Assembly (NCBI GenBank): GCA_002493865.1
Contig: DLAC01000010.1
Location: 31,017 to 95,016, forward strand
DNA: 64,000 nucleotides
Direction of reading: 5' to 3'
From: Bacillales bacterium UBA7057
Lineage (GTDB): Bacteria > Bacillota_I > Bacilli_A > RF39 > UBA660
In this document: positions 1-64,000 of the stretch, in pieces
How the letters are laid out: every line of letters starts with the position of its first letter
Position numbering within the stretch: the stretch's first letter is position 1
Program-made: the position numbers and the translations under genes
The notes under the pieces: model-generated
What the model was told of the DNA's origin: nothing
Database searches by the model: none
Seen by the model: the letters and a program-made list of their open reading frames with translations, nothing else

Positions 1-352
1 TTCGAACACTAGAGTCTCTTTTTTCACGTAATACAAGTGCTTTATATACTAAAATCTTAAGTTCTTCTTTTTTTACACGAATTCCAAGTTCCTCTGATAA
101 TTCGCGTAATGCTGCGTCTTCTAAAGTTTCTGATACATCTACATGCCCAGCACAAGAAGAAGCCCAGCAATTCGGATGACTCTTTTTATTTGCAGATCTT
201 TTTTGTAATAATAATTGGTTCTTGTCATTGATAACAAAAACCACAATCTCATTATGCAATAAATTCTTGTCATGGATTTCTCCTCGTGGTAAAATCACCC
301 CTGTTGGTACCCCATCTTCTGTTACAACTTCTAATAATTCCTTCTCTTCCAT
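1..352 (-). CDS. Nudix hydrolase (partial; 3' end beyond window start)
   Basis: Minus-strand ORF starting at 352 (MEEKELLEVV...). Nudix box GHVDVSETLEDAALRELSEELGI (GX5EX7REUXEEXGU) is read in the reverse-complement translation. Not in the ORF track because it is truncated at the window edge. Confidence 0.7.
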   Translation of the reverse strand, partial: MEEKELLEVVTEDGVPTGVILPRGEIHDKNLLHNEIVVFVINDKNQLLLQKRSANKKSHPNCWASSCAGHVDVSETLEDAALRELSEELGIRVKKEELKILVYKALVLREKRDSSVR

Positions 353-495
353 ACTTTTACCTCGTAATTTTATTGTAACATAAGCAAGTATATAATCCCA
401 ATCATTTATTTTGACACTATTTTTAAAATACGATGCAGTTATTGATGAGTAAAATGTATTAAATACAACAAAAAATATAAAAAAAGTAATGAAGA

Positions 496-705
496 TTACT
501 GTATTGATCTTTTTCCTATACTTTTTTGTCGTGGTTTTTCTTGAATTTCTCCATTTGAATTTTCAGGTATCGTTAATAACTGTAAAGCAAGTTTTTTACG
601 TAATGACTCAGAACCAACATCTATTCTACCACCGTAAGGGCGAATTTCATCCTTTGCTAATATCGTTATTTTTTCTATTCTGCGATTCGGCATCTCTCTT
701 TTCAT
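496..705 (-). CDS. small hypothetical protein (69 aa)
   Basis: Strong RBS (GGAGGAG) 7 nt upstream of the ATG on the minus strand. Its composition is protein-like, whereas the overlapping + ORF 489..722 is F/L-rich junk. Confidence 0.45.
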   Translation of the reverse strand: MKREMPNRRIEKITILAKDEIRPYGGRIDVGSESLRKKLALQLLTIPENSNGEIQEKPRQKSIGKRSIQ

Positions 706-903
706 ATTTTTTCTCCTCCTAAGTCAATGTATTAATATTACTTTAACATACTTTAACCAAGTTTGAAACATTTATTAACAGCAAAGTTAAATTATCCTCA
801 TTCCCATTGATTTTTTCCCTCCTAGCAAAATAAAAAAGTTCATAATATTAAGTATTACGAACTTTTACTGACTCTCGCACAAAGGTGTGCGTAAAATTCT
901 ATA

Positions 904-980
904 TGGGGCGAAATATGGGGATCGAACCCATGCATACCGGAGCCACAATCCGGCGTGTTAACCACTTCACCAATTCCGCC
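904..980 (-). tRNA. tRNA-His (anticodon GUG)
   Basis: Minus-strand cloverleaf GGCGGAAUUGG...CCGGAUUGUGGCUCCGG...UUCGAUCC...UUUCGCC-C-CCA. The anticodon loop UUGUGGC gives GUG. The extra 5' G(-1) pairing with discriminator C73 is typical of tRNA-His. CCA is encoded. Confidence 0.85.
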
Positions 981-1136
981 ATATCAAAAATACATTCTTA
1001 TTTTATCAACAAATTAGCATTTTGACAAGAGATTTTATTGATTTCTATTAAAAATTATGTGTGAAAGATAAAATCTAGGCAATTACCCAAACTCATCTAG
1101 TTAAATATCATAGATTATTAACAAAGGAGATAGAAC

Positions 1137-1568
1137 ATGAATAATAATTTTAGTTATGATTCCTATAGATATCCAAATATGCCAATGTTAAATCAAAATC
1201 AAGTACTTCCAGTTCCAAACAATGATTTGGCAGAACCATATCAAGGATTTCTACAGGGAAACTTATTTAATAACATCTTTCAAGGGTACAAAAATTATCG
1301 TCCAGCGAAAATTGTACCAAATAATGAGCAAGCAGAACTTTTACTAAATGTAGATCAATTATCTTTTGCGGCTCATGAATTAAATTTATACTTGGATGTA
1401 CATCCAACGGATCAACCAATGATTCAGCTTTTTAACAAATATCAAGCAATGGCACAAGATGCAATTCAAAAATATGAAAGCAAATACGGGCCTCTTTCCG
1501 TATCATTCCCATCAGAAGCAAATCATTTTAGTTGGGAAGCCTATGCTTGGCCATGGGAGGTAGACTAA
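1137..1568 (+). CDS. cotJB: spore coat protein CotJB family, possible CotJA-CotJB fusion
   Basis: C-terminal half matches CotJB (HELNLYLDVHPTD...YGPL...WPWE). The N-terminal ~60 aa has CotJA-like LAEPY...GNLF residues. The gene sits immediately upstream of cotJC with a 1-nt gap. Confidence 0.6.
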   Translation: MNNNFSYDSYRYPNMPMLNQNQVLPVPNNDLAEPYQGFLQGNLFNNIFQGYKNYRPAKIVPNNEQAELLLNVDQLSFAAHELNLYLDVHPTDQPMIQLFNKYQAMAQDAIQKYESKYGPLSVSFPSEANHFSWEAYAWPWEVD

Positions 1569-1569
1569 A

Positions 1570-2136
1570 ATGTGGAAATATGAGAAAAGATTACAATATC
1601 CTGTATCTATTAAGAAAAAAAATCTAGCATTCGCAAAACAGTTAGTAACTCAATACGGTGGTTTTGCAGGAGAACTTGGCGCAGCCCTACGTTATCTAAA
1701 TCAGCGCTATACAATGCCAGATAATCGTGGAAAAGCATTATTAACGGACATCGGCACGGAGGAACTAGCCCATGTAGAAATTTTATCAACAATGTTATAT
1801 CAGTTGATGAAAGATGCAACTCCAGAAGAAATGAAAGCAGCAGGACTTGCAAGTCACTATGCAGAACATAGAAATGCTGTCTATCCATTAGATGCAAGTG
1901 GAGTACCATTTACGGTAACCTATTTTGCAACAACTGGGGATCCTTTAGCAGATTTAAGTGAAGATATGGCAGCAGAAGAAAAAGCAAGAGCCGTATATGA
2001 AAGCTTAATTGACTTAACAGATGATCCTGATATCATTGGACCATTACTCTGGTTAAGACAAAGAGAAATTGTGCACTTTGAGCGCTTTAAAGAACTTTAT
2101 AATGAATATAAAAATAAGCAAATACAACCAAGATAA
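1570..2136 (+). CDS. cotJC: spore coat protein CotJC (manganese catalase family)
   Basis: 188 aa with Mn-catalase/ferritin-like di-metal motifs (GTEELAHVEILS, ...EEKAR...). It pairs with the cotJB-like gene. Confidence 0.85.
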   Translation: MWKYEKRLQYPVSIKKKNLAFAKQLVTQYGGFAGELGAALRYLNQRYTMPDNRGKALLTDIGTEELAHVEILSTMLYQLMKDATPEEMKAAGLASHYAEHRNAVYPLDASGVPFTVTYFATTGDPLADLSEDMAAEEKARAVYESLIDLTDDPDIIGPLLWLRQREIVHFERFKELYNEYKNKQIQPR

Positions 2137-2165
2137 AAAGACACTGTAGAAATATTTACTAAAAA

Positions 2166-2184
2166 AGACCTCAAGGTCTTTTTT
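2166..2184. terminator. bidirectional rho-independent terminator
   Basis: Hairpin AGACC-tcaa-GGTCT flanked by an A-run and a T-run, between the convergent cotJC (+) and the 714-aa gene (-). Confidence 0.6.
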
Positions 2185-2255
2185 AAATTCTCAAAATCTC
2201 TCTTTTTCAGTAGTTTCATTATCATATACTTTAATAAAAAGTATATGAAATATCA

Positions 2256-4400
2256 TTACATAGAGCCTAACTTATACTGCTTTTCTTCTTGGCTTTCTTC
2301 TGATGATGTACTAGATATTTTTTGTAGTTTTGATAAGCAGTCAAGAAACTCTTTCAATTCATTTAAAAACTCTGAATTTTCTTCTGTCATATTTTCTTGC
2401 AGATACTTTTGACATCCTTCGAAATCATCTTTTTCAATGAAGTCTTTTATTTGTTGTAATTGTTCTAGTATGATTGGTGGTTTTTCTAATGGCTTTTCTC
2501 CTTTCATACTTGTAGTAGATCCTTTTTGTAGATTTACCATGATTGTTAGTACTTTATTAATTAGGACAATTTGATCCTTATATGAGAACTCTTTCGTTTC
2601 TACTCTCCATTCATCGCTATACATGATTTGACGTGCAGTGTGATAGTCACCTAAATTCATCATATCTTCAAATTGACAGATGATATTGTTTTTGTCCGTT
2701 GTTACTTTACAGAAGTCGCCTTTGTTATTAGAATTGGAAACTGTCTCTAGTGTATCTAGAACATCTAATACATACATATCATACTGACTTGATTTCGTAG
2801 AAAACTTAATTTTTTCTTGATAAAGTTCCTTTAGAACGGTTAAATCCTCTACAGTAAGTTCTTTTTTATGAGTATATTTTTTAATCCTTTTATATAAAAG
2901 AATACTATTTAATAATTGTATATAGGTTTCAATGTCATTTGACTTTTTGAGCTTTAAAGCGTAAATGTAAGCAGTTTCAAAATCTTCTTTCTTCAATGCT
3001 TCAAAAAAGTAGGCAAATGGATTATCTTCACGATTACGATAGTAGATACTAGGTTGAGGATTCATAATCTTAGTCTTATCCAATTCTAGATTGTCTAGTA
3101 TATTTAGCATTCTTAGGATATCTTGAAAGTAACTATTATCTTTTTTGTCATTTACTGGCAGATTTGCTTCTAATAGTTTTTTTGCGTCTGTATACCTTTT
3201 TTTAGAAATTAAATCTTGAATATTTGATCTACTTAAATTTTTGTATTCTGGTCCTTTCTTTTCTTCCACTAGATTTTGTATATCAAATGCAGGTATTACA
3301 AAGTCTAAATCTGCATTCTTTATATGGGCTTCTTGTTTTTTTACAACTTCACTGACTAAGTAGAAATATATTTCTGTTTGTATTCTAGCGGATTTATTCT
3401 TTTCTTTTTCTATTTCCATTTCTTTTTGAATATATTTTCTCGCACTTGTGAAGTCCTTACTTAAGACTGCATCTTTAAACTTTTGTAAGAACTCATAATC
3501 ATATTCTTTGCTTGGTGTGAATATAGGCATAAGAACTATACTATTATTGTCTTCTAGAAAACTAAAATCATAATCTTCTTCTTGTAGAATTTCCTTTAAT
3601 AAAATAAAAAATAATGCATAGTGATTTTTCACTTTAGAATCTATCACCTTATATAGTTCATGATAGGCTGCTTTAAAATCTTTTTCTCTTAATCTTATAT
3701 AAAATTGATTAAAATACTTCTTTTTTTCATTTGCCATAGTTACTTTCTTTTTTTCACATATTTCGTTTGTTAGTATGAGGAATAGGCGAGTACTAATTTG
3801 TGTTTCCATGCGACCATGCTTTTTTCTTCTTATTTCATATTCATTAATATAATTACTCGCTTGCTCAAAATCATCACTTAAAACAGAGTGTTTAAAATTT
3901 TTAAATGTTTCCATAATAGAACCTGATTCATAACTATCTGTTGTGATATGAATGTTCCCATTTTCTAACATACTAAAGTCATAGCTGGCTTCTCCTAAAA
4001 TTCCTTTTAACAGCCTAAGATATAAATAATAGTGATCATCATATTCATGATTGACTCTTGTATTTATGGTATCACATAGATATTGATAAGCTTTTTTATA
4101 ATTCTTTTCTAGTACACTGCATTTAAATAGATTGAAATTTGTACGATGGATTTTAATTTTGTTGTTTTTTTCCTCTACCTCTTGTTTTTCAATTACTTTA
4201 GGAACTAGGTAATGCCCTTTTTTTACTCTTTCAATCATTTGTTGTTCTTCTAACTTTCCAATTTGATATTTACTAAATCCTAATTCTTTTAATTCTTTTG
4301 TCGTGATTTCCCTTTTGTTTTCTTGAATTAAAATGTCAATTAACTGTGTAAAATCTTTGGGTTCTTTTTTTGAAAAAATTTCAGCTTTTAATAAACTCAT
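2256..4400 (-). CDS. large helical repeat protein with HTH-like N-terminus (714 aa), function unknown
   Basis: Long ORF with four ~160-aa internal repeats. Each repeat carries a recurring (K/D)DF-x2-A-x2-Y motif (KDFKAAYHELYK, KEDFETAYIYALK, DDFEGCQKYLQE, KDFTSARKYIQKE). The N-terminus TTKELKELGFSKYQIGKLEEQQ is HTH-like. Confidence 0.6.
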   Translation of the reverse strand: MSLLKAEIFSKKEPKDFTQLIDILIQENKREITTKELKELGFSKYQIGKLEEQQMIERVKKGHYLVPKVIEKQEVEEKNNKIKIHRTNFNLFKCSVLEKNYKKAYQYLCDTINTRVNHEYDDHYYLYLRLLKGILGEASYDFSMLENGNIHITTDSYESGSIMETFKNFKHSVLSDDFEQASNYINEYEIRRKKHGRMETQISTRLFLILTNEICEKKKVTMANEKKKYFNQFYIRLREKDFKAAYHELYKVIDSKVKNHYALFFILLKEILQEEDYDFSFLEDNNSIVLMPIFTPSKEYDYEFLQKFKDAVLSKDFTSARKYIQKEMEIEKEKNKSARIQTEIYFYLVSEVVKKQEAHIKNADLDFVIPAFDIQNLVEEKKGPEYKNLSRSNIQDLISKKRYTDAKKLLEANLPVNDKKDNSYFQDILRMLNILDNLELDKTKIMNPQPSIYYRNREDNPFAYFFEALKKEDFETAYIYALKLKKSNDIETYIQLLNSILLYKRIKKYTHKKELTVEDLTVLKELYQEKIKFSTKSSQYDMYVLDVLDTLETVSNSNNKGDFCKVTTDKNNIICQFEDMMNLGDYHTARQIMYSDEWRVETKEFSYKDQIVLINKVLTIMVNLQKGSTTSMKGEKPLEKPPIILEQLQQIKDFIEKDDFEGCQKYLQENMTEENSEFLNELKEFLDCLSKLQKISSTSSEESQEEKQYKLGSM

Positions 4401-4520
4401 TTTTGTAATCTCCTTTTCTCATTATCATAGCATTAATTGATAGATTATTCTATAAAAATATTTATTTTCTGATGTTCATCTTCAAAGAAAGATTGTATAA
4501 TTAAAAAAAGGAGGAGTTAT

Positions 4521-4925
4521 ATGAAAGAGACTTATGATTTTTTAAAAAACAGAACGCAAGTAAATTACGTTGCGACAATGAATGGGGATGTTCCAAGTAA
4601 TTGACCTTTTGGAGATCCAGTATTATTTGATAATAAAATTTATGTCATTACAAATAAAAAGAAAAATGTATCAAAGCAATTGGGTATGAATAATCATGCT
4701 TGTATTGTAGCCTGTGATGGAGAAGAGTGGATTCGTATTGATTGTCAATTAATAGATGATAGTGATAATGTAGATGCAAAAAAAGCAATGATGGAAGAAT
4801 TTGATTGGATGGAGGAAGCAGGTTATACATTAGATAACCCGGATTTCCAAGTATTATATATTGCGAATGCAAAGTCGACCATTGCTGATAGTGATGGAAA
4901 TATTAAAGCTACTTATGAATTTTAA
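4521..4925 (+). pseudogene. pyridoxamine 5'-phosphate oxidase (PPOX/FMN-binding split-barrel) family gene interrupted by an in-frame TGA
   Basis: ATG at 4521 (MKETYDFLKNRTQVNYVATMNGDVPSN) continues in the same frame after TGA at 4602-4604 into ORF 4680..4925 (PFGDPVLFDNKIYVITNK...). The stop sits where PPOX-family proteins carry a conserved Arg (RPxG), consistent with CGA->TGA. Confidence 0.55.
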
Positions 4926-4950
4926 AAATGACATTCATTCTAAACAAAAA

Positions 4951-4976
4951 AGTCAGTTGAACGTTCTGACTTTTTA
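4951..4976. terminator. bidirectional rho-independent terminator
   Basis: AGTCAG-ttgaacgtt-CTGACT followed by TTTTT, between the PPOX-like gene (+) and the amidohydrolase gene (-). Confidence 0.6.
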
Positions 4977-6269
4977 TTTGGCTTCTTTTTCCATTAGACG
5001 ATCTATAATTTTGTGTATGTTTTCTTTTAGTTTTTCTTCATCTACTTCAATGGTTAATTTGTGGTTTTCCATTAAAACCTTTCCATTGATGATGGTAGTA
5101 TCTACATTATTACTTTCTACATTGTGAACTACTTGAGTAATTAAATCAACGGTAGGATAGATTTCTGTATTATTTAAATCTAAAATAATCATATCTGCTT
5201 TTTTTCCCTTTTCAATTGAACCAATTTTATTTTCTAGATTTAATGCTTTTGCTCCATTGATAGTAGCCATTTTTAGTACGTCATAGGAACCCATTACTGT
5301 TGGATCTTGATATTTTGCTTTTTGTAATTGATCAACAACAGACATATGATAAAACATATTTAGATTGTTTCCACTGCCTTGACCATCCGTTCCAAGACAT
5401 AGATTGATTCCATTCTTTTTATATTGTACCAAATCGGCAATTCCACATCCTAAATTTAGATTACTAACGGGATTGGTTGCGATAGATACATCATGGGATG
5501 CAAGAATTCTTTGATCTTCTTCACTAATAAAAGTACCATGGGCTAGAATTAATTTGTGATTTAAGTATCCTAAATCTTTTAAAGCCTGTGCTGGGGATGT
5601 TTGATACTCTTTAATAATTCCTTCCACTTCAGATTGATTTTCTGAATAATGCATATGAATGGGTAAATGGAATTCTGTTGCTATTTTTTCATATTCTAGT
5701 AAATCTTCCTTACTACAGGTATACATGGAGTGGGGTGTGACTGTGAAAGTTAAGAGGTCTTTTCCTTGATTTTCTTTTATTAATGATTTAAATTCCTCTA
5801 TTCTTTTTTTTGAGTCCGAATCCTTTCCAGTTAAACACCTGGAAAAAACACTACGGACTTTTGTTTCTTCAATTGCCTTTAGGCTTCCACCTACTCCAAA
5901 ATACATATCATTTGAGGTCGTAGTCCCTGTTTTAATCATTTCGATACATGAGAGTAGAGTCGTATAATAGACATCTTCATCGGTCATATGATTTTCAATC
6001 GGCCATATTTTATGATTCAGCCAATCTTGTAAGTTTAAATTATCATTGGTTGCTCTAAAAATACTCATTCCTAAATGTGTATGACAATTAATTAATCCTG
6101 GGAGAATAATTTTATTTGTAGCGTCAATGATTTTGTCATAAGGTCCTTGATAATTTTCTGTTAGTTCTGTAATTTCACCTTCTGTAATTACAATATCTAG
6201 TTTTTCATATTTTTTTTCTCTTTTGTCATCCATTGTAATGACTGTTCCATTTTTTATAACTTGAATCAT
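4974..6269 (-). CDS. amidohydrolase family protein (MtaD/SsnA-like chlorohydrolase/deaminase)
   Basis: 431 aa with metal-binding HTHLGMS and HxH-type motifs (PIHMHYSE, LAHGTF, TDGQGSGN). Confidence 0.8.
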   Translation of the reverse strand: MIQVIKNGTVITMDDKREKKYEKLDIVITEGEITELTENYQGPYDKIIDATNKIILPGLINCHTHLGMSIFRATNDNLNLQDWLNHKIWPIENHMTDEDVYYTTLLSCIEMIKTGTTTSNDMYFGVGGSLKAIEETKVRSVFSRCLTGKDSDSKKRIEEFKSLIKENQGKDLLTFTVTPHSMYTCSKEDLLEYEKIATEFHLPIHMHYSENQSEVEGIIKEYQTSPAQALKDLGYLNHKLILAHGTFISEEDQRILASHDVSIATNPVSNLNLGCGIADLVQYKKNGINLCLGTDGQGSGNNLNMFYHMSVVDQLQKAKYQDPTVMGSYDVLKMATINGAKALNLENKIGSIEKGKKADMIILDLNNTEIYPTVDLITQVVHNVESNNVDTTIINGKVLMENHKLTIEVDEEKLKENIHKIIDRLMEKEAK

Positions 6270-6386
6270 TTGTGCCTCCTATTTCTATTTCATACTCATT
6301 ATAACCTATTTTTAAAACTTTTTTCACTTTTTTTGTACCGACTCTTCATTTTTGTAAATAATGATAGTTAGAACAGGAGGAATTTT

Positions 6387-8849
6387 ATGAGACATGTAAA
6401 ATTTATTTTATTATTAGCAGTATTTACGATTTTTCTATCAGGAAGTCGTGTGTATGCGAAAAGTGATTCGTTTTATGAAGGTGAGGCAGTTACTGGTGCA
6501 TATTTAAAGAAGTTTAAGCCGGGAGCAACCACAGGGAAATATGAACAGATGAGAATTTTTAGAAGAAGTAGTGACCATCAGGCAGCCTACTGTATTGAAA
6601 TATGGGAAACACTTGCTTCTAATCAAGCAATGGTTGGTTATGAAGACAATTATTTACTTCATACCAATCTAACGGAAGATGTTTGGGAAAGAATTCAATT
6701 AATTTCTTATTATGGGTATGAGTATAAAAATCATACAACCGATAATTGGTATGCTGCGAGTCAGTATTTAATTTGGAAAGCAATAGAACCAAATAGTACA
6801 ATTTATTTTACGGATACCCTTAATGGAAATCAGGTTTCAAAATTTGAAGCAGAAATCACTGAGATTGAAAGTTTAATTTCTAGGCACTATGTACTTCCAT
6901 CTTTTGCAGGCCAAAAATTTGTAGTGAATCCTTGGATAGAAAATTACTTGGTAGATGAAAATGGAGTTTTATCCGATTATGAAGTTACATCGGATTTTAC
7001 TTCTGTATCTTATCGAAAGAATGAATCTACACTTCATTTCAAAATAGATAAAGATTTAATCAAGGTAAAGTTTCGATTGACTAAGGAGGATACAACTAGG
7101 AAAACTTCTCTTTATATTAGTCCCAATGGTCAAGATTTAATTGTACGTGGTAATTACCCTAAGATTATGACAGATGTTGATGTAGAAGTCGGAATGGGAA
7201 ATGTTGTGTTTCAAAAAGTAGATAAAGATACTGGGGAATCCAATCCACAAGGAGAAGCATCTTTTACAGGAACTACTTATGAACTCTATGATCAAAATTA
7301 TCAACTTGTAACAACCTTTGAATTTGAGGATGATGATTTTGTATTTTCTACTGTCCTTCCTTATGGTACTTATTATGTACGGGAGATAAAAAGCGGACCA
7401 GGATATCAAGTGGATCCCACTGAATATACAGTTGCTGTAGGTGATAAGACGGTCGTATTTGTTTTACCGGATAAAGTTTATGAGGGAACTGTAAAGATTC
7501 AAAAGTTTTATGAGATTGGTTCTATATTAAAAGAAGAAGAAAATGCATCCTTTGAAGTTTATAATTCTAAAGATGAGTTAGTCGGAACCTATACTACTGA
7601 TAAGCTTGGAAAAATAGAAGTGACTTTTCCTTATGGAACGTATCGTTTTCATCAGGTAGGTGGAAGAGAAAATTATAATTTTATTGATGATTTTTCTGTT
7701 ACGATTGATGATAGGGAAAATCAGGAGTATCAATTTACTTTTAAAAATACTCCAATTCATCGTTATGTAAAGGTCATAAAAAAAGATGCTGAAACGAAAA
7801 AAGAAATTGTAATTGGAAATGCCTCTTTTCGAATTAAAAATTTAGATACAGGAGATTATGTTAGACAAAAGTTATCTTACCCAAATGGAGAAATAGTAGA
7901 TATCTTTCAAACCAGCAATCATGGCTTTTTTATGATGCCAGAAGCATTACCTGCTGGAAATTATCAGCTAGAAGAGGTAGAAAGTCCAGATGGGTATTAC
8001 AAATTAGAAAAGCCAATACTTTTTCAGATTACGGAAGATTCTCCTACCATTGATATTCCAGGATATGGATTAACCATTTTACTAGAAGTAGAAAACGTGC
8101 CAAAAACTGGTACAGTAGCGATTCAAAAACTAGGAGAAGTATTTGAATTTTTAGACGAACAGATTCATTATGAATATCAGCCACTAGAAAATATTATGTT
8201 TTCTATTTATGCAGAAGAAGATATTATTTCCGGGGATGGAAGCATTCTTTATTCTAAGGGTGAATTGATTGAAGAAGCAAAGACAAATTCAGAAGGAAAG
8301 ATTATTTTTTCTTTACCAATTGGAAAGTATTCAGTGATTGAAAAGACATTTTTAGAAGGATATCTTCAGAATGAAAAAACATACGATGTTGAAATTACCT
8401 CTGATGATTTAGAGGAAACCTTAATTGTTTATAATTATCTAAAGAAGGGAAGTCTAGTCATTCATAAAAAAGACGCGTCGACTGGGGAAGCAATTAAAGA
8501 TACATACTTTTCAGTTTTTACTAAAGATGGAAAACTAGTGGCAACCATTGTAACTGATGAAAATGGAATTGCCGTTTTAAACTCTATTCCACTTGGTGAA
8601 TATTATTTAGAAGAGACGAAAAGTAATTTCAATTATATAAAGGATTCTATCAAAAAAACATTTACAATCAACGAAACTGGTGAAATCATTACATTAGATT
8701 TATTGAATGAACCAATTTTACCACCTAAAACATCCGTGGATGAGGGAGAAGTAAAAACGGTTTTATGTGGGGAACTCTTTTTTGAAATTGTATTTGGGTT
8801 TGTAATAGTTTGTCTAAAACCATACTTTCATTCTAAAAAAATGGATTAG
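6387..8849 (+). CDS. cell-surface adhesin: N-terminal thioester (TIE-type) domain plus Cna-B/SpaA-type repeats and a C-terminal sorting-signal-like tail
   Basis: Signal peptide present. The Cys motif AYCIE (Cys codon 6591-6593) and Gln motif SQYLIW resemble thioester-domain YCxE/TQxxIW motifs. There are at least five repeats of the GTY(Y/R)xxE...GY type. C-terminus is ...LPPKTS + hydrophobic stretch + KPYFHSKK. Confidence 0.65.
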   Translation: MRHVKFILLLAVFTIFLSGSRVYAKSDSFYEGEAVTGAYLKKFKPGATTGKYEQMRIFRRSSDHQAAYCIEIWETLASNQAMVGYEDNYLLHTNLTEDVWERIQLISYYGYEYKNHTTDNWYAASQYLIWKAIEPNSTIYFTDTLNGNQVSKFEAEITEIESLISRHYVLPSFAGQKFVVNPWIENYLVDENGVLSDYEVTSDFTSVSYRKNESTLHFKIDKDLIKVKFRLTKEDTTRKTSLYISPNGQDLIVRGNYPKIMTDVDVEVGMGNVVFQKVDKDTGESNPQGEASFTGTTYELYDQNYQLVTTFEFEDDDFVFSTVLPYGTYYVREIKSGPGYQVDPTEYTVAVGDKTVVFVLPDKVYEGTVKIQKFYEIGSILKEEENASFEVYNSKDELVGTYTTDKLGKIEVTFPYGTYRFHQVGGRENYNFIDDFSVTIDDRENQEYQFTFKNTPIHRYVKVIKKDAETKKEIVIGNASFRIKNLDTGDYVRQKLSYPNGEIVDIFQTSNHGFFMMPEALPAGNYQLEEVESPDGYYKLEKPILFQITEDSPTIDIPGYGLTILLEVENVPKTGTVAIQKLGEVFEFLDEQIHYEYQPLENIMFSIYAEEDIISGDGSILYSKGELIEEAKTNSEGKIIFSLPIGKYSVIEKTFLEGYLQNEKTYDVEITSDDLEETLIVYNYLKKGSLVIHKKDASTGEAIKDTYFSVFTKDGKLVATIVTDENGIAVLNSIPLGEYYLEETKSNFNYIKDSIKKTFTINETGEIITLDLLNEPILPPKTSVDEGEVKTVLCGELFFEIVFGFVIVCLKPYFHSKKMD

Positions 8850-8923
8850 GCAAATTATGGGAATTTACTCGCTTTTCTTTACTTTCTCTTTTACTTTATA
8901 TATAATGAAAATAAGGTGATAGC

Positions 8924-10069
8924 ATGAAGAAAGTAAGCATTTTGGCACTTCATTTAGGATACGGAGGTATTGAAAAAAGTGTTGTTAATTTGGCAAATGC
9001 ACTTTGCCATGATTATAAAGTTGAAATTATTTCTACCTATCGTTTAGAGGAAAAACCGGCTTTTTCCATTGATTCTAACGTTCGTGTAAAATATTTAATA
9101 GAAAAATATAAACCAAATCGTGAAGAATGGAAGCGTTCCATCAAAAAAATCAAACCATTTACTTTTCTTAAGGAAAGTTATAAAGCAATTGTTGTGTTAC
9201 TCCTTCGAAGAAGAAAAACAATCGCAGCAATTAAATCCAATGATAGTGATATTATTATTTCAACACGGGCATTATTTAATCGTTGGTTAGGTGCCTATGG
9301 AAATAAGAAATCATATCGAATTGGATGGGAACATAATCACCATCATCAAGATGAGAAATATATTAAAATTTTAGTTTCTTCTTGTGAAAAATTGGACAAA
9401 TTGGTTGTAGTATCCGATTCGCTTCGCTCTTTTTATAAGAAAGAGTTTCGAAAAAGAGGTTTAAAATGTAAATGTGTATATATTCCTAATATGATTGACC
9501 GGATACCAGAAGAAGTTTCTTCTTTAAAAGAACATAATTTAGTTTCTATTGGTCGTTTTTCTAGGGAGAAGGGATTTGTTGACTTAATTGAAGTTTTTCG
9601 TCTAATTCATGAGAAAAATCCAGATTGGAAACTCCATTTGATTGGTGATGGAGCTGAGAAAAACAAAATCGTGGATTTAATTTATCAATATCATTTGGAT
9701 CAATTTGTAGAATTACATGGGTATTTAAGTCGTGAAAAAATAGATGAGGTTTTACACCAGTCTTCTATTTACTTAATGACTTCTTATACAGAATCTTTTG
9801 GAATTGTGTTAATTGAAGCGATGTCACATGGTATTCCTTGTGTTGCCTTTTCTTCTGCAGAAGGGGCCAATGACTTAATTACAAATGAACAAAATGGCTA
9901 TTTAATTGAAGAAAGGAACTTTGAAGAGATGGCAAATTGTGTTTTGGGGTTAATGAAAAGTGAAACCAAGCGGAAAAAACTTGGAAAAGAAGCTAGAAAA
10001 TTAAGTAATAATTATACAGAAAAAGAAGTAAAGGAAGAATGGTTAAAACTATTGAAGAAAAGAGGATAA
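8924..10069 (+). CDS. glycosyltransferase family 4 (GT-B, TagE-like)
   Basis: 381 aa. The C-terminal GT1/GT4 motif EAMSHGIPCVAF...NGYL places it at the start of a glycosylation cluster. Confidence 0.75.
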   Translation: MKKVSILALHLGYGGIEKSVVNLANALCHDYKVEIISTYRLEEKPAFSIDSNVRVKYLIEKYKPNREEWKRSIKKIKPFTFLKESYKAIVVLLLRRRKTIAAIKSNDSDIIISTRALFNRWLGAYGNKKSYRIGWEHNHHHQDEKYIKILVSSCEKLDKLVVVSDSLRSFYKKEFRKRGLKCKCVYIPNMIDRIPEEVSSLKEHNLVSIGRFSREKGFVDLIEVFRLIHEKNPDWKLHLIGDGAEKNKIVDLIYQYHLDQFVELHGYLSREKIDEVLHQSSIYLMTSYTESFGIVLIEAMSHGIPCVAFSSAEGANDLITNEQNGYLIEERNFEEMANCVLGLMKSETKRKKLGKEARKLSNNYTEKEVKEEWLKLLKKRG

Positions 10070-10070
10070 T

Positions 10071-10541
10071 ATGAAGAAGGTATTATTTATTTCTAGTACA
10101 GGGGGACATTTGACAGAGATGTTGTGCTTGAAAAAAATGTTCTCAAATTATGATTTTCGAATTATTACAGAGAAAACTCCTTCTACGAGTTACTTGAAAA
10201 AACAATACGCAGGAAAAGTCAATTACTTATTCTATGGTACTAAGGATCATTTATTTTCTTATCCTTGGAAGTTATTAGCTAATTGTTTTAAAAGTTTATA
10301 CTATTATCTTCGCTTTCGACCAAAATACATTGTTACAACAGGTGCTCATACTGCTGGTCCTATGTGTTGTATTGGAAAATTATTTGGAAGCAAAATTATT
10401 TATATAGAATCTTTTGCTAATATTCATACAAAAACAGTGACTGGGAGACTCATTTATGCTTTTGCTGATTTATTTATTGTACAGTGGGAGAGTATGCTAA
10501 AACTCTACCCAAGAGCTACCTATGGTGGCTGGATTTATTAG
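10071..10541 (+). CDS. Alg14-like glycosyltransferase subunit (EpsE/Cps14F-like)
   Basis: 156 aa. Carries the STGGHLTEM motif and membrane-association features of Alg14-family proteins. Paired with the downstream Alg13-like gene. Confidence 0.7.
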   Translation: MKKVLFISSTGGHLTEMLCLKKMFSNYDFRIITEKTPSTSYLKKQYAGKVNYLFYGTKDHLFSYPWKLLANCFKSLYYYLRFRPKYIVTTGAHTAGPMCCIGKLFGSKIIYIESFANIHTKTVTGRLIYAFADLFIVQWESMLKLYPRATYGGWIY

Positions 10542-10552
10542 GGGGGATTCTA

Positions 10553-11404
10553 ATGATTTTAGTTACTCTTGGTACACAAGATAAAAGTTTTGAAAGATTA
10601 TTAGTAGAAATTGAACGACTAATTGATCAAAAAGTAATTCGTGAAAAGGTAATTGTACAAGCAGGATACACAAACTATTTTAGTAATAAAATGGAGATAT
10701 TCGATTATTTACCAAAAGATGAATTTGAAAAGTTAATCCATCAGGCACGAATTTTAATCACACATGGTGGTGTAGGTTCTATTTTTGATGGGCTTGCTAG
10801 AAATAAAAAGATAATTGCAGTTCCGAGACTTTCTAAATATATGGAACATACCAATGATCATCAATTGCAGGTCATAGAAAAACTTGGGAGTGAAGGATAT
10901 ATTTTACCTTGTGCCGGTATAGAGGATATTGAGGAGAATTTAAAAAAAATCAGTAAATTTCGCCCAAAGAAGTATCATGAAAACAATTATCAGATGCTTT
11001 CTTTGATTGAGAATTTTATAGAGAACGATTCTAATCATTTTTCTTCTAGTATTTTTGAGTATTTTACTTTTGGAATTTTCTTTATGGCTTTTCAATCTAT
11101 TTTCTCTTGTTTGGGTCTTTTTCAAAACCTTCCAAGTTTAGAAATTTGTTTCATCTATTGGTTACTTTCATATATTATGATTCTTTTCTTCTATTCTATC
11201 TTTCAAAAGAAACAGTTAAGGATTTCTAAAAAATTTTTTGGTTTTAGCTTGATTTGTTTATCCATTCATATTTTGAGTTTTCTCGTTTTTCAATCATTCT
11301 TTGAATTCTTTCATTGTATGGTAATTAGTAGTTTGATTTCCTTTATTTTAGGCTATCTTATTTTCATGTTAGTATTTGGTGGGAGAAACGTTTGCTCCGA
11401 TTAA
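10553..11404 (+). CDS. Alg13-like glycosyltransferase C-terminal-domain protein (Cps14G/EpsF-like) with unusual hydrophobic C-terminal extension
   Basis: Start moved to ATG 10553 (MILVTLGTQD..., the GT28 C-terminal domain beginning). The ~165-aa Alg13-like domain has motifs ITHGGVGS and HQ. It is followed by ~120 aa of F/L/I-rich predicted TM sequence with no stop before 11404. Confidence 0.55.
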   Translation: MILVTLGTQDKSFERLLVEIERLIDQKVIREKVIVQAGYTNYFSNKMEIFDYLPKDEFEKLIHQARILITHGGVGSIFDGLARNKKIIAVPRLSKYMEHTNDHQLQVIEKLGSEGYILPCAGIEDIEENLKKISKFRPKKYHENNYQMLSLIENFIENDSNHFSSSIFEYFTFGIFFMAFQSIFSCLGLFQNLPSLEICFIYWLLSYIMILFFYSIFQKKQLRISKKFFGFSLICLSIHILSFLVFQSFFEFFHCMVISSLISFILGYLIFMLVFGGRNVCSD

Positions 11405-11616
11405 ATGGTTTTTTAGATGAAGGAAAAATTATTATCAAGTAGACACGTATTATCCAAGTAGTAAAACATGTAGTAGATGTGGGGCTAAGGCAGAGATAAC
11501 AAATCACTTAAGTATCAGGAGTTAGGAATGTAAAGAATGTAGAAATAGAAATGATAGAGATGTCAATGCGAGTGTTAATATGATGCTTGAAGGATTACGA
11601 TTACACTATGGAAATT
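11405..11616 (+). pseudogene. tnpB: IS200/IS605-family TnpB (OrfB) 3' fragment with Zn-ribbon, interrupted by a stop
   Basis: Frame reads ...DTYYPSSKTCSRCGAKAEITNHLSIRS*ECKECRNRNDRDVNASVNMMLEGLRLHYGN*. This is a TnpB C-terminal zinc-ribbon/RuvC-III signature (CxxC...CxxC, DRDxNA(A/S)xNI) with an in-frame stop. The N-terminal ~300 aa of TnpB are absent. Confidence 0.6.
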
Positions 11617-11760
11617 AAAATTCAATAAAATGAAGAGTACGGCAGCGACTGTCGGAATTTAAGCCTATGGAGAATAGAGGTTACTCTATCAATGAAGTAG
11701 GAAACTTAGGAGAAGGCGACTAGGGCGAATGAAATTTATTTCATTCTTTTGTTCATATAA
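11405..11760 (+). mobile_element. IS605-family remnant: tnpB 3' end plus structured right-end/omega-RNA-like region
   Basis: The region downstream of the TnpB fragment contains several hairpins (CGGCAG-cga-CTGTCG; ATAGAG-gtta-CTCTAT; perfect 9-bp GAATGAAAT-tt-ATTTCATTC followed by TTTTG). No TnpA or left end was seen. Confidence 0.45.
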
Positions 11761-11833
11761 AAGTGTCAACGAGTAATTGCACTCTTATCAATTCTATGAT
11801 TTTATGATATGATAACCTTGTCGGAGGGATAAC

Positions 11834-12784
11834 ATGAAAAAAATATCAATTGTAGTTCCATGTCACAATGAGGAAAGTTCTATTCCACTTTTTTATGAAG
11901 AAGTAAATAAAATTGCTGAGGATATGAAGAAAAAGGCAACCTTTGAGTTTATTTTTGTGAATGATGGTTCTAAGGATCAAACTCTAGAGGAATTAAGAAA
12001 ACTATCAGAAAAAGATTCAAAAGTACGTTATATTTCTTTTTCTAGAAACTTTGGAAAAGAGTCTGCGATGTATGCAGGTCTAGAAGCATCTACTGGAGAT
12101 TATGTAACGACGATGGATGCAGATTTACAAGATCCACCTAGTTTACTAAAAGAAATGTTTGATATTTTAGAAACTGGGGAATATGATTGCGTTGCGACAA
12201 AGAGTACAAACCGTAAGGGTTATTCCTTTTTACGCAAAATTTTTACAAAGTGGTTTTATCAACTCATTGGAAAGATTTCGAATATTGAAATGGTTCCTGG
12301 AGCACGTGATTTTCGATTGATGACAAGACAAATGATTGATGCTGTTTTATCTATGAAAGAATATAATCGTTATTCTAAAGGATTATTTAGTTTTGTAGGA
12401 TTTGAAACAAAATGGATTGATTTTGAATTAGAGGAGAGAGTTGCTGGGAAAACAAACTTTAATTTTGGAAAACTTTTTGCCTATGCTTTAGAAGGAATTG
12501 TTGCTTTTTCAACAGCACCTTTAGTATTTGCAGCTTTAGTTGGAATGTTCTTCTGCTTAATTGCCGTGATTTTGATTATTATAATCATTACAAAAACCCT
12601 GATTTGGGGAGACCCGGTTGGTGGGTGGCCAAGCATGGCGTGTATTATGTTCCTAGTAGGCGGAGTTCAGCTTTTTTGTACAGGAATTATAGGAGAATAT
12701 TTGTCTAAAACTTATCTTGAAACTAAAAAAAGACCAATTTATATTATTAAAGAAACAGAGAAAAGTGAACGTAAGAGAAAGTAA
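11834..12784 (+). CDS. GT2 polyprenyl-phosphate glycosyltransferase (GtrB/CsbB-like)
   Basis: 316 aa. N-terminal GT-A domain (VVPCHNEE, DGSKD, DADLQD) plus two C-terminal TM helices typical of GtrB/CsbB. Confidence 0.8.
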   Translation: MKKISIVVPCHNEESSIPLFYEEVNKIAEDMKKKATFEFIFVNDGSKDQTLEELRKLSEKDSKVRYISFSRNFGKESAMYAGLEASTGDYVTTMDADLQDPPSLLKEMFDILETGEYDCVATKSTNRKGYSFLRKIFTKWFYQLIGKISNIEMVPGARDFRLMTRQMIDAVLSMKEYNRYSKGLFSFVGFETKWIDFELEERVAGKTNFNFGKLFAYALEGIVAFSTAPLVFAALVGMFFCLIAVILIIIIITKTLIWGDPVGGWPSMACIMFLVGGVQLFCTGIIGEYLSKTYLETKKRPIYIIKETEKSERKRK

Positions 12785-12810
12785 ACTTTTCTTTTTTTGG
12801 AGGCTAATAT

Positions 12811-13812
12811 ATGAAAATATTAATTACTGGTGGATGTGGCTATATTGGTAGCCATACCGTTGTTGAATTATTACAGGACAACTATGAAGTTGTAATTATT
12901 GATAATTTATCTAATTCTTTAAAAGAAGTGTTGACTTCTATTGAAACGATTACTAAGAAAAAGCCTATTTTTTATGAGGGAGATGTTGCTGACTTTTCTC
13001 TTTTGAGAAAAATTTTTGGCGAGCATTCTTTTGATGCAGTCATTCATTTCGCAGGTTATAAAGCTGTGGGGGAATCTGTCCAAAAGCCTTTAATGTATTA
13101 TGAAAACAATTTGGAGTCGACCTTACATTTATGTAAGGTAATGTCCGAATTTGGTTGTAAGAGGCTTGTTTTTTCTTCTTCTGCTACAGTCTATGGGAAT
13201 CCTAAAAAGCTCCCTCTTACAGAAGATACTCCTCTTTCAACAACAAATCCTTATGGAACTACGAAATTAATGATTGAAAATATTTTAAGAGATGTATCGG
13301 CTTCTGATTCAGAGTGGAGTATTGCTTTACTTCGATACTTTAATCCAATTGGTGCTCATGATTCTGGATTGATTGGTGAAAATCCAAAAGGAATTCCCAA
13401 TAATTTAATGCCTTACATTATTAAGGTTGCAATCGGAGAACTCCCACAGTTAAATATTTTTGGAAATGATTATGATACGAAGGATGGAACGGGAGTGCGT
13501 GACTATATTCATGTCGTTGATTTAGCGCGTGGGCATATTTCGGCTTTAAAAAAAATCATGCATTCTAAAGGTATTGATGCGTATAATTTGGGTACTGGAA
13601 AAGGGTATAGTGTATTAGAGCTTGTTCAAACCTTTGAAAAAGTCAATCATATTTCGATTCCTTATAAAATTGGACCTAGAAGAGCAGGTGATATTGCTGA
13701 GTGTTATGCAGATTGTAGTTATGCTAAAAAACAGTTAGGTTGGGAAGCAGAAAAAAATTTAGAAACGATGTGTAGAGATTCCTATCATTATATTTCTAGG
13801 CTTGAAAAATAA
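12811..13812 (+). CDS. galE: UDP-glucose 4-epimerase
   Basis: 333 aa with the SDR fold GGCGYIGSH, YxxxK (YGTTK) and the characteristic GalE C-terminus. Confidence 0.9.
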   Translation: MKILITGGCGYIGSHTVVELLQDNYEVVIIDNLSNSLKEVLTSIETITKKKPIFYEGDVADFSLLRKIFGEHSFDAVIHFAGYKAVGESVQKPLMYYENNLESTLHLCKVMSEFGCKRLVFSSSATVYGNPKKLPLTEDTPLSTTNPYGTTKLMIENILRDVSASDSEWSIALLRYFNPIGAHDSGLIGENPKGIPNNLMPYIIKVAIGELPQLNIFGNDYDTKDGTGVRDYIHVVDLARGHISALKKIMHSKGIDAYNLGTGKGYSVLELVQTFEKVNHISIPYKIGPRRAGDIAECYADCSYAKKQLGWEAEKNLETMCRDSYHYISRLEK

Positions 13813-13863
13813 AGAAGTCTATGATTTTTTCCTCTTATAATCCATTTTAATATTGTGGTTTCA

Positions 13864-13892
13864 TTTGACAAAACAAGCCAAAATGTGTATAA
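13864..13892 (+). promoter_or_regulatory. sigma-A-type promoter (TTGACA-17-TATAAT with TG immediately upstream of the -10)
   Basis: TTGACA at 13864-13869, 17-nt spacer, TATAAT at 13887-13892, with TG at 13885-13886 abutting the -10 (one nt short of the canonical TGn extended -10). Lies upstream of the ankyrin-repeat gene. Confidence 0.5.
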
Positions 13893-13926
13893 TATTGAAC
13901 TATCCCGTGTATAAGAGGTGTTATAG

Positions 13927-14622
13927 ATGTTTTATGATGAAGCCAAAGCCATTGAGGCTGTTCAAAAAGACCCATCATTGGTTTTTGAACTGATTAGAGA
14001 GGGTCATACAGAACTCGTTGACAAAGTGCTTAAAAAGAAAATCGTGGATATTAACACTTGCGATGATGCAGGTAATAGTATTTTGATTCGATTACTCAAA
14101 CATGGTGATTATGAATTAGTACTTCACCATATGGGAAATAAAGATTGGGATGTTAACCATCAAAACTTAGTGGGTAATACATTCGCCCATTTTCTAGTTT
14201 CTATCAACTATGTGAATGTAGTCGAAATCATAGCCAAACTAAAGAAGAATAAAAAATTTCTTCCCAATATTAAGAATAATAAGGGAGAAACCATTTTAGA
14301 TAAGTCAATTAATGACCATTATATCTATACAACAGTAAAAATTCTAGAAGATGAGAGATTTAATAATATCGATGTCGTATCTTTTAAAAATTTGTATGAT
14401 ACTTATATTAAAAGCAATAAATACGGGAAATATTCAAAGCTTACAAATTTAGAAATGATTATGGACAATCTAGAAGAAAAGTCATTACTTCCAAGAATGG
14501 AAAAACTGGTGGCATTCATTAGAAATAACTTTGATGTTATCAAAGATGAGGTATTAACCAATCAAAAATTTACTTGTATGGATAGTATCATTAACAACGT
14601 ATTAAAAGAAAGTAACGCTTAA
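13927..14622 (+). CDS. ankyrin-repeat protein
   Basis: 231 aa. Ankyrin consensus is visible in repeats (DDAGNSILIRLLKHGDYELVLHHM..., DVNHQNLVGNTFAHFLV..., KNNKGETILDKSI). No signal peptide. Confidence 0.65.
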   Translation: MFYDEAKAIEAVQKDPSLVFELIREGHTELVDKVLKKKIVDINTCDDAGNSILIRLLKHGDYELVLHHMGNKDWDVNHQNLVGNTFAHFLVSINYVNVVEIIAKLKKNKKFLPNIKNNKGETILDKSINDHYIYTTVKILEDERFNNIDVVSFKNLYDTYIKSNKYGKYSKLTNLEMIMDNLEEKSLLPRMEKLVAFIRNNFDVIKDEVLTNQKFTCMDSIINNVLKESNA

Positions 14623-14710
14623 TGCGTTATTTTTTTGAATTTATTGATAAATTGCTGGTTAATTTCACTCAAATGTGATATAATAGGGATATTTTTAGAG
14701 GGGGATTCTA

Positions 14711-15721
14711 GTGAAGGATGTAAGCGTTATTGTACCAATTTATAATAAAGAAGCTTTTTTGGATCAATCCTTAAATAGTTTATTAAACGGAGTAGGTAAA
14801 GATTCAGAAATCCTATTAATTGATGATCATTCTACGGATCGGAGTTTTTCTATTGCCGAAGATTTCGCTAAGAGGGATTCTCGAATTCGACTTTTAAGAA
14901 ATAAAGTAAATCGTGGTGTTTCCTATGCAAGAAACAAAGGAATCAAGGAAGCAAAAGGAAAATATATTGGATTTTTTGATGCTGATGATCAGGTCGATTA
15001 TGGATTTTATGATAAATTGTGCCAGAGTGCTGCTTCCATAGATATAGCCCCTGATATTGTTGTTGGTGGATTCAATTGTATTGATGTGAATCATCTCGAA
15101 ATTGTCTTTCCTACTTTGTCTATCTTAGTTGATGGAGTTCCTTTTTCTCTTCAACGAAGAAAATTTGCATCTGGTGAAACGTTTTCTTGCTGTAACAAGA
15201 TCTATCATCGAGACTTTTTAGAGCAAAAATATTTTCCTGATTTTAGCAAGGAAGATATCTATTTTCATTATTGGACCATGAAGACTGCTAGTAAAGTTTT
15301 AGAACATAGGGAAACCCAGTATTACTATCATCCACAGGAAGATGGAAGAAATTTTTCTTATTACAATCTTCCGAATGGGGATTTTTATAGTTTTGTAGAA
15401 GGTTATCAATGGCTACAACAAAAAATTGGAAATGATCAGTATTATCTTTCCTCTTTTCATAAGGCAGTTGAGCAAGCTTTTTATGGTTATATTCAATCCA
15501 TTACTAGTTGGCATATATCTTTTGATGATCAAGTAGATTTAATTGGAACGATGATTGATTACTGTACAAGAGTTCATCATATGGATTTAAGTCATTTAGA
15601 TGTTGTCAGTTTAAATTACTATAAATTCTATCAGAAAAAATACTCGGAAACTTCACTAGAAGATTTAACAAAAAAACTAAATCGTCTTTCTTTCAATTAT
15701 CCAAGACGAAAGAGGAGATAA
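14711..15721 (+). CDS. glycosyltransferase family 2
   Basis: GTG start after RBS AGAGGGGG. GT-A motifs SVIVPIYNKE, DDHSTD, DADD. Paralogous to the next gene. Confidence 0.7.
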   Translation: MKDVSVIVPIYNKEAFLDQSLNSLLNGVGKDSEILLIDDHSTDRSFSIAEDFAKRDSRIRLLRNKVNRGVSYARNKGIKEAKGKYIGFFDADDQVDYGFYDKLCQSAASIDIAPDIVVGGFNCIDVNHLEIVFPTLSILVDGVPFSLQRRKFASGETFSCCNKIYHRDFLEQKYFPDFSKEDIYFHYWTMKTASKVLEHRETQYYYHPQEDGRNFSYYNLPNGDFYSFVEGYQWLQQKIGNDQYYLSSFHKAVEQAFYGYIQSITSWHISFDDQVDLIGTMIDYCTRVHHMDLSHLDVVSLNYYKFYQKKYSETSLEDLTKKLNRLSFNYPRRKRR

Positions 15722-15834
15722 AAAATTTGTATGGTTCAATGAAGCAATACATCATGAGGTGTTAGTTCAAATAGATATATTATTCATTAAAAATTATTTA
15801 TACTATTATAAGAATGTTTTAGGAGGTGGTAACA

Positions 15835-16884
15835 GTGAAGAAAGTGAGTGTAGTTGTACCAGTTTATAATAAACAACCATATTTAAAAGAATCATTAGAG
15901 AGTCTACTTTCTGATTCCTCTGAAAATATAGAATTTTTACTAATTGATGATGCATCTACAGATGGTAGCCTTTCTATATTGGAGAATGCCTCTAAAAATG
16001 ATTCTAGAGTTCGTATTTTAAAAAATTCATCAAATTTAGGAGTTAGTTCTACTAGAAATAGGGGAATTTGTGAAGCAAAGGGCGAGTATATTGGTTTTTT
16101 TGATGCCGATGATATTGTAAGCTCAGGTTTTTATCAAACTTTGTATCAGACTGCAACTCATTATAGAAAACGTCCAGATATGGTTGTTGGGAATCTAACT
16201 ATCTATGGTGGACTTTCAACGTATTTATTGGGAAAGCAATCTTATACAAATACTCAAGTGGAAATTCCGAATGTGTTACAACCGTATCTTCCATTTTCTC
16301 TACAACGACATCAATTTTTTACGAAAGAAGTGCCTTCTTGTTGTAATAAAATTTACCATCGTAACTTTTTAAAAGAAAGAAGGTTCCCAGATTATATCAA
16401 AGAAGATGTTTATTTTCATAGTTGGGTAAGTCATGATGCCAAGCGTGTGGTAGAAGATAGAAGTGTTAATTATTATTACTGTGTCAACCATAGTGAGCGA
16501 GATAATTCTGCTTTTAAGCATCCATGTGGAGATTTTATTGAACTGATTGATGCTTATTATTGGAGTCTTCTAAAAATAGGAGATTCTCCATTATTAGTAG
16601 ATGCACTTAAGAAGTTTCAATGTCAAATTTTAGAATCATTTTTACATCAATGTGTTTGTTGGGAAATACCATATCCTGAAAAGGTTAAATTAATTGGAAC
16701 TGTTTATGATTACTGTGTTCATCTTGATCCAGAATTTCAAAGTACAACTACAGATTTATCTTTGAAAATTATTGAAATGTATCAACAGTATCTAGTAGCA
16801 AATCAAAATCCAACTGATGATATCAGAAAAATAGAAAAAAGATTATCTGTATTATCAAAAATATATCCTAGATGTAGATCATAA
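15835..16884 (+). CDS. glycosyltransferase family 2 (paralog of the preceding gene)
   Basis: RBS AGGAGG followed by GTG at 15835. Motifs VVVPVYNKQ, DDASTD, DADD. About 45% identity to 14711..15721 across the full length. Confidence 0.7.
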   Translation: MKKVSVVVPVYNKQPYLKESLESLLSDSSENIEFLLIDDASTDGSLSILENASKNDSRVRILKNSSNLGVSSTRNRGICEAKGEYIGFFDADDIVSSGFYQTLYQTATHYRKRPDMVVGNLTIYGGLSTYLLGKQSYTNTQVEIPNVLQPYLPFSLQRHQFFTKEVPSCCNKIYHRNFLKERRFPDYIKEDVYFHSWVSHDAKRVVEDRSVNYYYCVNHSERDNSAFKHPCGDFIELIDAYYWSLLKIGDSPLLVDALKKFQCQILESFLHQCVCWEIPYPEKVKLIGTVYDYCVHLDPEFQSTTTDLSLKIIEMYQQYLVANQNPTDDIRKIEKRLSVLSKIYPRCRS

Positions 16885-16979
16885 AACTTATGAGAAGTGG
16901 ATTGAAATTTTCTGTGGTAATTTGTTTCATGTCAATCTAAATGGTGATATAATTGGAAAAGAAAAAGGAAGTGATTGTG

Positions 16980-18392
16980 ATGCAATTACCAAATTATAAA
17001 GAAGCAAGAAGTCGTAAAAAACAGCAAATTCAGAAGGAAGAGTATAAAAAAGATGAAAGTTTTGGGCAATTAGGAAAAGGGAAGACATATTATGTAAAGA
17101 CTTATGGCTGTCAAATGAATGAGCATGATAGTGAGAATATTAAAGCGATGCTTGAAGAACTTGGATTTATTGAAAGTTTAGAAATGGAAGCATCTGATTT
17201 AGTGATTTTAAATACTTGTTCTATCCGTGAGAATGCACATAATAAAGCCTTTGGAATGCTTGGTAGATTAAAACATTTAAAAGAGACTAGGAAAGATCTC
17301 ATTCTTGGGCTATGTGGATGTATGGCTCAAGAAGAGGGAGTTGTAGATGAGATTCTACATAAATATCGTCAAGTAGATTTTGTTTTTGGAACTCACAATT
17401 TGCACCGTCTTCCATATATTCTTAAAAAACATATGGATAGTAATCAGCAGGAAATAGAGGTACTCAGTGTTGAGGGGAATTTAATTGAGGGTATGCCTGT
17501 CAAAAGAGCAAGCAAGCATAAGGCATTTGTGAACATTATGTATGGTTGTGATAAATTCTGTACGTATTGTATTGTTCCTTATACAAGGGGAAAGCAAAGA
17601 AGTCGTAAAAAGGAAGATATTTTAAAAGAAGTAGAAGAACTTGTGTCTTCAGGATACAAAGAGGTTACTCTTTTGGGTCAAAATGTAAATGCCTATGGAA
17701 AAGACACAGATAGTGATTATTCTATGGCAAACTTATTGGAAGATGTTGCCAAAACCAATATTCCTCGTGTTCGTTTTATGACGAGTCATCCTTGGGATTT
17801 TACAGATCAAATGATTGAAATCATTGCCAAGTATCCAAACATTATGCCATCGATTCATTTGCCAGTGCAGTCTGGAAGTAGTCGTATTTTAAAATTAATG
17901 GGTCGTCGCTATACGAAAGAAGAATATATAAAATTATTTGATAAAATGAAGGAAAAGATTCCGAATGTTAGCATTTCAACAGATATTATTGTTGGTTTTC
18001 CTGGAGAAACAGAAGAAGACTTTAAAGAAACTTTGGAATTAGCGGAGTACTGTAAATATGACAATGCCTTTACATTTATTTATTCCCCTCGTGAAAATAC
18101 AGCCGCTTGTCGATTACAGGATGATACACCATTACAGGAAAAAGAAAAACGACTCTATCGTCTTAATTCTATTGTCAATCAATATTTCTTAGAAAATAAT
18201 CAAAAGATGATTGGAAAAACGGTTCCAGTATTAGTAGAAGGACACAACGAGAATGGAAAGACAGAGCTTTATGGATATACAGATAATAATAAGTTAATTA
18301 ATTTTGATGGAGATGACTCTTTGATTGGAACAATTATTCCTGTTGAAGTAGTAGATGCAAAAACTTGGAGTTTAGATGGAAAAATCGTTTAG
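16980..18392 (+). CDS. miaB: tRNA-i6A37 methylthiotransferase MiaB
   Basis: MTTase N-terminal domain YVKTYGCQMNEHDSE, radical-SAM CxxxCxxC (CTYC) and TRAM domain. The ATG at 16980 is preferred over the upstream TTG. Confidence 0.9.
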   Translation: MQLPNYKEARSRKKQQIQKEEYKKDESFGQLGKGKTYYVKTYGCQMNEHDSENIKAMLEELGFIESLEMEASDLVILNTCSIRENAHNKAFGMLGRLKHLKETRKDLILGLCGCMAQEEGVVDEILHKYRQVDFVFGTHNLHRLPYILKKHMDSNQQEIEVLSVEGNLIEGMPVKRASKHKAFVNIMYGCDKFCTYCIVPYTRGKQRSRKKEDILKEVEELVSSGYKEVTLLGQNVNAYGKDTDSDYSMANLLEDVAKTNIPRVRFMTSHPWDFTDQMIEIIAKYPNIMPSIHLPVQSGSSRILKLMGRRYTKEEYIKLFDKMKEKIPNVSISTDIIVGFPGETEEDFKETLELAEYCKYDNAFTFIYSPRENTAACRLQDDTPLQEKEKRLYRLNSIVNQYFLENNQKMIGKTVPVLVEGHNENGKTELYGYTDNNKLINFDGDDSLIGTIIPVEVVDAKTWSLDGKIV

Positions 18393-18717
18393 TCAGGAAA
18401 TCCCAAAGAAAGTTCAGGAGATTGTAGATTTTATCAAATCCTCTGAAGAGTATCAAAAATATCTCTACTTAGAGAATAAAATGAAAAGTCATCCCATCAT
18501 TCCAAAAACAATTGAGGAAATTAAAAAACTTCAAAAAGAGGCTGTACAAAAAGAAAGCCAGGAATTAGATATTACATCTATTGAACAAAGGCTTTCTTCT
18601 TTGGAAAAAGAGTTAAAAGATATTCCTCTATATCAAGATTTTCTTTATCAACAGGAAAATTTAGATCATTTATTTACCTATATTAAAGATACAATTGAAC
18701 AATTATTTCAGTTTTAA
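18376..18717 (+). CDS. ymcA: YmcA/RicA (YlbF/YmcA family) protein
   Basis: 113-aa helical protein immediately after miaB, matching the ymcB(miaB)-ymcA-cotE order of B. subtilis. Confidence 0.7.
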   Translation: MEKSFSQEIPKKVQEIVDFIKSSEEYQKYLYLENKMKSHPIIPKTIEEIKKLQKEAVQKESQELDITSIEQRLSSLEKELKDIPLYQDFLYQQENLDHLFTYIKDTIEQLFQF

Positions 18718-18801
18718 AAATGATTCCAAAAACGGAATTGTTTTTTTCTTTATAGCAACAAAACCATTCTTTTGCATAAATTAAATTAGAGGAGGGATAT
18801 T

Positions 18802-19347
18802 ATGGCAAAATCAAGAGAAATTGTTACAAAAGCAGTCGTTGGGAAGGGAAAGAAAACATTTGTGACGACAGATGTAATTACCCCAGAAATTATGCCTACA
18901 ACTATCCTTGGTGCTTGGATTATCAATCATAACTTTTCTGGAAGAAAGAATGGAGATAAGGTAGCAATTACCGGTAGTTACGATGTCAATATCTGGTATT
19001 CTTGTATGAACGATAGCAAAACAGAGGTTGTAAAGAAAAGTGTTCAATATAATGAAAATGTTACAGTTCCAAAGAAAAATGAAGCTTCACTTTCTGATGA
19101 AGAAGTGGTTATCCGTAGTTTGAAACAGCCAACTTGTACGCGTGCTGAGATTATTGACGGGAAAATAGAATTTACAGTAGAAAAAGAGTTAGGAATCGAA
19201 TTAGTTGGAGATACAAAAGTAAAAATTAGTTATGAAGAAGAAGAGGATCCATGGGAAGATATCGAGGATGATCAAACAGAAATAGAATTAGAACAGGCGG
19301 AACAGCAAATAGATAATGAAATCCAAGAAGAATTTCTAGATGAATAA
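18802..19347 (+). CDS. cotE: spore coat protein CotE (Bacillus type)
   Basis: 181 aa. REIVTKAVVGKGKK...ILGAWIINH...acidic C-terminus aligns closely with B. subtilis CotE, and the synteny with miaB-ymcA supports the call. Confidence 0.8.
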   Translation: MAKSREIVTKAVVGKGKKTFVTTDVITPEIMPTTILGAWIINHNFSGRKNGDKVAITGSYDVNIWYSCMNDSKTEVVKKSVQYNENVTVPKKNEASLSDEEVVIRSLKQPTCTRAEIIDGKIEFTVEKELGIELVGDTKVKISYEEEEDPWEDIEDDQTEIELEQAEQQIDNEIQEEFLDE

Positions 19348-19427
19348 AGTATCGTTATGGTACTTTATTTTTTTGTATTCTATTGGTTTTAGTGTTAAAA
19401 TAAGTACATAGTAGGTGAGGTGTAAAA

Positions 19428-20276
19428 ATGAGTCGTAAAACAGAAAAAAATATAAAGATTGCTATTGTAATATTAATAATAATATTAATAGGATTTTTAG
19501 TTTTTATTTTAGTAGATAGCTTCTTATCAGAAAATAACAAAGAAAAAGATAAACCAATATTCTCAAATAATCCTATTTCATCACCAATGCAAAATCAGGA
19601 AGCAAACGAACCAGAAGAGCAGGAAATTGAAATCTCTATGGAGTTGGCGGAGAAACTTTATAATATGCTTTATGAACCAATGGATTGTGGAAGTAGATTA
19701 TTCTCTCATTATGGTAGTGACAAGATAGTTCCAAATGATTTTAGTAACTTAGAAAAAAATTTTATTGTAGTTATGAATCTAAATAAAGAAAGGGTTCTAC
19801 ATCAGAATCCAAAATATACAAAAGAGGAAATTATTGAAACAAAGAATCGTATTTTTGGTAAAGAAGCCACGTTCGAAATTATAAATAGCAATAGTTGTTA
19901 TCACTTTCATTTGGGAGAGGATGGAAATTACACCGTCGAATGGCAATGCGGTGGAGATATGTGTAGTCCATTAACTCTTACAAAACTTTCAAAGGCTGTA
20001 CAGAAAGGGAATAAAATATATATAGACCAAATGGTAATTTTTAGTTTGACAGGTGAATCTGGTGAAAGTGATGAGAATACAGCTTATTATTACCAAGACT
20101 ATAATAGAACAAAGCTGCTTGGAAAAAAAGAATTTATAGATTCATATGATTATATGATTAATTCTGATAAACTCGATTGGAATCAATATGAAAATCAAGC
20201 AAGTATTTATCAATATACTTATCAAGATAATAATGATGGAACTTATACATTTATTCAAATAGAAAAAATTAAATAA
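19428..20276 (+). CDS. membrane-anchored (N-terminal TM) Cys-containing extracytoplasmic protein, cassette copy 1
   Basis: 282 aa with an N-terminal TM helix (IKIAIVILIIILIGFLVFILV). The extracellular part has five conserved Cys. Paralogous to 22615..23472. Confidence 0.6.
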   Translation: MSRKTEKNIKIAIVILIIILIGFLVFILVDSFLSENNKEKDKPIFSNNPISSPMQNQEANEPEEQEIEISMELAEKLYNMLYEPMDCGSRLFSHYGSDKIVPNDFSNLEKNFIVVMNLNKERVLHQNPKYTKEEIIETKNRIFGKEATFEIINSNSCYHFHLGEDGNYTVEWQCGGDMCSPLTLTKLSKAVQKGNKIYIDQMVIFSLTGESGESDENTAYYYQDYNRTKLLGKKEFIDSYDYMINSDKLDWNQYENQASIYQYTYQDNNDGTYTFIQIEKIK

Positions 20277-20372
20277 CAAGGACTTCAGTTTAAACTGTAG
20301 CCCTTTTTGTGTGTTTGGTGCAATTATAAAATGCCCCCTTTCATATATTAAAGTAGAAAGGAGATATGAAAT

Positions 20373-22514
20373 ATGGAATTTTTTACGTTTCCTATGGAAA
20401 CTATGAGAATTATAGCTAATTACAATGATAATAGTGCACATTTTACTGGTGATCCTAAGGATTATCCAATTGCCAATGCTGGGGCTGATAATTCACGATC
20501 AGCTATATTTGCACGAGTTGATTTGAGAGTTGTCGCAAAAAGAGGGGTTGGAAATACTGTTACAAATACGGTATGGTTACAGACTGTTAATCCAGTTAAG
20601 ACACCAACTTTTGAAGATTATGCATTTATAACACTTACTCATTGGAACGATAGCGACAATCTTATGAAAAAATGGGAAGTAGGATTAATAATCCCAAAAG
20701 GAGAACTTATTTGCGGTGAAGGAACTGATGGTGTAACTGAAAATCAAATTCAAATAGCTTGTGGTAAAGGTTATTCAGATAATTGGACACAAAATACATC
20801 AGGTGCTTGGGTTATGACTGGAGATGCTAGAAAACCTGAAGAAGTATTTTATGTAGATCCTTCATTTACAACTATAGTGGATTCAAGAGGACTTGCTTTT
20901 CAATCATTACCTACTTTTTATGGTACACCTTTAGGAAGAAATACAAAGTTAAGGCAAGTTAACGTTACTACTAATGTACAAGAGGCATATTCAAATGCAT
21001 CTGGAAACATGATTGGTATGGTAAATCCTGGAGTTTATAATCTTTTACAAGTAAGTGGTGAATATGCTCAAATTGAATCTGGTCTTTGGGTAAAATTAGT
21101 AAGTGGAAGAGTTGTTATTTTAGAGGCAGAAACTGCCCCAAGTACATTAGGCTCTATTAATAATACTTCAATTGGTAGTAATGTAAATATTACCATTAAT
21201 AAGCAAATGGAAAATGTTGAGCATACATTAAGGTATGAATTTGGTTCAACTAATGCAACAATTGCTACCAGTGTAGATTCAAGTTATCAATTCAATTTAT
21301 CAAAAGATTTATATTATCATATGATAAATTCTAAATCTGCTAGCATGACTATATATTGTGATACTTATTCTAATGGAAATTTAATTGGAACTACTTCTAC
21401 TGTATTTATAGTATCTGCAGTTGATGATGATGTAAAACCAGATGTATCAATTGCCACCTCTGTTGATTCTAAAACAATGGAATTAACAAATGATGAAAAT
21501 ACGATTATTGCTGGAGTTACAGATCTTACATATCAAATAACTGCAGAGCCAAAATATGATGCAAGTATTAATTCTTATCAATTAGAAGATGCTACTGGCA
21601 TTAAAAGTGTATCTGCAAATGGAACTTTAGAAAAAGTAAATTTAACAGATGCACTAAAGTATCGTGTAATTGATAGTAGAGGATATAATGATTGGTATTT
21701 AAAAGATTTTGATATTGTTTCTTATACAGGAATTGGATTGATCTTTAGTGCAAATAGGTCAAATAAAAATAATATGGAAGAAGTAACAATTAATTATTCT
21801 GGTACTTTTGATAACAAAGTTTTTGGTACAAAGGAAGGGGCTTTAACTAACCAGTTAAGTGTTGCATTATATTCTAGAACATCAGATACAGAAGAGTGGG
21901 AAAAGGTATTAGATTTAACACCGACTGTTTTAGAAAACAATTACTATCAAGAAATGATTTTACCTATGGGATTTAATAAAAATACAACTTACTATTTCAA
22001 AATAGTTGTAAATGATTTATTAACAAAAGCGGAAGTTGAATATGAAGTTAAAGATGAGCAAAGTCTAAATTTTGAATTTATATATCCGATTGGACGTGGG
22101 TTCTTAGATTTTACGAATACAGATTATAGTAATTATCTTGGATTTACTTGGGAAAAAACATTATTAGGAGTATTTCCAGTAGGATTCGATGGTACTCAAG
22201 CAGAATTTAATGTTATAGGTAAAAAAGGAGGAAGCAAATTTTTACAAGCTCATAGCCATACTTTTTCAGGAACTACTAGTCAAAATGGTAACCATTATCA
22301 TACAACGATGGGGGTAGAGGCATCAAGTAAGACTAATCCGTCTAAAACAGTTTTAAGACCTGCTGGATGGGACGGTCAGACAAGTGTTGTTTCTGGTAAT
22401 GCTGCGGGTGACCATGCACATACTTATAGTGGTACTACTAGCACTGCTGGTAATGGTAATGCACAGAATTTACCACCATATGAAGTCGTTAATTTCTGGA
22501 AAAGAATTGCATAG
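20373..22514 (+). CDS. phage tail-fibre-like protein with C-terminal tail-collar (MdpB-like) domain, cassette copy 1
   Basis: 713 aa with no signal peptide. C-terminus FLQAHSHTFSGTT...GDHAHTYSGTT...NLPPYEVVNFWKRIA fits the phage tail-collar fibre domain. The N-terminus is conserved with 23759..25922. Confidence 0.7.
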   Translation: MEFFTFPMETMRIIANYNDNSAHFTGDPKDYPIANAGADNSRSAIFARVDLRVVAKRGVGNTVTNTVWLQTVNPVKTPTFEDYAFITLTHWNDSDNLMKKWEVGLIIPKGELICGEGTDGVTENQIQIACGKGYSDNWTQNTSGAWVMTGDARKPEEVFYVDPSFTTIVDSRGLAFQSLPTFYGTPLGRNTKLRQVNVTTNVQEAYSNASGNMIGMVNPGVYNLLQVSGEYAQIESGLWVKLVSGRVVILEAETAPSTLGSINNTSIGSNVNITINKQMENVEHTLRYEFGSTNATIATSVDSSYQFNLSKDLYYHMINSKSASMTIYCDTYSNGNLIGTTSTVFIVSAVDDDVKPDVSIATSVDSKTMELTNDENTIIAGVTDLTYQITAEPKYDASINSYQLEDATGIKSVSANGTLEKVNLTDALKYRVIDSRGYNDWYLKDFDIVSYTGIGLIFSANRSNKNNMEEVTINYSGTFDNKVFGTKEGALTNQLSVALYSRTSDTEEWEKVLDLTPTVLENNYYQEMILPMGFNKNTTYYFKIVVNDLLTKAEVEYEVKDEQSLNFEFIYPIGRGFLDFTNTDYSNYLGFTWEKTLLGVFPVGFDGTQAEFNVIGKKGGSKFLQAHSHTFSGTTSQNGNHYHTTMGVEASSKTNPSKTVLRPAGWDGQTSVVSGNAAGDHAHTYSGTTSTAGNGNAQNLPPYEVVNFWKRIA

Positions 22515-22525
22515 TTTTATTTATT

Positions 22526-22556
22526 ATGAACAAACTCAAATATGAGTTTGTTCTTT
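22526..22556 (+). terminator. rho-independent terminator
   Basis: 11-bp stem GAACAAACTCA/TGAGTTTGTTC with a 4-nt loop, followed by TTTTAT. Confidence 0.7.
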
Positions 22557-22614
22557 TATGTTGTTTTTTATAAAATTAAATGATAAGATAATGACATAAT
22601 AGGTGAGTTGTAAA

Positions 22615-23472
22615 ATGGAAAAAAAGGTTGAAGTAAGATTAAAAATCATTATTATAGTTTTAATATTAGTAATAATAGGATTGGGAGGATTTATTACAGT
22701 TGATAAGTTTTTATTAGAAAATGATTCAAAAGTGAAACAGAAAAATCCAAATTCTACTAACAAGCCAGTTCTGTCAGAAAGTCCTAAACCAACACAAGGT
22801 GGGGACATTCCAGAACCAGAGGAGAAAGAAATTGCAATTTCTATTGATTTAGCCAAAACAATTTATAATAAATTTTATGACGCAGAAGATTGTGGAGAAA
22901 GATTTTCTAAATATTATAAATATGATAAAGTAACGGCAGATGACTTAACTAATGAGGATAAAACATATATCATATCATTAAATATAGCAAAAAGAATGGA
23001 CGAACATATATTTACTGAAGAAGAAATTTTAAAAACTAAAAATCAACTTTTAGGAGAAAATACTACATTTGAAATTACGAATAGCAAAGAATGTAAAAAT
23101 TTTTTCAAATTGAATGATGGGACTTATGATTTAAATCGTTATTGTAGTGGTGGTATGTGTACACCAAGCGAAATTACAAATATTAAAAGGGCTACAAAGA
23201 GGGGAAATATCATTTCTATAGATCAAAAGGTAATATTTGAGAAATATCAAAATCATGATAATGATGATGGAATGACATCATACTATTACCAAGATGTAGA
23301 TCAAACTATATTATTAGAAAAAAGAGATTATATCGATAATGATCAATATTTAGAGCAATATAATAAAATTGATTGGGAAAAATATGAGAATCAAGTAAGT
23401 GTTTATCGCTACACTTATCGGGATAATGAAGATGATACTTATACATTCATACAAATGGAGAAAATAAATTAA
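22615..23472 (+). CDS. membrane-anchored Cys-containing extracytoplasmic protein, cassette copy 2
   Basis: Paralog of 19428..20276 with the same TM anchor and Cys pattern. Start placed at ATG 22615 by analogy with copy 1 (TAGGTGAG RBS-like sequence conserved). Confidence 0.6.
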   Translation: MEKKVEVRLKIIIIVLILVIIGLGGFITVDKFLLENDSKVKQKNPNSTNKPVLSESPKPTQGGDIPEPEEKEIAISIDLAKTIYNKFYDAEDCGERFSKYYKYDKVTADDLTNEDKTYIISLNIAKRMDEHIFTEEEILKTKNQLLGENTTFEITNSKECKNFFKLNDGTYDLNRYCSGGMCTPSEITNIKRATKRGNIISIDQKVIFEKYQNHDNDDGMTSYYYQDVDQTILLEKRDYIDNDQYLEQYNKIDWEKYENQVSVYRYTYRDNEDDTYTFIQMEKIN

Positions 23473-23503
23473 ACTATTAAAATAATTTTAGGTCGTTAGC
23501 AAG

Positions 23504-23539
23504 GTCGTTTTTTATGCTGTTTTGTTAACGACTTTTTTT
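23504..23539 (+). terminator. probable terminator (weak)
   Basis: GTCGTT...AACGAC stem with a ~17-nt loop, followed by TTTTTTT, downstream of 22615..23472. Confidence 0.35.
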
Positions 23540-23758
23540 GGTTCTAATTTTAATAGTAAAAAGTATTTTTAGAAATCTAATATTTAATAAACTCTAATTT
23601 TGATAATTAATTTTCCTTTGTGATAAAGTTAAACTATTAATATTTTCAAAAGGATTTTTTTCAGTACGATGAAATCGCTAAAATAATTTTTTCTGTGTGT
23701 TTGATGTAATTATAGAAAGTCTCTTTTCATATATTAAAGTAGAAAGGAGGTATGAAAT

Positions 23759-25922
23759 ATGGAATTTTTTACGTTTCCCATGGAGTCTTTAAATGTTTCG
23801 CAAAGATATGATGGAGATGGACATATAGGTCATATAAAAGGAAATCCCAAAGATTATCCAATAGATATAGTTGGTGGTGATTATGGAGTACCGAATGCCG
23901 TTTTTGCAACAGTAGATCTAAGGGTTGTGAAAAAAAAGAGGACCATATGATAATACAGTAACAAATACTGTATGGTTACAAACTGTTAACCCTGTTAGAA
24001 CACCAACTTTTGAAGATTATGCATTTATGACACTAACACATTGGAATGATGGAGATACTGCAATGAAAAAGTGGCCAGAGGGATCTATTATTCCAAAAGG
24101 ACAAATTATATGTTATGAAGGAACTAATGTAAATGTTGCCTTACATATTCATATGACCTGTGGAAGAGGCTATTCCAGCGGATGGACAAAAAGTACTACT
24201 GGAAAACAGGTTATAACGGGAGATTGTAAGCCACCAGAGGATGTATTATATATAAATCCTTCATTCACTAAGATAGGAACAAGGTATGGAAAAAATGGTC
24301 TTAATTGGAGAAATATTCCATCTTCTTATGGAACCCCAGTTTCAAGGAACAATACAATTCGTCAAGTTAATGTAATTGCTACAATGCAAGATGCTTATTC
24401 TTCAGCTGGTGGATCCTCAATTGGATTGGTTAATCCAGGGATTTATAATCTTTTACAAGTGAGTGGAGAATATGTTCAAATTGAATCTGGTCTTTGGGTA
24501 AAATTAGTAAGTGGAAAAGTTGTTATCTTAGAAGCTGAAGTAGTACCAAGTACATTAAATTCTATTAATGATACTTCTGTTGGTAACAGTATAAATATTG
24601 TTATTAATAAAAAAACATCAAATGTTTATCACACATTGAGATATATTTTTAATTCTACCAATGCGACTATTGCTACTAATGTAGATTCAAGCTACCAATT
24701 TGAACTATCACAAGATTTATATTATCATATGACAAACTCTAAGTTTGCTAATATGACTATATATTGTGATACTTATTTTAATGGAAGTTTAATTGGAACT
24801 ACTTCTACTACATTTAAAGTATTTGCTGTTGATAGCGATGTAAAGCCAGAGGTATCAATTACTACTTCTGTTGATTCTAAAACAATGGAATTAACAAATG
24901 ATGAAAGCACTATTATTGTCGGAGTTACAGATCTTACATATCAGATAACTGCACAGGCAAAATATGATGCCGGTATTAATAGCTATCAATTGGAAGATGC
25001 TACTGGTATGAAAAGTGTATCTGTAAATGGAATTTTAGAAAAAGTAAATTTAACAGATACACTAAAATATCGTGTAATTGATAGTAGAGGATATGACAAT
25101 TGGTATTCAAAAGGCTTTAACATTGTTTCATATACACCAGTTGCATTATCGTATCGTGCAGTTCGAGAAAATGAAACTAATTTGGAAGAGGTAACAATTA
25201 ATTATTCTGGCGTTTTTGATAACAAAGCGTTTGGCTCAAAAGAAGGTGCCTTGACTAACGAATTAGAGCTAGAGTTATATTATCGTAACGCAGGGGAAAA
25301 TAATTGGATAAAGATTTCATCTTTAAATCCTACCATAGTAGGAAATAAGTATGAAGGAAAACTTTTATTACCTATTACTTTTGATAAAAATACAATTTAT
25401 TACTTTAAAATTAATGCAAAGGATTTGCTTACTGAAGTAGAAGTTGAAAAAGTATTACTGGACCAAAAGGGTCAATTTTTTGATTTTCTATTCCCAGTAG
25501 GAAGTGGATTTATAGATTTTACAGACATTAATTATACAAATTATCTCGGTTTTACTTGGGAAAAAACTTTATTAGGAAAAACGCCAGTTGGGTGTGATAT
25601 TAGTCAATCAGAATTTAATACTTTAGGCAAAATAGGTGGATCAAAAGGTTTGCTTGCGCATAGCCATAGTTTTTCTGGAGGTACTGACCAAAATGGTAAT
25701 CATACTCATACAACGATGGGGGTAGAGGCATCAAGTTTAACGAATCCTTCAAAAACAGTTTTAAGGCCTGCTGGATGGGATGGGCAAACAAGTGTTGTTG
25801 AAGGTAATGCTACTGGTAATCACATGCATAGTTACAGTGGAACTACTAGTACTTCAGGTGTTGGTAATGGACAAAATTTACCTCCATATGAAGTAGTTAA
25901 CTTTTGGAAGAGAATTGCTTAG
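23759..25922 (+). pseudogene. tail-fibre-like protein, cassette copy 2, disrupted by a +1 frameshift in an A8 tract
   Basis: ORFs 23759..23950 and 24027..25922 are the N-terminus and the body of a paralog of 20373..22514. Removing one A from A8 (23930-23937) restores ...VVKKRGPYDNTVTNTVWLQTVNPVRTPTFEDYAFMTLTHWND..., colinear with copy 1. Confidence 0.65.
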
Positions 25923-26005
25923 ATTAGCATCATTAAAAACAAAATGGGATTTAATGGGTTCTGTTTTGTTTTTTTAATAGAAATTAACCTGTTAATAAAA
26001 AATAC

Positions 26006-26034
26006 TTGACAGCACAAGAAAGTAATATTATAAT
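26006..26034 (+). promoter_or_regulatory. sigma-A promoter of rpsP (TTGACA-17-TATAAT)
   Basis: Perfect -35 TTGACA at 26006-26011, 17-nt spacer, perfect -10 TATAAT at 26029-26034, about 30 nt upstream of the rpsP start. Confidence 0.6.
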
Positions 26035-26065
26035 GTAATTAATAAAAGAAATGGAGGAGAGAAAT

Positions 26066-26332
26066 ATGGCAGTAAAACTTAGACTTACTCGTATGGGTGC
26101 AAAAAAGAGACCAAGCTATCGTATTGTAGCTAGCGATTCTAGAGTAAAAAGAGATGGAAAATATCTTGAATTGGTTGGAACTTATGATCCAATTGCAAAA
26201 GAAACAAAAATTAATGAAGAAATCGCTTTAAAATGGTTAGAACTTGGAGCACAACCATCAGATACTGTAAAAAATTTATTCAGTAAGGCTGGAATTATGA
26301 AAAAATACTCTGATAAGAAGCAAGGAAAATAG
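26066..26332 (+). CDS. rpsP: 30S ribosomal protein S16
   Basis: [42 protein letters not shown] is the canonical S16 N-terminus. ATG at 26066 with RBS GGAGGAG. Confidence 0.9.
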
Positions 26333-26334
26333 GT

Positions 26335-26583
26335 ATGAATTTAGTAGAGTTAACTGATTTTCTTGTAAAATCTTTAGTAGAAAATACAGAAGAAGTATCT
26401 GTCAAAGAATTTGAAAGCGATGATGAAAATACTATCCTTATCCAAGTCCTAGTAAGTCAAGATGACATGGGAAGAGTCATTGGTAAGGGTGGTAAAATTG
26501 CGAATGCGGTAAGAACTTTAGTTCAGGCAAGTAGCTATATGAAAGATAATAAAAAAGTAAAAATCAATATTGATAGTTTTTAG
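26335..26583 (+). CDS. KH-domain RNA-binding protein (YlqC/UPF0109)
   Basis: 82 aa with KH GxxG loop VIGKGGKIANAVR. Conserved partner downstream of rpsP. Confidence 0.8.
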   Translation: MNLVELTDFLVKSLVENTEEVSVKEFESDDENTILIQVLVSQDDMGRVIGKGGKIANAVRTLVQASSYMKDNKKVKINIDSF

Positions 26584-26607
26584 GAACCTATGGTTCTTTT
26601 TTTGATT

Positions 26608-27111
26608 TTAGAAGGAAAGAATCTTATTATTAATGGTTAAAAGAAGATCCACAATCAAAAGAATGAGTAAGATATAAGAAATCCAATTGGGAATTTTATT
26701 ACTATATTTTTTTGCGATTGGATCGACGATTAGGGCTATCAAAATACTACAAATTCCCCAAACAATACTCATTTCTATGGAAGTATATTTTCCAATATTT
26801 GCTTTATGATCTTGATAGTTCCAAAAAACTTGATGAAATAATTCTTCTATGACATATCCTCCAATATATTCCATTGTTGCTAGAGTAATTGCAGAAATAA
26901 AAAATAAAACAACATATCGTATCCAATCCTTTTTTATCTTTTTTTTCAAGTATTGATTGAATAACAAAATAATAATTACTCCGATTCCATAGATAGGAGT
27001 CCAATATCCATAAAGGATTCCGCTATTATAATTTTTTATAAAAGTACTCTCTAGGAAGTGACCTAAAATAGAAAAGAAAAAGAAAATATTTAAGTAATTC
27101 ATTTTGCTCAC
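26608..27111 (-). CDS. small polytopic membrane protein (possibly PF06541 'putative ABC-transporter type IV' family)
   Basis: 167 aa with four predicted TM helices. Family assignment is tentative. Confidence 0.45.
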   Translation of the reverse strand: MSKMNYLNIFFFFSILGHFLESTFIKNYNSGILYGYWTPIYGIGVIIILLFNQYLKKKIKKDWIRYVVLFFISAITLATMEYIGGYVIEELFHQVFWNYQDHKANIGKYTSIEMSIVWGICSILIALIVDPIAKKYSNKIPNWISYILLILLIVDLLLTINNKILSF

Positions 27112-27221
27112 CTATTTTATTTTTCCCAATCTCTTACAAATTATTTCAAGAAAACTGTATTGTAGTTCTTACCAAAGTGTATTATAATTAATTTTAGAGT
27201 TAAGAATCTTGGGAGGTTATT

Positions 27222-28046
27222 ATGAAACAAATTATGGAAAAGAGGATTTTAGGTGCAATCCTTATTCTAGCTATTTTTTTACCACTATTATTTCTAGGTG
27301 GAGAATATTTTGCTGTGATGATTGCACTTGTTGGTATGCTTGGGTTTCGTGAATTATGGAACGTACGCTTTAAGAAGAAAAAGAAAGAATCACAGATTCC
27401 TTTGACTTTAAAAATACTATCTTATGGGTGTTTACTATTTTTAGTTCTCAATAATTGGAGTTCTACAGAATTTAAAATTGTTTTAGATTATCGAGTACTT
27501 AGTTTGTGTCTGATTATATTTTTTCTTCCAATTATCATTTTGGCAGATGAAAAGAAATATAATTTAGAAGATGCAATGTTTTTAATGGGAAGTGTGATTT
27601 TTCTAGGATTATCTTTTAATTTAATTATTTTAACTAGAAATTATTCACTCAATTATATTTTATACTTCTTGATTATTACAACTGTGACAGATACATTTGC
27701 GTTAATTACTGGACTCTTGGTGGGAAAGCATAAATTAATAGAAGCAATTTCGCCTGGAAAAACAGTAGAGGGCTTGCTTGGTGGAACTGTGATGGGTGTT
27801 TTTGTCGCTAGTGTATTTTATATCACTGTCATTAATTCTTCGATTGATCCAGTTCAATTACTCATTGTCACTGTTACTTTATCTTTAATGGGACAACTTG
27901 GGGATTTAGTCTTTTCAGCGATTAAAAGACATTATGATGAAAAAGATTTTTCTAATTTAATTCCTGGTCATGGTGGGATTTTAGACCGTTTTGATAGTAT
28001 TATCTTTGTAGTGATTACAGCGACATTATTTATGTCAATTATATAG
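27222..28046 (+). CDS. cdsA: phosphatidate cytidylyltransferase
   Basis: C-terminal CTP-transferase signature KRHYDEKDFSNLIPGHGGILDRFDS. Confidence 0.85.
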   Translation: MKQIMEKRILGAILILAIFLPLLFLGGEYFAVMIALVGMLGFRELWNVRFKKKKKESQIPLTLKILSYGCLLFLVLNNWSSTEFKIVLDYRVLSLCLIIFFLPIIILADEKKYNLEDAMFLMGSVIFLGLSFNLIILTRNYSLNYILYFLIITTVTDTFALITGLLVGKHKLIEAISPGKTVEGLLGGTVMGVFVASVFYITVINSSIDPVQLLIVTVTLSLMGQLGDLVFSAIKRHYDEKDFSNLIPGHGGILDRFDSIIFVVITATLFMSII

Positions 28047-28061
28047 GAGGGTATTCTCATT

Positions 28062-29105
28062 ATGTTATTAAATCTAATTTATTTTGTTCTAGTATTAGGA
28101 ATTATTGTGTTAATTCATGAATCTGGACATTTTCTATTTGCCAAACTTTGTGGTATTTATGTATATGAATTTTCTATTGGAATGGGACCAAAATTATTTT
28201 CTAAAAAGGGAAAAAATGGGGAAACTGAATATTGTATTCGAGCCATTCCCATTGGTGGTTTTGTTTCCTTAGCAGGAGAAGAAGTGGATGATGATAAGAA
28301 AATTCCTGAAGATCGGAAACTTTACGCAAAAAAAGCATGGCAGAGATTTTTAGTTATGTTTTTTGGAGCAGGATTCAATTTTATTTTTGCTGTACTCATT
28401 CTATTTTCCATTGGACTTTTCTATGGATCCGTTTCTTCTAAACCCATTATTTCTGAAGTAGTCAAAGACAATCCAGCAGAGGTTGCGGGTTTAAAAGATG
28501 GAGATCGTGTACTTGCTATTAATAATCGAAAAGTAAAAACATCTGATGATATTTCTTTATTCTTACAAATTGTAGATAAAAATAAGCCAGTAAAATTTAA
28601 AGTTGAAAGAGATGGTAAAGAATATACCTTTGATGTAAAACCAATCAAAGAAAAAGTAGAAGATCAAGATGTTTATCGCATTGGTGTTATGATTAACAAT
28701 GAGAAAAAGCAGGGATTTGGTGCAGCAGTAGAGTACGCATTTGTGAAAACAGGGGCACTATTCCGTCAAATGTTTGTAACTTTGGAAAGCTTATTTACAG
28801 GTGGTGTTTCAATTAATCAATTCGCAGGACCTGTTGGTATTTATAATATCGTTGGAACACAAGCCAAAGCAGGATTTGCCAATATTCTTTATTTGATTGC
28901 TCTTTTAAGTATTAATGTTGGATTTATTAATTTAATTCCTTTTCCTGCCTTTGATGGAGGAAGAATTCTATTCTTAATTATCGAAAAAATCAAGGGAAGT
29001 CCGGTAAAACCTGAAACAGAAAATAAAATTCATACCATTGGATTCCTATTATTAATGGTTTTAATGGTTTATATTACATTTAATGATATTTTAAGGTTAT
29101 TTTAA
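28062..29105 (+). CDS. rseP: RIP zinc metalloprotease RseP/RasP (site-2 protease, M50)
   Basis: HESGHFLFAKL (HExxH), PDZ domain and C-terminal FPAFDGGR(I) motif. Confidence 0.85.
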   Translation: MLLNLIYFVLVLGIIVLIHESGHFLFAKLCGIYVYEFSIGMGPKLFSKKGKNGETEYCIRAIPIGGFVSLAGEEVDDDKKIPEDRKLYAKKAWQRFLVMFFGAGFNFIFAVLILFSIGLFYGSVSSKPIISEVVKDNPAEVAGLKDGDRVLAINNRKVKTSDDISLFLQIVDKNKPVKFKVERDGKEYTFDVKPIKEKVEDQDVYRIGVMINNEKKQGFGAAVEYAFVKTGALFRQMFVTLESLFTGGVSINQFAGPVGIYNIVGTQAKAGFANILYLIALLSINVGFINLIPFPAFDGGRILFLIIEKIKGSPVKPETENKIHTIGFLLLMVLMVYITFNDILRLF

Positions 29106-29174
29106 CTTATAAAAAGAGGCGAATTTTTAGAATTGCTTTCTAGAAATTCTTTTTCTTTGATTTAGGAGGTTTGT

Positions 29175-29450
29175 ATGGAAGAGGATTTTGAGATTGAGGC
29201 AATCATTCCGAACAATTTAAGAGACTATGTGAGTGAACAAAGAGAAAACGGAATGTTTTTATCGGATTATCAGATTGAAGTTTTAAAACACTTTGGATTT
29301 TATTATCAGAAGTATGGGAGTATCAAAGAATTATTATTTGATGTTGAATCTTATTTAAATTCCAATTCTGATATGGAAGAAATGGATTCTTTGGAGCAAG
29401 TTTCTCGTGAAATATCAGAAAGAGAATATTATTCTCATACAAATCAATAG
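29175..29450 (+). CDS. hypothetical acidic small protein
   Basis: ORF with RBS AGGAGG. No recognisable domain. Confidence 0.4.
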   Translation: MEEDFEIEAIIPNNLRDYVSEQRENGMFLSDYQIEVLKHFGFYYQKYGSIKELLFDVESYLNSNSDMEEMDSLEQVSREISEREYYSHTNQ

Positions 29451-29494
29451 AAAAAAAATTAAAAATAGTATATACTAAAGATAGTGGTGAATTT

Positions 29495-30106
29495 ATGAAT
29501 AAATATAAACTAATACGAATTATTAAATATGCATTTTTACTCTTTATTTTAGTTGTCGCAACTCAACAAGTTTATAAGTTTGGTAAAAAATCTTATCAAG
29601 ATTATATTAACGCACACGAAAATGATTTAGAATGGGTAGAAGATAATATTACTTTAGAAGATGACTATCGAATTGGAAATCAGGTAAAGGTTGTTCATAT
29701 GCCTACAGATTTAACTGTTTCTACAGAAGACTATACGGAAATTATAAACAAGAAAATTAAAGCCCTTTTGGTTAATTCTTATTCGATTGACAGTCCTATT
29801 TTGATTTATAATCCATATAGGGAAGATGAAAATAAGCTTTACATCTATTTCCATACAGGAGAGAAGTATCAGGCGCAATACTTTGTTTCTACAGAGAGTA
29901 TTGTCATGCAGGATATGGATACTTTAGAATATAAGAACTTTTTAGATGAAACTGGAAATGTGTCTTTTACAACGAGACATTATTATACGATTGATTCTTT
30001 GGTTCCAGGAAAAAAGAATAATGTGATTCTTCGAATACTAGATGAAACTGGAGTCGTAGTTGATGCGGAAAACTTTATTTTAAATATTCCAAGTGAAGGG
30101 AATTAA
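29495..30106 (+). CDS. hypothetical membrane-anchored protein
   Basis: N-terminal TM helix followed by a soluble domain. Function unknown. Confidence 0.45.
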   Translation: MNKYKLIRIIKYAFLLFILVVATQQVYKFGKKSYQDYINAHENDLEWVEDNITLEDDYRIGNQVKVVHMPTDLTVSTEDYTEIINKKIKALLVNSYSIDSPILIYNPYREDENKLYIYFHTGEKYQAQYFVSTESIVMQDMDTLEYKNFLDETGNVSFTTRHYYTIDSLVPGKKNNVILRILDETGVVVDAENFILNIPSEGN

Positions 30107-30141
30107 TGAATTCCTTTTCTTTTTTAGAGTAAATTTTTGAA

Positions 30142-30771
30142 ATGAGTGATTTTATGTTTATTGGTTATTATAATAAATCTGTAATTTTAACATACTTGGG
30201 TGTATGTTTTAGTATATTTGGAATGAATTTGGCATTTAGTGGAGAGATTCTATATGCGTTTTTATGTTTGTTGGCTGCTGGAATCTGTGATATTTTTGAT
30301 GGACCGATTGCTAGAAAGTGTAAGAGGAATAAGAAAGAAAAAATGTTTGGAATCGAAATAGATTCCCTATCTGATATTATTAATTTTGTAATTTTTCCAA
30401 TTGTGATTTTTCATTGTATGGGATATGAAGAGTGGTATCATAATGTCATTTACACTTTATTTGCTTTGGGCGGTGTAATACGCCTTGGTTTCTTCAATGT
30501 AGAAGCACAGTCTTTTCATCTACATGGACCTGTCAAATATTATAGTGGGTTACCAGTCACAACGACCTCATTTATTTTTCCAATTTTCTATATCCTTTCT
30601 TTTATTTTAGAACCAGATATCTTTGAAGGACTCATGACTTCTTTAATTTTACTAGTTTCTATTTTATTTACTTATAATTTTAAAATTAAAAAATTAACCG
30701 GAAAGTTTTTATATTTTTCTGCACTTCTCGCAGTTGTGGTTGCTGTTACCTTACTGTTACTTTACTTCTAA
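30142..30771 (+). CDS. pssA: CDP-diacylglycerol--serine O-phosphatidyltransferase
   Basis: CDP-alcohol phosphatidyltransferase motif DIFDGPIAR...G...SLSD. Immediately upstream of psd. Confidence 0.75.
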   Translation: MSDFMFIGYYNKSVILTYLGVCFSIFGMNLAFSGEILYAFLCLLAAGICDIFDGPIARKCKRNKKEKMFGIEIDSLSDIINFVIFPIVIFHCMGYEEWYHNVIYTLFALGGVIRLGFFNVEAQSFHLHGPVKYYSGLPVTTTSFIFPIFYILSFILEPDIFEGLMTSLILLVSILFTYNFKIKKLTGKFLYFSALLAVVVAVTLLLLYF

Positions 30772-31640
30772 TGCGTATCTTTGATTATCAACAAAAACGT
30801 GAAATTGAGGTGTCACAGTACAATCAAAGAAGTTTATCTTTTTTATATAAAACAGCAGTAGGTAGACTTTTTTTAAAAGGAATTACGAGACCTTGGATTT
30901 CAAAAATTTATGGAAAGTATAATGATAGTAAATTTTCTAGACGAAAGATTTCTTCTTTTGTAAAAAAATATGAAATTGAACTTTCTGATTATGAGGAAAA
31001 AGAATATCAAAGCTTTAATGATTTCTTTACAAGAAAGATTTTTCCTAACAAGCGAAAGTTTTCCAAAAAAGGAACAGATTTTATTGCACCTGCTGATAGT
31101 AGAATTATGGTTTATCCAGTGAGTGAAAATCTTTTATTTCCAGTTAAGAATAGTAATTATAGTGTTGCGTCTATTTTAAATGATCCAATTCTTGCAGAGA
31201 AGTATAAGGGTGGTACTTGTATTGTTTTTAGACTTTGTGTAGATGACTACCATCGGTATTGCTTTTTTGATTCGGGTGTTTTAAGTAGTACTTATTATAT
31301 TCCTGGAAGGCTTCATACCGTAAGTCCAATTGTTTATGATTTCTATCGTGTATTTCAAGAAAATAGTAGACAAGTCTCCGTGTTAGAAACAGACCATTTT
31401 GGAACGGTTGCACAGGTAGAAGTAGGTGCCTTGATGGTAGGAAAAATAGTAAATCATGAGATACAAACATTTCAAAGGGGAGAAGAAAAAGGATATTTTG
31501 AATTTGGTGGGAGTACTATCGTTTTATTTTTAGAACCAAATCAAGTAGAAATAGACCCTTGTATTTTAGAATATACGAAACAGGGAATCGAAGTAAAAGT
31601 TAAACTTGGAACAATTCTTGGTAGGAAGAAGCATAAGTAG
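30771..31640 (+). CDS. psd: phosphatidylserine decarboxylase proenzyme
   Basis: 289 aa with G-S-T self-cleavage motif (FGGSTIV). Forms a pssA-psd operon. Confidence 0.8.
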   Translation: MRIFDYQQKREIEVSQYNQRSLSFLYKTAVGRLFLKGITRPWISKIYGKYNDSKFSRRKISSFVKKYEIELSDYEEKEYQSFNDFFTRKIFPNKRKFSKKGTDFIAPADSRIMVYPVSENLLFPVKNSNYSVASILNDPILAEKYKGGTCIVFRLCVDDYHRYCFFDSGVLSSTYYIPGRLHTVSPIVYDFYRVFQENSRQVSVLETDHFGTVAQVEVGALMVGKIVNHEIQTFQRGEEKGYFEFGGSTIVLFLEPNQVEIDPCILEYTKQGIEVKVKLGTILGRKKHK

Positions 31641-31715
31641 TTACAGGTATCGTTTGCTTGATTGTAAAAAGGATTTTTTCGTGATATACTGAAATAAAAT
31701 TAAGGGTGAATGTGT

Positions 31716-32618
31716 ATGAAATGTAAGAAGTGCAAGATGGAAATTGATGATCAATCTATTTTTTGTTCTTATTGTGGAGAACGAGTGAAGTCAGAAGATT
31801 CTTATCTAGATCCATTCGAAAAATATAGAATTCCAGATTCTCATGAGACACAGTATTCCTATCAGCAGTCCTATAGTCAGGGAGAAAGCAGTAAAAAAAC
31901 AGAGGATTTACAAATCGTTAAGACTTCTAGTATTTTGCCTTTACAGTCTTATACAGTGGTAGGAATCATTTTATCCATTCTTTCGATTGTTGTTTGCTTT
32001 CTTCATGCTGGATTTGGATTTACTTTTCTAGTACTTGCTTTTTTCTTTATTATTCGGGGATTTCGTTATGTAGAAAAGAAAAAGCGGATTGCATCTATTA
32101 TAACACTTATTGTTTCTACCCTTGCAGTCTTTATCATATCGATTGTTCTTTGGATTTTTTCATTGACAATTACTTTAGCAAATGGAATGGAATATACAGT
32201 GAAAGAGTACTTATTTAGTTCATTTTTTAATTCCTATTATTCGGATCGCGTCTATGGAATGTGGATAGATGAATCTGGGGAGGTACTTGATTTAACAGGG
32301 GGCTTTTATTATACATTCTACGATTCTAATGGAGATACTTTATATGAAGGAGCTTATTCTAAAATCAATGGTTACCGAGTAGGAGTCGACGATTATGTTT
32401 ATTCAGATCGAGATTTTTATTTCTTTGAGTTTATGGAAGAAAGGAAAGAGTTAACAGAAGATGATCCTTTGGTTTTATGTTTAGATAAAAAAGACTTTAC
32501 GAGAATGGTTTTATATTTTCCTAAAAGAAACTTTTCTGTAGAAACTAAAAAAATAGATGCTCTTCCATATAAAAATGAAAAGAAACATGAGGAAATGGAT
32601 CCGGGAATGATCGGATAA
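31716..32618 (+). CDS. zinc-ribbon membrane protein, function unknown
   Basis: N-terminal CxxC...CxxC (CKKCKMEIDDQSIFCSYCG), two TM helices and a Y/D-rich C-terminal domain. Confidence 0.5.
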   Translation: MKCKKCKMEIDDQSIFCSYCGERVKSEDSYLDPFEKYRIPDSHETQYSYQQSYSQGESSKKTEDLQIVKTSSILPLQSYTVVGIILSILSIVVCFLHAGFGFTFLVLAFFFIIRGFRYVEKKKRIASIITLIVSTLAVFIISIVLWIFSLTITLANGMEYTVKEYLFSSFFNSYYSDRVYGMWIDESGEVLDLTGGFYYTFYDSNGDTLYEGAYSKINGYRVGVDDYVYSDRDFYFFEFMEERKELTEDDPLVLCLDKKDFTRMVLYFPKRNFSVETKKIDALPYKNEKKHEEMDPGMIG

Positions 32619-32645
32619 ATAAAAAACAGGGGATGAGGATTCTAC

Positions 32646-33584
32646 ATGAAATACTGGTGGCTTGAAAAATATCAAAATTTAGAGATGAAGATGTTACCAT
32701 CTTTGTTTTTGGATGTTCAATATTTTTTAGTAGTACCAAAAAACTATGTAGAAGTTTATCAGAAATTAAAGGATGTTGATATTGAATTATTGACAGAAGC
32801 AGAACTTTGCATTTTACTATATTGGATTTCCGTTACCAAGACAGTAAAAAATAATTTGTTAGGTAAAATCATCGAAAGACTTTTGTTAGTACCAGATACT
32901 TCCTTGCCAATTAGTGATTATAGCCTGTTAGAAGTGATTGAGGAAATTCGTAGTTTAAAAAACAGAAGGGCTATGATTGGCCAAATGGGTTGTAATAATA
33001 TTGCAGCCTGTGATTCTTGTTTAAATGTTTTTTATGTGGATCAAATTAAAGCAACTAACTCGAAAGGTCAGTGTCTTTGCCCTTTCTGCCTCAAAAACAG
33101 ATTATACTTTGATAACGAATATATTCCTATGAATTATAGTTTTCTTTTTCATAGTAGACTTTTTTATAGTACTTCTAATCTAGGATGCAATTACCAAAAA
33201 TTAAAGAAATTACTAAAAAAGAACGTAAAAATTTTAGACGATGATTCTACTATAAATTTAAAAGAATTCATACTAGATTTAGAATTTAGTCAATATTTGA
33301 AAGGCCTGCAAATGAAAAAAATTACTGCCTTGGATGAATCTAAAATAATCAAAGGATTTTATGATTACTTTTTAAAAATAGAAGAATGTGGAAGTTATGA
33401 GGCAACACTTATTCTTCCTTGGAAAAATGATTGTAATTTATTTCAAATCTCTTATTTACTGATTCTTTCTTGTGCCTTTGTTTTAGAAAATTTCTTTTAT
33501 TTAAAAGAAATTCACTTAGTAATAGAAAACAGGGAACTAAGGACTCAGTTAAAAAAAGTATTAAAAACTTGTATAGAAAAGTAA
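32646..33584 (+). CDS. Cys-rich hypothetical protein
   Basis: 312 aa with a cluster CNNIAACDSCLN...CLCPFCL. No signal peptide. Confidence 0.45.
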   Translation: MKYWWLEKYQNLEMKMLPSLFLDVQYFLVVPKNYVEVYQKLKDVDIELLTEAELCILLYWISVTKTVKNNLLGKIIERLLLVPDTSLPISDYSLLEVIEEIRSLKNRRAMIGQMGCNNIAACDSCLNVFYVDQIKATNSKGQCLCPFCLKNRLYFDNEYIPMNYSFLFHSRLFYSTSNLGCNYQKLKKLLKKNVKILDDDSTINLKEFILDLEFSQYLKGLQMKKITALDESKIIKGFYDYFLKIEECGSYEATLILPWKNDCNLFQISYLLILSCAFVLENFFYLKEIHLVIENRELRTQLKKVLKTCIEK

Positions 33585-33685
33585 ACAAGAATAAATCACT
33601 TGACATGTTTATGTAAAATAATTTTGTATATTTTTTAATTTTATGATATTCTTTAACTATATAAATAATATTAGGAGGGTATGGA

Positions 33686-34969
33686 ATGGATCAGAAGTTA
33701 TTAGACATAGAAGGGCTAGTATCTGGTAGTTCTAGTATTAATCAAGAATCATCAAATTTAACTGAAGTTTGTGCTTCTTTGTATTCACTTGTTACAAGTT
33801 TAAGAGAAAATGAAGATTTTAAAACGATGATTGCCAGTTCTGAGTACTTTGGTTCTATTGATATATTGAATCAACAAGTTCCAAGATATGCAGAGGCATT
33901 ATTAGAATTTTCAAAGTTTTTATCGAATTATGTATTAGAAAATTATTCAGATACAGATGCAGAAATGAAAGCAAAAGTCGAAGCAAATTTAGCAGAAGCA
34001 ATTGCGAAACTTGGAGAAACTGAGGAGACTGTTGGAACCGGCGTAGACTATAGCAAAATTTCTACTACCGCAGCAGGAGCCTTATCCGGAGACTTTATTG
34101 ATAGCTCAAAAATTCAAAAGTCAACGTTTGAGGATGGAGAGTTAGAATTTATTACTCGTCCAGATGGAAGTGTTCAGATTGTTAAGAATGGGTCAGTGTT
34201 AGGATACACGACACAAGATGGAATTGGAAATGCACAGACAACGACGAGTGCAACGACAGGTAAAGAAACAGAAGAATTGCATACTTCTATATCGTCAGGG
34301 GAAATTGCTGGTACTGTTGCATCTATGGCAACAGTAGGTACAGGAGCTGTAGCAGGTAGTACTACTACTGGTGATGCTACTGCTTCTGCTGATATGATTG
34401 CCTCTGCGGATGCTACCATTCCTACAGATACTACCGCGATAGATCCAGGATTCAGTGGTACTACTGCTATGACTGCTCAAAATCCTACTCCCGGTACAAG
34501 GCTAATGGATGTACCAGACGTAAACAGTGAGTTTAAAGCATATATGGATTATAGAACTATTACTTCCAAAGATTCTAAACAATATGCAATGCAACATAGT
34601 GAAAATTGTTTTACAGATGAGTCTGGATTCCGAAAGATTCGTGATGAGAATGGTGAGGAATATTATATGGGTGCCTTGGGTAGTTATTATACCGAAGGTG
34701 AAGTTGGAAAAAAGTATCAAATTACACTTGATACTGGTGAAACATTTAAGTTTGTTGCTGGAGATCAAAAAGCAGATATTCATACCAATTCTACCAATCA
34801 ATATCGTGATACGGGAACAACAACCAATGTGGTTGAGTTTATTGTAGATGATAATCAAATCCCGTCAGATTGTAAAAGGGCTGGTAGTATGAGTGGAGCC
34901 TATGGTGGGCAATTTGGAGGAAACGTTGTTAAAATTGAAATGCTAGACGATGGAAAACCTATTATGTAG
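33686..34969 (+). CDS. T7SS polymorphic effector paralog 1: LXG-like N-terminal module plus unknown C-terminal domain
   Basis: N-terminal ~190 aa are shared with 35446.. and 37040.. (SSSINQESSNLTEVC...NEDFKTMIASS.YFGSID...VPRY.EALL.FS.FLSNYVLENYSDTD.EMKAKVEANL; DYSKIST.AAGALSG.F.DSSKI.KSTFE.GELEFITRPDGSVQIV). A Thr/Ala-rich linker follows, then a unique ~170-aa C-terminal domain (YMDYRTITSKD...). Confidence 0.6.
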   Translation: MDQKLLDIEGLVSGSSSINQESSNLTEVCASLYSLVTSLRENEDFKTMIASSEYFGSIDILNQQVPRYAEALLEFSKFLSNYVLENYSDTDAEMKAKVEANLAEAIAKLGETEETVGTGVDYSKISTTAAGALSGDFIDSSKIQKSTFEDGELEFITRPDGSVQIVKNGSVLGYTTQDGIGNAQTTTSATTGKETEELHTSISSGEIAGTVASMATVGTGAVAGSTTTGDATASADMIASADATIPTDTTAIDPGFSGTTAMTAQNPTPGTRLMDVPDVNSEFKAYMDYRTITSKDSKQYAMQHSENCFTDESGFRKIRDENGEEYYMGALGSYYTEGEVGKKYQITLDTGETFKFVAGDQKADIHTNSTNQYRDTGTTTNVVEFIVDDNQIPSDCKRAGSMSGAYGGQFGGNVVKIEMLDDGKPIM

Positions 34970-35025
34970 GAACTTTCTATATATATATTATTTTTAGATT
35001 ATAAAGGATAAGGAGCGTGAACGAT

Positions 35026-35337
35026 ATGCCAAATGGTTCAAATGATTTTAGTTTAAATTATGAAAATATTAGTGAAGTAATTACTCAAGTTACTCAAGGA
35101 AAGGACAAAATTGCTGAGATTGTAGATAAGCTTAGTGGGATTGTTGCTAATTTGGAAACTGCATGGGAAGGTACTGATGAGGCCTCATATGTAGAGAAAA
35201 TAAATAGCTATAAACCTCATATTTTAAAATTGCAAAAAGCCTATGAAGATGCAGCGATTGCACTACAGAATATGAGCAATCAATATCAAGAAAAGCAGGC
35301 GGAAAATACATTAAAGGTTCAGAGTGAGTTGTATTAA
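35026..35337 (+). CDS. WXG100-family small helical protein
   Basis: ~104 aa with a central W-x-G (ETAWEGTDEASY). ATG 35026 is preferred (RBS AAGGAG 10 nt upstream). Confidence 0.55.
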   Translation: MPNGSNDFSLNYENISEVITQVTQGKDKIAEIVDKLSGIVANLETAWEGTDEASYVEKINSYKPHILKLQKAYEDAAIALQNMSNQYQEKQAENTLKVQSELY

Positions 35338-35445
35338 GACGAATCTGTACTAAAATTTAGTTGATTGTTGCTTTACAGTCGACTTTTTCGTTTTATAAGA
35401 ATTATGTTATTTTGACAGATAAAAGTCATATTAGGAGGTTACGAA

Positions 35446-36696
35446 ATGAATGAAAAAAAGTTAAGTATAGAAGAACTTGTATCTAGTAGTTCTAGTATTA
35501 ATCAAGAATCATCCAATTTAACAGAGGTTTGTTCTTCTTTGTATTCACTTGCTATGAGTCTAAGAGAAAATGAAGATTTTAAAACGATGATTGCAAGTTC
35601 TCAATATTTTGGTTCGATTGATAGTCTCAATCGGGAAGTTCCAAGATATTCGGAAGCATTATTGCAGTTTTCAAGATTTTTATCTAATTATGTATTAGAA
35701 AATTATTCAGATACAGATGAAGAAATGAAAGCAAAGGTCGAGGCCAATTTAGAAGAAGCTATTTCTAAACTAGGAGAATATGGAATCGACTACAGTAAAA
35801 TTTCTACTTCTGCTGCCGGTGCTTTATCAGGAAACTTTGTTGATAGTTCAAAAATTCGAAAGTCAACGTTTGAAGAGGGAGAACTGGAATTTATTACTCG
35901 CCCAGATGGAAGTGTTCAGATTGTTAAGGATGGAACTGTGTTAGGATATACGACACAAGATGGAATCGGGAATGCACAATCAACGATGGGTGCAAATACA
36001 GCTACAGGAACAGAAGAAGTACATACATCTATGTCAAAGGAAGAAATCGCAGGTACTGCTATGGCAGCAGCTACAAGTGCAGGAATTGCAGCTAGTGGTA
36101 CTACTTCAGTAGGTGAAACAACAGTTACAGAAGAAGTTCCTGAAACATCAGCTCCAACTTTATCTACAGGTCAAGTTCCTTCTGGCCTTTCTTCTGGATA
36201 TTTTGGAGAGGTTCATACAAAAGGTCAAGCGAGTGCTAATATTAAAGAATCTTCTGGAAATATAACAACAGGGAATCAATCCTATACAATCGTTCCAGAC
36301 AGTGAATATACAAAGGCACCAGGTACAATTTCAGAAAGTGATTATCATTTATTAATTGCACAAGTTGCTGGAGAAGCTGGAGCTTCGGTAGAACCTAAAA
36401 ATTATAAAGATGATATGTTAGGAGTAACAACGACTGTATTAAATCGTCTTGAAACAGAAGGAAAATATGGAGATTCTGTAAGAGAAGTTCTTGAAGGTGG
36501 ATATTTCCCATTTGGAGAAACGTATAGGGCATATGAGCCGGGAGGTAAATACTATAATACTGACTGGGGACAAGATAAATTAAGACAAGCAACGGAGGTT
36601 GTTAATGATGCCTTAGGTGGGGCAAGAAATCTAGAAAGTAATGTATATTATTATTCTGGAAACGGTGAGTATAATAGATTCTCAGATGTATTATAA
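35446..36696 (+). CDS. T7SS polymorphic effector paralog 2: LXG-like N-terminal module plus SleB-like cell-wall hydrolase domain
   Basis: Shared N-terminal module. C-terminus LLIAQVAGEAGASVEP...GVTTTVLNRLETEGKYGDSVREVLEGGYFPF matches the Hydrolase_2/SleB cell-wall hydrolase fold (AxAxGE...VxNR...FP). Confidence 0.65.
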   Translation: MNEKKLSIEELVSSSSSINQESSNLTEVCSSLYSLAMSLRENEDFKTMIASSQYFGSIDSLNREVPRYSEALLQFSRFLSNYVLENYSDTDEEMKAKVEANLEEAISKLGEYGIDYSKISTSAAGALSGNFVDSSKIRKSTFEEGELEFITRPDGSVQIVKDGTVLGYTTQDGIGNAQSTMGANTATGTEEVHTSMSKEEIAGTAMAAATSAGIAASGTTSVGETTVTEEVPETSAPTLSTGQVPSGLSSGYFGEVHTKGQASANIKESSGNITTGNQSYTIVPDSEYTKAPGTISESDYHLLIAQVAGEAGASVEPKNYKDDMLGVTTTVLNRLETEGKYGDSVREVLEGGYFPFGETYRAYEPGGKYYNTDWGQDKLRQATEVVNDALGGARNLESNVYYYSGNGEYNRFSDVL

Positions 36697-36719
36697 AATG
36701 AAAATAGGAGTGTAGAATA

Positions 36720-37025
36720 ATGGATTATAGTTTTTTACCAGAAGAGATGGAAAATGCATGTGTAGAGATTGAAAATGGGGTAGAAGAAATTCGTTTGCAA
36801 TTAGAAAAAATTGTGAATGTAGCAAACACGATTAGCGATTCTCCGAATGATTGGAAAGGTAAAGATGCAACTAAATATATTGAAAATATGTTAACTTTTG
36901 AAGGCGATATGTTAGATTTAAACAGTGCTTATTTATCAGCTGTCAATACTTTGAGAGGGACAGCGGAAGTTGCGAATAATCGAGCAATTGAAACTACAAA
37001 TCAAGTCAATCGAGAATTGTTTTAA
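36720..37025 (+). CDS. WXG100-family small helical protein
   Basis: 101 aa with W-x-G at NDWKGKDATKY. Its MDYSF N-terminus is shared with the 46252..46557 (-) protein. Confidence 0.55.
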   Translation: MDYSFLPEEMENACVEIENGVEEIRLQLEKIVNVANTISDSPNDWKGKDATKYIENMLTFEGDMLDLNSAYLSAVNTLRGTAEVANNRAIETTNQVNRELF

Positions 37026-37039
37026 GGAGAATAGAGAAA

Positions 37040-38377
37040 ATGGATGGAGAAAAAATAAAATTAAGTGAAGCGGAAATCTTAGCACATAGTGAGACCTTAA
37101 ATACAGCTGCTCAAAATATCAATGATACATGTAAAAAACTCTACAGTATCATTACAAATTTGCAAGAAAGTGAAGCATTTAAGTCTAAAGAAGCCGCTAT
37201 GAATTATTATCTGCGCATTCAAGAAATAAATGCTGTCGTACCAAAGTTTATAGAGGGAATATTAAAGTTTTCTCAATTCTTATCTGGCTATTTATTAGAA
37301 AATTATAGAGAAACAGACGAAATGGCTAAGCAAATTCAGGAGTCATTTGACGAGTCTGTCAATCAATTAGCTGCCATTGGACTGATTGGGGGAGTAGTTA
37401 ATATAGGAAAAATTTCTTCTACTGCACAAGGCGCTTTAAATGGAAATTTTATTAGTAGTGATCAAATATATAAAGAGGCATTTGAGGATACTGGTAACTT
37501 GGAATTTGTGACTCGTGATGATGGTGCGATTATGATTACTAGAGATGGGGTTCCAATTGGATTTACCACAAAGGATGGTATTTCTAATCCTATGTCATCA
37601 AAAGTATCTAAACCATCTGGGATGGGAAATGATCCAAGATATCAACAATTGAGCCCATCTGGAATGGGAGATGACCCAAGATATAAAAATATAAGACCAG
37701 AAACTCCATTAACAGAGGGAATGGGAAATAATGAGGCAATTATTAAAGCACGTGAAAATGGTCGTTTACCAAATCCAACAGATAAGAATGGAATCGGTGA
37801 TGACTCAAAACACGAAGATGCCTACTCTAATCAATATCCATCTGCCATGAAAGGCGATCCAAGATATATTGGGGACGACTCAAGGCATGAAGATACGTAT
37901 TCTAGTCAATCATCTTTAGGGCCCGTTCAAAAAAATTCATCTACGCTTGATCAAGGCTTTAATTTTTCAACTACCAATTCTAGTGGAAAATCAAATTCAA
38001 CAAATGCACAATCTCCATCAATTTTCAAAAGTGGTGTAGAGGCACAAAAAAATTCGTCTTCCCTTGATCAAGGATTTATTGTTTCAACCACCAGTTCTAA
38101 TGAAAAAACAAGTTTAGCAAGTCTACATTCATCATCAGGATTAGAAAGTTTGAGTTCATCTAAAACGGGACAAGCTCAAACGACTTCATCTGCCCCTTTA
38201 CGAGAAGTTACTATCCCATCATTAAATGCTAATGAAAAGGCGGATTTAGCTAATGTACATTTTTCAACAGGAGCAGAAATTTTGAATTCTTTAGATTCGG
38301 GGCAGACTCAAACTAATTCTCCTACGATTGGGATTGCTTCTTCAGGAATAAATACGAATGATGGAGTAGATTCCTAA
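37040..38377 (+). CDS. T7SS polymorphic effector paralog 3: LXG-like N-terminal module plus S/T/N-rich repetitive C-terminal region
   Basis: N-terminal module homologous to paralogs 1 and 2. C-terminal ~260 aa are low-complexity with internal repeats (GMGNDPRY x3, GDDS(K/R)HEDxYS x2, KNSS(T/S)LDQGF x2). Confidence 0.55.
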   Translation: MDGEKIKLSEAEILAHSETLNTAAQNINDTCKKLYSIITNLQESEAFKSKEAAMNYYLRIQEINAVVPKFIEGILKFSQFLSGYLLENYRETDEMAKQIQESFDESVNQLAAIGLIGGVVNIGKISSTAQGALNGNFISSDQIYKEAFEDTGNLEFVTRDDGAIMITRDGVPIGFTTKDGISNPMSSKVSKPSGMGNDPRYQQLSPSGMGDDPRYKNIRPETPLTEGMGNNEAIIKARENGRLPNPTDKNGIGDDSKHEDAYSNQYPSAMKGDPRYIGDDSRHEDTYSSQSSLGPVQKNSSTLDQGFNFSTTNSSGKSNSTNAQSPSIFKSGVEAQKNSSSLDQGFIVSTTSSNEKTSLASLHSSSGLESLSSSKTGQAQTTSSAPLREVTIPSLNANEKADLANVHFSTGAEILNSLDSGQTQTNSPTIGIASSGINTNDGVDS

Positions 38378-38466
38378 AGTTAAGAATAGTTGAACTTATA
38401 TTTTGCTTTTAGGTTTATGCTTTTTTGAATAGTTTTTTCTGTCATATGACTTAATTTTATTGTATT

Positions 38467-38496
38467 AAAAGTAACACAAATAATGTTACTTTTTGT
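38467..38496 (+). terminator. rho-independent terminator
   Basis: AAAAGTAACA-caaataa-TGTTACTTTT followed by TGTTTG. Separates the effector genes from essC. Confidence 0.65.
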
Positions 38497-38529
38497 TTGC
38501 TAAATTCTTTAAAAACTTATTGGAAAATT

Positions 38530-38557
38530 CTTTACTTATGATATAATAATTATATAT
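38530..38557 (+). promoter_or_regulatory. candidate sigma-A promoter for essC (TTGGAA-16-TATAAT)
   Basis: TTGGAA at 38530-38535, 16-nt spacer, TATAAT at 38552-38557, ~20 nt upstream of the essC RBS. Confidence 0.4.
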
Positions 38558-38577
38558 ATAATAATGGGAGTTGGACT

Positions 38578-47926: not shown

Positions 47927-48679
47927 ATGAGAAAGAGAAAAAAAAGTATGTTTCATAAGAATAAGAAATACGGGATATTATGGATGATTTTAGTCACTGG
48001 CTTTTTCATATTTGGTATTTTTTCTTTTTCTTTTTCATGGAGGGGCATATTTCAAGATTTTAGTGTTGCGATTGGCAAGTTTTTTACAGGACCTACTGTG
48101 AATTTAGAAAGATATGACCGTGATTTACTGGTTTCATTAAGAGAAGAAAACGCACAATTGCGAGATTTATTAGGTTATAAAGGTTCTCTTGCGAATTATG
48201 AAATGATTCCAGCGATGGTTGTTTATCGTACGTCTTCTTTTGAAGACACTTTAATCGTAGATCGTGGGAAAAAAGACGGAGTTGCGGTCAATATGGCAGT
48301 AGTGACCGAGAATGGTCTCATTGGAAAAGTAGAAGAAGTCTATTCAAAGTCTAGTTTAATTCATCTTTTGACAGATACAATGTATCCAATGAAAGTTTCT
48401 GTTTCCATTCATTCCAGTGGAGAAGAATTTCATGGTGTATTAGATGGATATGATTCTTCTTCCAATACTTTTTTAGTTACTAGTATAGAAAATGTTGAAA
48501 ATTTAGAACTTGGAAGCCGCGTGATTACAAATGGACTTGGCAATGTTTTTCCTAGTGGTATCGAGGTTGGCACGGTATCAGAAGTAACAACGGATGCCTT
48601 AGGAATTTCTTTGGTAGTAAAAGTAAAAACAAATGTGAATTTTAGGCATCTTGGGTATCTTTTTATTTTAGGAAAGTAG
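47927..48679 (+). CDS. mreC: rod shape-determining protein MreC
   Basis: 250 aa with an N-terminal TM helix, coiled coil (ENAQLRDLL) and C-terminal beta-barrel. radC-mreC-mreD synteny supports the call. Confidence 0.75.
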   Translation: MRKRKKSMFHKNKKYGILWMILVTGFFIFGIFSFSFSWRGIFQDFSVAIGKFFTGPTVNLERYDRDLLVSLREENAQLRDLLGYKGSLANYEMIPAMVVYRTSSFEDTLIVDRGKKDGVAVNMAVVTENGLIGKVEEVYSKSSLIHLLTDTMYPMKVSVSIHSSGEEFHGVLDGYDSSSNTFLVTSIENVENLELGSRVITNGLGNVFPSGIEVGTVSEVTTDALGISLVVKVKTNVNFRHLGYLFILGK

Positions 48680-48686
48680 GGAGAAT

Positions 48687-49136
48687 ATGATTTTATTTGG
48701 CGTTTTTTTAGATTGTATTTTTTCAAAAATTCTATCAGGAAACTATTTATATCCATGTTTTTCTCTTGTTTTTTCATGCTTTTCATATTTAAAAGAAAAG
48801 GATTTTGATTCTTTTCTTTTACGTGTTGGTATTCAGTGTTTTTTGGCATTTCTATTATTTAGGCAAAATTTCTTTTTCCATTATTCTTACTTTGTTTTAT
48901 TTTACACAATTCTTTTTAATTTCTTTTCAAAGCGTTTTACTCGAGTAGATCTTTTTATTTCTATGTTCTTTCTTTTGATTGGTTATTATATCTATGGAGA
49001 AATTCTTTACTTTTTATTACAAAGGCCACTGATCTTTTCTAGATGGCTTCAAATTCTTTTTGCTTCTTTACTATTTAATTTAGGAGTTACATTCCTTATT
49101 TCTTTATTTTTTGGTCTAACAAAGAATAAACGTTAG
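48687..49136 (+). CDS. mreD: rod shape-determining protein MreD
   Basis: 149-aa polytopic membrane protein immediately after mreC. Confidence 0.6.
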   Translation: MILFGVFLDCIFSKILSGNYLYPCFSLVFSCFSYLKEKDFDSFLLRVGIQCFLAFLLFRQNFFFHYSYFVLFYTILFNFFSKRFTRVDLFISMFFLLIGYYIYGEILYFLLQRPLIFSRWLQILFASLLFNLGVTFLISLFFGLTKNKR

Positions 49137-49150
49137 TATATATTAATAAG

Positions 49151-49795
49151 GTGAATGATATGGATGAATATAAATCAGTAGAGAAGTATTTGAATAAGCA
49201 AAAAAAGAAGCAAGTAAACAATGGATCTAAACGGATAGAAAATCCTGTTCGTTCTATGATTCTTGGTTTTATCAATCGCACTTTAATTTCAGGAATTTTT
49301 TTATTAAGTGTACTCTGCATGATTAAAATGAATCCAGATACAAAGAAACAAGTGTATCAAACTGTTTATGGGAGTAACTTTTCTTTTGCCTCCTTTCAGA
49401 AATGGTATCAAAAAAATTTCGGAAATCTATTTCCTAAAGAAATCACTAAAAAGATAGGGAATGATCAAATGGTATTTCAAGAGTCATTCGTTTATCAAAA
49501 AAAGGAAAATATTGAAAATGGTGTCCGTGTTTCTGTTGGTCAAGGATATTTAATGCCTGCCTTAGAAAGTGGTCTCGTTGTTTTTATGGGAGAAAAAGAG
49601 GGAGTTGGAGAAACGTTAATTATTCAACAAGTCAATGGTGTTGATGCATGGTATGTAGGACTTACTCCCAAAGATTTAAAACTTTATGATTATGTGGAAA
49701 AGGGAAGTCTTTTAGGGGAAGCACGTGAGAAAACATTGGATTTATATTTTCAAAAAGAAGGAGCATTTGTAGATTATCAAGACTATATTTCATAG
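49151..49795 (+). CDS. spoIVFA: stage IV sporulation protein FA-like (degenerate LytM/M23 domain)
   Basis: TM-anchored. C-terminal VVFMGEKEGVGETLIIQQVNGVDAWYVGL is M23-like without catalytic His residues. Sits between mreD and spoIVFB as in B. subtilis. Confidence 0.6.
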   Translation: MNDMDEYKSVEKYLNKQKKKQVNNGSKRIENPVRSMILGFINRTLISGIFLLSVLCMIKMNPDTKKQVYQTVYGSNFSFASFQKWYQKNFGNLFPKEITKKIGNDQMVFQESFVYQKKENIENGVRVSVGQGYLMPALESGLVVFMGEKEGVGETLIIQQVNGVDAWYVGLTPKDLKLYDYVEKGSLLGEAREKTLDLYFQKEGAFVDYQDYIS

Positions 49796-49829
49796 GATTT
49801 CTCTACATCCGTTATTTTATGTTTTTTTA

Positions 49830-50531
49830 ATGCTTTCTGCTCTCAGTGGAAATTTTAGAAAGATGGTATTATTCACTTCTTTAATTTTAGTACATGAATT
49901 AGGACATTTTTTAACTGCTTGTTTTTTTCATTGGAAAGTTGATAAAATTGTCCTTTATCCTTATGGTGGATGTAGTTATTTTGAAGTAGATGTCAATACT
50001 TCGATTTTAGAAGAATTTTTCGTGTTGATTATGGGTCCCATTTTTCAAATTATATTTACTTGTATTCTATTTTTCTTTTTAAGAGAAAGTGATGCTTCTT
50101 TTTTACTTCTTGTTAGTCAGTTATTATTATTTTTTAACTTTCTTCCCATTTATCCACTCGATGGTGGAAAACTATTTTTATTAATAATGAGTTTTTTCTT
50201 TTCTTATTATCAATCGTTAAAAATTACCTTTTATAGTAGTTTTTTCTTTTATTTTCTTCTTTTATTTATTGCTTTTTTATTTTATCAGTCTTTATTTTGG
50301 TTGCTTTTACTATTTACTTTATTTTTCCGTCTTTGGAAGGAACAGAAGAATGGAAATTATCTATATCAAAAGTTTTTATTGGAGAGATATTTGAATTCTT
50401 ACTCTTTTAGAAAGAAAAAAATAGTTACTTCGGTTTTTTCTATGAAGAAAGGATACTATCATTTATTTTTGGAGAATGGAGAATGTGTGAGGGAAGAGGA
50501 ATATTTAAAAAAATATTTTCTTCTTACCTAG
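49830..50531 (+). CDS. spoIVFB: SpoIVFB-type M50 site-2 protease
   Basis: HELGHFLTA (HExxH) and polytopic membrane topology. Paired with spoIVFA. Confidence 0.7.
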   Translation: MLSALSGNFRKMVLFTSLILVHELGHFLTACFFHWKVDKIVLYPYGGCSYFEVDVNTSILEEFFVLIMGPIFQIIFTCILFFFLRESDASFLLLVSQLLLFFNFLPIYPLDGGKLFLLIMSFFFSYYQSLKITFYSSFFFYFLLLFIAFLFYQSLFWLLLLFTLFFRLWKEQKNGNYLYQKFLLERYLNSYSFRKKKIVTSVFSMKKGYYHLFLENGECVREEEYLKKYFLLT

Positions 50532-50632
50532 ATTTATTTTATGGATTTGATATTGAATTTTTAAAAGAATGAAATCATTGCTTTTTTTCTTTAATTTCTC
50601 TATAATAAAAATAGAATAGATCGGGTGATGGA

Positions 50633-51361
50633 ATGAAAAAGCTAAACGAAAAAGGGTTTGCGGTTGCAGTAATTTTGTATGCTTCGGCAACGATATTAGT
50701 TCTTGTTTTAATTTTAATTCTTTCGGTTCTATCAACAAGTAGTAGAAATACTTCTAATTTAGTAGATATGGTGAAAGAACAAGTCAGTGGTGTGACAGGG
50801 GATGCATTTCAACTTTATAACTTAATCACAAATGGTGGATTTGAAAATAACGGAATTTCTTGGTCTACCTCTACTTCTGAGATTACCAATAGTCTTACCA
50901 ATCAATTGGACCCATCTATTTTTCATTCTGGGAAGCAAAGTTTAAAGGTATCTCCCAATGGATGGCAGTGGCAGAGTCTAAAAAATGTAAATACCAATGA
51001 TAAAATTTATGTAGGGTCTTTTGTTTATATGGAGGAAGTAAAATCGGGAGGATTGGATATTTCTATTGTAAATCAAAAAGGTTCTTCTCTTCCTGTATTA
51101 GCGGGTGGTTATGGAATTTCCTATCGGACGGATGGATTTGAACATCGAGGAGTGATTGTCCAAGCAACTTCTACAGAATTATTTGTTCAAGTAGGTGCTT
51201 CCAATGCTTCTAATATTTCTGCTTATGTAGATGATGTGGTTGCCATTAATCTAACAAAAATTTTTGGTGAAGGTAAGGAACCATCGCTAGAGTGGTGTAA
51301 TGAGAATATTAAATATTTTAATGGAGTTACTACAATTACAAATTATGATGAATCTGAATAA
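50633..51361 (+). CDS. membrane-anchored protein with CBM_4_9-like carbohydrate-binding module
   Basis: N-terminal hydrophobic anchor (pilin-like but lacking Glu+5). C-terminal NGGFENNGISW...GKQSLKV...YVGSFVYMEE fits the CBM4/9 beta-sandwich. Confidence 0.45.
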   Translation: MKKLNEKGFAVAVILYASATILVLVLILILSVLSTSSRNTSNLVDMVKEQVSGVTGDAFQLYNLITNGGFENNGISWSTSTSEITNSLTNQLDPSIFHSGKQSLKVSPNGWQWQSLKNVNTNDKIYVGSFVYMEEVKSGGLDISIVNQKGSSLPVLAGGYGISYRTDGFEHRGVIVQATSTELFVQVGASNASNISAYVDDVVAINLTKIFGEGKEPSLEWCNENIKYFNGVTTITNYDESE

Positions 51362-51407
51362 GAATCTCTATTTCGTATCACAATGAATACGAAAGGAGAT
51401 TTTTTTT

Positions 51408-52184
51408 ATGGCACGCCACAAAGTTGAAATCAGTGGTGTGAATACAGCGAATATGAAAGTTTTAAGTAGTGAGGAAACAGAAGCTTTATTTTTAAAAATG
51501 AAGGAAGGGGATCGGGATGCCAGAGATGCTTTAATTGAAGGAAATCTGAAATTGGTACTTAGTATTTTAAAAAGGTTTCATCATAGGGACGAAAATATGG
51601 ATGACTTATTTCAAGTCGGCAGTTTTGGATTAATTAAAGCCATTGATAATTTTGACTTAAGTCATGGAGTGAAACTTTCTACCTATGCAGTTCCCATGAT
51701 TCTTGGTGAAATAAAAAGATATTTGCGAGATAATAACAGTATACGAGTCAGTCGTTCGATTAAGGATCTTGCCTATAATGTCATGAAAGAAAAAGAAAAA
51801 ATCACTTTAGAAAAGGGAAGAGAAGCAACCATTGATGAGATTTCAGAGGTTCTTCATGAAGATCCAATTGATATAGTAGTTGCTTTAGATTCTATGAGAA
51901 GTCCTGTGAGTATTTTTGAGCCTATTTATAGTGATGGTGGAGATACGATTTATTTATGTGATCAAATTGAAGACCAAAGGCTACGTAAAAAGGACATTGA
52001 TATTAATATTGCGCTAGATGATGCGATTCAAGATTTGGAGGCTAGAGAAAAATATATCATTGATCAAAGATATATCATTGGGAAAACACAAATGGAAATT
52101 GCGAATGAATTAGGTATTAGCCAGGCACAAATTTCAAGATTAGAAAAAAATGCTATCAAAACGTTAAAAAAGGTGCTAAGATAA
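51408..52184 (+). CDS. sigG: sporulation sigma factor SigG
   Basis: Near-colinear with B. subtilis SigG (KVEISGVNT..., DLFQVGSFGLIKAIDNFDLSHGVKLSTYAVPMILGEIKRYLRDNNSIRVSRS, GISQAQISRLEK). Followed by a ylmC-like gene. Confidence 0.8.
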   Translation: MARHKVEISGVNTANMKVLSSEETEALFLKMKEGDRDARDALIEGNLKLVLSILKRFHHRDENMDDLFQVGSFGLIKAIDNFDLSHGVKLSTYAVPMILGEIKRYLRDNNSIRVSRSIKDLAYNVMKEKEKITLEKGREATIDEISEVLHEDPIDIVVALDSMRSPVSIFEPIYSDGGDTIYLCDQIEDQRLRKKDIDINIALDDAIQDLEAREKYIIDQRYIIGKTQMEIANELGISQAQISRLEKNAIKTLKKVLR

Positions 52185-52199
52185 GTATAGGTGGTTTAG

Positions 52200-52772
52200 T
52201 TGAAAGCAGTAGAAGAATACACGTTAGATGAAATTAACGAAATCGAAGATTTGGAACTTAGAACTCATCTTCAAAAAATTTATCACGAAAAAAGATTAGA
52301 ACTTGGGGATACTCCATTTTCAAAAAGGGTGATTCAAAGTTATCCAAACTGTTCTATTTTAGATTTAGAATCAATTCTCCGTAGTGCATATTTTGAACAT
52401 ACGTCTTTCTATAATTTTCCCAATAAGCAAGTGTATTTTTATCCGACGGTTCGGGAACAAAAATGTGAATGTGATACAACCTGTGCTTTTTCCGGAGGAA
52501 AGATTCAAAGGGGATGTCTTTATTATTGTTATCGTCCTTTATTGGATGTGGTGGATTCAGGAAGAACTTATGTATTAAGTAAAACATTGAAGCTTGAAAC
52601 GATGTATTTTTCGGATTTACCAACAACGATACAAGAGTTTGATGTTTTTACTCAAAAGGTCGAAAATTATTGGAATTATCAGAACGAACACTTAGATTAT
52701 GAATGCTTAAATTATTACTTTGGTGGTACCGTTCGTTTATTAGAATTAAAAAAGGGTAGGAGGAAAGTATGA
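52200..52772 (+). CDS. hypothetical Cys-rich protein
   Basis: TTG start. Contains CECDTTCAFSGGKIQRGCLYYCY. No assignable domain. Confidence 0.4.
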   Translation: MKAVEEYTLDEINEIEDLELRTHLQKIYHEKRLELGDTPFSKRVIQSYPNCSILDLESILRSAYFEHTSFYNFPNKQVYFYPTVREQKCECDTTCAFSGGKIQRGCLYYCYRPLLDVVDSGRTYVLSKTLKLETMYFSDLPTTIQEFDVFTQKVENYWNYQNEHLDYECLNYYFGGTVRLLELKKGRRKV

Positions 52773-53032
52773 GACATAGTTTTAAGCCTATGGGTGTTTG
52801 TTCTAGAAACATTACATTTGAAGTGAGAAATGGAAAAGTATATGATATTCAGTTTGAAGGTGGATGTCCTGGAAATTTGAAGATGATTTCCAAAATACTA
52901 GATGGATGGAAAATAGAAGATATTATTTCTATGTGTGAGGGAAATCTTTGTGGAAGTAAAAATACTTCTTGTGCAGATCAACTCGCAACAGGGTTAAAAC
53001 AAGTATTAGAAGAGGAGAAGCAACTGAGTTAG
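52769..53032 (+). CDS. TSCPD-domain protein
   Basis: 87 aa with conserved GGCPGN and Cys pairs typical of the TSCPD domain. Confidence 0.55.
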   Translation: MRHSFKPMGVCSRNITFEVRNGKVYDIQFEGGCPGNLKMISKILDGWKIEDIISMCEGNLCGSKNTSCADQLATGLKQVLEEEKQLS

Positions 53033-53077
53033 GTTGTTTCCTTCTTTTTTAATGTTAAAAAACATATATTTTATTAG

Positions 53078-53317
53078 GTGATTTCTATGCTACTATCAGA
53101 TTTACAAAGAAAAGATATTGTCAATGTAATTGATGGGAGAAATGTAGGAAATATTATTGATGTCAAAGTCGATGATGCAACAGGGATGATTGTTTCTTTG
53201 GTGATAGAACCGAATAAAAGTTTTTTTTCATTTTTAAATCGAGGAGATGATACAGAAGTCCCTTGGAAAAGTATTACGAAAATAGGAGAAGATGTGATTT
53301 TGGTAAAACTAGGATGA
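53078..53317 (+). CDS. ylmC: YlmC/YmxH-family sporulation protein (PRC barrel)
   Basis: 79 aa. LSDLQRKDIVNVIDGRNVGNIIDVKVD is the family hallmark. Follows sigG as in B. subtilis. Confidence 0.75.
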   Translation: MISMLLSDLQRKDIVNVIDGRNVGNIIDVKVDDATGMIVSLVIEPNKSFFSFLNRGDDTEVPWKSITKIGEDVILVKLG

Positions 53318-53341
53318 CAGAATCCTATTGAAATTAAATAA

Positions 53342-54718
53342 TTATTTCAAAATATATAAGGAATTCTTTTGATCTTTTAGTTTTAATTGATACTTTGGAT
53401 TTTTTCTTAGATACGATTCTATTTTCGTATGGTTTTTTACGAGAAAAGTATCCAATGGATAGTGATCTAATAATTGCTGATTTTTTCCTTGTTCAATTTC
53501 GCAAACATCACATAGAATGGTATCAATATAAAGATCAGCTCTACCGTCGATAAATACTGGAATTTCTTTATAGATTAGGTAACCTCCAAGTTCATAAGAA
53601 TTATAAAGTGTGTGATTTTCATTTTTTAGGTAGAAAATCATTTCTTCTGAAACAAGATTAAATTCTGGCTTTTGATAAATGGTTAAATAGAAACTAGGAA
53701 TGGTAAGTAAAAGAAAGATGAAAATTGGTAGGAGTTGTACTTTTCTTTTTTCTTCTTTCCAATACCTTGGAATAATGGAGGTTGCAACAATAAAGAAGTA
53801 GGGCATAAACCTAGTGGATTTCACTCCTAAAATCATAAATAAAAATAAAAGAGTGATATCTATTACTTGATATTTTTTCTTAGAACGAAGGATAGTAATC
53901 AAAATTCCCAACATGAAAAGGGAGTAAAATATGCCATCGATCCTAGTAAGTGAAAGATGTTGCCATTCTTCAATACATTGAATCATTCCTTGATAAGTCA
54001 TATTTAAGTATGGATAAAAAAGCATCTTGATTCCATGGGGATTGATACCAATACAAAAAATAGAAGTGAAAAAAGCATAGAAATATTTTCTTTGTTTTTC
54101 TTTTGCTCTTTCTTTTTTATTCTTTGTGATTGGTAGAATACTAAAAATTAAAAATGTACCATAAACAATATAGCTTAAATTGCTGCTTCCTCCGTGGAAA
54201 TTACTCCAAAGTAAAGATATCAGTGGAGCCCAATAGATTTTTTTGCTTTTTTCATTTTGAAAGGTATCATAAGCAAAGTAAATCGTAAGGGCAAATAGAA
54301 AATAACTTATTAAATGAGGCCTAGGTAATGTTTTATTGGCAAATACCAGCATTCCAAGAGTAGCCCAAAGGATGGCATTTAATGGGTGTTCAGTAAATAT
54401 TTTTTCATTTTGTTTCCATAGAATGATTGAAATAAGCACTAACATGAATAATACATAAAGGAAAACGCCAGGTTCTTTTCCTATACGGAAGAATTGGTAA
54501 ATTAAAACTTCAAATAACCATTCGTGAGAAATCCATGGAAGATGGTTTTTCGTTCCATACCATGAAAAAATGTCGGTCAATGGAATTTTTTTATGAATAC
54601 TTATATATTCTCCTACCTTGAGATGCCAGAAGAAGTCACTACCAAATGAAAATAGAAAAATACTGATTGAAATTAAGATGATAAAAATAAATAGAAGAAT
54701 TTTCTTTTCTTTTTTCAT
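53342..54718 (-). CDS. polytopic membrane protein, possibly GT-C-fold glycosyltransferase
   Basis: 458 aa with at least 10 predicted TM helices and a C-terminal soluble domain. Assignment is tentative. Confidence 0.45.
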   Translation of the reverse strand: MKKEKKILLFIFIILISISIFLFSFGSDFFWHLKVGEYISIHKKIPLTDIFSWYGTKNHLPWISHEWLFEVLIYQFFRIGKEPGVFLYVLFMLVLISIILWKQNEKIFTEHPLNAILWATLGMLVFANKTLPRPHLISYFLFALTIYFAYDTFQNEKSKKIYWAPLISLLWSNFHGGSSNLSYIVYGTFLIFSILPITKNKKERAKEKQRKYFYAFFTSIFCIGINPHGIKMLFYPYLNMTYQGMIQCIEEWQHLSLTRIDGIFYSLFMLGILITILRSKKKYQVIDITLLFLFMILGVKSTRFMPYFFIVATSIIPRYWKEEKRKVQLLPIFIFLLLTIPSFYLTIYQKPEFNLVSEEMIFYLKNENHTLYNSYELGGYLIYKEIPVFIDGRADLYIDTILCDVCEIEQGKNQQLLDHYPLDTFLVKNHTKIESYLRKNPKYQLKLKDQKNSLYILK

Positions 54719-54819
54719 GGCTCTCTTTTCCTTTCTAAATTTATTTTATCATTTTTATATTCAATAGAGAATAGTTTCTAACCTATCTATGATATACTTA
54801 TAGAAATTGAGGTGTATCT

Positions 54820-57060
54820 ATGAAAAAGGAATTACTGGCTCCTGTTGGAGATTTTGAAACATTAAAACAAGCAGTTCATCATGGAGCGGATGCTGTTTAT
54901 TTAGGTGGAAAAAAGTTTGGGGCTCGGAAATTTGCTTCTAATTTTAATGAAGAGGAAATGATTCAGGCTATTTCTTATTGCCATTTATATGGAGTTAAAA
55001 TTTATGTAACCGTGAATACTATGATTTATGAAGATGAATTAGAAGAAGTCATGGAATTTGTTTCTTTTTTACACCATCATTTTGTAGATGCAGTAATTGT
55101 TCAAGATTTAGGACTCATTCGTCTCCTTAGAAAGAAGTTTCCTAATTTGGAAATTCATGCGTCAACACAACTACATAATCATAATGGGGAGGGATTACGG
55201 CTTTTAGAAGAATTAGGAGTCAAAAGAGTTGTAGTAGCAAGAGAATTAAGCTTAAAGGAAATTGAATCACTGGATACAACGATGGAAATTGAATGTTTTA
55301 TTCATGGGGCCCTTTGTGTATGTTATTCGGGACAATGTTTGTTTAGTAGTTTATTACTATCACGGAGTGGAAATCGAGGTGCTTGTGCAGGGATTTGTAG
55401 ACTTCCTTTTCAGTTATTAGAAGATGGAAAAGAGGTTTTAACAGAAGGAAATTATTTATTAAGTCCTAGAGAATTAAATAGTATGAATCATATTTCTGAG
55501 TTGATGGAATCAAAAGTTACAAGTTTTAAGATTGAAGGAAGAATGAAAGCACCTTCGACGATTGGATTTATTGTTGCTTTATATCGGAAACTTATGGATG
55601 GATATGAGAAAAATCAGCCATACTTATTAACAGAGGAAGATCAGAAGAGTTTACTCAGTCTTTTTAATCGAGAATTTACAGATGGATTTTTATTTTCTTC
55701 CTCATTTAACAATTTAATGAATATCAAAAGCCCTAACCATATCGGATATGAAATTGGAAAAGTGGTTTCTGTATCGAATTCAAAAATTGAAATTGCTTTA
55801 AAGGATGAATTAACACAAGAAGATGGAATCCGTTTTTTAGAATCTTCTTCTGGAATGATTGTGAATTATTTGTATAATTCTTCTTTGAAATTCATCCATT
55901 CCGCTTCTAGAGGAGAACGTATTTTTGTTGATTCTAAGGTTTCAGCAAAAGTTGGAGATACAGTAATGAAGACTTTGGATACAAAACTTTTAGAAAAGTT
56001 AGAACAGTATCCGGAAAAAAAGGTTCCAATCGAAATGAAAGTAATCGCTCATTATCCAAATGCTTTTGTTTTAACTGTAACGGATTTTGATCATCAGGTC
56101 CGAAAAGAAGGGAACTTTTTATCACTTGCTACAAACAATCCTACAACAAAGGAACGAGTAATTTCACAACTCCAAAAAACAGGAAATACTCCATTTATTG
56201 TTTCTAAAATTACAGTAGAAATGGATGATCATTTGTTCTTGCCAATTTCCTCTTTAAATGAAATTCGTAGAGATGCATTAGAAGAACTTTCCTTGATACG
56301 AAGAATGGAATCTAAAAAAGAAGTGATAGAAACACATTATGAAGAGAAAATTGTTCCCAAAAAAATCACTTCTAAGATTACCTATACTGCACTTGTTCGG
56401 AATCGAGAACAATTAGATGCTTGTAGAAAAGCAGGAATTGAAGAGTTTTATACCCCAGACTTTTCTTTATATCAAGAATTTAAAAACTTGATTCCTATTT
56501 ACTACCGATTAGATCGTGTCATGATGAATCATCCATCATTATCCAAGGAACGTTTATTAATTGGAGAACTCGGTTCGGTTTATTCTTATGCAACAGAAAA
56601 TGAAGTAGTGAGTGATTATTACTTAAACGTAGGCAATCATTCTATGATTCAATTTCTATTAGAACATGGGGTAAAGCGAGTAACGTTATCCGTTGAATGC
56701 TCGAAAGAGCAAATAGAAACACTCCTAAAAAAACAAATTTCCTTTCCAGAGATTGAAATGATTTTATATGGACATATAGAAGCGATGATTACAAAGTATT
56801 GTCCACTGTCGTTGGTATTCAAAAAAGAACAAGGCGCTTGTAACATTTGTAGAAGTGGAAAGACTTATGCTTTCAAAGATAGAAATGGTGCCATTTATCC
56901 AATGATTCAATCGAAGGAACTGACTCATATTTTTTACCATACACCAATCAAACACGACTTAGACAACTATACCTCTATTGGAATCACGCATTTTCGCTTT
57001 GAGTTTTTAAATGAAACGAAAGATGAGATTTTATCAATTGTAAAAAAACTTATAAAGTGA
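54820..57060 (+). CDS. peptidase U32 family protein (long form)
   Basis: N-terminal U32 TIM-barrel motifs (ELLAPVGDFETLKQAVHHGADAVYLGG, E.FIHGALCVCYSGQCLFS) and a C-terminal U32 extension. Confidence 0.8.
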   Translation: MKKELLAPVGDFETLKQAVHHGADAVYLGGKKFGARKFASNFNEEEMIQAISYCHLYGVKIYVTVNTMIYEDELEEVMEFVSFLHHHFVDAVIVQDLGLIRLLRKKFPNLEIHASTQLHNHNGEGLRLLEELGVKRVVVARELSLKEIESLDTTMEIECFIHGALCVCYSGQCLFSSLLLSRSGNRGACAGICRLPFQLLEDGKEVLTEGNYLLSPRELNSMNHISELMESKVTSFKIEGRMKAPSTIGFIVALYRKLMDGYEKNQPYLLTEEDQKSLLSLFNREFTDGFLFSSSFNNLMNIKSPNHIGYEIGKVVSVSNSKIEIALKDELTQEDGIRFLESSSGMIVNYLYNSSLKFIHSASRGERIFVDSKVSAKVGDTVMKTLDTKLLEKLEQYPEKKVPIEMKVIAHYPNAFVLTVTDFDHQVRKEGNFLSLATNNPTTKERVISQLQKTGNTPFIVSKITVEMDDHLFLPISSLNEIRRDALEELSLIRRMESKKEVIETHYEEKIVPKKITSKITYTALVRNREQLDACRKAGIEEFYTPDFSLYQEFKNLIPIYYRLDRVMMNHPSLSKERLLIGELGSVYSYATENEVVSDYYLNVGNHSMIQFLLEHGVKRVTLSVECSKEQIETLLKKQISFPEIEMILYGHIEAMITKYCPLSLVFKKEQGACNICRSGKTYAFKDRNGAIYPMIQSKELTHIFYHTPIKHDLDNYTSIGITHFRFEFLNETKDEILSIVKKLIK

Positions 57061-57091
57061 CTTTAGATATTTTAAAATCTGTGTTAGAATA

Positions 57092-57655
57092 ATGATAAGG
57101 ATAGGTGATTTTATGTTGAAAAAGAAACCAGAACAAACGGTAGAGAAAGTGAATCTTTTCTCTAACTATGTCAAATTATTTATACTGTTTGCAGTAACTG
57201 TTTTTGCCGTATTGTTTATTCGGAACCTGTATTTGAAAAAACAAAATTATAAGTTAAATATTCCAGTCATCAGTGAGACTATTCAGCAAGAAATTAATCG
57301 AAATGAAATCTATAATTATGTACGAGAATATCCCAATGCTTTGATTTATGTTGGCGCAGTGGGGGATTCAGATTGCCGGACATTTGAAATTGATTTTAAC
57401 CAAATTATTAAGAAGAATCAATTAGAAGAAGAAGTCACTTACTTAAACTTGGAGGAAGAGAGAGGAATCAAAAAATTCTTCCAAGAATTTAATAAATTTT
57501 ATGGTAGTTCACTAGAAAAATATCCGTCAATTATTGCATTTAAGGATGGAAAGGTCGCAGAGATTCTAGAAGTTCCTGTTGGTAGTCAGTATTCTAGTTC
57601 TATTGTTCAAGAATTTTTAGACCGTAATCCAGTAGAACAGGTGGAAAATCAATGA
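57092..57655 (+). CDS. membrane-anchored hypothetical protein (possible thioredoxin-like fold)
   Basis: N-terminal TM helix. C-terminal domain of unknown function. Confidence 0.4.
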   Translation: MIRIGDFMLKKKPEQTVEKVNLFSNYVKLFILFAVTVFAVLFIRNLYLKKQNYKLNIPVISETIQQEINRNEIYNYVREYPNALIYVGAVGDSDCRTFEIDFNQIIKKNQLEEEVTYLNLEEERGIKKFFQEFNKFYGSSLEKYPSIIAFKDGKVAEILEVPVGSQYSSSIVQEFLDRNPVEQVENQ

Positions 57656-58158
57656 TTCATGTAGTTTTATATCAACCAGAAATTCCACAGAATACAGGAA
57701 ATATTATGCGTACCTGTGTCGCTACGGGCGCAAAGCTTCATTTAATTGAACCGTTGGGTTTTAAAGTTGATGATGCCCACTTAAAAAGAAGTGGTGTAAA
57801 TTATATTGATAAGTTAGAATACTTTTTATACCCAGATTGGGAAGAATTTAAAAAGAAAAATCCAGGTGACTATTATTACTTTACACGCTATGGCCATAAG
57901 CCTCATACTAGTTTTGATTATAGCAATACTGAAAAGGATATCTATTTAATCTTTGGAAAAGAATCCACAGGGATTCCTAAAGAAATTTTAAAAGAAGATT
58001 TAGATCATTGTATGAGAATTCCAATGACGGCGAATGTTCGTGCATTAAACTTATCTAATTGTGTAGCCATTTGTGTTTATGAAGTATTAAGGCAGCAAGG
58101 TTATCAGACTTTGTTATTCGAAGAACCTCATAAAGGAAAAGATTATTTAGAAAGATAA
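57652..58158 (+). CDS. trmL: tRNA (cytidine/uridine-2'-O)-methyltransferase TrmL (SpoU class)
   Basis: 168 aa SPOUT fold (VVLYQPEIPQNTGNIMRTC...; C-terminal NLSNCVAICVYE). Confidence 0.8.
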   Translation: MIHVVLYQPEIPQNTGNIMRTCVATGAKLHLIEPLGFKVDDAHLKRSGVNYIDKLEYFLYPDWEEFKKKNPGDYYYFTRYGHKPHTSFDYSNTEKDIYLIFGKESTGIPKEILKEDLDHCMRIPMTANVRALNLSNCVAICVYEVLRQQGYQTLLFEEPHKGKDYLER

Positions 58159-58183
58159 AAGAGACTTCTTGTATAGTCTCTTT

Positions 58184-58585
58184 TTACTTGATAAAATTAC
58201 TAGCCTTAAATTTTTCAATAATTCTTTTTTCGGATATATTTCCTTCAATTCGTGCGGTGGTCGTTTCCTCTTCACCATTTGTGTAAAAAATAATGGTTGG
58301 AGTTGCACTGACTCCTAATGAATCGTTTTCTTCTTGAGATAACTTCTTTAAATCAATATATTTGATTTCTACTTTATATTTCTTTGTAATTTTTTTTAAT
58401 TTTGGCCGAATTCCTTGACAGGCACTACAATCATTTTTCATCACCTCTAAGACAAAGGTTTCTTTATTCTCTATTAACTTTTGATATTCTTTATAAGAAA
58501 TCTCATGGATATAGTTTTTATCGCATCCAGTGCTTAAAATAATCCCAAAAACTAATAAAAATAACATAACTCCATATTTTTTCAT
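58184..58585 (-). CDS. thioredoxin-family lipoprotein
   Basis: Lipobox LSTGC. CxxC active site CSAC in a thioredoxin-like context. Confidence 0.6.
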   Translation of the reverse strand: MKKYGVMLFLLVFGIILSTGCDKNYIHEISYKEYQKLIENKETFVLEVMKNDCSACQGIRPKLKKITKKYKVEIKYIDLKKLSQEENDSLGVSATPTIIFYTNGEEETTTARIEGNISEKRIIEKFKASNFIK

Positions 58586-58743
58586 ATATTTACCTCACAA
58601 TTTCTATTATCAAATTTATCACTTTAAAACTATAGTTGTCAATCTAGTTTCTACTTAATTTCTACTTAATTTTCTAGAAAGTTCTTTTTCTTTCACTTGA
58701 AATATGTTATACTGAGAAAGAATAGATAATAGGAGGGGTTACC

Positions 58744-60309
58744 TTGGTACTTAGAAAACCATATGCATTTTTAATTAAGCATTTTAAAAAAATTAATGTA
58801 TTATTACTGCTTCTTGTTATTTTTGTTGCCTATAAAGACATTAAACTTTATGGATTTTTAAAGGATTATGTTTCTACTGCCATTTATAATAATGCATTAG
58901 ATCCAATTTCTAATTATGTGGATCTTTGGGGATTTTTATCACTACTAATTATCCTGATGATTTCTTGTACTCTTGGATATCTTTTAAAATATAAAAATAA
59001 ACCGTATGTATTTTATTTATATATTGCAATTTCGAATCTTTTAACACTCATTGTATTCCTTTACATGAGATATTATTTTTCACCAGGAGTATTTTCTGGT
59101 TATAGTATGGAAGCGTCCCGCAACTTAATGTATGTTACCTTAGTCACAGTTCTTCCTTATATTGTTAGTGTTTTATTATTGTTTATTCGTGCGATCGGTC
59201 TCGATTTAAAGAAATTTGGTTTTCATGAGGATAAAGATTTCCTGGAAATGGATGAATTAGACCGTGAAGAAGTAGAAGTAGAAGTTAGTTTTGATAAAGA
59301 TATTATTATTCGTAAGATAAAAAATAAAATTCGATTATTTAAATATTTCTTTATGGAACACAAGTTCTCCTTATCCATCATTACCGTAGTAGTAATCGCA
59401 GTTTTAACGATTTTTATTTATAACTATGTTTATGTTGAACATAAAGTGTATGGAATGAATGAAAAATTTAGATCCAATAATTATAATTTCGTGATAGAAA
59501 ACACTTATTTAACAGACAAGGATTATGCTGGAAATATGGTTTCGACTCAAGGTAAATACTATGTTATTTTAGATTTTCAAGTACAGAATTTATTGAATCA
59601 AACAAGAGATTTTGATATATCTAAGTTTCATTTATTTGTAGATGATCGCTTTTATGAACCAGATTTGAGATTTAATAATTATTTTAATGATATCGGTAGA
59701 GTTTATGAGGGTGCTAGTATTGGAAAGAAACAAACAGAAAATTATATATTAATCTATGAAATAGATCCACCTTCCAAGAATAGTAATTTCTTACTTACTT
59801 ATCAGGATTTACTGACGAAAGAAAATAAAGTAATTAAAGTAAAAATTCAGGTTAGAGATCTTAGCAAGTTTGTAGATAGAGATTCTAAAACAATGAATGA
59901 AACTTTAGAAGTACCAATTAATTTAGATGAAAAGAAGAATTTTAGTATTACAGAATCTTTAGTTACAGATTCTACCACTTATACTTATGAAAAATGTTAT
60001 GTACATAATTGTCCAATTTATCAAGGAACTTTGGTAGGAAAGAATGGAAATACAATTCTTCGTTTAAAAGGAGATTTTGGAGAAGATAGTGTTGAAGATT
60101 TTATTAAGTTTCTAAGTAAGTATGGAAAACTTCGATACAATATTGATGGAGTAGATAAAGAAATTTCTTTAGCCTTTATGTTAGAAAAAGGATATCGTGG
60201 TAAAATGATTTATTTATCAGTACCAGGAGAGATTAAAACTGCTACTCAGATGGAACTATTATTTACAGTTCGAACCTATCAATATACTTATAAATTAAAA
60301 GGGAAGTGA
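58744..60309 (+). CDS. hypothetical polytopic membrane protein with extracellular beta-rich C-terminal domain
   Basis: TTG start after RBS AGGAGG. About six TM helices followed by a ~300-aa soluble domain. Confidence 0.45.
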   Translation: MVLRKPYAFLIKHFKKINVLLLLLVIFVAYKDIKLYGFLKDYVSTAIYNNALDPISNYVDLWGFLSLLIILMISCTLGYLLKYKNKPYVFYLYIAISNLLTLIVFLYMRYYFSPGVFSGYSMEASRNLMYVTLVTVLPYIVSVLLLFIRAIGLDLKKFGFHEDKDFLEMDELDREEVEVEVSFDKDIIIRKIKNKIRLFKYFFMEHKFSLSIITVVVIAVLTIFIYNYVYVEHKVYGMNEKFRSNNYNFVIENTYLTDKDYAGNMVSTQGKYYVILDFQVQNLLNQTRDFDISKFHLFVDDRFYEPDLRFNNYFNDIGRVYEGASIGKKQTENYILIYEIDPPSKNSNFLLTYQDLLTKENKVIKVKIQVRDLSKFVDRDSKTMNETLEVPINLDEKKNFSITESLVTDSTTYTYEKCYVHNCPIYQGTLVGKNGNTILRLKGDFGEDSVEDFIKFLSKYGKLRYNIDGVDKEISLAFMLEKGYRGKMIYLSVPGEIKTATQMELLFTVRTYQYTYKLKGK

Positions 60310-62168
60310 AAAAAATGAAAAGAAAACAGAAAGAAGCTACAATTAAGACTAAGAAGATCATCATAATATTAATCATTGGACTATGCTTGATAACACTTGG
60401 TGTACTGTCATGGAATTTTTTCTTCTCAAGATATTATCATTTTCATAAACAGGAAAGTATGTTTTTAGAAAGTACGAAAAGTTATTATGATACGTATCCT
60501 AGATATTTGCCTAAAAAAGGGGAAACAAGGGAGATAACTCTACAGGATTTATATGATACGAGTAAGATAGAAACTTTGTATGTACCAGGAAGCAAAAAAC
60601 TTTGTGATCCAAATAGTTGGGTGCGTGTTTATCAAAACGAAAATGGTGACTATGAATATTTTGTAAATCTAGAATGTAATCGTTTCAAATCAAAAATTGA
60701 TAGAAAAGGCCCTGAGATTGAACTGAATGGAGATAAAAAGTTAATTGTGGATTATGGAACTGAATATAAAGATCCAGGAGTTAAATCTGTGAAGGATGAT
60801 ACTGATGGAAAAATGGATGTGAAAAAAGTAGAAGTTGATACATCTAAAGTAGATACAAAATCTCCAGGATCTTACAAAGTTATTTATACCGCTTATGATA
60901 AACTGCATAATGAAACGAAAGTAACAAGAGAAGTTCAAGTCGTTGATAAACTTTATTCTTTTGTGATTAGAAATACGGATGAAACAAATTATTATAGAGG
61001 GGATGAAGTGAAGAACTTTGTTCAATTTTCTGGAATGCTTTGGAGGATTGTAAATGTCAATGAAGACAATACTGTAAAGTTAGTCTTAGCCAATTCCAGT
61101 TCTAATGTCATATTTGGAGTCAAAGAGAAATTTACAGATTCCAATGTTTATCATTGGTTAAATGACTATTTTTATCCACATTTAAAGAATTCAGAAAAAT
61201 ATATTGTAAAAGATGCTTCTTGGTGTAGTAACCATGCAGTTTATAGTTTGGAAGATATTCCTACGGAGTGTAATGGAGAAACATTTCAAAGCCCAGTTGG
61301 ATTACTATCTACTAAAGATTTAAAATTGAGTGATGGAAATACTAGGGGATCTTATTTAAATGCAAATCAGCTTTATTGGCTGTTAGACCGAGTAAATAGT
61401 GAAATGATTAACATCGCAGATAGCACAGAAACGAAAGGTTTTACCGCATGGAGCGCTAGAACTTATGGTGCAGTTCGTCCAGTCATTACTTTAAATACTG
61501 ATATTTATATTATAAGCGGTAGTGGATTATTTACTGATCCATATAAATTAAATGATTATGAATACGCCAAAGAAAATGAACAACTCAAAGACCGACTCGA
61601 TGGAGAATATTTTTCTTATTCAGGGTACTTATTTAGAAAAATAGATACAGATAAAGACGGAAATGTAAAAATGATTATGTCTGGTAATATGAAAAATCCA
61701 GAAACAAGAGAGGAATTTTTAATTGGATATGCAGATTCTGTTACAGAGCGCAGGTTTGATCCAAGTACTCCTGGAAATGTTGGTTATACTTTAAATGAAG
61801 ATCTTTTACTTCATTTAAGTGATAAATCGATTGTAGAACATGAGTATGAAATTCCAGAAATTGATATTGAATCGCCATTTAATCAGTGGAAGAAAACAAA
61901 GGTAAAATCTATGCTATCTCTTCCTACTAGTTATGATTTATTTTCTACTCATAATGCTTTAGGTGATGTCGATGATTCCAATTTTCTGTTGTTAGATTAT
62001 AGTTCAGATAATGATATTACTTTCGTTAATACGGGAAATGGCTTTGCCTTTACTCTTAATCAAGATGTGTTTGGTGAAAATACAGTTAAAGTGGTTTTAT
62101 ATCTAAAAGGAAATTTAAAGGTCGCAAGTGGACGGGGAACTTATTCTAATCCATATTATATTAAATAA
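60306..62168 (+). CDS. membrane-anchored extracellular protein with bacterial Ig-like (DUF5011-like) domain
   Basis: Single N-terminal TM helix. GPEIELNGDKKLIVDYGTEYKDPGVKS...SPGSYKVIYTAYD matches the DUF5011 Ig-like pattern. Confidence 0.5.
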   Translation: MKKMKRKQKEATIKTKKIIIILIIGLCLITLGVLSWNFFFSRYYHFHKQESMFLESTKSYYDTYPRYLPKKGETREITLQDLYDTSKIETLYVPGSKKLCDPNSWVRVYQNENGDYEYFVNLECNRFKSKIDRKGPEIELNGDKKLIVDYGTEYKDPGVKSVKDDTDGKMDVKKVEVDTSKVDTKSPGSYKVIYTAYDKLHNETKVTREVQVVDKLYSFVIRNTDETNYYRGDEVKNFVQFSGMLWRIVNVNEDNTVKLVLANSSSNVIFGVKEKFTDSNVYHWLNDYFYPHLKNSEKYIVKDASWCSNHAVYSLEDIPTECNGETFQSPVGLLSTKDLKLSDGNTRGSYLNANQLYWLLDRVNSEMINIADSTETKGFTAWSARTYGAVRPVITLNTDIYIISGSGLFTDPYKLNDYEYAKENEQLKDRLDGEYFSYSGYLFRKIDTDKDGNVKMIMSGNMKNPETREEFLIGYADSVTERRFDPSTPGNVGYTLNEDLLLHLSDKSIVEHEYEIPEIDIESPFNQWKKTKVKSMLSLPTSYDLFSTHNALGDVDDSNFLLLDYSSDNDITFVNTGNGFAFTLNQDVFGENTVKVVLYLKGNLKVASGRGTYSNPYYIK

Positions 62169-62180
62169 AAGAGGTAATGT

Positions 62181-62948
62181 ATGAAAAAGCAAGATAAGAC
62201 GCAAAGAAAATTTAGAAAAGGGGGAACAATCCTAGTAGCAGTAATTATCCTTTTAATCATCGGATTAATGATCGTGATTGGTTCTAATTCTAATGGTAAG
62301 GATTATTATTCCCCAGCATCAAAAGTAGAACAAATGAAATCTACTATTATTGAAGATAGTGAAACGATTGGATGGATCAATGTTCAAGGAACGGATATTG
62401 ATTACCCTGTAGTGTATGAAACAAATTTAGTATACCAAGGACTGAAGGATTATTTATGGCTTTCCAATCGGTATATTGAAGGAAATAATAGGATTGCTAT
62501 TTTTGGACATAATATTCGTAATGTTTCTAGCAAACCCCTCATTAAAGAAAAAGGACATGTACGATTTGAACAACTTTTAAGTTTTGTATATTATGATTTT
62601 GCGAAAGACAACTTATATATTCAATACAGTCATGATAATAAAGATGAACTTTATAAGATTTATGCCATTGGTTTTTATGAACAAGATGAAGATGTTGGAG
62701 ATTCCTTAACTGATTCTGAAGAAATTAAGGAATATATTAAAGATGCTAAAGAGAACAGTATTTATGATTATAAAGTTAGTGTAAATGAGGATGATTTTTT
62801 AATCTCTCTAGCCACTTGTACGAGATTTTTTGGTGCAGATGGAAAGACAGCCTTTAGAATAGATGCTAGAAAGGTTCGTGTTGGTGAGAAAATTAATAAA
62901 TATAGGGTTCAAAAAAGTAAAAATTATGATATGCTTAATTTAGAGTAG
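62181..62948 (+). CDS. srtB: class B sortase
   Basis: N-terminal TM anchor. Motifs GWINVQGTDIDYPVV, IAIFGHN, LATCT and a conserved Arg, typical of SrtB. Confidence 0.7.
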   Translation: MKKQDKTQRKFRKGGTILVAVIILLIIGLMIVIGSNSNGKDYYSPASKVEQMKSTIIEDSETIGWINVQGTDIDYPVVYETNLVYQGLKDYLWLSNRYIEGNNRIAIFGHNIRNVSSKPLIKEKGHVRFEQLLSFVYYDFAKDNLYIQYSHDNKDELYKIYAIGFYEQDEDVGDSLTDSEEIKEYIKDAKENSIYDYKVSVNEDDFLISLATCTRFFGADGKTAFRIDARKVRVGEKINKYRVQKSKNYDMLNLE

Positions 62949-62959
62949 AGGAGTGAATT

Positions 62960-64000
62960 ATGAAAAAAAGAATCTATTTATTATATAGTTTTTCTATCTT
63001 AGCTTTATTATTTTCTTTTTCGACAATGAATGTTAAAGCGGCAGGAATAGCAGATTATCAGTTTCCTGATTATATTAGTGTGGATAAAAAAATTTATAAA
63101 GCTAAATGGCGTAAAAAGACAGGAGATACTTATCAAAATTTAAAAGGTGCAGAAAATGTGACAGAAGAAAATCTGACTCAGCTGTCTTATGACCATATTG
63201 CACTTAGTTGTGTAAAATTTAAAGAAGGAATACAGACAAAACGGGTAGATGACTCAGTGATTGCAGAAGATGCAAGTGGAAATCGTGTTTCTGATTACTG
63301 CGAAAGTGGATACTCTGTTTCTTTTGATGCTATTTTAGAAAGTGGCGCATTAATTCAAGAAGATGGTGTTTGGAAACTAAAAGTATGCGATTATTACGCT
63401 AGGGGATTAGAATCTGTTATTGGCGATATTGTCGATGCTAAAAATATTGATATGACTGAAATTGGGGGAGGAAGATATCGTATTACATTTAAAATACTAG
63501 AACAAAATCCAGGCGTTTTTATGATTCGAAAACTAAATTACAGCACTTATCAAGCCAATGGAATGACACAATATCGATTTGATGATTCTGGAAATCTAGG
63601 TTCTTATAGAGAAGTTTATGGTTCCTCTATGGATTTGGATTTTGGAGAAGAATTCTATCTACAATTCTATATTAATGGTAACTCAGAAACTTGTAGTTCA
63701 GAGTTTGTGGCTGAATATAGAGCAGCTGCCCCTACCTTTGTTTCTAATCCAGTGATTAAATATACCTATGATGACGGAAGAAATATGTGTGATGTCTTAA
63801 AAAATGAATTTAGTACAGATCCAATTGCCAAAGGAATGGTTCCAACTTGTTATAAAAATGTGATTAATTATGGGGAGGATATTCCTAGTAGAGAAAGTAT
63901 TATGCTAACAATTGCCCAAGTACAAGATATGATTCGTGGGAAAAGTAACGTTCCCAAAAACACAAGTAGTGGTAGTAACACTCGAAAATGTGAGTTTGTA
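62960..64000 (+). CDS. secreted protein (partial, continues beyond window end)
   Basis: ATG 62960 with signal peptide MKKRIYLLYSFSILALLFSFSTMNVKA. The frame stays open to the window end, so it is absent from the ORF track. Confidence 0.45.
   Translation, partial: MKKRIYLLYSFSILALLFSFSTMNVKAAGIADYQFPDYISVDKKIYKAKWRKKTGDTYQNLKGAENVTEENLTQLSYDHIALSCVKFKEGIQTKRVDDSVIAEDASGNRVSDYCESGYSVSFDAILESGALIQEDGVWKLKVCDYYARGLESVIGDIVDAKNIDMTEIGGGRYRITFKILEQNPGVFMIRKLNYSTYQANGMTQYRFDDSGNLGSYREVYGSSMDLDFGEEFYLQFYINGNSETCSSEFVAEYRAAAPTFVSNPVIKYTYDDGRNMCDVLKNEFSTDPIAKGMVPTCYKNVINYGEDIPSRESIMLTIAQVQDMIRGKSNVPKNTSSGSNTRKCEFV

What the first reader, a model, noticed from the sequence alone, without database searches (positions are those of the whole stretch)
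19428..25922. Tandemly duplicated 'membrane protein + phage-tail-collar fibre' cassette inserted between cotE and rpsP, outside any prophage
Two consecutive copies of a two-gene unit sit between cotE and the rpsP promoter, where B. subtilis has mutS-mutL. Each unit is a TM-anchored, Cys-containing extracytoplasmic protein (282 and 286 aa) followed by a ~710-aa protein with no signal peptide. The C-terminus of the second gene (HSHTFSGTT...GDHAHTYSGTT...NLPPYEVVNFWKRIA) matches the phage tail-collar/MdpB receptor-binding fibre domain. Both copies keep conserved upstream sequences (TAGGTGAG(G/T)TGTAAAA before the TM gene; TTCATATATTAAAGTAGAAAGGAG before the fibre gene) and have diverged by roughly 20-30% at protein level. 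No capsid, terminase, tail-tube, baseplate, lysis or integrase genes lie nearby. The fibre N-terminal ~150 aa (…HWNDSD…GTDGVTENQIQIACGKGY…) loosely resemble a degenerate M23/LytM-like beta fold. I could not classify the function of the cassette. Candidates are a domesticated receptor-binding module, a contact-dependent surface system, or a tailocin-independent adhesin.
Basis: partly seen in the sequence, partly recalled or inferred. Interest (0 to 1): 0.75.

Follow-up and report, generated by a model that had tools for sequence, protein, structure and literature searches.

The report
Phage-fibre lysin genes with membrane partners
Two copies of a gene pair sit between ordinary bacterial genes: one gene encodes a phage tail-fibre protein fused to a cell-wall-cutting domain and the other a small membrane protein, and they most likely form a virus-derived killing protein with its antidote, now half-decayed in this strain.

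Summary
The cassette is real: TM1 (19428-20276), Fib1 (20373-22514), TM2 (22615-23472), Fib2 (23759-25922), between cotE and rpsP, with no phage structural genes nearby.

- Fib2 is frameshifted in an A8 run. An intact 720-aa allele with A7 exists in another sample.
- The copies are more diverged than stated: Fib 67% identical, TM 44%.
- The C-terminus is Pfam Gp10_C plus DUF859, not PF07484.

The M23 guess holds. A profile of the N-domain hits the phi29 gp13 M23 domain at E=1.5e-10. Fib1 has lost all metal and catalytic residues; Fib2 keeps them.

Fib fuses a phage lysin-like module to the last tail protein of streptococcal-type siphophages. In phages these parts are separate genes.

The genes are under purifying selection (dN/dS 0.06-0.45). 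TM genes have sigmaA-like promoters. Fib genes share a different conserved promoter box.

Across relatives, Fib genes are repeatedly deleted or broken while TM genes persist. One solitary TM has dN/dS 0.21.

Best reading (confidence ~0.4): a particle-free, tail-fibre-derived bacteriolysin with a membrane-anchored immunity protein. The export route and the role of the dead M23 are unexplained.

The parts
19346..19374 (+). cotE terminator-like hairpin plus T-run that precedes the cassette
   Evidence: Read from the sequence. The same element precedes TM in L007 and L015.
19373..19401 (+). SigmaA-like promoter of TM1 (TTGTAT-17-TAAAAT)
   Evidence: An equivalent TTGTTT-17-TAAGAT/TAAAAT lies upstream of TM2 and of the L001 TM. 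Function is inferred, not shown.
19428..20276 (+). TM1: 282-aa N-in single-pass membrane protein with a Cys-containing ectodomain; putative immunity or partner protein
   Evidence: AF2 pLDDT 76: helix 3-35, disordered 34-61, alpha+beta ectodomain. It is 100% identical in at least 24 conspecific contigs. No Pfam, NCBIfam, PADLOC or significant PHROG hit.
20279..20308 (+). Terminator-like hairpin after TM1
   Evidence: It is conserved after TM genes in L001, L007 and L015.
20321..20363 (+). Conserved Fib promoter box (CAATTATAAAAT ... TTTCATATATT) and ribosome-binding site; the -10 CATATATTA lies at 20342-20350
   Evidence: It is conserved in all six Fib loci compared, including a different chromosomal context.
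20373..22514 (+). Fib1: 713 aa. Degenerate M23 domain (1-~175), SH3b-like segment (~185-255), DUF859 (260-562), Gp10_C-like HxH tip (567-713)
22528..22553 (+). Intrinsic terminator after Fib1
   Evidence: Its remnant is part of the deletion scar in L015.
22561..22589 (+). SigmaA-like promoter of TM2 (TTGTTT-17-TAAGAT)
22615..23472 (+). TM2: 285-aa paralogue of TM1 (44% identical)
   Evidence: P0191 is a 285-aa protein on a contig of the same length, 108,871 bp, as the one carrying P0012 and P0187; its identity to TM2 was not checked.
23707..23749 (+). Second copy of the Fib promoter box and ribosome-binding site; the -10 CATATATTA lies at 23728-23736
23759..25922 (+). Fib2: 720-aa paralogue with an intact M23 motif set, interrupted in this strain by a +1 frameshift
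23930..23937 (+). A8 homopolymer that carries the frameshift (A7 in the intact allele of L022)

Best explanation
This is a chromosomal, phage-derived two-component module, duplicated in tandem.

**Components.** 'Fib' is a single polypeptide. A phi29-gp13-type M23 peptidoglycan endopeptidase domain and an SH3b-like segment are fused in front of the last tail protein of streptococcal-type siphophages (DUF859 core plus a T4-gp10-C-like HxH tip). 'TM' is an N-in, single-pass membrane protein with a disulfide-capable alpha+beta ectodomain on the cell surface.

**Most likely mechanism (inferred).**
- Fib is a particle-free, tail-fibre-derived bacteriolysin: the tip and DUF859 part bind a surface receptor of related cells, and the M23 domain cuts their wall.
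- TM, made constitutively, neutralises incoming Fib at the surface of kin cells, probably by binding the M23 head.
- Fib has no export signal, so it would be released by lysis. A holin is adjacent in one relative, and the Fib promoter has a sigmaE/K-like -10 that would fit release at mother-cell lysis.

**State in this strain.** The system is half-decayed. Fib1 is an intact ORF with a dead active site. Fib2 has a live active site but is frameshifted.

**Shown versus inferred.** Shown: domain identities, loss of catalytic residues, the frameshift, purifying selection, the promoter/terminator layout, and the loss/retention pattern. Inferred: killing, immunity, binding and release route.
For: **Domains**
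- DUF859 and Gp10_C score above Pfam cut-offs, and PHROG 372 'tail protein' hits at 5e-42.
- The N-domain profile hits the M23 domain of phi29 gp13 (3csq) at E=1.5e-10, followed weakly by lysostaphin and other M23 enzymes.
- The N-domain has 319 relatives. Of the ten put through Pfam, some carry Amidase_2+SPOR, Prophage_tail, fn3 or Big_2.
- Family-wide H20, D34, H90, H125 and H127 are present in Fib2. In Fib1 four of them are N, A, Q and Q. The motif definition is from PMC9662197.

**Fusion of phage parts**
- In phage contigs L020/L021, DUF859, Gp10_C and the M23+SH3-like protein are three separate neighbouring genes.
- In phage T12 the DUF859 homologue is the last tail gene before the holin and endolysin.
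- None of 410 matching phage records covers the N-terminal third of Fib.

**Not a prophage.** Three chromosomal contexts (cotE-rpsP, an ABC-transporter locus, and a murG/murB locus) carry no phage genes.

**Functional constraint.** dN/dS is 0.13 for Fib1, 0.22 for Fib2 and 0.18-0.28 for TM genes.

**Toxin/immunity-like asymmetry**
- Fib is deleted in 52 conspecific contigs, leaving TM1 plus a 68-aa stump.
- Fib is cleanly excised in L015, leaving a promoter+terminator scar between two intact TM genes.
- Fib is pseudogenised in L025/26 and absent in L027.
- A solitary TM after rplQ is kept at dN/dS 0.21 over dS 0.66.
- In none of the close-family loci whose flanks could be read does Fib stand without a TM gene.

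**Other support**
- TM genes have sigmaA-like promoters and Fib genes have a different conserved box.
- The live M23 head and the upstream TM are the most diverged parts (dN 0.33 each), while the tip is conserved (dN 0.06).
- Fib paralogues recombine: P0006 and P0007 are chimeras.
Against: - No activity, binding or expression data exist.
- Fib lacks any export signal, and no holin is found in the window.
- The best-conserved Fib type has a dead M23 domain under strong purifying selection (dN/dS 0.06). A simple 'M23 kills' model does not explain this, and one relative (L005) carries only this dead type.
- Known M23 bacteriolysins have signal peptides and use FemABX-type immunity, not a membrane-anchored protein.
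- The conspecific contigs that retain orphan TM1 are 100% identical, so they are near-clonal and weak evidence of selection on their own.
- The TM fold match is weak and non-specific.
- The N-domain AF2 model failed (pLDDT 39.6).
- The whole family is tiny: 12 TM clusters in 5.8 billion proteins. The comparative sample is therefore about 8 locus types.
Confidence: 0.4

Rival explanations
1. Self-displayed surface fibre or adhesin. Fib is attached to the producer's own envelope through its non-catalytic M23/SH3b-like head, which binds either peptidoglycan or the TM ectodomain as a membrane dock. The phage tip points outward for adhesion or contact-dependent recognition.
For: - The dead M23 head of Fib1-type proteins is the most constrained part (dN/dS 0.06). 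Degenerate M23 domains are known protein-interaction hubs (PMC9662197).
- The top fold matches of the TM ectodomain include the PARC6 intermembrane-space domain.
- The divergence of each TM tracks that of the M23 head of the gene downstream of it.
Against: - Fib has no signal peptide and no dedicated secretion genes.
- TM genes persist under purifying selection where no Fib gene is adjacent, which a pure docking role does not predict.
- Fib genes are lost again and again.
Confidence: 0.17
2. Sporulation-linked function. Fib is made in the mother cell from a sigmaE/K-type promoter. It either decorates the spore surface as a fibre or acts as a mother-cell wall hydrolase. The cotE neighbourhood would then be meaningful.
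For: - The Fib -10 box (CATATATTA) has the CATAnnnTA form and sits 20-30 nt upstream of the start codon. In this window the same form sits in that position only upstream of cotE and cotJB.
- SigmaE and sigmaK share this -10 (PMC3789822).
- A distant homologue, P0033, has CATACATT upstream.
- Mother-cell proteins need no signal peptide.
- The cotE-rpsP site is occupied in three related lineages.
Against: - The motif occurs at chance frequency in the window overall: 56 observed against 58 expected.
- The -35 region fits neither AC nor ATA at the canonical spacing.
- The second locus (ABC transporter) and the P0033 locus are not next to spore genes.
- TM genes have sigmaA-like promoters.
- Frequent loss of Fib argues against a core spore role.
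Confidence: 0.15
3. Inert remnant of an old prophage tail/lysis region that is simply decaying. TM would be an unrelated lineage-specific membrane protein or a former phage moron.
For: - Fib2 is frameshifted here.
- Fib is pseudogenised in L025 and deleted in most conspecifics.
- The holin is degraded in L001.
- Catalytic residues are lost in Fib1.
Against: - Purifying selection is strong across species: dN/dS 0.13-0.22 at dS 0.55-0.7.
- Each gene has its own conserved promoter and terminator.
- The fused architecture is absent from 50,697 phage genomes and from IMG/VR.
- TM has no phage relative.
- The module occurs in at least 2 chromosomal sites without any other phage gene.
Confidence: 0.12
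4. Anti-phage role. TM is a superinfection-exclusion-type surface protein that blocks phages carrying Fib-like tail tips or M23 tail lysins. The Fib genes are the leftover phage partners or decoys.
For: - TM is membrane-anchored with an outward-facing domain and appears constitutively expressed.
- TM is retained without Fib.
- Fib is built from phage tail and lysin parts.
Against: - No PADLOC hit.
- No TM homologue in any phage or prophage collection searched.
- Fib itself is under purifying selection, which a decoy or leftover role does not require.
Confidence: 0.08

Closest known systems
Bacteriophage phi29 gp13 (tail-knob morphogenesis protein, PDB 3CSQ), M23 D,D-endopeptidase domain
   Same: It is the only solved structure the Fib N-domain profile matches significantly (E=1.5e-10, residues 169-328). 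It has the same long H(x)nD spacing and HxH motif, and it has a phage tail-associated origin.
   Different: gp13 carries the M23 domain at its C-terminus behind a lysozyme domain and is part of a virion. Fib carries it at the N-terminus of a fibre protein with no virion. The Fib1 type has lost all metal ligands.
Streptococcal siphophage distal tail proteins with DUF859 (e.g. phage T12 gp55, phage 315.5 minor structural protein)
   Same: Residues ~256-713 of Fib align with these proteins (E~1e-23, ~25% identity). They have the DUF859 plus HxH-tip architecture and are the last tail gene before the lysis cassette.
   Different: The phage proteins lack the M23/SH3b-like head and sit in complete tail modules. 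None of 410 phage records covers the Fib N-terminal third.
Class III bacteriocins / bacteriolysins (lysostaphin, zoocin A, enterolysin A)
   Same: They combine an M23 catalytic domain with a cell-surface targeting domain to lyse related bacteria, and they come with a dedicated immunity gene.
   Different: These have Sec signal peptides and SH3b or TRD targeting domains rather than phage fibre modules. Their immunity works by FemABX-type cross-bridge modification, not by a membrane-anchored ectodomain protein (my knowledge and PMC9662197).
Phage tail-like bacteriocins (R/F-type tailocins such as diffocin and monocin)
   Same: They are domesticated phage tail machinery in the chromosome, targeted by receptor-binding fibres and released by lysis rather than secretion.
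   Different: Tailocins need sheath/tube/baseplate genes and kill by membrane puncture. Here only the fibre protein is present, it carries its own wall hydrolase domain, and a candidate immunity gene accompanies it.
Membrane-anchored or periplasmic immunity proteins of wall-targeting toxins (e.g. TipC for the T7SS effector TelC; Cmi for colicin M; Tsi proteins of T6SS amidases)
   Same: The topology (extracytoplasmic domain held at the membrane), one-to-one gene adjacency with a wall-targeting protein, and the existence of orphan copies all match the TM family. This comparison is from my knowledge.
   Different: There is no sequence or significant fold similarity. The partner here is not a T6SS/T7SS or colicin-type effector.
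Degenerate LytM/M23 proteins (EnvC, NlpD, SpoIIQ, Csd2)
   Same: As in Fib1, the catalytic residues are lost while the domain is conserved and works by binding. Csd1/Csd2 is an active plus degenerate pair, as Fib2/Fib1 may be (PMC9662197).
   Different: Those are secreted or membrane-anchored housekeeping, division or engulfment proteins, not fusions to phage fibre modules.

Membership tests
Peptidase M23 (LytM-type), phi29 gp13 subgroup | Sequence homology to an M23 catalytic domain | tested here: met
   A 46-sequence profile of the N-domain hits 3csq residues 169-328 at E=1.5e-10, then other M23 chains at E 0.0025-0.8. Homologues show sub-threshold Pfam M23 hits. Direct Pfam scans of Fib1 and of the two Fib2 ORFs gave no M23 hit.
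Peptidase M23 (LytM-type), phi29 gp13 subgroup | H(x)nD and HxH zinc/catalytic motifs (PMC9662197) | tested here: inconclusive
   Fib2 (and P0185, P0007-11) have H, D, H90 and HIH/HVH. Fib1 (and P0001/3/5/6) have N20, A34 and Q125-I-Q127. The feature is therefore met for Fib2 and not met for Fib1, which is a degenerate member.
Peptidase M23 (LytM-type), phi29 gp13 subgroup | M23 beta-sheet fold | tested here: inconclusive
   The AF2 model of Fib1 residues 1-260 had pLDDT 39.6 and is unusable.
DUF859 (PF05895) siphovirus tail protein | Pfam gathering score | tested here: met
   99 bits (Fib1) and 87 bits (Fib2) against a cut-off of 28.8. PHROG 372 'tail protein' hits at 5e-42.
Gp10_C (PF21939) baseplate/fibre tip domain | Pfam gathering score and HxH repeats | tested here: met
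   44 bits against a cut-off of 27. HSH, HYH and HAH lie at residues 627, 641 and 681.
Phage tail collar (PF07484, MdpB-like) | Pfam match | tested here: not met
   No hit at E<=0.1 for either Fib. The resemblance of the ...NLPPYEVVNFW... ending is by eye only.
SH3b cell-wall-binding domain | Sequence or structure match to SH3b | tested here: inconclusive
   The segment at ~185-255 is shared with lysin-like homologues and shows an SH3-like pattern. A profile search of PDB gave nothing significant; the best hit was an SH3 domain at E=0.64. There is no Pfam hit.
Prophage tail module | Neighbouring capsid, terminase, tape-measure, Dit/Tal, holin-endolysin or integrase genes | tested here: not met
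   None appears in the window ORFs or in the Pfam-annotated flanks of L001-L014 and L023. The only exception is a divergent holin in L005.
R/F-type tailocin | Sheath/tube/baseplate gene set | tested here: not met
   Same evidence as for the prophage tail module. The rest of the genome outside the 64-kb window could not be searched.
Class III bacteriocin (bacteriolysin) | Secreted M23 enzyme with a targeting domain | tested here: inconclusive
   The M23 and targeting modules are present. There is no Sec signal by inspection of the N-terminus MEFFTFPMET..., and lytic activity is not testable here.
Class III bacteriocin (bacteriolysin) | FemABX-type immunity gene | tested here: not met
   The neighbouring TM proteins have no Pfam or NCBIfam family.
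Toxin-immunity gene pair (generic signature) | Adjacent pairing, orphan immunity genes, and immunity retained under selection without the toxin | tested here: met
   Pairing is seen in two loci. Orphan TM genes occur in L007, L015, L017/L028 and L027. The solitary TM has dN/dS 0.21.
Toxin-immunity gene pair (generic signature) | Physical neutralisation of the toxin by the immunity protein | not testable with these tools
   No complex prediction or experiment was available.
SigmaE/sigmaK-dependent sporulation gene | -10 CATA-type box with a -35 ATA or AC at proper spacing; sporulation-specific transcription | tested here: inconclusive
   The -10 is present and conserved, the -35 does not fit, and expression is not testable.

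The most novel reading that the evidence does not exclude
A previously undescribed class of bacterial weapon: a single-polypeptide 'tailocin without a tail'. A phage receptor-binding fibre carries its own M23 wall-cutting or wall-binding head. It is made without an export signal, possibly in the sporulating mother cell, and released when that cell lyses. Kin are protected by a new family of membrane-anchored, NTF2/cystatin-like immunity proteins that co-diversify with the M23 head. The conserved dead-M23 paralogue acts as a non-catalytic partner or as an alternative killing or binding form.
Probability: 0.15. Interest if true: 0.8.

Novelty: new variant of a known kind. Interest (0 to 1): 0.5.

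Why it matters
If the lysin-plus-immunity reading is right, phage tail fibres can be domesticated as stand-alone, receptor-targeted lytic proteins, without the tail machine that tailocins need. They would also come with a new kind of surface immunity protein. That would give a natural template for engineered 'RBP-lysin' antimicrobials against Gram-positive gut bacteria. The strongly conserved dead M23 head would add an example of a pseudo-enzyme in an offensive or adhesive role. If the reading is wrong, the locus is still a clear case of a lineage-specific, selected, phage-derived gene pair whose function is open. Its very narrow distribution (a few uncultured 'Bacillales' MAG lineages) and the lack of a cultured host limit immediate impact.

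Tried and rejected
- AF2 of the Fib1 N-terminal 260 aa with a 9-sequence alignment gave pLDDT 39.6 and could not be used for fold search.
- The afdb50 fold library was unavailable.
- PADLOC, NCBIfam and Pfam gave nothing for TM. A PDB profile search with the TM alignment also gave nothing.
- The SH3b assignment could not be confirmed by a PDB profile search.
- A phmmer search of PDB with full-length Fib1 gave nothing.
- An IMG/VR scan with the TM alignment found no relative. The scan with the Fib alignment found one phage lysin-like gene only.
- The metagenome scan with the Fib alignment returned one distant DUF859 protein and was not followed.
- A genome-collection scan found only 3 loci, all in MAGs titled 'uncultured Bacillales bacterium'.
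- tblastn with the L005 holin found no holin in the window.
- CATAnnnTA is not enriched in the window as a whole. The spoIVFA-like upstream region shows no such box. The sporulation-promoter idea therefore remains a lead only.
- I considered export by the nearby T7SS and rejected it. Fib lacks a WXG/LXG-type helical N-terminus, and the second locus is not near a T7SS.
- I considered a prophage remnant and ranked it low, because of the dN/dS values and the absence of phage neighbours in three contexts.


Full report
**What is there.**
- The window is low-GC (~30%) chromosomal DNA of a spore-former. It runs miaB, a YlbF/YmcA-like gene and cotE (PF10628, E=3e-47), then four + strand genes, then a perfect sigmaA promoter (26006-26034) and rpsP.
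- The four genes are TM1 (19428-20276, 282 aa), Fib1 (20373-22514, 713 aa), TM2 (22615-23472, 285 aa from the ATG) and Fib2 (23759-25922).
- Fib2 is split into 63-aa and 631-aa ORFs by one extra A in an A8 run at 23930-23937.
- The 631-aa product is what the public record of this contig carries (P0012, 100% identical).
- A sample from elsewhere has the same gene with A7, giving an intact 720-aa protein (P0185/L022).
- Fib1 and repaired Fib2 are 67% identical. TM1 and TM2 are 44% identical.
- Composition does not differ from the flanks.
- No phage structural, integrase or lysis gene appears in the window ORFs or in the Pfam-annotated flanks of conspecific contigs.

**What Fib is.**
- Pfam finds DUF859 (residues 260-562, E=3e-28) and Gp10_C (567-712, E=5e-11), both above their cut-offs. 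PF07484 Collar gives no hit. PHROGs gives 'tail protein' families.
- Against 50,697 deposited phages, residues ~256-713 match tail proteins of Streptococcus and Lactococcus siphophages at ~25% identity. No record covers the N-terminal third.
- In phage T12 the homologue is the last tail gene, after Dit and the host-specificity fibre and just before the holin and endolysin.
- A search of 1.8 billion representative proteins with residues 1-260 found 319 relatives. Most are 250-350-aa proteins carrying the domain at their N-terminus.
- Ten of these relatives were put through Pfam. Some carry Amidase_2+SPOR, Prophage_tail, fn3 or Big_2, and three give sub-threshold Peptidase_M23 hits.
- A 46-sequence profile of the domain hits the M23 D,D-endopeptidase domain of phi29 gp13 (3csq, residues 169-328) at E=1.5e-10, then lysostaphin-type M23 enzymes weakly.
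- Across 126 family members, H20, D34, H90, H125 and H127 (Fib1 numbering) are near-invariant. These correspond to the H(x)nD and HxH motifs that define M23 (PMC9662197).
- Fib2 and its orthologues have all of these residues. Fib1 and its orthologues have N20, A34, Q125 and Q127. Fib1 is therefore a degenerate M23. Fib2 is a potentially active one that is frameshifted in this strain.
- Residues ~185-255 are shared with the lysin-like relatives and look SH3b-like, but a PDB profile search did not confirm this.
- The AF2 model of residues 1-260 failed (pLDDT 39.6).

**Origin of the architecture.**
- In phage contigs L020/L021, a DUF859 gene, a Gp10_C gene and the closest non-fibre relative of the M23+SH3-like head (P0034) are three separate neighbouring genes at the end of a tail module.
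- In an IMG/VR phage the head is a stand-alone 300-aa protein. It lies between a 131-aa ORF with a hydrophobic C-terminus (holin-like by eye, not tested) and a 685-aa ORF.
- Fib therefore fuses parts that phages encode separately. The fused form was found only in chromosomal contexts.

**What TM is.**
- AF2 (pLDDT 76) predicts an N-terminal helix (residues 3-35), a disordered Pro/Glu-rich linker and an alpha+beta ectodomain. Four Cys are conserved.
- No family in Pfam, NCBIfam or PADLOC matches, and PHROGs gives no significant match. No phage relative exists.
- The family has 12 clusters among 5.8 billion proteins. It occurs in three loci of GTDB species representatives, all titled 'uncultured Bacillales bacterium'.

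**Selection and regulation.**
- Against orthologues at dS 0.55-0.7, dN/dS is 0.13 for Fib1. Within Fib1 it is 0.06 for the dead M23 head and 0.06 for the tip.
- dN/dS is 0.22 for Fib2. Its head is the most diverged part (dN 0.33) and its tip is conserved (dN 0.06). TM genes give 0.18-0.28. These are selected genes, not neutral debris.
- Each gene is its own unit. Terminator-like hairpins follow cotE, TM1, Fib1 (22528-22553), TM2 and Fib2.
- TM genes are preceded by sigmaA-like TTGTAT/TTGTTT-17-TAAAAT/TAAGAT promoters.
- Fib genes are preceded by a different box, GTAATTATAAAAT-N(6-8)-TTTCATATAYT. It is conserved in all loci compared, including a different chromosomal context.
- The -10 of this box has the CATAnnnTA form shared by sigmaE/sigmaK promoters (PMC3789822). 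In this window that motif lies 20-30 nt upstream of a start codon only for cotE, cotJB and the two Fib genes.
- However, the motif is not enriched overall (56 observed against 58 expected) and the -35 does not fit. This remains a lead only.

**Comparative picture.**
- *Window-like contigs at the cotE-rpsP site.* The 68-aa stump is on record in 52 contigs, and all 8 loci read carry TM1 (100% identical) next to it. The stump joins the mutated Fib1 start to the last ~65 codons of Fib2, a 5.2-kb deletion.
- *Second lineage at the cotE site (L015).* It has two intact TM genes. Between them is a scar made of the Fib promoter box joined directly to the Fib terminator.
- *Third lineage at the cotE site (L025/26).* It has a TM1/TM2 chimera followed by a Fib2-type gene broken by at least two frameshifts.
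- *ABC-transporter locus in another species.*
  - The order is Fib(dead)-TM-Fib(live)-TM1-type.
  - The last gene is frameshifted in an A-run.
  - A degraded holin lies upstream.
- *Variants at the ABC locus.* One has an intact divergent holin (PF05105), a chimeric Fib and one TM. Another has only a TM.
- *Solitary TM.* It sits after rplQ in two diverged genomes with collinear flanks, and has dN/dS 0.21 at dS 0.66.
- *Distant homologue.* The full-length Fib relative P0033 lies in a murG/murB neighbourhood, followed by an unrelated membrane protein.
- *Overall pattern.*
  - TM occurs without Fib in four configurations.
  - In none of the close-family loci whose flanks could be read does Fib occur without TM. 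Several family members were seen only on short contigs whose neighbours were not examined.
  - Fib paralogues recombine (chimeras P0006 and P0007).
  - Gene order is cyclically permuted between loci.

**Interpretation.**
- A wall-targeting, receptor-binding protein is repeatedly lost, while a surface-exposed partner is retained under selection. This asymmetry is the usual signature of a toxin/immunity pair.
- Together with the domain content, it makes a particle-free, tail-fibre-derived bacteriolysin plus membrane-anchored immunity protein the best single reading (confidence ~0.4).
- The live M23 head and the TM gene upstream of it are the fastest-evolving parts while the tip is conserved. That fits immunity directed at the head, but it rests on two or three comparisons.
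- Two facts resist this model. There is no export signal and, in the window, no holin. Also, the dead-M23 paralogue is the more strongly conserved form, and it is the only Fib in one genome.
- These two facts keep three alternatives alive: a self-displayed fibre docked by TM, a sporulation-linked role, and an anti-phage role for TM. An inert prophage remnant is the least consistent with the selection data.
- In the window strain itself the system is half-disabled: Fib1 is catalytically dead and Fib2 is frameshifted.

**Novelty and score.**
- I found no description of this fused architecture or of the TM family. Only three papers in the library mention DUF859, and none was opened. Searches for related bacteriolysin systems gave only the classical M23 bacteriolysins and tail lysins.
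- I rate it a new variant of a known kind (phage-derived lytic bacteriocin with immunity), with interest 0.5. It is clearly non-trivial and selected. Against that, it is confined to a few uncultured lineages, partly decayed in this genome, and has an inferred rather than demonstrated mechanism.

Noticed in passing
window 33686-43194: A T7SSb-type locus. An EssC-like FHA+FtsK/SpoIIIE ATPase lies at 38578-43194. It is preceded by three paralogues (33686-34969, 35446-36696, 37040-38377) that share a ~170-aa N-terminus and have different C-termini. One C-terminus gives a weak Cell Wall Hydrolase (PF07486) hit. These look like LXG-like polymorphic toxins. Conspecific contigs carry a WXG100 gene here.
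   Followed up: partly
L001 15384-16353 (also L016): The fourth gene of the ABC-locus cassette is a TM1-type gene disrupted by a frameshift in an A-run at codons 2-4. This is a second homopolymer frameshift in the family, besides the window's Fib2 A8. Phase variation and decay cannot be told apart here.
   Followed up: partly
L005 9402-9725 (-), L001 9530-9849 (-): A divergently oriented Phage_holin_4_1 gene (107 aa) sits immediately upstream of Fib in one relative and is broken in another. No counterpart exists in the window.
   Followed up: yes
L023 186-3588: A distant full-length Fib homologue (P0033, ~43% identical) lies in a murG/murB/divIB neighbourhood. It is followed by a membrane protein that I judged unrelated to the TM family by eye (not compared formally). 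Its upstream region contains CATACATT.
   Followed up: partly
window 1109-1117 and 18775-18783: CATAnnnTA boxes lie 20-30 nt upstream of cotJB (1137-1568) and cotE. They have the same form as the box upstream of both Fib genes. cotJC (Mn catalase) follows at 1570-2136.
   Followed up: partly
window 904-979 (-): A tRNA-His (GTG) gene lies just upstream of the cotJ genes.
   Followed up: yes
window 6387-8849: An 820-aa surface protein with a thioester domain (TED) and five SpaA-type prealbumin-fold repeats; a likely covalent adhesin.
   Followed up: partly
window 14711-16884: Two tandem genes (336 and 352 aa) that are visibly similar over their length by eye (not compared formally). Their counterparts in conspecific contigs carry Glycos_transf_2. 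They lie downstream of a larger cell-wall polysaccharide gene set.
   Followed up: no
window 49151-52184: A SpoIVFA-like protein with a Peptidase_M23 match, apparently degenerate by eye (49151-49795), and a SpoIVFB-like M50 protease (49830-50531). After one intervening gene comes a sigma-70-family sigma factor (51408-52184). Unlike the Fib N-domain, this M23 domain is detected directly by Pfam.
   Followed up: partly
L020/L021 5276-9062: A phage tail module in which DUF859 (453 aa), Gp10_C (136 aa) and the M23+SH3-like protein P0034 (353 aa, with a C-terminal coiled coil) are separate neighbouring genes. These are the unfused counterparts of the Fib domains.
   Followed up: yes

Follow-up and report, generated by a model that had tools for sequence, protein, structure and literature searches.

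[quoted passage not shown] Here, we analyze paralog 2, one of three tandem open reading frames in a 64,000-nucleotide stretch of a contig of Bacillales bacterium UBA7057, an uncultured gut bacterium (the window; Table 1). We conclude that the C-terminus of paralog 2 belongs, as a diverged member, to the SleB/CwlJ-type (Pfam Hydrolase_2) peptidoglycan lytic domains, and its lytic activity is predicted. Tentatively, at a probability of roughly 0.4, we propose that paralog 2 is a T7SS-exported, wall-opening lytic transglycosylase analogous to EssH and not a stand-alone killing toxin.

Table 1. Features of paralog 2 and its surroundings, in window coordinates
Feature	Position	Strand	Basis and remarks
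Paralog 1, 427 aa	33686..34969	+	Same N-terminal 185 aa; unrelated C-terminal domain of unknown family
WXG100 gene, 106 aa	35017..35337	+	Directly upstream of paralog 2; likely heterodimer partner; PF06013 E=3.6e-9, 37.2 bits, above cut-off; TIGR03930 E=2.8e-10
Paralog 2, complete ORF, 416 aa + stop	35446..36696	+	ORF list; N-module, beta-rich segment, linker, SleB-like domain
N-terminal helical module (N-module), residues 1-112	35446..35781	+	Alignments; common to three paralogs; putative Esx-like T7SS export handle
YxxxD motif Y87-S-D-T-D91, end of helical module	35704..35718	+	Alignment of six N-modules; codons checked
Beta-rich segment, residues 113-180, 'KISTSAAGALSG...GELEFITRPDGSVQIVKDGTVLGYTTQDGI'	35782..35985	+	Invariant alignment columns
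Low-complexity T/A/G/S/E-rich linker, residues 181-254	35986..36207	+	Composition; taken to be disordered; 44% identity to L001 ortholog
C-terminal module, residues 255-416: lead-in strands and SleB/CwlJ-type (Hydrolase_2) lytic domain	36208..36693	+	
Glu310 codon GAA ('QVAGE'), putative catalytic glutamate	36373..36375	+	Family alignment, HMMER alignment; codon checked
WXG100-like gene, 101 aa	36720..37025	+	23 nt downstream of paralog 2; PF06013 E=0.0019; TIGR03930 E=1.8e-4
Paralog 3, 445 aa	37040..38377	+	Same N-module; repetitive S/T/N-rich C-terminus
EssC-type T7SS ATPase, 1538 aa	38578..43194	+	FHA and FtsK/SpoIIIE domains; PF01580 E=6e-45, 2 matched stretches; FHA E=1.8e-6
Divergent pair: WXG100 (46252-46557) and stand-alone 117-aa N-module protein (45884-46237)	45884..46557	-	

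The three tandem reading frames have ~185 N-terminal residues in common and then diverge, so that the label "paralog 2" of the original prediction, made from the sequence alone, is apt; the SleB-like domain is indeed the C-terminal part that varies in a modular family of paralogs whose 3' halves diverge and which lies upstream of an EssC-type gene. At the DNA level, paralogs 1 and 2 are 81% identical over the first ~640 nt and ~27 nt upstream, and beyond this there is no similarity. The ATG of paralog 2 follows an AGGAGG ribosome-binding site 8 nt 5' of it, and the protein has neither a signal peptide nor a transmembrane helix (maximum 19-residue hydropathy 1.07). The essC gene begins 1.9 kb downstream, directly after the paralog array, while no EssB, EsaA or EssA component is recognizable in the window. 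The profile of the paralog 1 C-terminus had no match in the PDB, and in Pfam only SH3_3 was matched, in two relatives; a known wall hydrolase was ruled out for this C-terminus for want of PDB or Pfam support, and its resemblance to a DPBB/3D-like fold is an impression. The orthologs of paralog 3 in the relatives L001 and L010 bear another tail.

Several lines of evidence support the identity of the C-terminal domain of paralog 2. The Pfam check suggested with the original prediction returned a sub-threshold match to PF07486 (domain alone, E=1e-5 and 26.5 bits; whole protein, E=9.4e-5 and 23.4 bits); both scores miss the curated gathering cut-off of 27 bits, but the shortfall is marginal and the signal is present. 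The homologues P0002 and P0004, scanned as full-length proteins, exceed this cut-off (28.1 and 28.5 bits), and PF07486 matches at E<=0.01 in 27 of the 38 family members, at best with 1.2e-8. This family stems from an exhaustive search of 1.8 billion representative proteins, in which 41 matches, about 38 of them genuine clusters, define a small hydrolase subfamily; a word-indexed homologue search had found one fragment for the C-terminus. Organism labels are given for two relatives, both from metagenome-assembled genomes (MAGs) of uncultured bacteria, one of Bacilli and one of Firmicutes. Against the PDB, the 38-member profile found crystal structures of the SleB catalytic domain only (4f55, E=7.1e-6; 4fet, E=2.6e-5; next match, E=0.15), whereas phmmer with paralog 2 found nothing relevant there, SleB being reached by the family profile only. 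An AlphaFold2 model built from the 38-member alignment (pLDDT 93.9, pTM 0.90) has a SleB-like three-dimensional fold; a single-sequence AlphaFold model of the whole of paralog 2 was unusable (pLDDT 36.8). In a Foldseek search of the PDB with the domain model, SleB structures took ranks 1 to 3 (prob 0.96/0.93/0.82, TM 0.44-0.53) and all others had prob <=0.08, the match to SleB being moderate (TM about 0.5, E=0.17). Among viral models, the named top matches were nearly all "Cell Wall Hydrolase/SleB" (prob about 1.0, TM 0.5-0.59). Altogether, Pfam, the family profile and the model with Foldseek agree that the Hydrolase_2/SleB match originally predicted is real and above chance.

The interval from which this match had been predicted, 36313-36696 on the + strand, is correct in frame and coordinates: it gives the quoted 127 aa plus stop and is the C-terminus of the 416-aa reading frame. 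Its use as the extent of the domain, ~125 aa, did not hold, as the module comprises ~160 aa and starts near residue 255 (36208) with a conserved lead-in, 'HTK.qAS...NQ.Y.ivpD'. Because the Pfam model spans residues 322-406 only, the catalytic glutamate lies outside of it and was checked separately by profile. At least 90% of the family of 38 have E310 (E36 of alignment A2), which HMMER pairs, within 'VAGE', with the Glu of 'VYGE' at chain position 26 of 4f55 and chain position 120 of 4fet. We take this aligned 'YGE' Glu of the SleB structures to be the catalytic one (E157/E151), in agreement with the chain numbering. SleB has a single essential catalytic Glu, which fits the assignment of E310 (PMC11148199 among sources). 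The original prediction had staked the family assignment on the catalytic residues, and the Glu is kept: it is near-invariant and aligned with that of SleB. Together with an LNR motif, it is near-invariant across the 38-member family, and four conserved blocks, among them those of the 'GE' glutamate and the 'LNR' helix, are collinear with the sequences of the SleB crystal structures. The Glu of 'NRxE' is likewise invariant and is specific to the subfamily.

Paralog 2 thus has the fold of SleB/CwlJ proteins (PF07486; 4f55, 4fet), its only solved relatives, and differs from them by the conserved lead-in strands, the invariant 'NRxE' Glu and an identity to SleB of ~20%. It also lacks the N-terminal peptidoglycan-binding domain of SleB and instead carries an Esx-like module in a T7SS locus.

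This N-module is helical, with a hairpin, according to a low-confidence single-sequence model only (pLDDT 37). It has no LXG (PF04740) match, and Pfam and NCBIfam gave no N-terminal match even at E<=1 to 10. Its profile had no significant match in the PDB, and a word-indexed homologue search found nothing. With WXG100 models, the best Pfam value was E=0.094, for one of six modules, and TIGR03930 gave E=0.58 for paralog 3, neither of which is significant; hhalign with the local WXG100 proteins gave a probability of 0.9%. With Pfam, NCBIfam, the PDB profile search and hhalign all negative, the N-module is not recognizable as LXG or WXG100, and we do not name it an LXG domain. The six aligned copies of the N-module all have Y87, T90 and D91, and a stand-alone copy has YQQAD at the position of the YxxxD motif; YxxxD/E is an established T7SS export motif. 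In the beta-rich segment that follows, strands are predicted by a low-confidence model, and there is a faint Ig-like similarity to 2kpn (E=0.054). By eye, a motif like this segment is also seen in unrelated N-termini of homologues, e.g., P0004.

Gene context points to the T7SS. The N-module also occurs as a stand-alone protein of 117 aa (BLASTP E=4e-14) paired with a WXG100 gene, which is the classic layout of an Esx pair, and this pair recurs in L010. WXG100 and N-module genes are paired three times in the window and again in L001, L005 and L010. The ortholog of the WXG100 gene upstream of paralog 2 adjoins the hydrolase gene in L001 and lies upstream of the homologue P0008 in L005. Moreover, two members of the same hydrolase subfamily, P0002 and P0006, have WXG100-like N-termini detectable by Pfam, and others adjoin EssC-like genes (L002, L009). 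As neither LXG nor WXG100 models recognize the N-module, we infer export of paralog 2 through the T7SS from its gene context only; of the T7SS targeting module that had been predicted, the WXG100/EssC surroundings hold up, while the module itself fits neither model.

The architecture invites comparison with the LXG toxins of T7SSb (TelA/B/C, EsaD, YobL), which similarly join an N-terminal helical handle via a linker to a C-terminal enzymatic domain that varies, adjoin genes for small helical WXG100-like partners and occur as tandem paralogs with swapped C-termini near essC. Paralog 2 differs from these toxins in that its N-module has no LXG match and in that no immunity gene lies downstream. 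The absence of an adjacent immunity gene had been noted in the original prediction and is borne out: the next gene, 23 nt away and in the place where an immunity gene would be expected, is WXG100-like. In the four loci with readable sequence beyond the hydrolase gene (the window, L001, L002/L004 and L009), no immunity-like gene follows; the next genes encode a WXG100 protein, a metallophosphatase or what by eye is probably a methyltransferase-like enzyme. The downstream genes in L002/L004 were considered as immunity candidates and rejected, as by eye they look like a GGGG-motif methyltransferase/spermidine-synthase-type enzyme. Among the small genes of the window locus, all those with a family match are WXG100-like, and the unmatched ones have, by eye, no signal peptide or membrane anchor. 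An immunity factor or a protective peptidoglycan modification could be encoded outside the window.

Conservation was followed in related genomes. L001, an uncultured Bacilli MAG, has a full-length ortholog of paralog 2 that is 70% identical; identity is 81% in the enzyme domain, 74% in the handle and 44% in the linker, and thus 73-81% in the non-linker parts. In L010, with an EssC that is 62% identical, the syntenic first gene encodes a genuine WXG100 domain fused to a divergent, different SleB-like domain, which by itself had no match in the PDB. Three related genomes thus keep a SleB-type domain at this place in the locus; in L010, handle and domain subfamily are both replaced, and SleB-type activity is predicted to be kept. 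The set of C-termini varies between the relatives L001 and L010 and the window. Among 80 metagenomic loci with related EssC genes, 36 of which have >5 kb of upstream sequence, a single one has a SleB-like domain; therefore, this T7SS clade does not generally need the enzyme, and the hypothesis that every related T7SS locus has it as a core accessory was rejected.

How, then, might paralog 2 function? We suggest that its N-module pairs with the WXG100 protein of the adjoining gene and that this complex would be exported through the T7SS of the EssC encoded 1.9 kb downstream. Once beyond the membrane, this protein would use its C-terminal domain to cut the glycan strands of peptidoglycan as a lytic transglycosylase. 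Such local cleavage of the thick Gram-positive wall, that of the producer and maybe that of a touching neighbor, would let T7SS cargo pass, and an enzyme that opens the wall in this way would need no immunity protein. The pattern of conservation and of missing immunity genes suits a physiological wall-remodeling enzyme no less than a polymorphic toxin. Paralog 2 would then be a functional counterpart of EssH and of specialized lytic transglycosylases that serve other secretion systems. EssH is Sec-dependent and is not known to be a T7SS substrate itself. In S. aureus, T7SSb secretion across the wall depends on EssH, which, like paralog 2, is a lineage-restricted peptidoglycan hydrolase encoded in a T7SS locus with no immunity partner (PMC10765036, PMC13059805); elsewhere, the passage of T7SSb cargo across the wall is described as an open question (PMC13492133). 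EssH, however, belongs to the CHAP amidases/peptidases and has an N-terminal domain of its own, whereas paralog 2 is predicted to cleave glycan strands in the manner of SleB and bears an Esx-like handle; EssH works with EsaA, whereas no EsaA is recognizable in the window locus. As paralog 2 has no CHAP domain, it resembles EssH in its proposed function and in its position only. The CHAP nature and Sec-dependence of EssH speak against the wall-opening proposal, as do the three-paralog array, which with its 81%-identical 5' module, abrupt 3' divergence and C-termini that differ between relatives resembles a polymorphic-toxin locus, the chance of an immunity factor or wall modification encoded beyond the window, the N-module that matches neither LXG nor WXG100, the sub-threshold Pfam score and the moderate structural match to SleB. 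The rarity of the domain among related EssC loci (1/80) also counts against it, but EssH is likewise lineage-restricted.

The original prediction had instead seen in paralog 2 an antibacterial T7SS effector that acts on the wall of a target cell. On this reading, it would be delivered to neighboring Gram-positive cells and would lyse or weaken them by degrading their peptidoglycan, and the producer would owe its protection to an immunity factor or a wall modification from elsewhere in the genome. The conserved 5' handle and swapped 3' domains in tandem paralogs beside essC and WXG100 genes are a polymorphic-toxin architecture, and both the differing sets of C-termini among related genomes and the sporadic occurrence of the SleB-like domain, in one of the 80 related T7SS loci, would suit a toxin. 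There are also precedents: TelC is a T7SS cargo that acts on the cell wall from outside, with lipid II as its target (PMC10765036), and the validated toxic T6SS effector candidate T6EC3 has a SleB-like fold as its C-terminal cargo domain with a conserved glutamate essential for toxicity (PMC11148199). T6EC3, however, belongs to a Gram-negative T6SS, acts in the periplasm and has an adjacent immunity protein, T6IC3 (PMC11148199). TelC, too, has an adjacent immunity gene, whereas none of the four downstream-readable loci has an immunity-like neighbor, and the small genes of the window locus offer no obvious candidate, as described above. Moreover, the enzyme domain is more strongly conserved than the handle (81% vs 74%), and the type of activity is kept and not diversified in three related genomes. 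These observations weaken the effector reading, which we regard as rather unlikely. Because no immunity gene is found, the enzyme domain is the best-conserved part and a SleB-like domain recurs in a third relative, we rate self-directed wall opening slightly above it.

Further explanations were weighed. The host is very probably a member of a lineage that sporulates, as had been proposed: the window holds a SigF/G-family sigma factor and, after radC-mreC, a spoIVFA/spoIVFB-like M23+M50 gene pair. Paralog 2 might accordingly be a spore cortex-lytic enzyme with the muramic delta-lactam specificity of SleB/CwlJ that acts in germination of the host's own spores, its T7SS surroundings being incidental or a delivery route. 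[quoted passage not shown] Its nearest relatives of solved structure act in germination, and many subfamily members are LysM fusions outside T7SS loci with no obvious N-terminal signal peptide (by eye), an arrangement typical of spore proteins made in the mother cell. Yet identity to SleB is only ~20%, the SleB-type peptidoglycan-binding domain is missing, the gene lies inside a WXG100/EssC array, and its N-module is common to two paralogs that are not SleB-like. Hydrolase_2 domains also occur in non-sporulating settings, i.e., in phage hydrolases, T6EC3 and the SleB of Zymomonas (bioRxiv 10.64898/2026.07.21.739787). We therefore find a cortex enzyme improbable. Equally doubtful is that paralog 2 is no T7SS substrate at all, with the 185-aa N-terminus as a scaffold or wall-association module and another route of release (lysis, holin-like), or that the domain is inert and only binds peptidoglycan. 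The N-module without a significant LXG or WXG100 match, the lack of a recognizable EssB, EsaA or EssA in the window, and homologues with other N-termini that lie away from T7SS genes (L003, L008) would agree with a non-substrate; the repeated pairing of WXG100 and N-module genes, in the window and in three relatives, and the conserved YxxxD motif argue against it. An inert domain is at odds with the near-invariant Glu and LNR motif across the family and with the strong conservation of the ortholog. Finally, and very improbably, the domain might keep its spore-cortex specificity and be delivered to spores by the T7SS, either as a weapon against the spores of competitors in the gut or to load the spores of the producer.

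If this last combination were true, it would be the first link of type VII secretion to spore biology: as a weapon, it would force premature cortex lysis on the spores of competitors, and as a loading device, it would provide a T7SS-dependent route for a cortex-lytic enzyme into the developing spores of the producer. If paralog 2 is a toxin, it would represent a new enzymatic class of T7SS effectors, a SleB-type lytic transglycosylase with no adjoining immunity gene. Our literature search found no paper linking a SleB/Hydrolase_2 domain with T7SS cargo, and the pairing of an Esx-like handle with a SleB-type enzyme was found in no paper. The route of large T7SS substrates through the thick Gram-positive wall, in producer and in prey, is stated to be an open question (PMC13492133, PMC10765036), and the only T7SS wall helper characterized so far is the S. 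aureus-specific CHAP enzyme EssH. If the wall-opening proposal is true, a glycan-cleaving enzyme on a T7SS-type handle, in a locus seemingly without EsaA, the subunit that spans the wall, would be a second and mechanistically different answer to this question.

The C-terminus of paralog 2, the second of three tandem ORFs in a T7SS-like locus, is SleB-like but diverged, as several lines of evidence indicate. The peptide originally assigned to this fold is the exact translation of positions 36313-36696 (+), followed by a stop codon, and ends an intact 416-aa ORF with an AGGAGG ribosome-binding site 8 nt 5' of its ATG. PF07486 (Hydrolase_2) covers residues 322-406. The isolated domain scores 26.5 bits (E = 1e-5) and the full-length protein 23.4 bits, both under the curated cut-off of 27 bits, which two close homologues pass in a full-length scan. 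A PDB search with the single sequence gave no match. When 1.84 billion representative proteins were searched exhaustively, only 41 clusters came up, three of them repeat-protein artefacts; the remainder are genuine, and in all genuine members the match is C-terminal. In a 38-sequence alignment of this family, N333, G392 and F412 (ORF numbering) are invariant, E310, E336 and R394 are among the columns at least 90% conserved, and 27 members individually match PF07486. The alignment profile finds only two PDB entries, 4f55 (E = 7.1e-6) and 4fet (E = 2.6e-5), both SleB catalytic-domain structures, collinearly across four blocks; the next-best match has E = 0.15. With an AlphaFold2 model built on the alignment (pLDDT 93.9, pTM 0.90), Foldseek places three SleB chains first in the PDB (probabilities 0.96, 0.93 and 0.82; TM 0.44-0.53), with no other match above 0.08, and among viral models the named leading matches are nearly all "Cell Wall Hydrolase/SleB" (probability ~1.0, TM 0.5-0.59). 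Because this structural similarity is moderate, the domain represents a distinct subfamily rather than a SleB ortholog.

The PF07486 model starts downstream of the catalytic glutamate and is therefore uninformative on that residue. In the profile alignments, E310 (in QVAGE) falls opposite the VYGE glutamate of the two SleB crystal sequences (chain position 26 in 4f55, 120 in 4fet). We take the catalytic residues to be E157 in B. cereus and E151 in B. anthracis, with which the chain offsets agree, given assumed construct starts. SleB has a single essential catalytic glutamate (PMC11148199, among other sources), and the equivalent residue is essential in T6EC3, a SleB-fold T6SS effector (PMC11148199); the second Glu of the SleB motif GESRGE is not conserved in our family. 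The original prediction depended on a SleB match and on intact catalytic residues; it stands on both, E310 being kept. The C-terminal position was also right, but the conserved lytic module begins ~35 residues upstream of the predicted domain.

L001, from a MAG of uncultured Bacilli, encodes an ortholog 70% identical to paralog 2: 74% in the N-module, 73% in the β-rich segment, 44% in the linker and 81% in the lytic module, making the enzyme domain the most constrained part. The maximum 19-residue Kyte-Doolittle hydropathy is only 1.07, and paralog 2 thus lacks a signal peptide or membrane helix. On visual comparison, the β-rich segment, GELEFITRPDGSVQIVKDGTVLGYTTQDGI, is similar to a motif of the IRKIEKSEIDF-type N-termini of non-T7SS family members (P0004, P0010-P0017); these N-termini are otherwise unrelated to that of paralog 2. 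The segment also shows weak Ig-like similarity to PDB 2kpn (E = 0.054). It could be an element for wall association or targeting that these proteins have in common.

Features of the window and of paralog 2
Feature	Position	Strand	Remarks
DUF859/Gp10_C proteins	20373-22514; 24027-25922		two large paralogs
T7SS-like locus	31710-46557		EssC with one FHA + FtsK/SpoIIIE; many WXG100-like genes
Cys-rich protein	32646-33584		312 aa, CxxC-type motifs
Paralog 1	33686-34969		tandem ORF, first ~185 residues shared
Paralog 1 C-terminal domain	34448-34966		~170 aa
WXG100 gene	35017-35337		above Pfam cut-off
Paralog 2	35446-36696		tandem ORF, first ~185 residues shared
N-module	residues 1-112		probably helical
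β-rich segment	residues 113-180 (35782-35985)		conserved
Linker	residues 181-254		T/A/G/S/E-rich
Lytic module	residues 255-416		conserved
WXG100 gene	36720-37025		weaker
Paralog 3	37040-38377		tandem ORF, first ~185 residues shared
Stand-alone N-module copy	45884-46237	-	117 aa, BLASTP E = 4e-14
WXG100 gene	46252-46557	-	opposite-strand pair (45884-46557) with N-module copy
M23 and M50 peptidase gene pair, with SigF/SigG-like factor nearby	49151-50531; 51408-52184

Beyond their common start, the three paralogs diverge; the DNA of paralogs 1 and 2 is 81% identical over ~640 nt and unrelated thereafter. WXG100 genes are interleaved with them, and 3' of the array lie a 1538-aa EssC-type ATPase (FHA and FtsK/SpoIIIE domains) and further WXG100-like genes. 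The opposite-strand pair, also present in L010 (19189-19864), the locus whose EssC is closest (62% identity), has an Esx-pair layout. The YxxxD motif (Y87-D91) is invariant in all N-modules and reads YQQAD in the stand-alone copy. The WXG100/EssC setting and YxxxD fit the proposed T7SS targeting module, but searches with Pfam, NCBIfam, a PDB profile and hhalign gave the N-module no match to LXG or WXG100. From this setting we infer, reasonably, T7SS export of paralog 2.

The window is AT-rich (31% GC), and the surroundings of paralog 2 are chromosomal, with cdsA- and rseP-like genes upstream and radC and mreC downstream. The two large paralogs that each join a DUF859 (siphovirus protein) domain to a Gp10_C (baseplate C-terminal) domain also lie among chromosomal genes, and no prophage is evident on either side. 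A 91-aa gene lacking a Pfam match occupies the YukD/EsaB position, and the conserved Cys-rich protein is always encoded 5' of the paralogs, in L001 and L010 as in the window. The paralog 1 C-terminus, with no Pfam family or PDB match, falls in a family of small 160-290-aa proteins that lacks annotation (conserved motifs FKxYMDYRxIT..SxQY, ALGSYY, DxKADxHT and VVEFxVD); most of these proteins may be secreted, to judge by their hydrophobic N-terminus. Two relatives carry an SH3_3 cell-wall-binding domain. The paralog 1 C-terminus may itself be wall-active and could, as a conjecture, have a DPBB/3D-like fold. Paralog 3 has a repetitive S/T/N/Q-rich tail (for example SGMG[ND]DPRY and QKNSS.LDQGF repeats), whereas its orthologs in L001 (12004-13158) and L010 (8723-9769) both end in another short domain, IPFPEN...SVEDL.

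Elsewhere, the hydrolase subfamily carries Pfam-detectable WXG100-like N-termini (P0002, P0006), LysM fusions (P0003 by Pfam, P0018 and P0020 in the precomputed Pfam list, others by eye) or N-termini of an unrelated type that open with IRKIEKSEIDF (P0004 among others). In L002, EssC, a small gene and four helical small genes precede the hydrolase; in L005 a WXG100 gene lies directly upstream; in L009 an FtsK/SpoIIIE gene is 1.3 kb away. No T7SS genes were found in the visible sequence around the hydrolase in L003, L006 and L008. L008, from an NCBI assembly contig of 351 kb, shows the subfamily in a second setting away from T7SS genes: at 6238-9098, downstream of a 1655-aa protein lacking Pfam domains, are two tandem LysM-LysM-SleB-like genes (P0020, P0018), neither with a signal peptide. 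We also ran our own HMMs over every ORF of 80 metagenomic loci that encode EssC relatives (34-62% identity; 36 loci with >5 kb upstream sequence). Only L010, the closest, has a SleB-like domain, and the wider EssC clade in this survey lacks such an enzyme at the paralog position. The syntenic first gene of L010 (7208-8281) encodes a canonical WXG100 domain, a similar A/T/S-rich linker and a different, divergent SleB-like domain keeping HEAG and NRAE (VVQHEAG...IMNRAE; family HMM E = 1.6e-7). This looks like non-orthologous replacement of handle and enzyme with the architecture kept. Thus, at the same position, the three nearest genomes all have a SleB-type enzyme joined to a handle of T7SS type, even though both modules have been exchanged in one of them.

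As originally noted, no immunity-like gene lies 3' of the hydrolase gene in the window, and the same holds for L001, L002/L004 and L009; at readable loci the 3' neighbour encodes a WXG100 protein, a metallophosphatase or an enzyme that is probably methyltransferase-like. TelC (PMC10765036) and T6EC3 (PMC11148199), by contrast, have adjacent immunity genes. The proposed antibacterial effector fits the array structure and variable C-termini, which favour a polymorphic effector, but is weakened by the missing immunity gene, the strong conservation of the enzyme domain and the fact that the activity has stayed the same, and we rate it slightly behind the reading that follows. Because of the latter three features we tentatively favour, at a probability of about 0.4, a physiological, self-directed role in opening the wall. 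Such a wall-cleaving role would be comparable to that of S. aureus EssH, which is likewise lineage-restricted (PMC10765036, PMC13059805).

The description of the host as a spore-former holds up as likely, since the window contains a gene for a sigma factor of the SigB/F/G family (SigG best, at 357 bits where the cut-off is 372; SigBFG subfamily cut-off passed) and, near this SigF/SigG-like sporulation factor and after radC-mreC, M23 and M50 peptidase genes arranged like spoIVFA-spoIVFB. This keeps a cortex-lytic reading alive; however, Hydrolase_2 enzymes also act on vegetative walls, as do T6EC3 (PMC11148199), Zymomonas SleB (bioRxiv 10.64898/2026.07.21.739787) and, from the viral-model fold matches, phage enzymes, and a spore-related role seems improbable. 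We give similarly little credence to paralog 2 being inert or no T7SS substrate: the unmatched N-module and the lack of recognisable EssB, EsaA and EssA in the window point that way, but the Esx-pair layout, the invariant YxxxD and the WXG100/EssC neighbourhood argue against it.

Our literature search found no link between SleB/Hydrolase_2 domains and type VII secretion, papers mentioning both leaving them unconnected. Modular T7SS cargo and SleB-family lytic enzymes are known kinds; their combination is a new variant. We infer every mechanistic step past domain identity. A SleB-type enzyme in a T7SS array speaks directly to a question still open in the field (PMC13492133, PMC10765036), the passage of T7SS cargo through peptidoglycan.
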